A stretch of DNA of 64,000 nucleotides, from the NCBI GenBank assembly GCA_002269645.1, contig NIVC01003615.1, forward strand, positions 23,620 to 87,619, in the 5' to 3' direction. The stretch's first letter is position 1. Each line of letters begins with the position of its first letter. This document shows, piece after piece, positions 1 through 64,000 of this stretch. The notes under the pieces are model-generated. The model was not told the origin of the DNA and searched no databases. It was given only the letters and a program-made list of their open reading frames with translations. This DNA comes from Macrostomum lignano. Taxonomy: Eukaryota. Both the position numbers and the translations under genes were made by a program.

Positions 1-1
1 A

Positions 2-3000
2 ATTTCTAACCGAGAGACAAGAGATCTCTGCTGCCAGCAGATCGCACCGTATGCCGCACGCAATGAGCAGTGGGATTTAGTGAGATTTCTAGTCCAGGAA
101 GCTGCCAATCCAACTGTGAAGGATCAGCTAAGAGCTGCTGGATCGGAATCGGCTTCAAAATTCGCCCAGTGGGATGTAGCGGAATCTCTGCTACGAGAAA
201 TCGCCAACCAGGATATTCGAGACGAATGTTGCAGCAAGGTGTTGAAAACCGCTGCAGCCAAGCATCAGTGGGATTTAGTGAGACTTGTTGCACAGTTAAT
301 TCAATGCGAACGGAAGCGAGACAGAAGCTGCGTGGAAACAGCAAAATCTGCTGCAAAAGACGGTCAGCAGGAACTCGTTCGATTTCTGGTGCAACAAATC
401 GGAGACCAGAGTTTGAAGGACAGGTGCTGCATGGAGGCATCGGAAGCTGCTTCAAATGCGAGACGTTGGCCATTGGTGAGACTTCTTGTTGAACTCTTCT
501 TTGACAGTGGCATGAGAGATCGGATCTGTGTGCATGCCGCTAAGGCCGCTTTGAGATTTGGCCAGTTGGAGGAACTGAAGTTTTTCGTTGAGACAGTTGC
601 TGATCGAAGTTTAAAGGATCAATTCTGCATCGAGGCGGCGAAATCTGCTGCCAAAGAGCGCCTTTGGCGAGCGGTCGAATTTTTGGTGATGACAGTGGTC
701 GATGAGCGTTCAAGAGACCAGTGCTGCAAGGATGCCGTGAAATCAGCTGCGAGTGAGTGCAAATGGGAACTTGTGGGGTCGCTCGTGAGTGCTATTTCCG
801 ATCCGAATATAAGCGATCAGTGCTGCATAGAGGCAGCCAAGTGTTCCGCAAGTGTTGGAAAACAGGAGATCGTTGAATTCCTATTTCACGCTCTAAAAAA
901 TCCCGATTCGCAAATCGCCTTCCGCCGAGAATGCGCCGTGGCGGCTTGCTGTCGTTTGCGCGAAGAATTTGTGGCTTTTCTCGGCGTTGAGCCCGACTGG
1001 CTCTTCGAATTTAGCCATGTCCTCAGCTTCACAGCTTCGATGGCCATCGAGGGCCGAAATTCCGTTCTGAAGTCGACTCTGTCGAAGATGAATCCCGATC
1101 GAATCACCCAGCTGCTCTGTCTCTCAATCTCACACTGCCATGTCTCACTGGCTCTAACGCTTATGGACGACGAGAGATTCAGCAAAGAGCATGTTGATGT
1201 GCCCGACAGCTCAGGAGCAACTGCGCTCATGCTAGCGGCTGATTCTGGTCACCACGAGCTCATAGATAAGCTGTTGGATCTGGGAGCGTCAGTGAGAGCT
1301 CAAGATCATCAGGGTAGAACGGCATTGACGCGAGCCTGCGAGGCGGGTCACATTAGAACTGCAAAGCTTCTGAAAGACAGGGGAGCGAATGCGGACCATC
1401 GAGACGGCCAAGGCCTGACGTGTACGCAGCTGGCAGAGAGGCTTGGACACTCGCAGCTGCTGCGGCTGCTGTGTCCCGAGAAAGTGAGGTCAGTTCATGC
1501 ACAAATATTTTCTAAGTTCGTTGCGCTCAACAAAAGTTTTATCATTCAAACTTAGGATTGACAGAAAATTTGCAAACCTTTCAGCAGCCCGCCCATCAAG
1601 AAGCCGGTCGCTCTTTCCAGAAAACCTTCAAGTTCTTTGCCTTCGTAAGTTTTTTCCGCAAGCAGCTTTTCCATGTCTTTTACTTGCCGTCGGCATAGAT
1701 GTCTACGAGCGTAGAACTTCAATAGCCACAATGGCTATAAGTGTATAGATTTAAATGATTGCCTAATATATAAAAAAGAACTTTTTCCCCATTCCAGATT
1801 CAAAGACGATGTTCAGCAGGACGAGCAGCTCAGCGAAGAGCTGCATCAACTGCTCAGCAAAGCTGGCTTCACATCTGAGAGAGCGGAGTGCCAGCAGAGA
1901 ATGGCCTGCCTGCTGGAAGGAGTCGCCAAAACTCTGACTGAATATTCCCGAAAGATGACTGGCAGCTATGCGGAGGGTTGGGCTAACAGTCTGATGCAAG
2001 TCAACGGCAGGACAGCGGCTGACTCGGACATTGACTGGACTGTGCTTGTTCGCGGACAAACGTTTCATCTTGAAGACGGATGCGGAAAATTTCGCGAATG
2101 CAATAATGTCGAAAAACTGAAGGTTGCAGAGGGTCACGCACAGGTGACAGTAGGATCTGGTAAGAGGAACAGGGTAATGTGTAACTTTTTAGTTTTCTTG
2201 TCAAAAAGTATTGCTCCGGCCCACTTGATTCGCAGTTGAACTTTCGCATTAGTCGCAAGTTTACCCTATCTTATTCAATCCATAGGCAGCCAGCCTGCTG
2301 TGACAGTTGGTGCATCCGGGGTGCGGCCTGCACTGGACACGTGCCACGCCATTGAGTGCTGCAGCTCGTTCTGCGAGGACAGAATTGAAAAATTAATTAA
2401 AAACTACGGCTGGGTTCACCTCGTCAGGGCTACTCGACCGAGCTCAACCAACGAGCTCAGGGTAAGTTTCAGCTTCCAAGAGAGGGAGATCATGCGACAA
2501 CTGAACACAATTCAGGGACAGCTGTTCACAATTATCAAGTTCATCTTCAAAAGGCACCTGCCGCTTAATCTCAGCACGCCCGGGCTCAAGAGCTATCACG
2601 CGAAAACGCTGCTATTTTTCATGCTGGAAAAGCACGGCATGGAGAATGGAGAAGCTTGGAAACCTCAGAAACTAATCTCGCTGATCAAGGAGTCACTCAG
2701 CATGCTCCTGAGCTTCATCGATAAGAGCAATTCAGCCGATGTGTGCATGCCGCATTTCTTCATGCCCGGCGCTCCGCTCTACTTCAAAAATGCTGGAATC
2801 GGTGGCGACTTTGACAACACGAAGGCGAGAATTCGAAGCCGACTCAGCGAACTTAGGGGCGACATTAGCGGAGTGCTTAAGCAGCTTAAGGTGCTAGTGA
2901 GACCTCTGGAATCGGAGAATTTCTACTTTCACCCCTTCACGCTGTTGCCTCTGACGGCTTCGCCGGCCGAACTCGAGATAAGAAGCGGAATGGCCTTGCA

Positions 3001-3685
3001 GGAGCAGCATTCAAGGCTTGCGCGAGTGTACCAGGTGCTTCACCAGTGCTTGGACGAGCTGCAGTCGGAATCGAGCGACAGGGACACTCTGACTGGGCAA
3101 CTCGGTCAGCTGGACCAGCTTCCGTCTTGCAAATACGCCGCCATGTGCCTGGCCGCCATTGTCAGCTTGCGGTTTGGAGAGACAGCCGAGTCGGAGAGAA
3201 TCTTGATGGAGCTTCAAAAGCGAAGAGTCAAAAGTGGACTTAGCCCGAGAGAGGTTCAAACGTTGGACACAGACTGGGCTTGGCGGTTCTGCCTCCCGTG
3301 TCACAATCCGCCCCACTTCCCGTTCCTGCCCGGCTTCACGCAGTCTCTGTTCACAGCCAGACTGTCGCAGCCGAGCTCCTCTCACCTGTACGTGAACTTC
3401 CGCTGCCTGAGCTGGAGCCTCCAAGCCGAGCTGCTCCATGATCGCAGCCCAATAGTGTTCGGTGAGTGGCTGGAAGATCTGCAAGAAGACCCGGACTTGG
3501 AGGAGCTGCTCACCCTAGCCCACTACAGCGACTGCCGTGAGCATGTGATGTTCTGCCTAGAGCAAATGGAGATTATCAGAGACGAGAGACGCGTCGCCAT
3601 GGATACCCAGGACCACGAAAAGATTCGCTGCGTGACTGAGAAGCTTCAACGGCTAAGCAAGTCTCCGCAGGCACGGCGCTCTTAA
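2..3685 (+). CDS. Ankyrin/helical-repeat cGAS-like receptor (Mab-21/cGLR nucleotidyltransferase), 5'-truncated, at least 1107 aa
   Basis: Model join(<2..1483,1565..1644,1798..2159,2286..3685); all introns GT-AG with matching phases 0,2,1 (alternative first intron 1488^1585 is also in frame). The frame is open from base 2. Order of domains: nine 33-aa repeats, then canonical ankyrins (GATALMLAADSGH, GRTALTRACEAGH, GLTCTQLAERLGH), then NTase motifs TGSYAEG (GS at 1961-1966), DSDID (2021-2035) and LDTCHAI (D at 2336-2338), then Mab-21 motifs LRVSFSFQE, LKSYHAKTLLF and CMPHFF. Confidence 0.88.
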
Positions 3686-4329
3686 ACATGGAATTGACCT
3701 CTTATAATTAAATGCTTCAGATAGAAGGACCAGTGAGCATAAATTTTTATCTAAGCACAGTAGGCATATAGGTTGTAGTGTAGTGTTAATACAGACGATA
3801 ATACTTTGCTTCCAACTTTCTCACACGGTAGAGTAGCGCAGTCTGTTTGTCCTGTTCGTGTGTAAGTTGCTTTTTTGCTTCAATGTCATTGACTTATGAG
3901 TATTATCTACACCGCACGAGGGTCACTCCGAAAGTTTTTTAGAATGTAACGGTTATAATGCTAATAACAAAACAAAACTCTAAACTTTTTTTAAGTAACT
4001 CCCTCCAGCAGCAAAACAAAAAGTTCTATTCCTTCCCTTCCATTCTAAAGACTTTCGGGGTTGACCCTCGTAAAGCCAATTTCTATACAGAGCGAGGTAA
4101 AGCTCCCTTTTGGATTAAATTTTTCTATTTGCTGTTCTGTTCTGTTTAATCCTCTTTGTATGTTCTGACAGTTTCAAAGGTTTTTTAATTTTGAACAAAT
4201 GTACTTGCGTTCACTTAAGAAAATGCTATCCTAACAATTTTGGCACGGGCTTCTTTTTAGCTAGAAGCAGAAAACTTGATAGAGAACCAGATGTGAACTT
4301 TAGAAGCAGCTCATCAGCAGGCCACCCAT

Positions 4330-4660
4330 CGAGAACATCCAACCACAGCGGTACGAAAAGTGCTTGCCGTTGCCTGGTGATCAAAGAAACGAAAGAAGAC
4401 CGTCGAGATCTGCGCGCTGACGACATCGAAGCTTCGAGACGCTGACGGACGTGCGGACGGAGCTTCCTCGATTTCGGCAATCTGGTTTCCAAAGTTCGAG
4501 AGGATCTGCGACGTTCGTTCGTCCTGCCGCCAGAGGTCAAAACCTGCTTTACCTAGATGCTGACGGATTCGCTTGAGCAGCAAGTTGACGAAGCGCACGC
4601 TAGCCTGCTGCGCGTCGCCTTTACGGTCAGCAACTATCGTCGAGTCACCGACGCCAGCTG
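4330..4660 (+). mobile_element. Degenerate RTE-type LINE fragment (C-terminal RT region)
   Basis: Translates in pieces to LVI..KKTV, DFGNLVSKVREDLRR and LTDSLEQQVDEAHASLLRVAF...RVTDA. Bases 4550-4625 align at the DNA level with the reverse complement of 63005-63075 in the RTE relic near the window end. Confidence 0.75.
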
Positions 4661-6299
4661 AGCAAAATTTCTTCCATATAATTTTTTTGCGATCCAGGTG
4701 TCCGTATGAACTACTACGAGCTAGCTAATGGAAGTTTTCTTTATTGAATTTGTTCTGTTCTGATCATGTAAACTTTTACTATAGATTGTTTTTTGTCTAA
4801 GTTTGACATTATTTTCGCTAATAAATTATCCAATTTCATGTTTCAGTGTGTGCGTAGATTTGAAATAATCTAAGCAACTTTGTGTGCAAAAATTTGAATA
4901 TTTTGTGGGATTAAACATACAAGTATACCTTTTACTCATTAGCTTTTGCTGAGAAACGACAGCTCTGCGAGGGATTAAAGATTATAGTTTAAGTAGCTTT
5001 GATTCTTCTATAGATTTACATGTATAAGTCAGCTTGTTGAGCAAGAACGTCAAGAGTTGCTTTTATATATTTGTGCTCCAATTGCTGGGACACACATGCC
5101 CTGCCTCTGGTCGCCTACGCGTACGCTGGAACCCGCTGGACAAAATTTTAACATCCAACTGACCGAATTAGCCATGTAAGTTTAAGCCATTGAAAATAGC
5201 TATCAGTTTTTATATGGATTCTGCAGTTGGCTCATCTGGTCCCAGAATCGCGAGAACAGACAAAACTGCCCCCCCTTTCCCGAATTGTGCGTACAACCAT
5301 GCAGGATCCGGGAAAGGGAAAGGGGGGACAATTTTTTTTATCTCATCGAATCGATCGATCGCTTGGCAATTTAATTGCGATCGTCAGTTCCCTCTGTCCA
5401 GCCTCGTGAACAACAAGCCTACAGCAGAGAGCGTACAGTAAATGTACATGTAAATCGGGGTTTTCAGGATGTTATAAAACAAGGAATCAACTCATAGATT
5501 TGAGCGATACTTCAAATAGGGAAGTTGCCAACTGCCCTAGCTCTGTAGTATATTTTTCTATCTATCAATTTCGCTACTGGATACTTTCGTATAAGCAATG
5601 AGCCTAAAAGTTTACTAAATACGCCAGTGTATCGTCTAATATCAATAATTATGGATGTCGAAATTCTAAGCGGCGAGTCTCGAAGATGGCGACAGTTTGT
5701 GGCAAAGAAACGGCACAACTTTCCCGAGGGGTGAGTTTCAAGTGCATGTACCAGCATTAGGATCGTAATTGGTGAAAATTGTAAGCTTCAGCTTCTGCGC
5801 TAGCGATTCTTGAAATAGCTGTCGATGCATGTATATAGAAAAACGATGTTAATTCTGTGATTTTACGAGTAATTAATGTAATGTCATATGGTAGTACCGT
5901 AATTTCACAACGTCCAATACAACAACTGCCGATGATTTTAATAAAGCAACCTTACGCATGTTGCATCGTAAATGTACAATTGTTGTCCTGGATATGCTTT
6001 AAGCCCTACATTATTGTCAGGTTCCCCTGTCGAAATCTAAACACTGCAATGGACTCCCTTTGTGCATGAAAATAATTCGTTCTCAAATTTTAACAAATTA
6101 TTGGTGTAGTGTCGATATTAATGTATCAATGACAAATTTTAACAGTAAACTAACATTTTATACTGATCAACAAGCTATACATGTACATTTCCAGTAGAGC
6201 TACTAGCAATCTACGCCCCCCGTTGGGGAGCCAAAGAAATGCAATACACGTATTTTTAATAAGCTACATGTATCCTTGAAATCTTAAAAAATCTCCTGT

Positions 6300-6565
6300 C
6301 AAAATTCTAACCCTAACCAAAACCCTAAATTCAATATTTTGTCCATGAGTTTTTGCATGATCGATGCTTCTATGATTTTTGGCATGACGCTTCCATTGTT
6401 TTTGCATGACGCTTCCATTATTTTTGCATGATGCTTCCATGATAAACATTTTTAATAAGCTAAATGAGTTAAGTTATAAGCTACCCTAACCCTAACCCTA
6501 ACCCGAATCTTAACGCAATAACCCTGAACCTAACCCTAAACCTAAACCCTAATACCAACCCTAGC
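6300..6565. repeat. Short degenerate (CCCTAA)n telomere-like tracts plus 3-4 copies of a ~21-bp unit (TTTTTGCATGACGCTTCCATT)
   Basis: ccctaaccctaaccctaaccc at about 6485-6504, with degenerate copies to ~6560 and at 6307-6330; tandem unit at about 6350-6440. Confidence 0.6.
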
Positions 6566-8182
6566 TTGAAGGACGACTAGTGTACTACATAAAAGTACTT
6601 TAACATGTACCTTTAAATAAAAGTATATTTAAAATTGCATATTTCATTTGGGTAACAGTAATTAGCTTTTTATATTTGGCCAGCTCACGTAGCTTAATGG
6701 AAAAAAGAGATAGTGACTTTTTTATGCGATGGCTTGCAGAAAATTTACAGTTTTTGGCTACACGAGGCTTAAAGACTTCAGGTTAAGTTATCACGAATTA
6801 AATTGACAATATCGCTACGTTTAAACAAAGATATATACCATTTATTAGTCCTGGCAAAATATTGCTTTGATAAAGTTGGTCTAAATTATAAAATGTTGTT
6901 AAACTCGAATATTAGCAACAGGGCCCATATTACGAATGCTGTGTTAGAAAGTGATAGAGTTTAAATGTAAAATTTTCCTGGAAGTACTGTCGTTTGCCCA
7001 CGTAAACAGTTTCGAACTGGTGGCACTGGTACTGGTAGCAGACTGCAGAGGCATATGTCTTAATCAACAACTATTTAAGCGGGTTAAGTGTTAGTTTAGA
7101 GCCCGAAAACTTATATACATTAAAATTTCTCGGCAGTACGCAAAGTTTTTAAAATTGAAACACTGGTAGAAAAATATCCGCGTTAGACACTTAACAATGT
7201 TTGCAAGGGAGATTGAGTCGTAAGTTTCTTTTTGAATTTAATGCTGGTTGTACATTATCTCTTTTATTTCACATGAATCTAGAACTTTCAGGTCTATTGG
7301 CGGGTCAAATTTCAGGTCAAATGGCAATTGTTTCTTAGATGTTGAACTTTTTGTGCAAGCATTGTACAGTTTGAACTTCTGGTTGATCTTAGTCCTAAGA
7401 CATGATTTACTTCTTACATATAACCAGCCTACCAGTATTAGTTTAACAGTTTGCTCAAGCACCTCATCCAATAAAAAAATTATACTATATTTTTTAGGTT
7501 TTTTATGTGCCTGAATTCCTAATGCTTAAAAACCTTCAAATTTAATATCACATATATCTTCTTTTGAAAATTGATAATTCAAAAAATGTTTTATAGTATA
7601 TAGTAACGCTAGTATTAAATATAAATATAACAGATGCAGTTTAATTATTGTAAATCTTATTATTATGGAATAGCTGTTTAATTCTTTGGACTACTCTTGT
7701 TTTTAAATTAAATACCTTTATTATAATATATAATGTTAAGCTAATAATTCATATTTATTAGCATTTGATTTTAGTTTATTGCTTTTATTAAGAAATATTT
7801 ATTTACCATTTATATTTCATAGCTATAAACCCAAAATCATATTGCTAAACTGAATGCTTAAATATTACTAGTTTACTTTTATCTGTTCTTTATTTTTATA
7901 TTTAAACAACTAGACTTATTTTTATTTAACTCTTTCTTTTATATCCATAAAAGCAGACTTCAGCTTTCATCATATCTATTTGAAGCATTTACAATATTTA
8001 CAAGTTTATTTAAGTTTCTCAGCAATTTTTTTATAAATAACATTGAAACAAATATTATATTAAAATAATTATACTATAAAATACCAATGAAATGCAACCT
8101 GTTCATAAATAAACTGTAAATATTGTGTCTAGTCCAATAACCAGGCTCATTTCTACACTGTCTACCAACCAGGTCGGTGCAG

Positions 8183-11100
8183 ATGCGGCTGTACACACTT
8201 AGCAAGCGCAGCTTTGTATTGGTCTTCCTAGTCTTCTTTGCCTGCTTTGGCCTGGCAGTGTTTGTTGGCCTGCTGGGACCACCAATCATCCAGCAGTCGG
8301 TGCAGAATGCCAGCAGCTTGAAGCCAGCGCCAACTCCATCAGTCATGCGGCGGGGTCCATTCAATCTGCTGAGCCCGCCGCTTAACCTGCTGCACCAGCA
8401 GCTCTGGCTGGTGGCCAAGTTCTTTGTTGATGAGTCGCAGTGTGAGTTGGTCGCAGTCTGATAATTATTGATTCAATAATTTTATAGCGTGTAACATAAC
8501 AGCAGGTGTGGGGGTAACTGACTCGGCAATAAAACTCGCACACACAGACGACCGAAAGCTGGAGTACGGCCTGACCGTCAGCGTCAACTTGACAAGAGGC
8601 CGCGGCGCCAGGTGCGGCAGCTTCTTCAGCGGGCCGCACAGCCGGATGAGGCGGCTGCGGTGCGACCGCAGGGTGAGGAGTGGATGCTGGGCTATGTGCT
8701 GTACTTTATGCTGTAGGTGTGCTGTAGTTTATGCTGTAGGTGTGCTGTAGTTTATGCTGTAGTTGTGCTGTAGGTGTGCTGTAGTTTATGCTGTAGGTGT
8801 GCTGTAGTTTATGCTGTAGGTATGCTGTAGTTTATGCTGTAGGTGTGCTGTAGTTTTATGCTGTAGGTGTGCTGTATTTATGCTGTAGGTGTGCTGTAGT
8901 TTATGCTGTAGGTGTGCTGTAGTTTATGCTGTAGTTTATGCTGTAGTTGTGCTGTAGGTGTGCTGTAGTTTATGCTGTAGTTGTGCTGTAGGTGTGCTGT
9001 AGTTTATGCTGTAGGTGTGCTGTAGTTTTATGCTGTAGGTGTGCTGTAGTTTATGCTGTAATTTATACTGTAGTTGTGCTGTAGTTGTGCTGTATTTATG
9101 CTGTAGGTGTGCTGTAGTTTATGCTGTAGGTGTGCTGTAGTTTATGCTGTAGGTGTGCTGTAGTTTATGCTGTAGTTTATGCTGTAGTTTATGCTGTAGT
9201 TGTGCTGTAGGTGTGCTGTAGTTTATGCTGTAGTTTATGCTGTAAGTTTAGTTGTGCTGTAGGTGTGCTGTAGTTTATGCTGTAGGTGTGCTGTAGTTTA
9301 TGCTGTAGGTGTGCTGTAGTTTATGCTGTAGGTGTGCTGTAGTTTATGCTGTAATTTATACTGTAGTTGTGCTGTAGTTGTGCTGTTTTTATGCTGTAGG
9401 TGTGCTGTAGTTTATGCTGTAGGTGTGCTGTAGTTTATGCTGTAGTTTATGCTGTAGTTGTGCTGTAGTTGTGCTGTAGGTGTGCTGTAGTTTATGCTGT
9501 AGTTGTGCTGTAGGTGTGCTGTAGTTTATGCTGTAGGTGTGCTGTAGTTTTATGCTGTAGGTGTGCTGTAGTTTATGCTGTAATTTATACTGTAGTTGTG
9601 CTGTAGTTGTGCTGTATTTATGCTGTAGGTGTGCTGTAGTTTATGCTGTAGGTGTGCTGTAGTTGTGCTGTAGTTTTATGCTGTAGGTGTGCTGTAGTTT
9701 ATGCTGTAGTTTATGCTGTAGTTTATGCTGTAGTTGTGCTGTAGTTGTGCTGTAGGTGTGCTGTAGTTTGTGCTGTAGTTTATGCTGTAGTTGTGCTGTA
9801 GGTGTGCTGTAGTTTATGCTGTAGGTGTGCTGTAGTTTTATGCTGTAGGTGTGCTGTAGTTTATGCTGTAATTTATACTGTAGTTGTGCTGTAGTTGTGC
9901 TGTATTTATGCTGTAGGTGTGCTGTAGTTTTATGCTGTAGGTGTGCTGTAGGTGTGCTGTACTGTATGCTGTAGGTGTGCTGTAGTTTATGCTGTAGTTT
10001 ATGCTGTAGGTGTGCTGTAGGTGTGCTGTAGTTTATGCTGTAGTTTATGCTGTAGGTGTGCTGTAGGTGTGCTGTAGTTTATGCTGTAGGTATGCTGTAG
10101 TTTATGCTGTAGTTGTGCTGTAGGTGTGCTGTAGTTGTGCTGTAGGTGTGCTGTAGTTTATGCTGTAGGTGTGCTGTAGTTTATGCTGTAGGTGTGCTGT
10201 AGTTTATGCTGTAGGTGTGCTGTAGTTTTATGCTGTAGGTGTGCTGTAGTTTATGCTGTAATTTATACTGTAGTTGTGCTGTAGTTGTGCTGTATTTATG
10301 CTGTAGGTGTACTGTAGTTTATGCTGTAGGTGTGCTGTAGTTTATGCTGTAGTTTATGCTGTAGGTGTGCTGTAGGTGTGCTGTAGTTTATGCTGTAGGT
10401 ATGCTGTAGGTGTGCTGTAGTTTATGCTGTAGGTGTGCTGTAGTTTATGCTGTAGGTGTGCTGTAGTTTATGCTGTAGGTGTGCTGTAGTTTATGCTGTA
10501 GGTGTGCTGTAGTTTTATGCTGTAGTTGTGCTGTAGTTTTATGCTGTAGGTGTGCTGTAGTTTATGCTGTAGGTGTGCTGTAGTTTTTTTTGCTGTAGGT
10601 GTGCTGTAGTTTATGCTGTAGTTTATGCTGTAGGTGTGCTGTATAAAACTAAGTGATAGGCCTAGGACTGCAGCAATATTTCCCATATCTCTCGCGCAGG
10701 CCTGCTCCCAGATGACCCTGTTCCACCTGAGCTACATCAACTGCAGCCGATACTCGGTGCAGGTGGGCTTCTCAGGCCTGGAGAATGTGTCCGGCGAGAT
10801 GCTGTCGGTGCGCGATGTGCAGTTCGGCTTCGTCACCTACAGTCCGGCCTTCACGCAGGAGGAGATCTGGCTGAGATTCCTCCTCCTGCTCGCCTCCTTC
10901 GTGGCCGTGGTGAGTTCAGTCTCCCCTCTGTTCTCTCATCCACCATCTGTCCTCTCACCCCTCCGTCTCTTCTCTCACCCCACCATCTCTTCTCTCACCC
11001 CACCATCTGTTCTCTCACCCCACCATCTCTTCTCTCCCCCTCCATCTGTTCTCTCGCCCACCATCTGTTCTCTCATCCACCATCTGTCCTCTCACCCCTC

Positions 11101-14100
11101 CGTCTCTTCTCTCACCCCACCATCTCTTCTCTCACCCTCCATCTGTTCTCTCACCCCATCTGGTCTGTCACCCCATCTGTTCTCTCGCCCACCATCTGTT
11201 CTCTCACCCCACCATCTGTTCTCTCCCCCTCCGTCTCTTCTCTCACCCCACCATCTCTTCTCTCACCCCACCATCTCTTCTCTCACCCCATCTGTTCTCT
11301 CACCCCATCTGTTCTCTCGCCCACCATCTGTTCTCTCACCCCACCATCTCTTCTCCCCCCCTCCATCTGTTCTCTCACCCCATCTGTTCTCTCACTCTCC
11401 ATCTCTTCTCTCACCCACCATCTCTTCTCTCACCCCACCATCTGATCTCTCACCCCACCATCTCTTCTCTCACCCCAACATCTGATCTCTCACCCCACCA
11501 TCTCTTCTCTCACCCCACCATCTCTTCTCTCACCCTCCATCTGTTCTCTCACCCCATCTGGTCTGTCACCCCATCTGTTCTCTCGCCCACCATCTGTTCT
11601 CTCACCCCACCATCTGTTCTCTCCCCCTCCGTCTCTTCTCTCACCCCACCATCTCTTCTCTCACCCCACCATCTCTTCTCTCACCCCATCTGTTCTCTCA
11701 CCCCATCTGTTCTCTCGCCCACCATCTGTTCTCTCACCCCACCATCTGTTCTCTCCCCCTCCATCTGTTCTCTCACCCCATCTGTTCTCTCACTCTCCAT
11801 CTCTTCTCTCACCCACCATCTCTTCTCTCACCCCACCATCTGATCTCTCACCCCACCATCTCTTCTCTCACCCCAACATCTGATCTCTCACCCCACCATC
11901 TCTTCTCTCACCCCAACATCTCTTCTCTCACCCCACCATCTCTTCTCTCACCCCACCATCTGTTCTCTCACCCACCATCTCTTCTCTCACCCAACCATCT
12001 GTTCTCTCACCCACCATCTCTTCTCTCACCCAACCATCTCTTCTCTCACCCCCACCATCTGTTCTCTCGCCCCACCATCTGTTCTCTCACCCCACCATCT
12101 GTTCTCTCCCCCTCCGTCTCTTCTCTCACCCCACCATCTCTTCTCTCACCCCACCATCTCTTCTCTCACCCCATCTGTTCTCTCACCCCATCTGTTCTCT
12201 CGCCCACCATCTGTTCTCTCACCCCACCATCTGTTCTCTCCCCCTCCATCTGTTCTCTCACCCCATCTGTTCTCTCACTCTCCATCTCTTCTCTCACCCA
12301 CCATCTCTTCTCTCACCCCACCATCTGATCTCTCACCCCACCATCTCTTCTCTCACCCCAACATCTGATCTCTCACCCCACCATCTCTTCTCTCACCCCA
12401 ACATCTCTTCTCTCACCCCACCATCTCTTCTCTCACCCCACCATCTGTTCTCTCACCCACCATCTCTTCTCTCACCCAACCATCTGTTCTCTCACCCACC
12501 ATCTCTTCTCTCACCCAACCATCTCTTCTCTCACCCCCACCATCTGTTCTCTCGCCCCACCATCTGTTCTCTCACCCCACCATCTGTTCTCTCCCCCTCC
12601 GTCTCTTCTCTCACCCCACCATCTCTTCTCTCACCCCACCATCTCTTCTCTCACCCCATCTGTTCTCTCACCCCATCTGTTCTCTCGCCCACCATCTGTT
12701 CTCTCACCCCACCATCTGTTCTCTCCCCCTCCATCTGTTCTCTCACCCCATCTGTTCTCTCACTCTCCATCTCTTCTCTCACCCACCATCTCTTCTCTCA
12801 CCCCACCATCTGATCTCTCACCCCACCATCTCTTCTCTCACCCCAACATCTGATCTCTCACCCCACCATCTCTTCTCTCACCCCAACATCTCTTCTCTCA
12901 CCCCACCATCTCTTCTCTCACCCCACCATCTGTTCTCTCACCCACCATCTCTTCTCTCACCCAACCATCTGTTCTCTCACCCACCATCTCTTCTCTCACC
13001 CAACCATCTCTTCTCTCACCCCCACCATCTGTTCTCTCGCCCCACCATCTGTTCTCTCACCCCACCATCTCTTCTCTCACCTCTCCATCTCTTCTCTCAT
13101 CCTTCCATCTCTTCTCTCACCCACCATCTCTTCTCTCACCCCTTTCTTCCACCTCCCCTCTATCTCATCTTTCATCCCACCAAGCAAAAGCTCCCGCCCC
13201 CGCACCGCCACCAGTGCCTGTTCATGCACTCGCTGAGGAGATTTCTGTTGCGCGACTGGAGCATCGAGCAGCGCTGGATGGCCCTCCTGCTGCCCCTGCT
13301 GCTGCTGTACAACGGTAAGCCGCCTTTATTTTTTAAAGTCTCAATTGCCTATTATAAGTAGCCTAGGCTGAATTGCTTGCGGTATTGCAGATCCGCTGCT
13401 GCCGCTAACGTTTTTGGTGAATCACTGGCTGCCGAGCATGCTGGACACCGTGTTCCAGGCCACCTTCCTGTGCGCCCTGCTCATGTTCTGGCTGTGCATC
13501 TATCACAGCGTGCGCGAGGTGAGGGCGCTTGTGATCGGCTGTTTGTGGGGTCATGCTCTATATGTACACTTAGCAGGATCATTTTCAAGTATGTATGCTA
13601 GCTGGGTGATGTTCAAAGTATGTACACTAGCTGAGTCATGTTCAAGTATGTATGTACTACCAGGATCATGTTCAAGTATGTACATGTGCTAGCAGGATCA
13701 TGTTCAATTATGTACATGTGTTAGCAGAATCATGTTAAATCATGTAAATGTGTTAGCATGATCATGTTCAATAATGTACATGTGTTAGCAGGATCATGTT
13801 CAATTATGTACTAGCAGGATCATGTTTAAGTATGTAAATGTGTTAGCAGGATCATGTTCAATTATGTACTAGCAGGATCATGTTTAAGTATGTAAATGTG
13901 TTAGCAGGATCATGTTCAAGTATGTACATGTGCTAGCAGGATCATGTTTAAGTATGTAAATGTGTTAGCAGGATCATGTTCAAGTATGTACATGTGCTAG
14001 CAGGATCATGTTCAAGTATTGTAGGATTTGTAGGTACATCTGCAAGCAAAATCATACTCAGGCAGACATAACTAGCATATTAGCGGAATCCTCTTTAAGC

Positions 14101-16157
14101 ATGCACTATTAGTACCGTGTTCGATTGCTCCAACTTACCTACGAGTACTTAAGTAGCATAATTGCGATGTTTAGAACGAGCGGCACTTCTGCCGGTTTTA
14201 CCTGCCCAAGCTGGTTATTGTGGCCGCGATGTGGCTCTTTGCTCTGGTCATCTCGGGCTGGCAGACCGCTCACGAACTGCGGGATCCGACCTATTTTTAT
14301 CGACTGGACACCGGCAATTTTATGGTGAGAACCGGGCAGGCATGGGTCTAGCAATCCTCGGATTTTGACGCTTCCATTTTGTCACCCTAAATTCGCAGGC
14401 GCTTAAAGTGACTTTTCTGACCATTTGCGGACTTTACGTGCTTTACCTGGTCTACTTGGTGGTTCGGGCGTTTGCCGAGCTGAGATCTATGCCCTACTTT
14501 GGTGAGCTTTCAACCTGCAGATTTTATTTTCGATACATATCGGCTCCGAGGTTATTTTTGTATTTTCTGTGCATATCGGCTTCTAGCCTACTTTGTATTT
14601 TCTATACATATCGGCTCCGAGGCTATTTTTTAATTTTCTATACATATCCGCTCCGAGGCTATTTTGTATTTTCGATACATATCGGCTCCGAGGACATTTT
14701 GTATTTTCGATACATATCGGCTCCGAGGCTATTTTTATTTTCTATGCATATCGGTTCCAAGGCTATTTTGTATTTTCTATACATATCGGCTGCCGTAATT
14801 TTATTTAAATCCTTTTGATGCATATCGGTTGAGATGCTACTGTTTTTGATACATATCACTTTCTCCTTCCTTCGAACGCTCAGATCTTCGCCTGAAGTTT
14901 AGCACCTTCCTGATGCTGATAGTCATCGGGGTGACCATTGCCATTGCCGCCATGCGCTGGGGCTCCGGCGTGTTGGATGACAGCTTCGTCGCCGAGGTGT
15001 CCGCCCGCTACGACAATTCGGCTGAGTTCGTGTCATTCTACTGCCTGCTCAATTTCTACCTGTTCGCCATGGCCTTCGTGTACAGCCCGAGTAGGAACGC
15101 TGCTCACGGTGAGGCATATGGCTGGCTACTTAAAATCAGAATTTTTTAATACTACTGATCAGTGTCAGTAGTCAGTAGTATCATTGGCACATTCACCGAA
15201 TTTCTTTACAGAAACTCAATTCAAAGACGATCCCGGGGTCAGCATGGTCACTGATAGCGATGAGGATGCGGTGTACGAGTGAGTCGCTTTTAATTCTGGC
15301 AATTTCTGCAGCCTCTTTGACCTGCTCTGTCATGCACAGCTTTTTTGGAAAATCTGTTTGAAACTGTACTATCGCTTCCAATAAAATATGAGCATTCTCT
15401 TGCTCCCTGTCTTATTCAGTGTCTCACTCACTGCCTTCACCCACTGCTTCACTCACTCACTGCCTCACTCACTGCCTCACTCACTGCCTCACTCACTGCC
15501 TCACTCACTGTCTCACTCACTGCCTCACCCACTGCTTCACTCACTGCCTCACTCCCTGCCTCACCCACTGCTTCACTCACTCACTGCCTCACTCACTGCC
15601 TCACTCACTGCCTCACCCACTACCTCACCCACTGCTTCACTCACTCACTGCCTCACTCACTGCCTCACCCACTGCCTCACCCACTGCCTCACTCGCGCAC
15701 CCCACAGTCTAAGCGTGGGCATCCTGCGCCCCAACCGGCAGAGGCGGTCCGCCTCAGCGCTGCTCATGTGGGTATCGCAGCTGCGGAGCTGCATTTACAA
15801 GAATAAAATCAATTTTCTATTAGCCTCACTTAATGTTCTCAACACTTTTCCACAGTGATTTGGTTTTCGGATAATCTTAAAAAAGTTGCGAAAGAAAACT
15901 TAAATTTGCACCCCTGATTCTTGTGTTGTGATTGCTAATGACCTTTGTCTACTATCATTATTAGCTAAACAGCCGTCGCTCTGAAAGGAGCTTTGACTCC
16001 TCCTGATTGCGTTCCTGATAAATTAGTTATTAATTCACTTTGATTTTCATTTTCGCTCACTCTGTTCGTCACTTCATCAACCTGCAGGTCTGACGTCACC
16101 GAGAATTCCTTCATGCTGAAGCCGGGAGGCAGAGCGGCTGGCCTGGGCGCGCGCTAA
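8183..16157 (+). CDS. TMEM181: Transmembrane protein 181 (GPR178/Wntless-like family)
   Basis: Exons 8183-8441, 8548-8672, 10700-10909, 13215-13314, 13391-13518, 14175-14324, 14399-14501, 14884-15108, 15212-15278, possibly 15708-15767, and 16088-16157; GT-AG with consistent phases. Peptides MRLYTLSKRSFVLVF, RDWSIEQRWMALLLPLLLLYNDP, FYLPKL and YSPS match remembered TMEM181 sequence. Confidence 0.93.
8695..10640. repeat. Intronic minisatellite, 11-12-bp units (GCTGTAGTTTAT / GCTGTAGGTGT)
   Basis: Read directly; fills TMEM181 intron 2. Confidence 0.97.
10920..13140. repeat. Intronic CT-rich ~20-bp minisatellite (CCATCTCTTCTCTCACCCCA) with a ~485-bp higher-order period
   Basis: Read directly; an identical variant block recurs at 12001, 12486 and 12971. 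Confidence 0.95.
13560..14030. repeat. Intronic ~32-bp minisatellite (GTTCAAGTATGTACATGTGCTAGCAGGATCAT)
   Basis: About 14 degenerate copies in TMEM181 intron 5. Confidence 0.9.
14520..14795. repeat. Intronic ~35-bp minisatellite (ATACATATCGGCTCCGAGGCTATTTTGTATTTTCT)
   Basis: About 8 degenerate copies. Confidence 0.9.
15420..15695. repeat. Intronic 12-bp minisatellite (CACTGCCTCACT)
   Basis: Read directly. Confidence 0.93.
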
Positions 16158-16179
16158 GGCGGGCAATGGATCTCCGGGT

Positions 16180-16742
16180 CTCTCAGTCACTGTCTCTAAG
16201 TCCCTCATCCACTGTCCCCAAGTCCCTCATCCACTGTCCCCAAGTCCCTCACCCACTGTCCCCAAGTTCCTCACCCACTGTCCCCAAGTCCCTCACCCAC
16301 TGTCCCCAAGTCCCTCACCCACTGTCCCCAAGTTCCTCACCCACTGTCTCCAAGTCCTTTACCCACTGTCCCCAAGTCCCTCACCCACTGTCTCCAAGTC
16401 CCTCACCCACTGTCCCTAAGTCCCTCACCCACTGTCCCCAAGTCCCTAACCCAGTGTCCCCAAGTCCCTCACCCACTGTCCCCAAGTCCCTCACCCACTG
16501 TCCCCAAGTCCCTCACCTATTGTCCCCAAGTCCCTTACCCACTGTCCTTAAGTCCCTAACCCAGTGTCTCCAAGTCCCTTACCCACTGTCCTTAAGTCCC
16601 TCACCCACTGTCCTTAAGTCCCTCACCCACTGTCCTTAAGTCCCTCACCCACTGTCCCCAAGTCCCTCACCCACTGTCTCCAAATTCCTCATTCTGTCCC
16701 CAAGTCCCCACCCACTGTCCTTAAGTCCCTCACCCTGTCCCC
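16180..16742. repeat. 22-bp minisatellite (CCCAAGTCCCTCACCCACTGTC) just after the TMEM181 stop
   Basis: About 25 copies. Confidence 0.93.
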
Positions 16743-16992
16743 AATCAACCTACATAAAAAGTCAATAACAACAGTTTTTAATTTAATTTTCATATTTTAT
16801 GCATGCACAATATCGTTGTGCCCAAAACTGAGTATTTAAAAGGAAAAGTAAATTTTTTGAGTCACAGTCATTTGTGTCGTTTTTGACTTCCCAAGTTGCC
16901 CTTGTCAGTTTAAGCTTGTTGTCCATTTCCATGCGCAAATATTTGTATTAATAAGTGCTTCCCATTTTTATCTCGTTGGTCTCGGCTTCTCT

Positions 16993-17004
16993 GGTCACGT
17001 GACC
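16993..17004. promoter_or_regulatory. Palindromic E-box/CLEAR-like site GGTCACGTGACC
   Basis: Perfect 12-bp palindrome containing GTCACGTGAC, upstream of the probable 5' region of the next + strand gene; function unproven. Confidence 0.35.
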
Positions 17005-17369
17005 TGGTGATGGAGATATTTTTTCTAATCCGGGCTCCGAGTTCTGTTGTCTACGCCAGCTCTGCCCAAGCCTTGTGTGATGCCGTTTGTTTGTACAGAC
17101 TTCCCAAACATTTTTTCATTTTTTTGCCGTGTTCTTGAGGAGCCGGCTCTTCCCGTGCTCTGACAATATTTTTTTCTGCACGCGGTTTGTTGCTTCCAAA
17201 CTTTACTTATAAGCAGTTTATTAAAGTGCACCTTTTGGTTGGTTTTTGACAATTTTTGTTTATTTTTATTCTGTGCAACCCGTTCACTGGGGCTTCCTGC
17301 ATTCAGAGCTGTGTACGTCTGACCGCTGCTTTTGAGCTGCCTGCATCCGCCTCTGACTGCTCTTGTGAT

Positions 17370-18000
17370 CTGGCGTCTCCCTCTCACTCTCCCCCTCTCC
17401 CTCTCACTCTCCCCCTCTCCCTCTCCCTCTCACTCTCCCCTCTCCCTCTCACTCTCCCCTCTCACTCTCACTCTCATCCTCTCCCTCCCCCTCTCACTCT
17501 CCCCCCTCCCTCTCACTCTCCCCCTCCCTCTCACTCTCCCCTCTCCCTCTCTCTCTCACTCTCCCCCTCTCCCCTCACTCTCTCTCTCTTCCTCTCCCTC
17601 CCCCTCTCACTCTCCCCCCCTCCCTCTCACTCTCCCCTCTCCCTCTCACTCTCCCCCTCTCCCTCTCCCTCTCACTCTCCCCCTCTCCCTCTCACTCTCC
17701 CCCTCTCACTCTCTCTCATCCTCTCCCTCCCCCTCTCACTCTCCCCCCCTCCCTCTCACTCTCCCCCTCCCTCTCACTCTCCCCCTCTCCCTCTCTCTCT
17801 CACTCTCCCCCTCTCCCCTCACTCTCTCTCTCTTCCTCTCCCTCCCCCTCTCACTCTCCCCCCTCCCTCTCACTCTCCCCCTCTCCCTCTCACTCTCCCC
17901 CCTCCCTCTCACTCTCCCCCTCCCTCTCCCTCTCACTCTCCCCTCCCTCTCCCTCTCCCTTTCCATCTTCCTCTCTCCCTCTCCCTCTCTCCCTCAATCT
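17370..18000. repeat. CT-rich low-complexity tandem repeat (CTCTCACTCTCCCC-type)
   Basis: Read directly. Confidence 0.93.
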
Positions 18001-18829
18001 CCTTCTCTAGAGAGCTCACGTATTTATTTCTCTCCGACTCTCCCTTCCTCAGTTTCTGCTCCCCTTCTCGTTTACTTCCCATTACCAATGACTGTTCGTG
18101 TCTCCATTCCTTCATCGCTGCAGCAGCCCAGATTAAACGGAATACTGACATGCCGCAGATCCGGCCATAAAATCTTCCAATGACCGTTTTTTCGCACTAT
18201 CCTTATTCGGTAAAGTTTTGTGATCCCTTCTGTCCCCCACCCCGCCTCTATGCACTGCTGACGCTGAACTTCTGGCTTGAGCACCTGCTCAAATATAATG
18301 AAATTCGGCCCAGGCTGTGGTGTAACAACAGCAGATCTGTTAAAATGTTCTTTTTTTGAAATGAGCAAAACTAACCCTTTGAATTTGTATTTACAAACGC
18401 ATTCCTATTGTTTTAACTGTGTTTTAATCAGAATTTAAGCAAGATCCCAGACTAAGCCGCTGCCGTGATGAGGGCTTCAGGCGCTTCAAGGACCCTGAGC
18501 TCGCGCACACGCTCAAATCTGATTAAATATCGCTCGATTTCTACAAAGTCAAGGAAGCGAAACTTTAAAGTTCACGTCAAGTTAAATTTCTACCACTTTA
18601 ACTTGTCTTACTTTTAGAGCTATTAGATTTGAGAACTTGAAAAGGCGTCTCAAAGGAACAAGATGAGCGCGAAAGTGCAACAGCAAGGAAGCAAGTATAG
18701 TTGAACATGGCAAACAATTGTCTGAAAGTTCACCACATTGACGGTATAAATGTAGCCTCTCTATCCAGCCCTCGGGGTCCTTTGCAACTTTACAATAGCA
18801 ATCCGATCCGCTCAAGGTTTGTCTCTTCT

Positions 18830-19190
18830 CAGCTCTCCTCTCTCTAATCGCGTCTTCTCTTTTCTCTTCTCTCTCCTCTCCTCTCCTCTCCTCTCCTCCC
18901 CTCTCCTTTCTCGCACTTATTTTTTCTCCTTTTTCCTCTCCTCTCCCCTCTCTCCTTTCCTCTCATCTCCTCTCCTTTCCTCTCATCTCCTCTCCTCTCC
19001 TCTCCTTTCCTCTCCTCTCCTCTCCTCTCCTCTTCTTTCCTCTCCTCTCCTCTCCTTTCCTCTCCTCTCCTCTCCTTTCCTCTCCTCTCCTTTCCTCTCC
19101 TTTCCTCTCCTTTCCTCTCCTTTCCTCTCCTCTCCTTTCCTCTCCTTTCCTCTCCTCTCCTCTCCTCTTCTCTCCTCTCTTTTCTCTCTT
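18830..19190. repeat. (CTCCT/TTCCT)n pentanucleotide microsatellite
   Basis: Read directly. Confidence 0.93.
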
Positions 19191-19794
19191 TTCTATTTGA
19201 TTTCCCTCTCCCCTCCTCAGGCCCGCAGTCATGCTTTAGGTTCTCTATCTGGTCCTGGAGGCAAAAAGTTTGCTCACCCCTGATGTAGATAGTCACTCCT
19301 GTGGAATAATAACAATATTTTTCTCTTCATTTGCTACAATCTTTAGTGTATCTTCTTGGATGGTCTTGGATCGGTTTAAGGGCAAGAAATGCTTTGGTTT
19401 CTCCTTGCAAAACTACGTTCTTTAGTTCCTTTATTTGCCTAGTTACTTAGCGTATCAGTTTTTTAATTGATTAAATATCAAAGACAGTCAAAGAATCGTG
19501 GACCATTTGCTAGACTGTTGCAGTTTAGCTAGTTGGGCCAAATTAAATGCTGCTGTTGCCTACCTTGCTACCATAGACAAAAGCTGCATTATTTTAATAA
19601 ACATATTTTCGATTAAATTCCATTCGTGTAAGCACAATTATTAAGAAATATTTCTAAAAATAGAAATCCCTTTTGAGTACGTAAAAAGGACTTCTATTGA
19701 ACCATTCGATCACAGAAATTCTATTCGATTAAAACAATTGATTAGGTACCATCATCGTTCGTTCCAAAACTATAGTCATTTTTTTTTTCAAAAG

Positions 19795-22628
19795 ACATTC
19801 GACTGCCAGAATTTGCTGTGCGTCATGAACGATGACCAGCCAATGCGGGAGCCCCGAAGTATGCTGCGCGTCTGCTTGTGGGAGGAAGAGCTGCGGGAGC
19901 TCGGGGTCAGTGAGCAGTGCTCCAAACTGCTCGACTTCACCTGCAGGAGCCTCGTTGTGACGCCGTTCCACTTCTCTGAGTCCACCGTCAAGGTAGGGAT
20001 GAGGTAGGGATGGAGTAGGGATGGGGTAGGGATGGAGTATAGGGATGTGGTATAGGGATGGGGTATAGGGATGGGGTAGGGATGGGGTATAGGGATGGGG
20101 TAGGGATGGAGTATAGGGATGTGGTATAGGGATGGGGTATAGGGATGGGGTAGGGATGGGGTATAGGGATGGGGTATAGGGATGGGGTAGGGATGGGGTA
20201 AGGATGGGTTAGGGATTGAGTAGGGATGGGTTGGGGTAGGGATGGGTTGGGGTAGGGATGGGCCCTGCGGGTTGCGGGTTCCACCATGGGGTTGACTGCT
20301 TGCCTTTGTATGCTTTTAGAAGCCACGAGGCTTCGAAGGCAGCAGTGAGCGATTCCGTGAGCACGGTCGCTAGGTAGTGATGGAGACTGGTATGCTAGTG
20401 CTCCAGTGGGTGTGGTAGCTAAGTGACACTGGTAGCTAAGTGCTTCCCCTGAGCGTCCAGCTTTCCTGGATAAGGATGGTCCCCCTTAGGGTGTTCAGGA
20501 CAATGTGCTGCAGGTTAGCCTTGCAAGATAGTCATGTTTGCTGTCTAGGGATCAGCTTCAGCTTCAGCTTCATTGAGCTGAATGAAGAGCAGCTCATTCT
20601 CAGCGTCATCGGTGAGGGTTGAGCTGTCTTCGTCCATTGGCTCAGGCTCAGCCGCTTTCCCAGCCGCAGAGGCGGACGCTGCGTCTGTGGCAGGTGGTGC
20701 ACCTGACCGCTCTGCGCCGCCTTCCTCCTCGGCGACTGGTGTACGGCTGCTGGCCTCGCCTTGCGCCTCGCCGTCGGGAATCTGGACTCTGTCGGCAGCA
20801 GTCTCCTTGGTAGCAGCCCCACCTGTTGAACGATCGAGCTATATCTTCTTCCAGTTCCTTTGGCTGGTGGCATGCCAGCAGGAATACACCCTCATTGAGT
20901 GTCCGAGGATACGGTGGTTCCTGACGGCCCAGCCGCGTCACCAGACTTATCCCATCGCCTCATCATCTCATTTCCTCATCATCTCATTTCCTCATCATCT
21001 CATCGCCTCATCATCTCATCGCCTCATCATCTCATCGCCTCATCATCTCATCGCCTCATCATCTCATTTCCTCATCATCTCATTTCCTCATCATCTCATT
21101 TCCTCATCATCTCATTTCCTCATCATCTCATTTCCTCATCATCTCATTTCCTCATCATCTCATTACCTCATTATCTCATCGCCTCGCTGCATTTCCAACT
21201 GCCATTTTTTAATCTTCCCAGACACCGGCGGCTCTGGTGCTTCTGATGCTGGCTCTGTCCGTGACCTTCTATCGCAGATTTGTCGGTGACCCCAATGTTG
21301 AAAACGACCATCCAGATGGAGCTAGTGAGAGACTCAGAGTTGCTCAAAGTTTTGCTTAAAATTAGTTTTTTTTATCTGGTTCTTCCTGTACGCTCGTATA
21401 GTCTATGAATCGCATACAGTAAACAGCAAACCTGTAGCCTGTAGATACAGAAAACAGCAAATCTGTAGCCTGTAGATACAAAAATCAGCAAACCTGTAGC
21501 CTGTAGATACAGAAAACAGCAAAACCTGTAGCCTGTAGATACAGAAAACAGCAAATCCGTAGCCTGTAGATACAGAAAACAGCAAAACCTGTAGCCTTTA
21601 GAAAACAGCAAAACCTTGTTGCTAGGGAAGTTCCTGGTGCTGCACAAGGCCAGCCGGGAGTGCCTGGACAAGCAGGCAGTGGAGACGGTCTGCCGCACCC
21701 TGGAGGAGATGGTCAGCGACTCCATGAAGGGCCTGTCCAGCAGGGAGATCTGGGCCTACGAGGTTGTGCATCTGCAGAAGCTGCGCGAACTCGGATACAA
21801 GTGAGCCAATCTCCATCTGGATTATGAAGCTGCCTGATGCTGACTCTTGCATACCGTCCTCACCCTCCGTCACCCTCTCACCCTCCGTCACCCTCTCACC
21901 CTCCGTCACCCTCTCACCCTCCGTCACCCTCTCACCCTCCGTCACCCTCTCACCCTCCGTCACCCTCTCACCCTCCGTCACCCTCTCACCCTCCGTCACC
22001 CTCTCACCCTCCGTCACCCTCCGTCACCCTCTCACCCTCCGTCACCCTCTCACCCTCCGTCACCCTCTCACCCTCCGTCACCCTCTCACCCTCCGTCACC
22101 CTCTCACCCTCCGTCACCCTCTCACCCTCCGTCACCCTCTCACCCTTCGTCACCCTCTCACCCTTCGTCACCCTCTCACCCTCCGTCACCCTCTCACCCT
22201 CCGTCACCCTCTCACCCTTCGTCACCCTCTCAACCTTCGTCACCCTCTCACCCTCCGTCACCCTCTCACCCTCCGTCACCCTCTCACCCTCCGTCACCCT
22301 CTCACCCTTCGTCACCCTCTCACCCTCCGTCACTCTCTCATTCTCTGTCACCCTCCGTTACCTCCGTCGCCCCCGCAGGCTGCTGGAGTTCCTGGACGAT
22401 TTGAAACGCGACACGCGCGACTCGCACAACCTGGCGCCCACGCAGGTGCTGACGGACGTCGCCATGACGCTGGTGCTGGAACGCGAGGTCCGCTGCCTCA
22501 CCAACCGTGACAAGGAAGTGCCGGTGCACGCCTTCTCGGCATTCAGCCAGAGCGTCGCCGACCAGGTTGACAACAAAGCTATCGAGGGCATGCACGACCT
22601 GCTTGAGCACACCAGGATGGCCGCCTGA
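19795..22628 (+). CDS. Uncharacterised multi-exon protein; 3' four exons, 5' end unresolved
   Basis: Exons 19795-19992, 21222-21285, 21626-21800 and 22379-22628 join in frame (phases 0,1,2) with GT-AG and GC3-rich codons. Peptide TFDCQNLLCVMNDD...TPAALVLLMLALSVTFYRRFVGKFLVLHKASRECLDK...HDLLEHTRMAA*. No family recognised. Confidence 0.75.
19993..20260. repeat. 12-14-bp repeat (GTAGGGATGGG) beginning exactly at the splice donor
   Basis: AAG|GTAGGGATG... repeated about 20 times. Confidence 0.9.
20270..20940 (-). mobile_element. Internally deleted R1/LOA-like non-LTR retrotransposon relic (ORF1 tail plus start of ORF2)
   Basis: The minus strand shows an acidic ORF1-like tail ending ...EAEAEADP*. 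ATG at 20535 then gives MTILQ/ANLQH...ILIQESW (AP-endonuclease N-terminus, one frameshift), then LTAAFEAS and TPWWNP (about 20277-20290), motifs typical of R1/LOA ORF2. Confidence 0.65.
20950..21190. repeat. 16-bp minisatellite (TCATCTCATTTCCTCA)
   Basis: Read directly. Confidence 0.92.
21415..21612. repeat. ~32-bp minisatellite (ACAGAAAACAGCAAAACCTGTAGCCTGTAGAT)
   Basis: About 6 copies directly upstream of the 21626 acceptor. Confidence 0.9.
21855..22365. repeat. 18-bp minisatellite (CCCTCCGTCACCCTCTCA)
   Basis: Read directly; merges into the 22379 acceptor. Confidence 0.95.
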
Positions 22629-22709
22629 GCAGCCCAAGCCGCCAAAACATGAGTCAAACATTGACTGACAGTCTGATGGAGAGAATGAGGCTGGAGTGCT
22701 CATCGAATT

Positions 22710-23400
22710 AGACCCTCTACAGATGCTTACAGACCCTCTACAGATGCTTACAGACCCTCTACAGATGCTTACAGACCCTCTACAGATGCTTACAGACCCT
22801 CTACAGATGCTTACAGACCCTCTACAGATGCTTACAGACCCTCTACAGATGCTTACAGACCCTCTACAGATGCTTACAGACCCTCTACAGATGCTTACAG
22901 ACCCTCTACAGATGCTTACAGACCCTCTACAGATGCTTACAGACCCTCTACAGATGCTTACAGACCCTCTACAGATGCTTACAGACCCTCTACAGATGCT
23001 TACAGACCCTCTACAGATGCTTACATACCCTCTACAGATGCTTACAGACCCTCTACAGATGCTTACATACCCTCTACAGATGCTTACAGACCCTCTACAG
23101 ATGCTTACAGACCCTCTACAGATGCTTACAGACCCTCTACAGATGCTTACAGACCCTCTACAGATGCTTACAGACCCTCTACAGATGCTTACAGACCCTC
23201 TACAGATGCTTACAGACCCTCTACAGATGCTTACAGACCCTCTACAGATGCTTACAGACCCTCTACAGATGCTTACAGACCCTCTACAGATGCTTACAGA
23301 CCCTCTACAGATGCTTACAGACCCTCTACAGATGCTTACAGACCCTCCCTCTACAGATGCTTACAGACCCTCTAGAGATGTTCTACAGACCTCTACAGAT
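22710..23400. repeat. Near-perfect 21-bp minisatellite (GACCCTCTACAGATGCTTACA)
   Basis: About 30 nearly identical copies between two convergent genes. Confidence 0.97.
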
Positions 23401-23696
23401 ACTTTTTACAGATATTTTATAGGTGCTCTACAGAAAATCTACAGATAGTCTACAGGACTTCTAACTTCCGATAGCCGCAAATCCTCAATAAATTATCAGT
23501 CACCCTGAGCGTGGCTATTTTGAATATCCTCCCAAATTTCCAGATGTAGTGTTTCAATAATAAAATCACAAAGTTTGATTAAACATTTGCAAAACAACAT
23601 TCTAACTGGCTTGTTATAATAGTTCTAAATCATTTTCAATCTGCCTACTCGAAAGCAGTAAAAATTTATATTAGTTGCCGACAAATTCTGCCGCAG

Positions 23697-30377
<6,681 letters not shown>

Positions 30378-30648
30378 CCTGTGAGCAGTGCTTGGGGATT
30401 GAGACTCGGCGGCAACGCAGAGTTGATGAGCTTCGGTAAGTTTCCCGCGCTTGGCTGGTCGGTCGGAGCAGATAAAATGACTGTTGAAGTCAGAGATAAA
30501 GCTGCCACTCTGCCGTTCTTAGTAGCATTGGTTGACCTTCGCACCTGCTGAGCTGCTGATAACAGCGCTGTACAGTCAGCAACAGAGAGTGGATGAGTGA
30601 ACGCGCCTTTCATGTGTTCTTCAAGGTGTGCTTTGCCTTGGTCTGAGG

Positions 30649-31150
<502 letters not shown>

Positions 31151-31485
31151 GGGTGCAATCTTTGTCTTTGCATGCTTGACACCCCAGCAGGACTTTGGCA
31201 CAAAGTTTTCAAGAGAAATGATGGTATGAAATCCATGGTATTCTCTAAATCTCAGTTTCAGACGAAAATGAAACTCTCTGAGTTGGACTGTTTATATATA
31301 TAGTGGTCTAAATTTAGCAACAGTTGTTTCGAAGCTCGCTTTACATCTAGGCACAATTTTACCTGAAGTTTTTTCTACAGTAGAAGACGCAAACAAATAA
31401 ATGCTTGCTTATAAACTTCAGGTGTTTTATAAAATCGACAAGCATATAATTTTGTATTAAGTTCCTTTTCTTCATAATAATGTCG

Positions 31486-31836
31486 ACGGGTAAATGTCGG
31501 TGGGTAAATGTCAGTGGGTAAATGTCGGTGGGTAAATGTCGGTGGGTAAATGTCGGTGGGTAAATGTCGGTGGGTAAATGTCGGTGGGTAAATGTCGGTG
31601 GGTAAATGTCGGTGAGTAAATGTCGGTGGGTAAATGTCGGTGAGTAAATGTCGGTGGGTAAATGTCGGTGGGTAAATGTCGGTGGGTAAATGTCGGTGGG
31701 TAAATGTCGGTGGGTAAATGTCGGTGAGTAAATGTCGGTGGGTAAATGTCGGTGGGTAAATGTCGGTGGGTAAATGTCGGTGGGTAAATGTCGGTGGGTA
31801 AATGTCGGTGGGTAAATGTCGGTGGGTGAATGTCGA
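31486..31836. repeat. 14-bp minisatellite (GGGTAAATGTCGGT)
   Basis: About 25 copies. Confidence 0.95.
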
Positions 31837-32299
31837 TGGGAAAACTGTTCCAGAAACATATAAGCATGAGTTTGGATTCCATCGGGTCGAGAGACTAAAA
31901 AGCTCACATTCTCATTATTTACTGAATTTTCTTAGCACTCGTTCTGCTCTCTTTCTCAGTCTCAAGTTCCACTAGGGCGAAATTCGCGGCCTCAACGCTG
32001 GCTAAATTTGGCAACAACAAAAAATTTTTCTTTCGCTTTGAGACCCCGTGCAGAGTGAGTGCAGTTTGACTAAAGCAACTACCCGATGAGTCACACAGCT
32101 GCCCAGTCTGCTGCATCCTGAGTGCTGCGAGGCTTAAGCAAAAATTTATTTAAATTGCAAATGTATAAATATATCTTTGCACATAAAGATGCTGCTTAAG
32201 TGCCACTAAGCTGACGAAAACAGGTGAGGGGAACCTCAGCTTTGGGGAACTTCAGCCTGGCCTAGTTGTACTGCTTTCCAATTCCTTCATTTGAATTTG

Positions 32300-33130
32300 G
32301 GATTGTGAAGCTTGGGGATCGTGACGATTGAGGATTGTGAAGATTGGGGATTGTAAAGATTGGGGATTGGGGATTGGTGAAGATTGGGGATTGTGAATAG
32401 AGGATTGTGAAGATTGAGGATTGTGAAGCTGGGGATTGTGAAGCTGGGGATTGTGAAGATTGTGGATTGTGAAGATTGGGGATTGGGGATTGGTGAAGAT
32501 TGGGGATTGTGAATAGAGGATTGTGAAGATTGAGGATTGTGAAGCTGGGGATTGTGAAGCTGGGGATTGTGAAGATTGGGGATTGTGAAGATTGGGGATT
32601 GTGAAGATTGGGGATCGTGAAGATTGAGGATTGTGAAGATTGGGGATTGTAAAGCTGGGGATTGTGAAGCTGGGGATTGTGAAGATTGGGGATTGTAAAG
32701 CTGGGGATTGTGAAGCTGGGGATTGTGAAGATTGGAGATTGTAAAGCTGGGGATTGTGAAGCTGGGGATTGTGAAGATTGGGGATTGTGAAGATTGGGGA
32801 TTGTGAAGCTGGGGATTGTGAAGATTGGGGATTGTGAAGATTTAGGATTGTGAAGGTTGGGGATTGTGAAGTTTGGGGATTGTGAAGATTGAGGATTGTG
32901 AAGGTTGGGGATTGTGAAGTTTGGGGATTGTGAAGATTGGGATTATTGAAGATTTAGGATTGTGAAGGTTGGGGATTGTGAAGGTTGGGGATTGTGAAGG
33001 TTGGGGATTGTGAAGGTTGGGGATTGTGAAGGTTGGGGATTGTGAAGGTTGGGGATTGTGAAGGTTGGGGATTGTGAAGGTTGGGGATTGTGAAGGTTGG
33101 GGATTGTGAAGGTTGGGGATTGTGAAGATT
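32300..33130. repeat. 14-bp minisatellite (GGGGATTGTGAAGA/GTT type)
   Basis: Read directly. Confidence 0.95.
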
Positions 33131-33372
33131 AGATTTTGTGAAGACGAGATTAGAAAAGATCAAAGATTAGATGAACCAATAAATTAGTCATCTTTGCTTT
33201 AGTTAGTTCGGTATCAGCTGCCAGAAGTTTCCCCAAATAGGTGTCAATCGTTGCCGAACTTTGCTCCAAGAAAAGAACCGCTTTTCGAAAACGAAGTTCG
33301 AGTTTGCAATTTTCGTAATTAAGCAATTTCAGCAGCAATAAATTATATTTCCGAGTCGCGAAGCAATTCTCT

Positions 33373-33764
33373 CCATTTATGGCCCCCAGCTGAGAATGAT
33401 GGCTACGCTCGGTGCTGGAGGCGGCTGGCCTGGAGACCTCTGGAGGCTGTTTTTTCGGAGGGGTTTCGTCGGGGTGGGCGGTCGAAAATAAATAAAGCTG
33501 GCCAGAGAGAAGCGGCTGGCGTGAGCGAGCTGGGGCCGGCGGGCACCGGCGGGAACGGGGCTGTTGGCCCCCACCCCGCCGCCCTGCCACGTCAGCTTGC
33601 AGCCGAGGTCTCGACCAGTTGGCCTGGAGGGGTGGGGGGGGGGTAAAAGACAGAAGTTGAGCACAATAGTAAGACAACATCGGGCACAATGAGGCAAGCA
33701 TCTCAATGCCCAAATTTGGCAATGGAAGCGAAGCCCATCAAAATTGCGCCAAGTCCAAATATGG
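33373..33764 (+). promoter_or_regulatory. Three CArG boxes (SRF sites) upstream of actin
   Basis: CCATTTATGG 33373-33382, CCAAATTTGG 33710-33719 and CCAAATATGG 33755-33764 all fit CC(A/T)6GG. CArG boxes are established elements of actin promoters. Confidence 0.7.
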
Positions 33765-33883
33765 CAATGGACCGCCGGGCCGGCGCGGCCTACAAATAGG
33801 CGCTACTCGGAGCAGCCGAGCCACTCCTCACTGCCACAGCCACCTGCGCTAAATCTATCAGTTTCTATAAGCCAACTCGCTAA

Positions 33884-35134
<1,251 letters not shown>

Positions 35135-36011
35135 ACTCCCCGCCTGCGCGTGACTTTAAATGAAATTAATTTACATTCATGTTGCATCTCGTCTTACTCG
35201 GAATCAGACGCACTTTTGCACTAAATCAATAAACAGACTTTGACAGCCGTCAGCTGGCCAATTAGCTCGGTTTTTTTTGTAATGCCACGCTTAAAAACAA
35301 TTTTTGTATAATAAGCAACGCACTGACTTGGTTTCGTGGTTCCTACTGTTTTTATAAACTATACTCAGCGACATAAAAAAGTCGCCATCACAGAAGATTC
35401 CGTCTGTGGTCGCCACTTTTGAGAGTGCAGGTAAAGCTTCTCAATCTTTGCGAGTGACGCAACTTAGCTACGCCGCGATAGACTTGACGCCGCGTTGGAC
35501 GGATTAATGCTACCTCGATCAGTTTTCTCATACTTCAGTTATCTTTTATTTCAGAATAGTCCAAGAGAAGTTACTCGCTGGCGCATATAGTGGCGATTTT
35601 TCGATGTTGCTGAGTATATATCTGATATTACAACAATATGAGCTCAATTTTACAAATTGAGAGGGCAACTACTATAGGACGGCTAACGTATTTAGTAAGT
35701 TTAGCCCTCTAAGTCCTAAGTAGCAACCAGTTCAAGCAGATTAATACAGAACTATCGCCGACATGCACACCTGCTATTCACGCCGAGTTCCTACAGCGCA
35801 CGCTATATCTACAACCTGTACTGAGCTGAGCAGACTTAACCTCTAGCATAGTTGGGTCAAAACTGATACGGCGGGTTGAGTACACGCTTGTAGAGGCGCA
35901 CGCAGCGCTCATTCGATCTTAAATATGCGTGCGTAAAGGTTAGAAGCCAACTCTGCACTGTGACTGGAATCTGCAGCCGCTGATCTAAACTTTTAGCTGC
36001 AGTTGGCAAAA

Positions 36012-36896
36012 ATGTCGCTTAACTGGAAAGACTGGATTACGCCCAGATATTCCGCCGATGCCATCGTGCAGAAGGTGGCCGAAGAATTTGAATACTTTGA
36101 CGATGACATTGTGGTGTCCACCTACCATAAGTCTGGGACGACACTAACGCAGGAGATGATCTCCTGTCTGATTCTGGGGCCGGAGAAGACTAAGAACACG
36201 GCACTCCTGCGCAGGTCGCCCTTCATCGATTTCTACAAGCACCTGCCCAGAGACCCCATGGAAGAGGCGCGAACGCTTCCCAGGCCGCGGGTGCTCAAAA
36301 CCCACCTGCCGCCGGCCTTCCACATGCGTCATTTGAGCGACCGTTCTCCCGACGTGGGACCTAAGAACGTCATTGTCATTCGCAACCCCAAAGACGTTGT
36401 TGTGTCGGCCTTTCACCACTTCACCGGGACGAAACTGTTCGACGGCAAGCCGATTCCGGACAAGTTTTCCGAGTACTGGCGCAGCGCCATCTTCCAGCCG
36501 GGGAACGTCTCGCACCACGACATTTTCGACTTCAACCGGTCCTGGTGGTCGTTTAAGGACCACCCGAGGGTCTTCGTGCTGTTCTACGAAGACATCGTGC
36601 GGAACAAAGCAGATCAAGTCCGAAAACTGGCCAAGTTTTTGGGAGTCGAGCTCACCGACGAGCTGCTCGAGGCCACCCTGGACCTCACCAGTTTCCAGAC
36701 TATGCGGGAGAACCCTAACGTGAACTACTCCATTGCCGAGAGGGCCAAGGATGATTGGAAGCCGGGCAGCAACTTCATTCGCAAGGGCGAGATCGGCGAC
36801 TGGAAGAATCACTTTACAGTAGCCGAGAACGAGGAGTTCGACCGGTACATCGCGGAGCGGATGCGCGGCTGCGACTTGAAGTTCACGTTTGAATGA
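36012..36896 (+). CDS. Cytosolic sulfotransferase (SULT1-like), intronless, 294 aa
   Basis: TYHKSGTT (5'-PSB loop), KTHLP (catalytic His), RNPKDVVVS (3'-PB), FIRKGEIGDWKNHFT. Confidence 0.95.
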   Translation: MSLNWKDWITPRYSADAIVQKVAEEFEYFDDDIVVSTYHKSGTTLTQEMISCLILGPEKTKNTALLRRSPFIDFYKHLPRDPMEEARTLPRPRVLKTHLPPAFHMRHLSDRSPDVGPKNVIVIRNPKDVVVSAFHHFTGTKLFDGKPIPDKFSEYWRSAIFQPGNVSHHDIFDFNRSWWSFKDHPRVFVLFYEDIVRNKADQVRKLAKFLGVELTDELLEATLDLTSFQTMRENPNVNYSIAERAKDDWKPGSNFIRKGEIGDWKNHFTVAENEEFDRYIAERMRGCDLKFTFE

Positions 36897-37599
36897 GTTT
36901 ACATGTATGTGGAGCAGCAGAAAACTTTTTATATTTCTGGGTGCCTGGCTATCATAGAGCATTGCTACATTTTGATATCTTGATTTGATTTGCTGACACT
37001 TATTGCAATTGACAGCATCGGACAGCATCCGATTCAAAAAAGACTCAAACTGCACGAGTGATGAATGGAGTCTGAAGCTGTATGAAAATAAATGGAAAAA
37101 TGAAAAAAACCGAAACTGCCGTGTTTATTAATTTGCGTTTCGAATGGTTTGGAACTTTAATAGTTCTTTTTGGTTTTGACTACTAAGCATAAAACTGAAT
37201 CCATCAAGCGTAGGCGATGAGTCCAATTTTACAATTGCGAATTATAGACACCAAACTGATTCGCATTGAGCATTCAGCCATCATTGGAAGTCGCACGTAT
37301 AGAGCCAACAAAACTTTATATGCTGAGTATGATCTCAGCTTCCGCGCAGCAGTTGCGGCATACAAAAGGCCAGCAAGTGCAGTCATCATCTACCATGTTC
37401 GCACCTTTTGTTCACCTTTCAGTGAATGTAGATGCTGCAGAATGAACTCTCTAGCATAAAATCAGCTCACTTAGCCCAGTCACCTACAACGTAACTCTGG
37501 AGATCTCTCGAAAAGGCTGAGACATCTCATGAAGGAGCGCCTGTTCAGTATAATTGTTATGGCAGCACTGCTTTTAGCTAGTGATTGACAGCGGCGGGC

Positions 37600-39165
37600 T
37601 CAGCCAGTCTATCTGACTCCCAGATCACCTAATCTATCTGACTCTCAACCAATCTATCGGACTCTCACCCAAACTATCAGACTCTCACCCAATCCATCAG
37701 ACTCTCATCCAATCTATCGGACTCTCATCCAATCTATCTGACTCTCACCCAAACTATCGGACTCTCATCCAATCTATCTGACTCTCACCCAATCTATCGG
37801 ACTCTCATCCAAACTATCGGACTCTCATCCAATCTATCTGACTCTCACCCAATCTATCAGACACTCACACCCAATCTATCTGACTCTCAACCAATCTATC
37901 TGACTCTCACCCAATCTATCGAACTCTCATCCAATCTATCGAACTCTCACCCAATCTATCGGACTCTCACCCAATCTATCGGACTCTCACGGAATCTATC
38001 TGACTCTCACCCAATCTATCAGACTCTCACAGAATTTATCTGACTCTCACCCAATCTATCAGACTCTCACCCAATCTATCGGACTCTCACCCAAACTATC
38101 AGACTCTCATCCAATCTATCAGACTCTCACCGAAACTATCGGACTCTCATCCAATCTATCTGACTCTCACCCAATCTATCGGACTCTCAACCAATCTATC
38201 GGACTCTCACCCAATCTATCGAACTCTCATCCAATCTATCGAACTCTCACCCAATCTATCGGACTCTCACCCAATCTATCGAACTCTCAACCAATCTATC
38301 GAACTCTCATCCAATCTATCGGACTCTCACCCAATCTATCGGACTCTCATCCAATCTATCTGACTCTCACCCAATCTATCCGACTCTCACCCAATCTATC
38401 GGACTCTCACCCAAACTATCAGACTCTCACCCAATCTATCAGACTCTCATCCAATCTATCGGACTCTCACCCAATCTATCGGACTCTCACGTAAACTATC
38501 AGACTCTCACCAAATCTATCAGAATCTCACCCAATCTATCTGACTCTCATCCAATCTACCAGACTCTCATCCAATCTGACTCTCACCCAATCTATCAGAC
38601 ACTCACACCCAAACTATCGGACTCTAACCCAATCTATCGGACTCTCAACCAAACTATCAGACTCTCACCCAATCTATCAGACTCTCACCCAATCTATCAG
38701 ACTCTCACCCAAACTATCGGACTCTCACCCAATCTATCGGACTCTCACCCAATCTATCAGACACTCACACCCAATCTATCTGACTCTCACCCAATCTACC
38801 AGACTCTCATCCAATCTGTCTGACTCTCACCCAATCTATCAGACTCTCACCCAAACTATCGGACTCTCACCCAATCTATCGGACTCTCACCCAATCTATC
38901 AGACACTCACACCCAATCTATCGGACTCTCACCCAATCTATCGGACTCTCACCCAATCTATCAGACACTCACCCAATCTATCTGACTCTCACCCAATCTA
39001 CCAGACTCTCATCCAATCTGTCTGACTCTCACCCAATCTACCAGACTCTCATCCAATCTGTCTGACTCTCACCCAATCTATCAGACTCTCACACAATCTA
39101 TCGGACTCTCACCCAAACTATCGGACTCTCACCCAATCTATCGGACTCACACCCAATCTATCGGA
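37600..39165. repeat. 20-bp minisatellite (CCAATCTATCGGACTCTCAC)
   Basis: Roughly 78 variant copies in the SULT-PSMB5 intergenic region. Confidence 0.96.
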
Positions 39166-39615
39166 CTTTGTATTAAGCATGAAAATCAGATTCTAGTGTG
39201 CGACCATTTCGAGTTTGAAATGACTCAAACAAAAAATAATGCAATAACAAACTAAAATCATGTTTTACTTGAACAAACGAGCGAAATAGCACTAAGCCTT
39301 TAATTATTAATCATTTCTTATATTTCCATTTTAGACAGTACAGAACAGTCGGTTTAAGATTACAAAGACGGCAAATAAGAAAGTAAACACAAGTACTTGC
39401 TTTATCGCTGGATAGCCACATAGTTTCATTAGCGTTTTAAAGCCTAAAGGGGCAAACTAGATTACTAGTAGTAGTATTTTTTATCAGACGTTAGCGGGCG
39501 CTGAGACGCAGGAAAACCTTCTAGTTGGGCTGAATAAGTAAATTGGGATAAACTAAAGCATAGCATAGAACAATATTGATGCTTCAAACAAGAGTTCCGC
39601 CGGGCTCCGTCCCGG

Positions 39616-42600
39616 TCACTCAGCAGCCACCGGGTTGTACTGATAGTGCAGATTGGCCGTGTCGTAATTGCCGATGAACTTCCAGCCGTCGGGTTTCACC
39701 AGGTACAGGTTGTTGCTGTTGCCGCTGCCGATGTCGCGGTAGGTGGCATGGTAGATGGCCCGCCTGCCCAGCTCGAGGGCCTCATCGTCGGTCATGTCCC
39801 AGCGGTAGCAGGTGTCCAACACTCCGTAGGCGTAGGTAGAGCCGGAGCCCACGGCGAACAGGTTGCCGGAGTGCCTGGTGCCGTCATCGTCAACATAGTA
39901 GAGGCCTGGGCCTTTCTTGTCCCAGCCGACAATCATGGTGCCGATGCTGAGGCCGTAGCCTTTGTAGTTGTACAGAATATTCGCCAGCAGCTTGGAGGCG
40001 GCGGCAACGCTGATGCGCTCCTGCGTGCGTGGGAGAGGTGCAAAATATGCTCGATGAAGACGGTACTTGGGAAAGAATCATCCCTGAGGCGCTACAGGTG
40101 ACATACGTAAAATTGGAAAGAAGAAGCTTGAGATGACTTTAAAACCACGAGATGTCACGGTAAAAGTCGCCAAAAATCGTCAAAGAGTCGCCTAAGAGTC
40201 ACTTTGTTATTGCCTGCGACTTTGGAAAAACACAATGGGTAGCGTATTTGAACGGTATTCTCAACTGAGGTATTTTCGGTTAGCTAAATTTAACTATCAA
40301 CCCCGCAACAAGTGCGCAACCTATTTTGCTCTCACTTAGAAGAAATTCAATTCAAATTCTGTCATGGCTACTCTTCAGTAGACGAGTGGCTGCAACTTAC
40401 AGATCTAGCACAGGTGAAAGATCTGGGTGCCCAAGCTGCTCACCTTATTTCGCAGCTCATACAGCCAGCACTCCTGGCTGAGCACTCGCTGCCAGAACTG
40501 GCAGTCCGCAGCGCCACCAGCCATTGTGCCCAGCAAGAACGGGTTGATCTCGATCACTTTCTTCACAGTGCCTGAGGCGATGTAGGCACCAGCTGAGGCG
40601 CGACTGTCAACAGACACCACAATGCCATTGGAGTATTTGAAGGCCAGACAGGTGGTGCCGTGGTTGAAGTTGATGCGCAAGTTGCCACTCTGCAGTCCGT
40701 GCTTGACTGGCTGGAGGCAGCTCTGTTGGTAATTGATAGCAAATAAATTCATCAATTTTAAATCAACAAAACTACTATAAGTACTGAGTTTCTTTTGGTA
40801 TTGAACAGTACCATATGTCAGTTGGTACAGTGTCAAGAAATATGTTAACCAGTGCAATATCTTTGGTTTTTCAATTCACTTAGCAGATCAATAGAACTTT
40901 ATTATGGGTAGTCCTGCATTTAGTCATTAACAAATTAATTATATAGTTTGGGCTTATTTATCAAAAAATGAATTAGATTTAGGGTTATTAATGAATAAAT
41001 TAATTCTAAACTTGGGCTTGGGCAAATTATTTATGGTCATAGACTTGGTTCATATATTTTTACTTGCATTTATGCAACAATTTATTGTGAAAGTTAATGA
41101 AGATAATATGTAGGCTCTAATCAACTTTTTTTGCTTTTTTTGCCAGTTGTTAGGCTAATTTCTCAGTAATATGCTAAAAAAGTAATCAACCACCTATTAA
41201 AAAAGCTTAGAGTTTTTAGATTAATATTTGATAAAAACTTTATACTATAATATAGATGAGATATTTAGGCTAATATCTCTGTAATATAATATGCTAAAAA
41301 GTAAAACTACTTATTAAAATGCTCAGAGCATTTAGACTAATATGAGTAGTTGATGTGTTTTGCACTGTATGGTGCATCTTCAGGTTTATTTTCTTAGAAT
41401 GAAAAAAACCAAGGCTAACAATAACAAATATTTGTGTGATACAGAAAAAATTGATGAGTAATTAATTATTCTATACAGTAAATTTGTTTAAACATCAATA
41501 GGCAGGTCGGGGGAAGAATTTTTGGCAGAGCAGTGCAGTCCATAGTTGGCATTCTCTTTCAAAACTTAAAAAAACACGGAGAACATGGCCCACGCCAGCA
41601 TGTTGGAGCTGAATGTTGAGGTTGGGGGACAAAGCTTGTGTGCATGGCCTCAAGAATATTAAGTTTATAATCAGATGTACATTGGTCAATAATTATAAAG
41701 CATTCATTAGGAATGCTATTGGAGTAGCTATTGCATTCTAAGAGGTAGGTTTGAATGGCCAATGGCTTGAGCCAGTGCTCTCTGGTTCTGGTATGTAAGT
41801 GTATTTTTGTTTTCCCTACATAGGAGACACTCTGGTTACCAAAGCAGTTGAAACAGTAGACAATACCTGCATGCAGAGCACATGGCACATGTGACTTCAA
41901 ATGGCCAACAAAATCACTAATTTTGGATGAATGAAAGATAATACAGATTTTAATTTTCTGTTAAGCATGTTGTTGAAAAGTTTGCTGATTTTGCTTTTAA
42001 AGATAAGAGATGGATAACCAAAGAAAAGAAAAACAATGATCAGTTCATTGGGGTTGATGTTTTCAGCTTTACTGGTTTGTTGTGGGTTGACTTTTTTGGT
42101 AATTAATTTATTGATGTTGTAGTGGATGAAGACAAGTGGGTAGCTATTTTGTTTGAGGTTTTGGTTAAGGTTTTGACTTCTTGGTTGAAGTTGATCCAGG
42201 TGTTGCAGACAGTAAAAGCTCTGTGAAGCAAACATTTGATCAAACTGGACTTCTGCTGTCTAGGGCACAATGCTTGATAGTTGAGAATGAGATTGGTAAA
42301 GGTTTTTGCAAAATACTTTAGTAGAGAGATTACCACTATTGAAATCAATTTCAATTTCAATGTCAAGGAATAAAAGTTTTTGGTCAGGAGTGGTTTCAAT
42401 GGCAGAATTTGACGTTTTCATGTGTGGAGTTAAGAGTATCAAAGAAACAGTCTAGTTTGTTTTTGAAATCAAGGATAGCAAAAGTGTCATCAACATAATG
42501 TCTATAGAATTTTGGGGCAGTTGAGGGATCACTAGGTGTTGGTTTCTAAATGGGTCATGCAAGAGTAGGGGCAGGGACTTCCTATAGCATAGCCTTCAAT

Positions 42601-43156
42601 TTGCTAGTAGTAATTGTTTCTAAACATGAGAATTCCTAAGGTTGCTAATTCAAGGAGTTTTTTAAGGAGGCCTTAGGTAAGGATTTCATCACTTTTTACA
42701 ACTTTTTACATATTTTTTCCTAATAATATAAACTCTTCAGTGTGCTTTTATAAGGTGCATACCAAGTGTTCATACACATTTTCTTAGGAGTGATGCATGC
42801 CAACTGTTCACACCTACTTTTGGCATGCAAGGCCAATGCAAGCCTAATTTTTTGCATACTATATTATCCAGAGTGAGGACTACACTAGCTAGGTCCATGC
42901 TAGATTTGGACATTCATGAAAAATGAAACACTTATAATAAATTAGTTCTAAAAATAAAAAATGCTTTTATTTTTAAAGGCGTTTTTCTTGGTTTTTTAAC
43001 TAATAAAAATTTATATAAATGCAATTTTAGACATACCTTTGCTTCTGTTGGAATTTCTAACATGGTAGAAAATTTAGTACTTAGATCAGGCACAATATCA
43101 GGCCTTTTCCTTTCCATATTTTGAAAGGCTACACCACACACTGTTTCAAGAGCCAT
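39616..43156 (-). CDS. PSMB5: Proteasome subunit beta type-5 precursor, 267 aa
   Basis: complement join(39616..40020,40444..40722,43037..43156), all phase 0. Propeptide MALETVCG..., cleavage site HG|TTCLAF, with T1, D17, K33 and M45 present, plus GSGS. Confidence 0.95.
41600..42900 (-). mobile_element. Degenerate Penelope-like retroelement in PSMB5 intron 1
   Basis: Minus-strand remnants: [14 protein letters not shown] (42486-42497), LLFLDIEI...[18 protein letters not shown], and the GIY-YIG-type YCFNC...[17 protein letters not shown]; multiple frameshifts. Confidence 0.85.
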
Positions 43157-43523
43157 TTTAGATTAAAAACACGAACTACTTATTAGTACTTGATGCTACT
43201 AATAAAAAGATCACTGCTACAGTGCTACTACTTGAATATTCTTAACTGTGCTTCAATTAAAATTCAGACTTAAGTAATCAGTATAACTGCGAAAACATTT
43301 GGCTTTCTTACAAAATTATTACTGTGCAAAAAAGCAAAATATCAAAGTGTTGCACCTTACAATAGAAATACTTGTCTCTAGGTAACTTTTATAATTTCTC
43401 TGATATTTAGTGCCAAAAAGTGTTTAAAGTCAAGTTTAAATTTGTTTTACACATGCCATAAAAGTTTGATCCTTCTAATTTTCCATGAAGTAATCAAGAA
43501 GTCAATTGTCCAGCCCGTAAATT

Positions 43524-43708
43524 AAAGCTTCATGCTCGAGAACTATTCGAGAAAAACTGATGTTCCTATCTCCACGGCACAGCGTAATAAATTGATGCTG
43601 AAAAAAAACTGATAGCAAGCAGAAGTACTCAAAATTGAATATCAGTCTAATACACTGTGGAGATAGGAACATCAGTTTTTCTCGAATAGTTCTCGAGCAT
43701 GAAGCTTT
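43524..43708. repeat. Perfect 52-bp inverted repeat with an 81-bp spacer (MITE/foldback-like)
   Basis: 43524-43575 is the exact reverse complement of 43657-43708. Confidence 0.9.
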
Positions 43709-45530
43709 GAGCTCAGTTTGAGTTATGCTAATCGATTAGTGTCTGGGTGAAGTCCTGCATGTCAATTTTCAGCGACAAAGTCAAAGGGCATACAGAAGTA
43801 CTCGAAATCGAATATCAATTTTTTTTACACTGTGGATATAGGGAAGCACTAGTTTTTGGCAAATTGTAAAAAATCCTTTCAATCTGTAGCCATAATTTTT
43901 TTAAGTCGGTTTATCTCATGGGTGATGTTTCTTCTGTAAAAAATCATGGCGTTTAGTGCTTTAAAACAGAGATTTTTGTTATTTCCAAATATCAATCTTG
44001 AATATCGCTCGGGGAATCCCTGCATAGCCCGTAAATGAGTGCCTCACTGCTTTTTACTAGCATGACAACATCATAAAATAAAATCGCTGCTCATGACCTA
44101 CTGATTTGCAGCAGACAGAGACACCTTTTGACCAACAAAAGGAACTGCGCTTGAGTTGGTCTAAAAGAGACTCTACTTTACTTCTGCTCTACTACTGCTT
44201 TACTACTTTTTGTAGGCTAGGCCTGGGTGCACTTCAACAATTTTAATGAAATTTTTATTGTAGAGCCCAGATTAATGCTTGATTTTGGTTTTCAAAACTC
44301 TTAGCTTAGCTCACTCACCTAACTAGGTGGTTTTGGAACAAGCTTTTCCTGCATAGCTTTGTGTTGTAGGTTGGATTTCTTTTCATAGCATGGGGACACT
44401 AGTAGTAATTAATGCCAATGGCAACAAAATCAAAAAGTTTTGAAATAAATAAAAACTATACTATTGATATGTGAGAATAGCTAATTAAAATGGCTAGGTA
44501 CACTAGTTAAAAGCAGTTCAAATTGTTTATATAAAATATTTTTAAAGAATTAAATTTTGGAAAAGAAAAGTAATGGTTTTTTTTATTAAAACTTGAACTT
44601 TTTTTCCAAGATTAAATTATGCTTCAACTATACTTAAGCACCATAGTCTGGAAGGTGGCCTTTATGCCAGAAATTCCAGCATATTGTTGCCCTTGTTAAC
44701 AATTTTGGCATACATTTGGCATATAGAATTTTCAGGTTCAACATTAAGTGTACACACTTGGCATACAAAAAATGGCACATATAGCAAATATGGATATAGT
44801 ATAGTTAGTTAAATGTCAACCAAGGAAAGCTCTCTTCAAAATAATTGAAAACAAAGAAAATAATGGTGCTATATATAAGGAGAACAAAAATAAAATAAAG
44901 AATAATAGTTTCTAGTAGATAACAGAGCCTTTAAGTTTAGTAAAACTTTTATTTCTAAAAAATCTTCCCTTTAAAATTGGCATATAACCTAAGCAACTTT
45001 ATGCTTGGTATAATTTTTTTAAATTCAATATTGGCAGTAAAAATAGAATTATCATTCCAGCATATACCTGCTATGATCCAGACTATGGCTTAAGCATTAG
45101 GGTTGCAATTTATAAATACTTAGCATTTGTTCAGTTCTAAGTGTTAGTCTTTTGTTATAATTCTATAATATAATGGCACTTTCAACTATAGAACCATTTA
45201 AAATTTGCACTTTTATAATAGTATAGCAAGAATCTAGGATATTTCTCTATGGTATTAACTGGCTATAACTGCTTGAAATAGATTACTACATGAGTTTTAT
45301 GATTGCAATTGGACATATTGTCTATATTTATAGTTAGTTTTAAATAGTTTATTCTGCTAAAATAGGTTTCCAATATGTAAACTGAATTTGGAGCTAATAA
45401 TTGAATTGATTTATTAATTACATACTCATCATTTGGCTACCTTGCATGTCCTGTTGCTGCACATATTTAGACAGGATATTTTGAAGTGAAATTCCTTAGG
45501 ATTGATAAAAAATTGCATGCAAACAGAAAG

Positions 45531-48500
45531 ATGGCCATACCGCAGAGTTATTATGAGCAGCCAAGCTTTCTAGAATTCTTCCAGCGAGCTGCAATATCAC
45601 TGGACGAGCTCTGCTTCAAGACAGACAAACCATTCGATTTTACCTTTGTTTTGAGCATGATTCAGTCTGTGAAATTGATTGACATTTTTACTGTGTTCTG
45701 TGTTGCATTCCTGTTTACTGGACTGAGGTCTCTAATGACCAGATTTGTGTCTGTGGTAAGTGATTGTTAGTTTTATGTATTGTTAACTATATTATTATTA
45801 GGATTTTCATTTTTATGCAGCCAGGTTGTTCACCTGGCGCAACGCCAATGCCCACAGCCAGCGCTAGGGCGATTCTGGCCATTCCACAGACTCCTGAGCA
45901 CATTCAAGCATGCCAATGCTGTACGCAGGCACACTCTCATGCACACGTGCACTCTGTGTGCCTTGGGGATTTGGCCCTTAGGTGAAAATTGCACTTATAA
46001 TTTTTTCGAAAAGCAGAATCGAGCGTAGGGGATCGTAGTTCTGTGTCCAAATTTGTTATATGAAATTATAATTATTATTGAAATCCTATGTATTTTAACT
46101 TGCAACTACAGCCATTAGCCAATGCACTTCAAGTGGCGGCTGAGCATAGACCGAAGTGGCCCGAGTCTGTTTGGAAACTGCTCATTTACTCTGGCCTATG
46201 GCTGCAGTCTCTCTACGTTGTGGTGCTCTGTGGAAAGTACGACGTTTTGCAGAATCCGTTGGATATTTTTAAAGACTGTGTATTTGGGGGTAAGTGTGCG
46301 AACCTCTGTGCAATCTGAGAAATTTATGATTTGATAAAATTTATATCCTTTTTTCTGGCCAGATGCCCAGCTGAAGCAGGCTGTGCCAAGCGACATCTAT
46401 TGGATGTACATGCTGCAGCTTGGCTTCTATGTGCACTCTATTATTGGCACATTGTACATGGATATGTGGCGCAAGGACTCTGTTATGATGCTGCTGCATC
46501 ACGGGCTTACCATCTTTCTACTGGAGTTTTCTTTTCTAGTTAGGTGAATGAACTATTATTTGCTTCAGGAGCTGTGTCATTGGGTTATTGTGTCAATAGG
46601 GTAGAGTTTGCAGGGATGAGGTGCGTGTCGAGAGCGCCAGTGAAATGACTGGCCTCTGGAGGATTGGGGTACGTAGACAGGGAGGAAGGTGGGCATTGAG
46701 AGGGGCAGGAAGTGGGGTGAGATGTTGAGAGGGGCAGGAAGTGGGGTGAGATGTTAAGAGGGGCAGGGAGTGAGATGGGGTGTTGAGAGGGGCAGGGAGT
46801 GAGATGGGGTGTTGAGAGGGGCAGGGAGTGAGATAGGGTGTTTAGAGGGGCAGGGAGTGAGATGGGGTGTTGAGAGGAGCAGGGAGTGAGGTGTGGTGTT
46901 AATGCTTGGGCGCAACCTTGGGATTCACTCGGCCGTTTCTATTGGCAACACACACGTGTGTCGCTATTGGACAGAATAGTAGTCACGTGACTGCTCTCAG
47001 CCAATAGCGACTTACATGTGTGTGCTGCCAATAGAAACGGCCGAGTGAATCCCAAGGTTGCGCATGTATGGGTGTTAAGAGAGGTAGGGGTGAGGTGGGC
47101 TGTTGAGAGGGGCAGGGAGTGAGGTGGGTTGTTTAGAGGGGCAGGGAGTGACGTGAAGTGTTTAGAGGGGCAGGGAGTGAGGTGGGGTGTTGAGAAAGGC
47201 GGGGAGTGAGGTGGGGTGTTGAGAAACGCAGGGAGTGAGGTGGGGTGTTGAGAAAGGCGGGGAGTGAGGTGGGGTGTTGAGAAAGGCAGGGAGTGAGGTG
47301 GGGTGTTGAGAAAGGCAGGGAGTGAGGTGGGGTGTTGAGAAAGGCAGGGAGTGAGGTGGGGTGTTGAGAGGGGCAGGGAGTGAGGTGAGGTGTAAATTAA
47401 ATCAGTGCGGTAAAGAGGAGCGGGACAACAAATATATATATATACAGCCATTTATTCCTGTTTCAAATTATCAATAATGAATCAGGTACCACAAAATCGG
47501 CGCACTCGTACTGCTGCTGCACGACCTAAGCGACATCCTGCTGGAGTTCACTAAAGTGCAAGTGTACTTAAAAGATCGGGCCAAGCAGCAGTGGCAGCTG
47601 AACGAATGGATGGCTAATATTGGATTTGTCATTTTCAGCATCAGCTGGTTAGCAAATTCTGTTCATATTGATTGTTTACTAGAACTGTATCTATTGATTA
47701 TTTCTACTTTTGTATTATTTTTCACCTGACAACAATTTAGGGCCTGGTTCCGACTCTACTGGTACCCGTTGAAGGTGCTGTACACCAGCACGTGGGGCAT
47801 CTACATTCATCACAGGCATAACGATCACAAACTGGTGCTTTTCTTTAACTGCATGCTGATTGCGCTGCAGGTGCTTCACATCTACTGGTTTTATGTGAGT
47901 GTCTGCTTTTTTATCCCTGTCTGAGGAGAATCTTATCCCAGTCTAAGGAGAATCTTATCCCAGTCTGAGGAGAATCTTATCCCAGTCTGAGGAGAATCTT
48001 ATCCCTGTCTGAGGAGAATCTTATCCCAGTCTGAGGAGAATCTTATCCAAGTCTAAGGAGAATCTCATCCCAGTCTGAGGAGAATCTTATCCCAGCCTGA
48101 GGAGAATCTTATCCCAGCCTGAGGAGAATCTCATCCAAGTCTGAGGAGAATCTTATCTCAGTCTGAGGAGAATCTTATCCCAGTCTAGGGAGAATCTTAT
48201 CCCAGCCCGAGGAAAATCTTATCTCAGTCTGAGGAGAATCTTATCCCAGCCTGAGGAGAATCTCATCCCAGTCTGAGGAGAATCTCATCCCAGTCTAGGG
48301 AGAATCTAATCCCAGTCTGAGGAGAATCTTATCTCAGTCTGAGGAGAATCTTATCCCAGTCTAGGGAGAATCTTATCCCAGCCCGAGGAAAATCTTATCT
48401 CAGTCTGAGGAGAATCTTATCCCAGCCTGAGGAGAATCTCATCCCAGTCTGAGGAGAATCTCATCCCAGTCTAGGGAGAATCTAATCCCAGTCTGAGGAG

Positions 48501-49767
48501 AATCTTATCTCAGTCTGAGGAGAATCTTATCCCAGTCTGGGGAGAATCTTATCCCAGCCTGAGGAGAATCTCATCCCAGTCTGAGGAGAATCTTATCTCA
48601 GTCTGAGGAGAATCTCATCCCAGTCTGAGGAGAATCTCATCCCAGTCTAGGGAGAATCTAATCCCAGCCTGAGGAGAATCTCATCCCAGTCTGAGGAGAA
48701 TCTTATCCCAGTCTAGGGAGAATCTAATCCCAGCCTGAGGAGAATCTCATCCCAGTCTGAGGAGAATCTCATCCCAGTCTAGGGAGAATCTAATCCCAGT
48801 CTGAGGAGAATCTTATCTCAGTCTGAGGAGAATCTTATCCCAGTCTAGGGAGAATCTTATCCCAGCCCGAGGAAAATCTTATCTCAGTCTGAGGAGAATC
48901 TTATCCCAGCCTGAGGAGAATCTCATCCCAGTCTGAGGAGAATCTCATCCCAGTCTAGGGAGAATCTAATCCCAGTCTGAGGAGAATCTTATCTCAGTCT
49001 GAGGAGAATCTTATCCCAGTCTGGGGAGAATCTTATCCCAGCCTGAGGAGAATCTCATCCCAGTCTGAGGAGAATCTTATCTCAGTCTGAGGAGAATCTC
49101 ATCCCAGTCTGAGGAGAATCTCATCCCAGTCTAGGGAGAATCTAATCCCAGCCTGAGGAGAATCTCATCCCAGTCTGAGGAGAATCTTATCCCAGTCTAG
49201 GGAGAATCTAATCCCAGCCTGAGGAGAATCTCATCCCAGTCTGAGGAGAATCTTATCTCAGTCTGAGGAGAATCTTATCCCAGCCTGAGGAGAATCTTAT
49301 CTCAGTCTGAGGAGAATCTTATCCAAGCCTGAGGAGAATCTCATCCCAGTCTGAGGAGAATCTTATCCCAGTCTAGGGAAAATCTTATCCCAGCCTGAGG
49401 AAAATCTTATCCCAGCCTGAGGAGAATCTCATCCCAGTCTGAGGAGAATCTTATCTCAGTCTGAGGAGAATCTCATCCCAGTCTAGGGAGAATCTTATCC
49501 CAACCTGAGGAAAATCTTATCCCAGTCTGAGGAGAATCTTATCCCAGCCTGAGGAGAATCTTATCCCAGTCTAGGGAGAATCTTATCCCAGTCTGAGGAA
49601 AATCTTATCTCAGTCTGAGGACAAAATCCTTGAAACCTTGGTTGCAGTTCATCATTCTGCTGCTGATTCGAGTAGCCACAGGTCGCCAGAGCGAGATTGA
49701 GGACACTCGGGAATTTGAGGAGGAAACAACAAAGAACGCCAATAATGGCCGTCCGCATGATGATTGA
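45531..49767 (+). CDS. CERS1: Ceramide synthase (LAG1/TLC domain, CerS1-like, no Hox domain), 339 aa
   Basis: join(45531..45755,46112..46289,46363..46543,47486..47647,47741..47894,49648..49767). KWPESVWK, DMWRKDSVMMLLHH, LLHDLSDILLEFTK (Lag1p motif), IYWF...EDTREFEE. Confidence 0.93.
46690..47390. repeat. ~29-bp G-rich minisatellite (GAGAGGGGCAGGGAGTGAGGTGGGGTGTT) interrupted by a palindrome
   Basis: CerS intron 3. Confidence 0.92.
46910..47063. repeat. 154-bp near-perfect palindrome (foldback element)
   Basis: Outer arms 46910-46947 and 47026-47063 are exact reverse complements. Pairing continues inward (GTCGCTATTGG/CCAATAGCGAC) to a central AGTCACGTGACT. Confidence 0.93.
47915..49620. repeat. 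22-bp minisatellite (TCTTATCCCAGTCTGAGGAGAA) with higher-order duplications
   Basis: Fills the last CerS intron; the variant CCCAGCCCGAGGAAAA occurs at 48201, 48377 and 48861. Confidence 0.97.
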
Positions 49768-52705
49768 TTTTTTAATGTTGTTTACGTGCTGTTAAATTGG
49801 CTTTTAAATAATTACATAAGCTATTTGTATTTGCATAGCTCCTTAATGAGTAGCAAGCATCTTGTCGAGTATGATTTGTTGATTTATAAATTGATATTGT
49901 AATTGATTAATTTTAACTTTATTAGCTAGCGTGACTGACATTATTATTCATTAAAAGTTTTCTTGCCAAAGCAAATGAAGTGACATTAAATTTTTGTATT
50001 TTTAATCGTATTAAATTTTTGTATTTTTAATCGTATAATTCATATTCATTATACGAGTATATAGTTTTACTTGATAAAACCCAACTCTATGCATATTGGC
50101 TTGGCTAAGTACTTTGCTATCCAACCCACCTCATTCCCTGCCCCACACAGCCAGTCCGCACACTTAGGCGTATTGCCTTAGCTATGTACTTTGTTCTATT
50201 TTTAGACTTTGCCGTCGCTCTTGTGACTTTCTAACCCCGGCGGGCCTTAACTTCACAACCCCGCCTGGCCCATCCGACGTTATCTACAAAGCTTTAGACG
50301 CAGCAAAGTACATAGTGTCTATTTTTGACTTGTACGTCTTACGGGAATGTACATTCATTCTATTAATAGATTATTGTTGTTATTGCCCCCCAAACCGTCC
50401 TTATATTAGAAAAAATCCGTTCTTTAGCCAAGGCGTTATAGTCTAACTACGCTCGTCATGTTTTTAAGTCGATATTTTCTCTCAAAGATTTTAGTATGCA
50501 ATATCTATTGCTAATGCCGAGATATTTTAAAAATATTTTTTCTCAGAGAAGTCAACAATATTCTGGAATTTAGCTCGTAGTTACTGCATTCCTAATTATC
50601 TTATTATGAAGCACTTTTTGAAAAAGAATTATTAATTACATTGATAATTCCTAAGTATTTCAATATTTTATTTTTTTAACCTGAAAATTATAGACCTAAT
50701 TCTGTATTACGATAATTAGACACTATTTAGCACCTTCAACATTTCCCCAGGTACCAAATAAGCATCCCTTCTTTCGTATTATTTCCTTAATATCTGCTCT
50801 TTTTGATTAATTAATGCTTTCAAATTGCCGCCATTCTGACGCTACAATGCAGCAAGCACTTCCACATTGGACACAATTTATTGCAATTTTTGTTGTTGAT
50901 TTGTTGTGCTAATTTTTTTAGTGATTTGTCGTAATTTCTTTTACGGTTATATTTCTATCGTCCTGTTATAGTCGTCGTTTTTATTCATTTTCTACACTTT
51001 GATTTGCAATGTTTTAAAGTGTCCTAAAAGCTTTTACAATTCTTGGCCTCTGTTTTAGTACGGATTAGTTAGTTTATGTGATTTCAAAAATCAAGTGCAA
51101 TATTAAATATTTTTCAGGATGCACCTGACAATGCTCTGCTTACATTTTCTTTTCGTTGTAGTACATTTTTATGTACAGTATTGATAACTTCTGTACCCTT
51201 TTAAGCTATCTTTTTAAGTTACTGTTTTGATTCTGTGTCTGACCACAATCTAGTTATTTTTTCTTAAGTTTGTGCCTTCCATTTCTTAACTTCTACTATT
51301 ACTTTTAAAGTCATTATTTGTATTGGCGCGTGCAGCAGCGGGTGTTGATAAAACTCCTATTGGCTTGATTGCCAACCAAGCTTGATCGGCGCACCCAATA
51401 TTGATTATCATGACACGGCAAAGTATTTTAATTCTGTTGATCTTTGCTGGAACCGTATTTTTCTTTAAATTTTCATATAGTTCACTTTCCATGCACAGGT
51501 ACTCAGTTCTGAATGATAACAGAGCTTCTGTGTCCCTTGGAGATCCAATTTCCAGCTGGCATATCTGGGGCTCAAAATTCTGTTTTCAGATTTCCACTAC
51601 AAAGCACTGTAGCTTAGGCTCTGTTAGCAAAAATTCGGTCAATCAACCAATCACGATTTTAAAAAGTGTAATCATGAACAACTGAAGTAGGACCGCTACT
51701 CCAACTTCTAGCATAGGCATCCTTGGTTGCTTTGGAGAAGTCGGATTTTCATGAACTAATTTGTCTATGGCACTTAGTGCACTAGTTGTACGACACAGGG
51801 CCTGTCAACTGAAGTTCATAAAGTGGAGCCCGAGCACAGATTCTATAAACTGTGAGCCCGAGTAACCTATGTACACAAATGACGCGTCATTCTGGTCACA
51901 GTGACACCAGGAGCTGGATTTGGGAAAAAAATTACAAAAATTGAACCTGGGATAGGAGAGAACAAGCAAGAGAATAATTAGGGACTATTATGTAAGCTTA
52001 AGCTCAAGGTGGAGTCCCTAATTGTCCCCTCATTGAGCAGAATGACTCATCAATGAGCTTAAGTTGACAGGTTGTAAATAAGATCCAATTTGCTTGAGAG
52101 CTGGACGACAAGCTGGTGAGAACTTATCCTTCCTCAAACTGAGTCCATTTCTGTCGGAATCCACCATAGCATTTCAACATTAGCTATTTGCATTGCGAGG
52201 GGCTGCTCGCCTATCCCTATTGCTACTAGAAATGAAATAAGCATCGATGCTATCCTGTGTGGATATAATTAATCAATTTGGAATTGTCCTCCACGATCGC
52301 GGCCACTCCAGCTTGCTTTGCCTAAACCTGTGAGGGCCCCATCTCATTCGAGAGCTGCATTATATTTACCCTCCGGGCGCTGCTGCTCTACAAGCTGTAT
52401 CGTGCAGTGAGCTCGCATTTCACGTGTCGCGTGCCTGGAGGCAGAGAGATGCTTCTCCATTGTTATCCATTGCTTTGCATTTGCCTTACTTGCAAGCCAT
52501 TATGCTTGGTAGATAAATTGCGCACAATGGAATAATAGATGTGGGTTGTGTTGGACATAGCTAGTCTAGCTGGATGCACGGTGCGAACAGTAATTCTACG
52601 ATACTTATTTTACCGAGCGCGGGACCGATCTCATCTAAGTTGAAAGAACCTCGAATCTCCCTAAGAGCTGTCAAGCAGCAGTTACTAGTGGGACACGCAG
52701 TCAAA

Positions 52706-54597
52706 ATGCCAGCAAAATCAGCCGAGACAGTCGCCGAAGATGCTGTGAAGCGAATTCTGAGCTCGGAACACGCCCGGCTACTGTCTCTGAACTCAAAATC
52801 TTCCTCCGCTGCGTCCGATGTGGCCGCCGAGATTCGACGCCGCAGTCGAGGCCGTGGGCGTTGTTTGGCCACGGTGGGGGCCAAGGCGGTCCTGCTGTAC
52901 CTGCTGGCCAGCGTGTGCAGCACCCTACTGTTCGGCCAGTATCCGGCTCTGTGGCAGTTCCTGCAAAACACCGACGCCTTCTCTCGGGCGGAGCTGCAGG
53001 TGAACCACCTGATGCGCAGGATCACTGTCTCCCTGGGCCTGCACAGCTACGACCTGCTGCACGCCAGGGAGCGGGAGCAGTGCCTGTTGCCGAATCCGCT
53101 GCACAAGCGCCGGCTGCGCTGCTGTCCGTGCAATAACCATCGGGTGGTGACCGCCAAGACCGCCCAGTCCATCCGAAGCCGCTTCAATAAGCTGTTCGAC
53201 CGCATGGTGAACCCGTTCGCCTACTCCAACAATAGCCAGTCGGACTTGAACTTTCAGCAGTTGAAAGCCATCGTTGAGAGCGACTGGCAGGCGGTGAATT
53301 CTGGATCGAATCGGTTGAGACTTCTGTGGCCAGCGGCTGCTGTGGCGGCCGGCGAGCCAGTCAGTTTGGAGCAAATCTTCCTTGGTGTAAGAAAACGTTT
53401 GACGACTTTGCTATAAGTTCTGATCGGACTTTGAACTCATAGCTCGCGCTGCTAAGGAACACTTTAGGCTGCTCCACCTGAAACAGACATTTCTGCCAGT
53501 TGCTCCGCGGGTCGGATATTGTTCAAATCAATGTATATTTGGTTCAGAACCCGTTTTAAAACTAATTCGAACAATCTTTGACCCGTGTATAGCTACTGTC
53601 AGTAATGTGTATACGAGCTATCTTTATGTAAGCCTCCGCGCCTTCCAAATTCGACATTGATCCCTTGAAAACTGTAACGCTTTTGTTTTCGTTGTTCTAT
53701 TTGATGATCTGCTCTGGAAGTTAAAATTCTACAACTAGATAACGGATTATTCAGGAAAAATACTGAACTTTTCAAATAGCGCGGGTTCAATTCCAAATTC
53801 GATTTGAAATTAGCTCGCGACATTTTTCGTGCAATTCACGCCCAGCAGGCCCCAACCTCCAAAGCAGAATATGTACTTGTACACGGGTTGTTGATGAAGT
53901 CGGGGCCGCTGTACGTGTACACACCCTGCTGGAGGATATTACTGCAGAAGTATCCGTAGGAGTCTGAGAGCTCTGGGGCCAGAGGAATGGGCCTGGCTGC
54001 TTGCTCCGGTGATTAATTGCTTGTTTTAATCGAGTGATTAAGACGTGGTTTAACTGGGTATTTTCGCCGACTTAAATTATATATTCTGATTTATTCTAAA
54101 TGACTCTTTTTCCACTTTGACCTGACCAGTCTAACACGGCTCCGCCTCCTGGCCGAGCCATCGCGTGGCTTTTCGGCCACCTGCCGGCCATCCGGCTGCT
54201 GCGAGATACCGTCCGCCGGCCGGACCACGTGCCCGAGCTCACCGAAGACGTGTTCGCTCGCCAGTTCATCTTTCTAGGCGACGGCTTGCCCGCTGGCGAG
54301 AGCGTCCATCTGGGCGACTTAGAGAGCATCCGCGGCCTGGCCTTCGCCTTCTCGCTGCACGGCGAGGTGTCCATTAGCCTGGCCCTGAAGCCGGAGTGCT
54401 GCCCGGCTGAGGTGTCCAAGCCGGACTACCGCAACCAGACCCGGCGTCTCGGCTCCGGTGATGTGCTGGGCTTCATGTCCAACTGCTACTGGTTTAGTCT
54501 GGCCAAGCAGTCCACGTCGGGTTACGCCATCGTGTATTTCGGTTCCGTTTACAACGGCATTCACCCCATTGAGAGCAAGGTGGCTACAAAAAAGTGA
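52706..54597 (+). CDS. C6orf89/BRAP-like type II membrane protein with a degenerate cupin/JmjC-like C-terminus, 382 aa
   Basis: join(52706..53386,54130..54597), phase 0. Single TM (AVLLYLLASVCSTLLF), QCLLPNP/CCPC Cys cluster, C-terminal GEVSISLALKPECC...LGSGDVLGFMSNCYW resembling the remembered C6orf89 family. Not verified by search. Confidence 0.6.
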
Positions 54598-56110
54598 TAG
54601 TTTTGGTGTATTTGCTCTTCAACGATTGACTGCGAGAAAACTATTGTCACGTTATTGGCGTAGAGGTTATGACCCTTAAAAGGGCCGTTTGACGAGAATT
54701 GTCGTAGGTTGTTGTAGTCCCAAAATGACTCAAAGCCAATTCTAGCAAAGCGGATTGTGTAGCGGAGCACTTGGCGTATAAGGGCAGGAAACTGCCGTAG
54801 CTAATTTATTGTCGAGATCAATATTAGACTGGTCAATATCAATACAAAACTTATAGTGTTCTGGGCACTGTCGGCTGCAACAATGGTTTTGAAGTGATTA
54901 GAATATGAAGTCGAGTAGCAGGCGAAGGATACAATGGCGACGCAACGTAGTGAGTGATGTCGATGAGCACAGTGGAGGCAGTGAGTAGTAAGTAGACAGG
55001 CAGATAAGTAGCGATGAGAGTGGCGTTAGCCGTGGCAGTACACAGTGGAGTACAGAGTGTGAACAGGCTGGCCCATACAGAGGAGCTGTGGCGTGAGATA
55101 AGGAGGCTCGAGGCAGCCAGGAGAGAGAAGGAAAACGAGACGAAAACACAAGGGCCGCAAGAGAAGACCCCCCAGGCCGCCGCCAGGCGGGGGTTAATAA
55201 AGGGGCGCAGAAGGGTTAGCATAAAACACGGAGAGTTTTCATTGGCTGGCGAGAGAACTTGAAATTATCGATCGTGCTAAAATTTACAGACGAACGCAAG
55301 GCCTACCAAATACACAGTGAATTAGCCATTGATACAGATTATTTGCACGCTACTACAAGTAAACGTTAAAATAAACTATTGGAGAAATTAAAATGAGAAA
55401 TTGCAAGGGAAACTACAGTCCAACGGCCCTTTTGCGGGACCACTTATACTAGCAACGTCACTATCCTCGGTCAAAAGTTAAATCCTTGCTATACTCACAC
55501 TGTAATGTTTTATTTATTGCTTTCAAGGAAAATATCCACCCAGCGAACTTATATAAACAAAAAACATCTCGATCCCTTATACTTAACATTTACTTCAAAT
55601 TATACATAATTATGTATCAATCGGCTATCACTTGATTATACTATAGGTAGAGAATCAAGTTACTCAATGTGAATGTATGAGCAGGATTTTACGTACTTGA
55701 TCGCTTTCAGTGAAAGTACATAATTATGATAAATTGTGTATAATGATTTAGGGGGTAGACAATGATGATTTTTGAGTGCACATGTGATGTACAGCGTGAG
55801 ACAACGAAATTGACGAAAGAATGGCATTTCAAGTTTGAATGCAGTGGAACCCAACCATGAACAAAATATAACTATCTGATCCAACTGTTACATGCTACAT
55901 GTGCTGCAGAGCTTGATGTGCAGCAGTTAATGCGAGAGCCAAATGCTTCATTTTTTCATCAATACAGTTCCCTTCCAACTCGGGAAAAGTAACTCGGGGC
56001 AGTAATGTAAAATTGAAAATTTAGCTGCAATGTAAGCCTCGCAATTATAATATACAAAAATATTAAAATTTGCTATTTGCAATTCTTAGTGGGCTTTAAC
56101 TAATGGAAGC

Positions 56111-56364
56111 TGTTAAAGAAATAATCAAGTCTAATAAATCTGAGGGTTACACTTTAAAAAAAACGGGTAAATGAGCCCTGTGGCTAAATTATTGCTTATA
56201 TATTAAATTAAATCGATGTTCTCTCTCTCCAACTCTCTGACTCAACAACGCCTCACGCACATCAACCCCACCCCAACACACTCTGAGACGGGGACCGCCA
56301 AGTGTACACTGGCGACGCTACACATAGCAGAGGGTCGGTACACAGGCACTCCAAATCCAATACA
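56111..56364 (-). repeat. 3' LTR of the BEL/Pao element (254 bp)
   Basis: Direct repeat of 62212-62434 with a 36-bp insertion, two small indels and 3 substitutions by eye. Confidence 0.95.
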
Positions 56365-56716
56365 CTCCCCCTAATGATGCTTCATCATTACAGTACTTAA
56401 CATTGTTATTTGAAAAAGAAACTCGCCATTAACTTAAATGAAATTAAACGAAATGAATAGCAAAAAACAAACGAACAACAAAAAACGCTCCAACATTACA
56501 ACAGACTTGATGACTAAAAATGTGACACACCATCACCAGAGTACTGAGTTAACGAAAAAGTAGGAACAAAGGGAAAACGAAACTCAAAAAAAATCCAATC
56601 AGCGCTAAGGAGCTCAAAAGGTAAGATTGAAAGGGAGTGAAAATTACTGCGAACTAAAACTAAACAGAAACTCGAAACAACGATTAGAACAGTCATTGAA
56701 AGTCAGTTACTTAAGT

Positions 56717-59700
56717 TCATTCAGTTTTCACAGCTTCCAGCAAAATCAGGTTCTCCACCGGTCGGCGAATCAAGCATCTCCTGGGACCGCGGCCAGGTCT
56801 GGGCGCGACTCGAACCGTTGCAGATCTCACCGCCCCGTCTCGGCCAGGATGCACCGACTCGATGACACCGGTACACCAGGTAAGCCTCGGCTGCCCGGCC
56901 TCACCTTTCACCAGGACGATGTCGCCGGCCGTAGCTTCTCGAGTTACGCCATGCTTGGGACTTAGATTATGTTCTCGCAGGCTGGTCAGATACTGTCGCT
57001 CCCAGCAGTCCCAGAAGGCTTGCAGTCTGGCGCGCATTCGCCTCAGCAGTGTTGGCAACGGCAGCAGGAGCTCGGGCGTACCGCTAGAAGTTGGCTCCGC
57101 CGTCAGCCGTTGCAGGACCAGAAAGTGCGCCGGCGTCAGGACTTCTCCGTTGGTTTCGGCATCCACGTAGAGTAGAGGCCGACTGTTGAGCACCGCTTCC
57201 ACCTCCATTAGCACTGTCCGCAGTTCGTCCAGCGTCAGGGTTGCGTTGAGGATGGTCTTGCGCAAAGCCAGCTTGATGTCCCTCATCAGTCGCTCCCAGA
57301 AGCCTCCTTGCCACGGTGCGCGTTCGACGATGAATTGCCAGGTGATTTTCCTGGTGGCGCAGAAGTCTTGAACTTGTCGACTCTCCGACGCCTGAAGTAT
57401 TTTGGCAGCCTTGGTGAATGTCTTGGCGTTGTCACTGATGAGATTGGGAATTCCTCTCCGAGCACAGAACCGTCGGAGGGCTTGCAGGAAGGTCTCGGTC
57501 GTCAAGTCGCTCACCAGTTCCAGGTGAAGGGCTCGCGTGGCCGCACAGGTGAAAACCAGGATATAGCCTTTCTCGATCTCTGTGTCCTCCATCAGTTTGA
57601 CAGGTTCGCAGTAGTCGAGTCCGCACCACTCAAAGGCTCTCCCAGACTTCACGCGTGCTTCAGGTAAGGCTGGGATTTGCTTCACTGCATATGGTAGTCC
57701 TTGAAGACGTCTGCAGACAAAGCAACTTCTCAGGATCGACTTGACTCGCTGTCTTCCTCTGATTAGCCAGAATCTCTCTCGCAGCTTACAAAGAGTGCTG
57801 GGCACCCCCCCCGTGCAGAACCTTGGCGTGAGCGTCCCAGATGAGAAGAAGCTCCAGGTGTGACTTGCTCGGGATCAGAATCGGACAGTCAACCTCGGCA
57901 GAGGCGTTGGACTCCTTCAATCGACCTTGGCTTCGGAGAATACTCTTGTTGTCGAGAAAAAGATTCAACTGCCTGCTGAGATCTGTACTGGCCGCTGACT
58001 CCTGAATGTGAGCAATTTCGGCTTGAAAACTCCGTCTCTGCACTTCTCGCAGCCAGCGCTCTTCAGCTTCAAGGACTTCTGCTGCAGCCAGTGGTCCCAC
58101 TCGCTCCTCCCCCGCTGCAGAAGTTCTAGCTTGCAGGTTTCTGACGAAGCGTAGGACATAGGCTGTCACCCGAATCAGCTTGATCCAGGATGAGAAGTTC
58201 GTGTCATTGAGAACTTCCTGTAGACTGATGTCAGGACCGGCTTCAGTTAGCAGAACAACTGGACGGTTCGCTTGTGTCTTCTGCTCCTCGGCAACTGCCG
58301 CTGTCGGTAAGCTGAGAAAGGATTGGTCGGGCCAATCGTCAGGAGGTCGTGCCAGCCAGTCTGGACCGTGCCACCAGCTGTCGTCCGCCTTCAACTTGCT
58401 CGCTGATGTTCCTCGAGATGCAACGTCCGCCGGATTCTCCTCGCCTGGGACATGTCTCCAGGCATCCTCTGGCACCAGGCGGCGGATCTCCGTCACCCGA
58501 TTATGAACAAAGAGCTTCCAGGGTCTGTGCTGCCGGATCCAGTAGAGCGTGTCGGCACTGTCTGTCCAGCAAAACACCTGGCGAACCTGAGGATACTGAC
58601 TCATGGATGATGTCAACAGTCTGGCGAGTATCAAGGCACCCAGGAGTTCGAGCCGAGGAATTGAAAGAACCGACAGTGGAGCCACTCTCGCCTTGGCGGC
58701 CACCAGGTTGCAGCTGACGGAACCATCGGTGTACTGCACTCGCAGGTAAAGACACGCCGCATAGAATTTGATTGACGCATCACAGAACCCATGCAGCTGT
58801 ATCTCCTCGACCTCCTTCGTCGCCGAAAGCACCAACCTTGGAACTTGAAATCGACCTGCCAGCATCTCCTGCAACCACTTCAGCCACTGCTGCTTAATCG
58901 GCTCCTTTAGCGGGCAGTCCCAAGCGATCTTTTCAACGCACAGCTTCTGGAACATCGATTTCGGCAACGTAAGCAGCGGAACCAGGAAGCCCAGAGGATC
59001 GTAGACACGGGCCAGCAGCTGTAGCACGACACGCTTGGAGGGCGACGCCTTGAGCAAATCTTCTGGCGGAGAAAACTGCAGCACGAACACGTCCGATCCT
59101 GTCTCCCATCGCAGCCCGAGGACTTTTGACGATACGCCATCTTCGCCCAAGGAGGCGGCTGAATAGCTGGAGGGGTCCTCCGTTATGTCCTTTGTCACCG
59201 CCGACAACGCCGGAGCAAGAACATCACTGTCAAGTGTGCTGGCGCGAACCGCTTTCAATACATTCTTGCTGTTGGACTGCCAGTGTCGCAGATTCATTCC
59301 AGCCTGTTGGAATATGTGCCGGGATTTTTGGATGAGATCCAGGGCCTGCTGTTCATCCACGCACCCAGAGATCAGGTTGTCCACATAGATTTCTTTGGAC
59401 ACCTTATCCACGAACTCTGCATGCGGGCCTCGGTGAGATGCCAAGTGGTGTTGAATGACAGTCTCCAGGACGGCAGGTGAGCAGGTGAGTTCGAACACCA
59501 GAGCAGCGTAGCGCAGAACAACGAGAGGTGAATCAGCTTGACTGGGATCCCGTGGCCAGAGGAATCGTAGAGCATCGCGGTCGTCTTCTGCAATTCGGAT
59601 CTGCAAAAAAGCCTTCTCAATATCGGCAGTCAAGGCGATCGGATGAAGTCGAAATGCCTGAAGCAGTCGCGGAATCTCGGCCAACGAACAGGTTCCTGTT

Positions 59701-60831
59701 TCCAGACAGTCATTCAGCGATGGACTGCACTGATCTCGCTTGGCACTCGCGTCGAAAACCACTCGAACTTTGGTCGATTCAGCTTCAGACGGATTACGGC
59801 TCGGTGGGGTAGGTAGTGGATGAGATCGCTGGTCCCATCTGGAGCTTCTTCGACTACGCCAGCTTCCTTCTGACTGGTCAGAATGCGGTGGTACTCCTGA
59901 AGTAGCGCAGGCTCACGACGCAGCCTCGTCAGATTGGTCTTTAGTCTCTTGAACGCTACCTCGAAGTTGTCGGGCAATCTTAATTCCTTTTTGGGAATCT
60001 TCCACGGCAGCTGAACTGAGTAGCGACCCTCTTGGAACTGGGCATTCAGAGTCAGTGGACGCTGATCAGGCTCGGCTGCACTTCTGATGCCGAGACCTTC
60101 TAAAGTCCAGAACGCCTCGATGGTGCTGCTGTCCAGACCTTTCTCCGTTCCTTGAGCACAGCAGAGAAGAACCTGCTCTGACCTGGTCTCTAGCTCACTT
60201 GCGGCGAACCCATCTGACAGTGACCCGCACAGCAACCAACCGAGCTGACTGGATACGGCAACTGGACCGGAGCCGACCTCTGAGCGAATCACTTGACCTG
60301 TGACAGGTCGTAGAATTGGTCAGCTCCGATGAGGATACTGATCTCGGGATTCTGTTCACCACCGATGTCCCAGTCTGCCATGTCGAGGTGTTGAAAGTGC
60401 TTCATGCACAAGCTGCTGACAACTGGCTGATGAGAGCAGATGTAAGGCACTGTGTTGGCGCGCACTGTGAACTGGGGCGGTGCTGTCAGATTTCCGAAGC
60501 TTGAACTCGACCATCGCAGTCTGCAGCACCTTGGCCTCTGTGCCACCGAATGTTGTCTCTCTGCCAAGCTGGTCAAGATGAACGAACGGTTGCTTGCAGA
60601 GTCAAAGAGAATTCGCACCGGAGTCTCCTGATTGTTAACAGTCGAAATCAGTACAGCTCCCGCTGTTGGAAGGATCACTGTTTGAGCTTTTGTCACCATA
60701 GCCATGGACTTCACTTCTTGACTCTTCACATTCTGTGCAGCAGCCTGCTCGGACTTCTTCCGGTCTTCTCCCACCTTTCCAAGTGTGGAGCCGGGTGCCT
60801 TCGGTCCATCCTTACCCTGCAGCTTCTCCAT
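56717..60831 (-). pseudogene. BEL/Pao pol (protease, RT, RNase H, integrase) split by frameshifts
   Basis: ILFDSASNRSFI; YLPHRAVI; ADIEKAFLQI; YVDN (59376-59387); LHGFCDAS; KARVAPL..LSIPRLELLGA; GLDY; PWQGGFWERL; RPVENLILLE. Spread over four ORFs. Confidence 0.93.
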
Positions 60832-60838
60832 GCGTGCG

Positions 60839-62212
60839 CTACAGACTTGGGTGATGCTTCATCTGGCAGAATTCACATTGCTTCTTGTGGTAGCAGGTCT
60901 TGACGCTGTGTCCCTTGCAGAGACAGCTGAAGCAACGCCTCTGCTCCTTCAAAAACTGGAGTCGTGCCGCAACGTCTACCAGGCGAGTGCACTTCTCTGG
61001 AGCATGTTCAGTTTCGCAGAAGGGACAAGCCGTGCTGACCTTTTTGACCTTCGTGTGAAGCGCAGCCACTGTGCCGCCATCCCTTGTCTGTTTCTCACCA
61101 GTAGTCTTGGACGCTCCATTGGAACCGGACGTCTGCCCTGCAGCTCCAACGGCCGCCTCCTCCCGGACTAAAATCTCCATTTCCAAGACCTGCAGAAACT
61201 CCGTCACAGAATCTAAGCCATTGCCATCCCTCATCTGCGACAAGCTGCTACCAAAGGAATAACCGACGGAAGCAATCCGAGCAGTTCTCAGCATCCCGAG
61301 ACGAACGACTTCCGGCAGCTTCGCCAGCAAGTTGGGCAGCAACATGGACTCGTAAGATTCGACACTCACCCCGAGATTCGTCAGACTGCGGACATTTCCA
61401 TTGACTTGGTCGTAGAAATTCCTCAGGTGCTGTGCCGACGAACTGGAGCAGGTCAGCACCGAGAACTTTGCCAGGTGCTCGCGCACGGCTCCGTTGCGGG
61501 ATCCAAATCGTCGTTGCAGGTTGTCGATGGCGATATGGTAGTTGTCCTTCGTGATGTTGAGACCAGCGATCGAGTTTCGGGCTTCCCCAGACAGACACGA
61601 CTGCAGGTAGCTGAATTTGTTGACGACACTCAGGCTCGGGTTGTCATGGATACTGGAGTTGAAGCGGTCCCAGAATTCCGTCCATTGGGTCCGATCGCCA
61701 CTGAATGACGGTGGCGGCAGTTTTGGCAACCTGATGGCAGTCTGAGTCCTTGTCGTTGAAGAATTCTCTTCCGAAGACTTGGACGAAGTCGTCGTCTGTA
61801 TGGCTGTATTCTGCAGCAGATTTGTTGCCTGCGGCGTGCCGGTCCGCGCGGTCTGAAGCTCCTGGAGCCGTCTGGTGAGGTTCGAGATCAATTTGCCAGC
61901 CAGCAGGTCGTACTCCATTGTCGTCTCTGCTTCAGCCTGCACGTCCTTCTCGTCAACCTCCGCGGCGAGCTCTTCATCTGCTGCTTGGAGCTGCTGCTTC
62001 TTGAACCGTAGAGCCTCTAGAACGCTGTCGATTTCATCTTCAGCAGCATCTGTTTTGAGCAGGTCTTCGGCTTTCTGTGCCAGTCTGGTGACCGTCGCTC
62101 GTAACACGCCTCTCTTCCTGGAGTCCATGCTGTTGTTGAAAAATCGCTGAGTCACTGTAGCACTCTTGCGCTCACTGCTTGATTTTACTGTGATTTTTGG
62201 TTCGGGCGCCAT
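60839..62212 (-). CDS. BEL/Pao gag (DUF1759-like domain plus three Cys/His knuckles)
   Basis: RLPKLPPPSFSGD..W.EFWD.F, KFSYLQSCL, CPFCETEH..C, CFSCLCKGH..C, CEFCQMKHHPSL. Probable start MDSRK at about 62130. Confidence 0.9.
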   Translation of the reverse strand: MAPEPKITVKSSSERKSATVTQRFFNNSMDSRKRGVLRATVTRLAQKAEDLLKTDAAEDEIDSVLEALRFKKQQLQAADEELAAEVDEKDVQAEAETTMEYDLLAGKLISNLTRRLQELQTARTGTPQATNLLQNTAIQTTTSSKSSEENSSTTRTQTAIRLPKLPPPSFSGDRTQWTEFWDRFNSSIHDNPSLSVVNKFSYLQSCLSGEARNSIAGLNITKDNYHIAIDNLQRRFGSRNGAVREHLAKFSVLTCSSSSAQHLRNFYDQVNGNVRSLTNLGVSVESYESMLLPNLLAKLPEVVRLGMLRTARIASVGYSFGSSLSQMRDGNGLDSVTEFLQVLEMEILVREEAAVGAAGQTSGSNGASKTTGEKQTRDGGTVAALHTKVKKVSTACPFCETEHAPEKCTRLVDVAARLQFLKEQRRCFSCLCKGHSVKTCYHKKQCEFCQMKHHPSL

Positions 62213-62434
62213 GTTAAAGAAATAATCAAGTCTAATAAATCTGAGGGTTAGACTTTAACAAAAAAACGGGTAAATGAGCCCTGTGGCTAAATTATTGCTT
62301 ATTCTGACTCAACAACGCCTCACGCACATCAACCCCACCCCAACACACTCTGAGACGGGGACCGCCAAGTGTACACTTGCGACGACGCTACACATAGCAG
62401 AGGGTCGGTACGCAGGCACTCCAAATCCAATACA
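62212..62434 (-). repeat. 5' LTR of the BEL/Pao element (223 bp)
   Basis: Paired with 56111-56364; followed on the minus strand by the PBS. Confidence 0.95.
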
Positions 62435-62469
62435 GAAGCTAACACAGCAAAATACATTGTCAGCCATGC

Positions 62470-63910
62470 AGTCAAGCAAGTCAAGCGGGGTAAAACAACG
62501 TCACAGGGCGCGCGTTTCAGAGCCTTGGCGCGAACGTAGGCCGCACCGCCGGCAATGTCTGGGGCGCCGGCATCAGCCAGCAGGCAGTCAACGAAACGCC
62601 GAGTGCGCGCTTGTCCCCGCTGGTAGGGTGCCTGCAGGCTGCAGCGTCAGCAGCAGCAACAGCAGCACCTCCTGCACCGCCTGTAGTCAGTAGGACTCAT
62701 CTCGGATGAAATCCGGCCTGCCAGCTGGAGTCGGCGCAAAAGTTCGCTGGGACGGAACAGCCCGGTGCCCGTGGCGTAGGCAAGGGGGGTACGGGGATGT
62801 ATCCCCCCGTGGGCCTGGTCGGTGGGTGTAAGAAATTGATTTATGGCGCTTAATTTTCCTGTGAACTGCTCACTGTGGCCAGCAAGTATAAGTAGCAGCA
62901 AGCTACTCATATCCCTGCATCCACCCGTGAGAAATTCCTGGCTACGCCCCTGCCCGGTGCGGCGACTGAGTACCGCATTGGTGACTCGCTCGTAGCAGAT
63001 TTTAAAGGCGGCGCGCAGCAGGCCAGCCTGCGCCGCATCGACTAGCTGCTCGAGCGAATCCGTCAGCGTCCAGGTCTCGGCGTCCAGCGTCCAGGCTGTA
63101 CAACAGAACGGTCTCGATCACCGCCTGGAACAACGCCGCTCTCTGGCGGTTGGGCATGGCTTCGGACTGCAGGACAGCATTCACAGAGCGAAAGGCAGCC
63201 CAAGCAAGTCCACGGCAACGTCGCAGGTCCTCGCGGACGTCAGGCACCAGACCGCCGAGGTAGACGAACTGCTGACAGCACGAAGCTTCGTCACCTGCCC
63301 GTCGTAGGCATAGAATTGCAGCCTCGAGATCATCTGGCATTCAGAGCACGACGGTCTTCTGCGTGTTGACCACCAGGCCGATGCTCGCCGCAACGCTCAC
63401 CAGCCGGTCCAGCTGGAACTGGGTGTCCTAGACGGTCGAGGACAGCTTGCAGGGCGAGATCGTCGGCGTAGCCAAGCACGCTGAGCCGACTCTCCGGTTA
63501 GCATCGACATACACGTTGCTGCAGCTAGCAGGAAGAGCGTTCCGCAGCACCCAGTCAAGCACCAGGACGAACACGAACGGCGCAAGCATATCTCCCCGAA
63601 GCACTCCAGAGGATTTCTCAACGAAATCTGATAGACGTCCGATGTCAGCACGGCATCGCTCGTGCCATGATACGTACAGCGCCATGACAGCGAGTCAGCT
63701 CTGGCACGTCGTATGCACGAAGCACTATTCAGAGCACACGGCCCGATCACGACCGAGTTGAAAGCTGATATCCTACATATAAGTCAAAAAGCTAGAAAAC
63801 AATAGTTTTGACCTGGCAGGTCCGCGCTTCTTGATGACTCGGCGAAGAGCCAGGATCTGCGACACTGTGCCGCGATAGGGCCGATTGAAACCCGTTCTGC
63901 TCAGACCGCA
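62470..63910 (-). mobile_element. Degenerate RTE-type LINE (RT and C-terminus), interrupted by a hAT MITE
   Basis: EQNGF..RGTVSQILALRRVI, GVLRGDMLAPFVFVLVLDWVLR, GYADD (YADD at 63459-63470), FVYLGGLVPDVREDLRR, RRFVDCLLADAG; frameshifted. Confidence 0.9.
62769..62952. mobile_element. Non-autonomous hAT-type MITE (184 bp)
   Basis: 8-bp TSD CCCGGTGC (62761-62768 and 62953-62960); imperfect TIRs CCGTGGCGTAGGCAAG and CAGGGGCGTAGCCAGG. Confidence 0.85.
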
Positions 63911-64000
63911 AATACGGATTCAGTAACTGGCTGGAAAGACGATATACATGTAAATGTTGCAGCTTCCGGTTGAAAAATCCAAGACTGCAGGCAGATAGAT

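What the first reader, a model, noticed from the sequence alone, without database searches (positions are those of the whole stretch)
2..3685. Ankyrin-repeat cGAS-like receptor with an apparently intact catalytic triad: candidate innate-immune sensor
Seen in sequence: four exons splice in phase into one protein of at least 1107 aa. It has a long repeat array, then a nucleotidyltransferase with GS (TGSYAEG), DxD (DSDID) and a third Asp (LDTCHAI), then Mab-21 lobe motifs (RVSFSFQE, KSYHAKT, PHFF). The ORF track splits it into three unrelated-looking ORFs, so the fusion is easy to miss. Established: cGAS/cGLR enzymes use this G[S]-x-[DE]h[DE]-...-[DE] triad to make cyclic dinucleotides that activate STING. 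Inference: the repeat array is a ligand-sensing or autoinhibitory module, making this a sensor-enzyme fusion that may respond to a protein or other non-DNA ligand. Ankyrin-cGLR fusions may already be annotated in invertebrate surveys; I cannot check whether this lineage or its ligand is described.
Basis: partly seen in the sequence, partly recalled or inferred. Interest (0 to 1): 0.85.

Follow-up and report, generated by a model that had tools for sequence, protein, structure and literature searches.

The report
Flatworm ankyrin-repeat cGAS-like receptor gene
The region encodes most of a Macrostomum lignano (flatworm) protein that joins a long ankyrin-repeat array to a cGAS-like nucleotidyltransferase with intact catalytic residues; the reading is correct, but close paralogues were already catalogued as ankyrin-cGLRs in 2023, so this is one more member of a known family.

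Summary
Window 2-3685 (+) splices in phase through three GT..AG introns into 1107 codons plus a stop. The window is Macrostomum lignano DNA. A UniProt model of this locus (97% identical) uses the same last two junctions. The first junction differs in the database models, but all variants stay in frame. A paralogue locus has the same four-exon layout.

The N-terminal 494 aa fold as about 15 ankyrin-type repeats. Most are a divergent, Cys-rich 33-aa repeat, followed by three canonical repeats. The nucleotidyltransferase fits the published cGLR motif: MTGS-X20-DIDW-X56-LDT. Pfam Mab-21_C scores above its threshold, and the 17 best structural matches of the model are all cGAS or cGLR structures. 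A family-specific 240-aa helical extension follows.

It is not new. Li et al. 2023 cloned five M. lignano cGLRs, including paralogues about 70% identical in this domain, and list one of them with Ank domains. None is marked active in their screen table.

My additions are family-level. At least 100 representative clusters were found, and every named one I checked is M. lignano. The triad is kept in 61 of 72 domain copies. It is lost in all five caspase- or kinase-fused models. The N-terminal array is the fastest-diverging part. Ligand, product and receptor remain unknown, and I did not test for STING in this species. New member of a known kind; interest about 0.3.

The parts
2..991 (+). Exon 1, first part (cut by the window start): ten copies of a divergent Cys-rich 33-aa ankyrin-type repeat (aa 1-330), roughly (R/K)D-x-CC-x-x-AAKSAA-x4-W-x-LV-x-FLV.
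   Evidence: The period is exactly 33 aa, with repeat starts at aa 7, 40, 73 ... 271. Pfam Ank_2 scores 33.2 bits (threshold 27.3) and Ank 30.4 bits (threshold 21.1). The AF2 model has pLDDT 91.6, with one helix pair per repeat. The Foldseek top hits are all ankyrin or DARPin structures, E about 1e-10. Median identity to close paralogues is only 38%.
992..1192 (+). Exon 1, middle part: transitional helical repeats linking the two arrays (aa 331-397), well conserved in the family (EPDWLF..., AIEGRNSVL...).
   Evidence: Helices 331-388 continue the solenoid in the model. Invariant columns E330, P331, L334, F335, N353 and S354. Median identity to paralogues is 66%.
1193..1483 (+). Exon 1, last part: three canonical ankyrin repeats (aa 398-494).
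   Evidence: Pfam Ank_2 E 1.8e-21, Ank E 6.9e-18, Ank_4 and Ank_5. Median identity to paralogues is 70%.
1484..1564 (+). The database models instead use a donor after 1488, with an acceptor before 1588 (P0001) or before 1798 (P0002).
   Evidence: All three variants are in frame. Which one is used needs RNA data.
1565..1644 (+). Exon 2: a Pro/Ser/Lys-rich linker mini-exon. Its 3' part, SPPIKKPVALSRKPSSSLPS, is in P0001. P0002 skips the exon.
   Evidence: The paralogue P0012 has a mini-exon at the same place.
1645..1797 (+). Intron 2 (GTAAGT...CCAG, 153 nt).
   Evidence: The junction peptide SSLPSFKDDVQ is present in P0001.
1798..2159 (+). Exon 3: the N-terminal spine helices and the first part of the nucleotidyltransferase core. 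GS lies at 1961-1966 and D-I-D at 2027-2035. A conserved His/Cys cluster follows.
   Evidence: Motif MTGS-X20-DIDW. G55 and S56 are invariant, D77 is kept in 67 of 72 copies and D79 in 65 of 72. In the model, strand 50-54 is followed by GS and a helical turn, and D77/D79 sit at the start of strand 79-91. A weak local hhalign alignment pairs TGSY with cGAS TGSY and D77/D79 with E225/D227.
2160..2285 (+). Intron 3 (GTAAGA...ATAG, 126 nt, phase 1).
   Evidence: The junction peptide VTVGSGSQPAVTVG is in P0001. The paralogue locus L001 has an intron at the same codon, about 17 kb long there.
2286..2959 (+). Exon 4, first part: the rest of the nucleotidyltransferase core, with the third catalytic Asp (LDT; Asp codon 2336-2338), and the Mab-21 C-terminal helical lobe (Pfam match at nt 2558-2776).
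   Evidence: D138 is kept in 62 of 72 copies. Pfam PF20266 scores 28.4 bits against a threshold of 24.1. Profile against the PDB: cGLR1 8gjy E 1.8e-8, cGAS E 6e-7, MAB21L1 E 7e-4. hhalign to human cGAS gives probability 88-98% over the C-lobe. Foldseek finds cGAS, MB21D2 and Cv-cGLR1.
2960..3685 (+). Exon 4, last part: a family-specific C-terminal extension of 241 aa, mostly helical with a small sheet, plus the stop codon at 3683-3685.
   Evidence: No Pfam family matches it. It is modelled together with the nucleotidyltransferase at pTM 0.85, pLDDT mostly 80-95. Only weak TPR-like Foldseek matches appear (BepA, IFIT; E above 0.005). Full-length matches that include this part were found only in M. 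lignano proteins. Conserved motifs include DWAWRFC, HLYVNFRCLSWSL and DPDLEELLT.

Best explanation
Window 2-3685 carries the last four exons, about 92% of the coding sequence, of a Macrostomum lignano ankyrin-repeat cGAS-like receptor (cGLR). It is one paralogue of a large family seen only in this species among the proteins I could name.

Shown here:
- An N-terminal solenoid of about 15 ankyrin-type repeats encoded in the window, with about 3 more upstream.
- A short flexible linker.
- A nucleotidyltransferase core carrying G-S, D-x-D and a third Asp.
- The Mab-21 helical lobe.
- A 240-aa helical extension that is modelled together with the enzyme at high overall confidence.

Inferred:
- The enzyme is inactive until a ligand is bound, through the fast-evolving ankyrin array and/or the C-terminal extension.
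- It then uses two NTPs to make a cyclic dinucleotide or a related nucleotide signal, which switches on a downstream immune or cell-death receptor.
- The ligand is more likely a protein or another non-nucleic-acid molecule than DNA. The cGAS zinc thumb is missing, the catalytic half is not strongly basic, and no M. lignano relative is marked active in a published screen that used pooled nucleic acids.

The receptor is unknown. I did not establish whether this species has STING.
For: Gene model: in phase, with canonical splice sites. Two of the three junctions are identical to UniProt model P0001. The paralogue locus has the same layout.

Species and family: all 54 word-index hits are M. lignano proteins, nearly all combining ANK and Mab-21_C. 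The exhaustive search found 217 representatives at E<=1e-3 and 100 at E<=1e-10. The eight named representatives I checked are all M. lignano.

ANK array: 33-aa period, Pfam above threshold, pLDDT 91.6, ankyrin and DARPin top hits.

cGLR criteria of Li et al.:
- The motif MTGS-X20-DIDW-X56-LDT is met.
- C-lobe homology is met.
- Fold homology is met: the 17 best PDB matches are all cGAS, MB21D2 or Cv-cGLR1, E 5e-6 to 4e-4, TM about 0.5 on the target.

Selection on the triad: 61 of 72 copies keep G-S/D-D/D. The losses tend to hit several catalytic positions at once and include all five effector-fused models: caspase fusions P0040, P0056, P0057 and P0192, and kinase fusion P0006.

Variable sensor idea: the N-terminal array is 38% identical to close paralogues, against 70-71% for the proximal ANK repeats and the enzyme.

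Non-DNA ligand idea: the cGAS Zn-thumb segment aligns to a gap. The pI is 8.1 for the enzyme domain and 6.3 with the extension, against 9.07 for the human cGAS construct.

Published precedent: Li et al. list ANK-cGLR as an architecture and cloned paralogues PAA68676.1 (my P0012) and PAA93208.1.
Against: - No activity data exist for this protein.
- The five M. lignano cGLRs in the Li et al. screen have an empty Note column, where active enzymes are named, so none was among the 15 active enzymes. Those constructs lacked the ANK array and were offered only nucleic-acid ligands.
- Sequence homology in the N-lobe is weak on its own: Pfam PF03281 gives no hit and the local hhalign E-value is 0.07.
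- Foldseek TM-scores are moderate, about 0.5, with large rmsd.
- The motif is at the edge of the published definition: the first spacer is exactly 20, and the residue after the third Asp is Thr, not a hydrophobic residue.
- I could not measure the geometry of the three carboxylates.
- A planarian survey found neither cGAS nor STING in Schmidtea (PMC13563047), so a STING partner in flatworms cannot be assumed.
- Expression of this particular copy is unverified.
Confidence: 0.75

Rival explanations
1. A non-catalytic Mab-21-type scaffold. The Mab-21 domain binds a nucleotide or a partner protein, as MiD51 and MAB21L1 do, and the ankyrin array recruits other proteins. No second messenger is made.
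For: No M. lignano family member is marked active in the published screen. Some paralogues have clearly lost the triad and are fused directly to a caspase or a kinase, so the fold can serve without catalysis in this family. MAB21L1, MiD51 and MiD49 appear among the sequence or structure matches.
Against: This copy and 85% of family copies keep all five catalytic positions. Where they are lost, several are usually lost together, which is the pattern expected if the triad is otherwise under selection. cGAS and cGLR structures outrank MiD51/49 and MAB21L1.
Confidence: 0.15
2. An active nucleotidyltransferase that makes something other than a STING-directed cyclic dinucleotide, for example linear 2'-5' oligonucleotides as OAS does, or a signal for a receptor unrelated to STING.
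For: The GS...DxD...D core is shared by OAS, cGAS and CD-NTases, and sequence alone does not fix the product. Li et al. report cGLR products that match no known standard. cGAS and STING were not found in a planarian.
Against: All of the best structural and profile matches are cGAS or cGLR rather than OAS. Most characterised cGLRs make cyclic dinucleotides.
Confidence: 0.2
3. Two separate genes, an ankyrin-repeat gene and a downstream Mab-21 gene, are joined only by the reader's splice model.
For: No transcript data were available to me.
Against: Every alternative for that junction still joins the two parts in frame. No stop or start signal lies between them in the spliced frame. More than 50 paralogue models carry both domains. 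The same exon layout is found at the P0012 locus. The enzyme exon 3 has no upstream Met-initiated ORF of its own that covers the spine helices.
Confidence: 0.04
4. A recently duplicated, unexpressed or decaying copy in a repeat-rich region.
For: The family is very large. The neighbourhood is full of tandem repeats and holds a broken retrotransposon. Database models of near-identical copies (P0001, P0002) show local frame-shifted or missing segments.
Against: All 1107 codons are open. Every family-invariant residue checked is intact.
Confidence: 0.1

Closest known systems
Macrostomum lignano cGLRs in Li et al. 2023 (PAA68676.1 = BOX15_Mlig016402g1, PAA93208.1 = BOX15_Mlig001946g3; Table S3 rows 92-93, Table S2)
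   Same: Same species and same subfamily. They are about 66-72% identical over the enzyme half, with the same GSYAEGWANSL...DSDIDW...RPAxDTCHAI motifs, the same C-terminal extension and N-terminal Ank domains.
   Different: This is a different paralogue. The best protein with an NCBI source is only 69% identical. Its N-terminal repeat array is about 38-40% identical and differs in length.
ANK-cGLR fusions of other animals (e.g. Stylophora pistillata; Li et al. 2023, Fig. 1C and 4C)
   Same: The same domain logic: a cGLR nucleotidyltransferase appended to ankyrin repeats.
   Different: Probably an independent fusion. The flatworm family has its own 33-aa Cys-rich repeat variant and its own 240-aa C-terminal extension, which I found only in M. 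lignano proteins.
Vertebrate cGAS (e.g. PDB 4k9b)
   Same: The same bilobal fold and catalytic motif, and the best structural matches. The C-lobe aligns with probability 88-98%.
   Different: About 14% identity. There is no zinc thumb and the domain is less basic. It carries extra ANK and C-terminal modules. It is not an orthologue.
Invertebrate cGLRs with solved structures (cGLR1 8gjy; Cv-cGLR1 8gjw) and human MB21D2 (7lt1)
   Same: The best profile hit is 8gjy at E 1.8e-8. 8gjw and 7lt1 are among the top Foldseek hits.
   Different: Those are single-domain enzymes. Identity is 12-14%.
MAB21L1 and MiD49/MiD51 (non-catalytic Mab-21 proteins)
   Same: A shared Mab-21 C-lobe.
   Different: According to Li et al. 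and to general knowledge, they lack a functional acidic triad. Here the triad is intact and conserved.

Membership tests
cGAS-like receptor (cGLR), criteria of Li et al. 2023 | Active-site motif h[QT]GS-X8-20-[DE]h[DE]h-X50-90-h[DE]h | tested here: met
   M-T-G-S, 20 residues, D-I-D-W, 56 residues, L-D-T (criteria read). Two edge points: the first spacer is at the upper limit, and the last position is Thr. The paralogue accepted by Li et al. reads Q-D-T at the same place.
cGAS-like receptor (cGLR), criteria of Li et al. 2023 | Sequence homology across both the NTase core and the C-terminal helix bundle | tested here: inconclusive
   The C-lobe is clearly homologous: PF20266 is above threshold, the profile hits cGLR1 and cGAS at E 1e-8 to 1e-6, and hhalign gives 88-98%. 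The N-lobe is not significant by sequence alone: PF03281 gives no hit and the local hhalign E-value is 0.07, although that alignment pairs the catalytic residues correctly.
cGAS-like receptor (cGLR), criteria of Li et al. 2023 | Predicted structural homology to known cGLR/CD-NTase enzymes | tested here: met
   The AF2 model has pLDDT 83.7 and pTM 0.85. The 17 Foldseek hits with E<=1e-3 are all cGAS, MB21D2 or Cv-cGLR1, most of them aligned over 350-415 columns covering both lobes, with TM about 0.5 on the target.
cGAS-like receptor (cGLR) | Ligand-dependent synthesis of a nucleotide second messenger | not testable with these tools
   This needs biochemistry. The published screen of five M. lignano relatives names none as active.
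cGAS-like receptor (cGLR) | A cognate receptor (STING or another) in the same genome | not tested
   No tool here searches the M. lignano proteome by family. A word-indexed search with a distant STING would not be informative. Schmidtea lacks cGAS and STING. No paper on M. lignano STING was found.
cGAS proper (DNA sensor) | Zinc-thumb insertion H-X5-CC-X6-C between the lobes, and a strongly basic DNA-binding surface | tested here: not met
   The cGAS thumb segment falls opposite a gap in the family profile. The pI is 8.1 (6.3 with the extension) against 9.07 for the human cGAS construct.
Ankyrin-repeat proteins | Tandem 33-residue helix-turn-helix repeats forming a solenoid | tested here: met
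   Exact 33-aa period. Pfam Ank families are above threshold in both the distal and the proximal arrays. The AF2 model has pLDDT 91.6 with 15 helix pairs. The Foldseek top hits are ankyrin-1, AnkB and DARPins, E about 1e-10. One departure from the canonical repeat: in the distal repeats the first helix is long (about 17 residues) and the hairpin loop is short.

The most novel reading that the evidence does not exclude
The M. lignano ANK-cGLR family may be a diversified intracellular receptor repertoire, with at least 100 clusters at 50% identity. It would be comparable in logic to expanded NLR families, in a phylum otherwise reported to lack cGLR-STING signalling.

In this reading, the hypervariable 33-aa Cys-rich ankyrin array recognises varied non-nucleic-acid (protein) ligands. 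The output is then either a nucleotide signal, in members with an intact triad such as this one, or a caspase or kinase fused in cis, in members that have lost the triad.
Probability: 0.25. Interest if true: 0.65.

Novelty: new member of a known kind. Interest (0 to 1): 0.3.

Why it matters
On its own the locus adds one more paralogue to a family that the 2023 cGLR survey had already recognised, cloned and tabulated with its ankyrin domains. It changes no concept.

Its value lies in context. M. lignano is a transgenic, RNAi-tractable laboratory flatworm, and the other flatworms surveyed lack cGLRs. Its cGLRs are numerous, fused to variable ankyrin arrays, and so far have no known ligand, product or receptor.

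The family-level patterns seen here give concrete, testable handles on how a repeat-based sensor could be coupled to a cGAS-type enzyme:
- the N-terminal array diverges fastest;
- the catalytic triad is lost in every caspase- or kinase-fused model I checked.

Tried and rejected
- Global hhalign of the family profile against a small cGAS alignment mis-registered the N-lobe, because cGAS has a much longer insert between the DxD strand and the third-Asp strand. I used only the local alignments, and the N-lobe one is not significant by itself.
- Pfam PF03281 (Mab-21 NTase core) gave no hit for this protein or for 12 relatives. N-lobe membership therefore rests on the motif, the model and Foldseek.
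- I could not measure the distances between the three catalytic carboxylates, because model coordinates are not exposed.
- I looked for paralogues inside the window and found none.
- I ran no further search on STING. A distant flatworm STING would share few exact words with any query I could supply and would be crowded out by closer hits, so a negative result would mean nothing. Four literature searches found nothing on STING in Macrostomum.
- I checked whether very long family models carry further effector domains. Only Ank domains appeared, plus one WSC domain that probably comes from a merged neighbouring gene. The weak BRX_N, PTP-NADK and DUF3734 matches in P0016 fall in or beside the ankyrin-repeat region and have no individually significant stretch, so I treat them as spurious.
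- I rejected the idea that the distal repeats are HEAT or TPR. The HEAT_2 and TPR_Slam hits are below threshold, and all top fold matches are ankyrin.
Full report
**What is in the sequence**

Window 2-3685 on the + strand contains three mechanical ORFs: 80-1555, 1901-2239 and 2300-3685. That is 1107 codons and a stop, with no internal stop. The three introns are 81, 153 and 126 nt, and each begins GT and ends AG after a pyrimidine-rich tract. No second copy lies elsewhere in the window.

**Whose gene it is, and whether the exons belong together**

A search with the enzyme half returned 54 proteins, all from the free-living flatworm Macrostomum lignano. Nearly all carry Ank domains together with Mab-21_C.

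The best hit is P0001 (UniProt A0A1I8HT57, 'Mab-21_C domain-containing protein', 97% identical).

The first junction differs. P0001 uses a GT donor five bases further on (1488^) and an acceptor at ^1588. P0002 uses the same donor and skips the mini-exon. All three variants are in frame and affect only a Pro/Ser/Lys-rich linker.

At the locus of a paralogue, P0012 (NCBI contig NIVC01001377.1), the layout is the same. It has an ankyrin exon, a mini-exon, an exon ending ...VGAG, and a last exon that starts at the same codon, after an intron of about 17 kb there. The fusion is therefore well supported. Only the exact first junction needs RNA data.

P0002 also shows that the window cuts off about 93 N-terminal residues.

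**The repeat array**

The N-terminal repeats start at aa 7, 40, 73 ... 271, an exact 33-residue period. Pfam Ank and Ank_2 reach their thresholds on this part alone. Three canonical repeats follow at aa 398-494 (E 1.8e-21).

An AlphaFold2 model of aa 1-494, built with 12 paralogues, has pLDDT 91.6 and shows 15 consecutive helix pairs. Its best PDB matches are all ankyrin-1, ankyrin-B or designed ankyrin proteins, with E about 1e-10.

The distal repeats are an unusual variant. They are Cys-rich, with a recurring (R/K)D-x-CC...AAKSAA...W-x-LV-x-FLV pattern. The first helix is long and the hairpin is short.

**The enzyme half**

Li et al. 2023 (PMC9980059) define cGLRs by three criteria:
- the motif h[QT]GS-X8-20-[DE]h[DE]h-X50-90-h[DE]h;
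- homology over both lobes;
- a predicted cGLR fold.

*Motif.* The window protein reads M-T-G-S, 20 residues, D-I-D-W, 56 residues, L-D-T.

*Homology.* Pfam Mab-21_C scores 28.4 bits against a threshold of 24.1. A profile of 13 family members hits cGLR1 (8gjy, E 1.8e-8), then many cGAS entries (E 6e-7 and weaker) and, near the bottom of the list, MAB21L1 (E 7e-4). hhalign to human cGAS aligns the C-lobe with probability 88-98%. The N-lobe is too divergent for a significant sequence match: PF03281 is silent and the local hhalign E-value is 0.07. That alignment nevertheless pairs TGSY with TGSY and D77/D79 with cGAS E225/D227. By eye, PAVT...LDT matches cGAS PAVT...VDI with a one-residue gap.

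*Fold.* The AlphaFold2 model of the 586-residue enzyme half has pLDDT 83.7 and pTM 0.85. It shows the expected order: a strand, then G-S and a helical turn, then D-x-D at the start of the next strand, then the third Asp at the start of a later strand. Its 17 PDB matches with E<=1e-3 are all cGAS, human MB21D2 or oyster Cv-cGLR1. MiD51 and MiD49 come lower. TM-scores are moderate, about 0.5. I could not measure the carboxylate geometry.

**What it is not**

It is not a cGAS orthologue. The zinc-thumb segment of cGAS falls opposite a gap. The enzyme domain has pI 8.1, or 6.3 with the extension, against 9.07 for the human cGAS construct.

**The C-terminal extension**

The last 241 residues match no Pfam family. 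They are modelled together with the enzyme at high overall confidence. They have only weak TPR-like fold matches. Matches that cover them were found only in M. lignano proteins.

**The family**

The exhaustive search found 217 cluster representatives at E<=1e-3 and 100 at E<=1e-10. The eight named representatives I looked up are all M. lignano. Two weaker ones, at E 1e-9 to 1e-7, are unnamed metagenome or assembly proteins that match only the C-lobe.

Among 72 full-length domain copies, 61 keep G-S, both Asp of D-x-D and the third Asp. The 11 exceptions mostly lose several positions at once.

All five models fused to an effector are among the exceptions:
- the caspase fusions P0040, P0056, P0057 and P0192;
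- the kinase fusion P0006.

This pattern suggests two things. The triad is maintained for function where no effector is attached, and the family acts in cell-death or immune signalling.

Against 23 close paralogues, median identity by region is as follows:

| Region | Median identity |
|---|---|
| Distal repeat array (also variable in length) | 38% |
| Proximal ankyrin repeats | 70% |
| Enzyme domain | 71% |
| C-terminal extension | 59% |

The distal array is thus the fast-evolving part. That fits a recognition surface, although relaxed constraint would look similar.

**What is already known**

Li et al. state that nematodes and most platyhelminths have no cGLRs beyond Mab21-like proteins. They also list ankyrin- and TPR-fused cGLRs as a recognised architecture.

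[quoted passage not shown] These include PAA68676.1 (my P0012) and PAA93208.1, which belong to the same subfamily as the window protein. Their Table S2 lists PAA68676.1 with Ank_2 domains.

The constructs began at or just before the enzyme half, so they lacked the ankyrin array, and the ligands offered were pooled nucleic acids.

A 2026 planarian study found neither cGAS nor STING in Schmidtea (PMC13563047). I found no paper on STING in Macrostomum.

**Verdict**

The gene is a new paralogue of an already catalogued family, so its novelty is low. Activity, ligand, product and receptor are open for the whole family. The idea that the ankyrin array senses a non-DNA ligand remains a reasonable but untested inference.

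Noticed in passing
window 8695-33130, 37625-39167 and 46696-49621: Dozens of tandem-repeat arrays with strongly strand-skewed composition. Periods run from 4 to 485 bp. The largest are a 46-bp unit x 70 copies at 24831-28036 and 20-bp units at 10927-13142 and 37625-39167. Together they fill much of the window.
   Followed up: partly
window 56717-62212, minus strand: Remnant of a BEL/Pao-type LTR retrotransposon. It has a gag-like ORF (DUF1759), Pao peptidase A17 with a weak reverse-transcriptase match, and an integrase (rve, DUF5641). The reading frame is split over five ORFs, so the element is probably broken. I did not look for LTRs.
   Followed up: partly
window 34055-35134 (+) and 36003-36896 (+): An actin ORF (Pfam Actin, E 5e-131) and a cytosolic sulfotransferase ORF (Sulfotransfer_1, E 7e-56) lie between the repeat arrays. 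They are unrelated to the finding.
   Followed up: no
family proteins P0040, P0056, P0057, P0192 and P0006 (other M. lignano loci): Paralogues whose gene models add a C-terminal caspase domain or a protein-kinase domain have all lost the catalytic acidic residues of the Mab-21 domain (GSDNS, GSDNT, GSDGS). Of 72 copies, 61 keep them. Either these are effector-fused pseudo-enzymes or the gene models are merged. The correlation argues for the former.
   Followed up: partly
window 2066-2068, 2081-2083, 2099-2101, 2135-2137 and 2357-2362 (enzyme-half residues H90, C95, C101, H113, C145, C146): A conserved His/Cys cluster lies in the insert between the D-x-D strand and the third-Asp strand. The residues are kept in 53 to 68 of 72 family copies. 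It could be a family-specific metal site. It is not at the position of the cGAS zinc thumb.
   Followed up: no
locus L001 (NIVC01001377.1), 11581-28684: The paralogue P0012 has an intron of about 17 kb at the codon where the window gene has a 126-nt intron. A Ty3/gypsy-like pol gene lies upstream of that paralogue.
   Followed up: no
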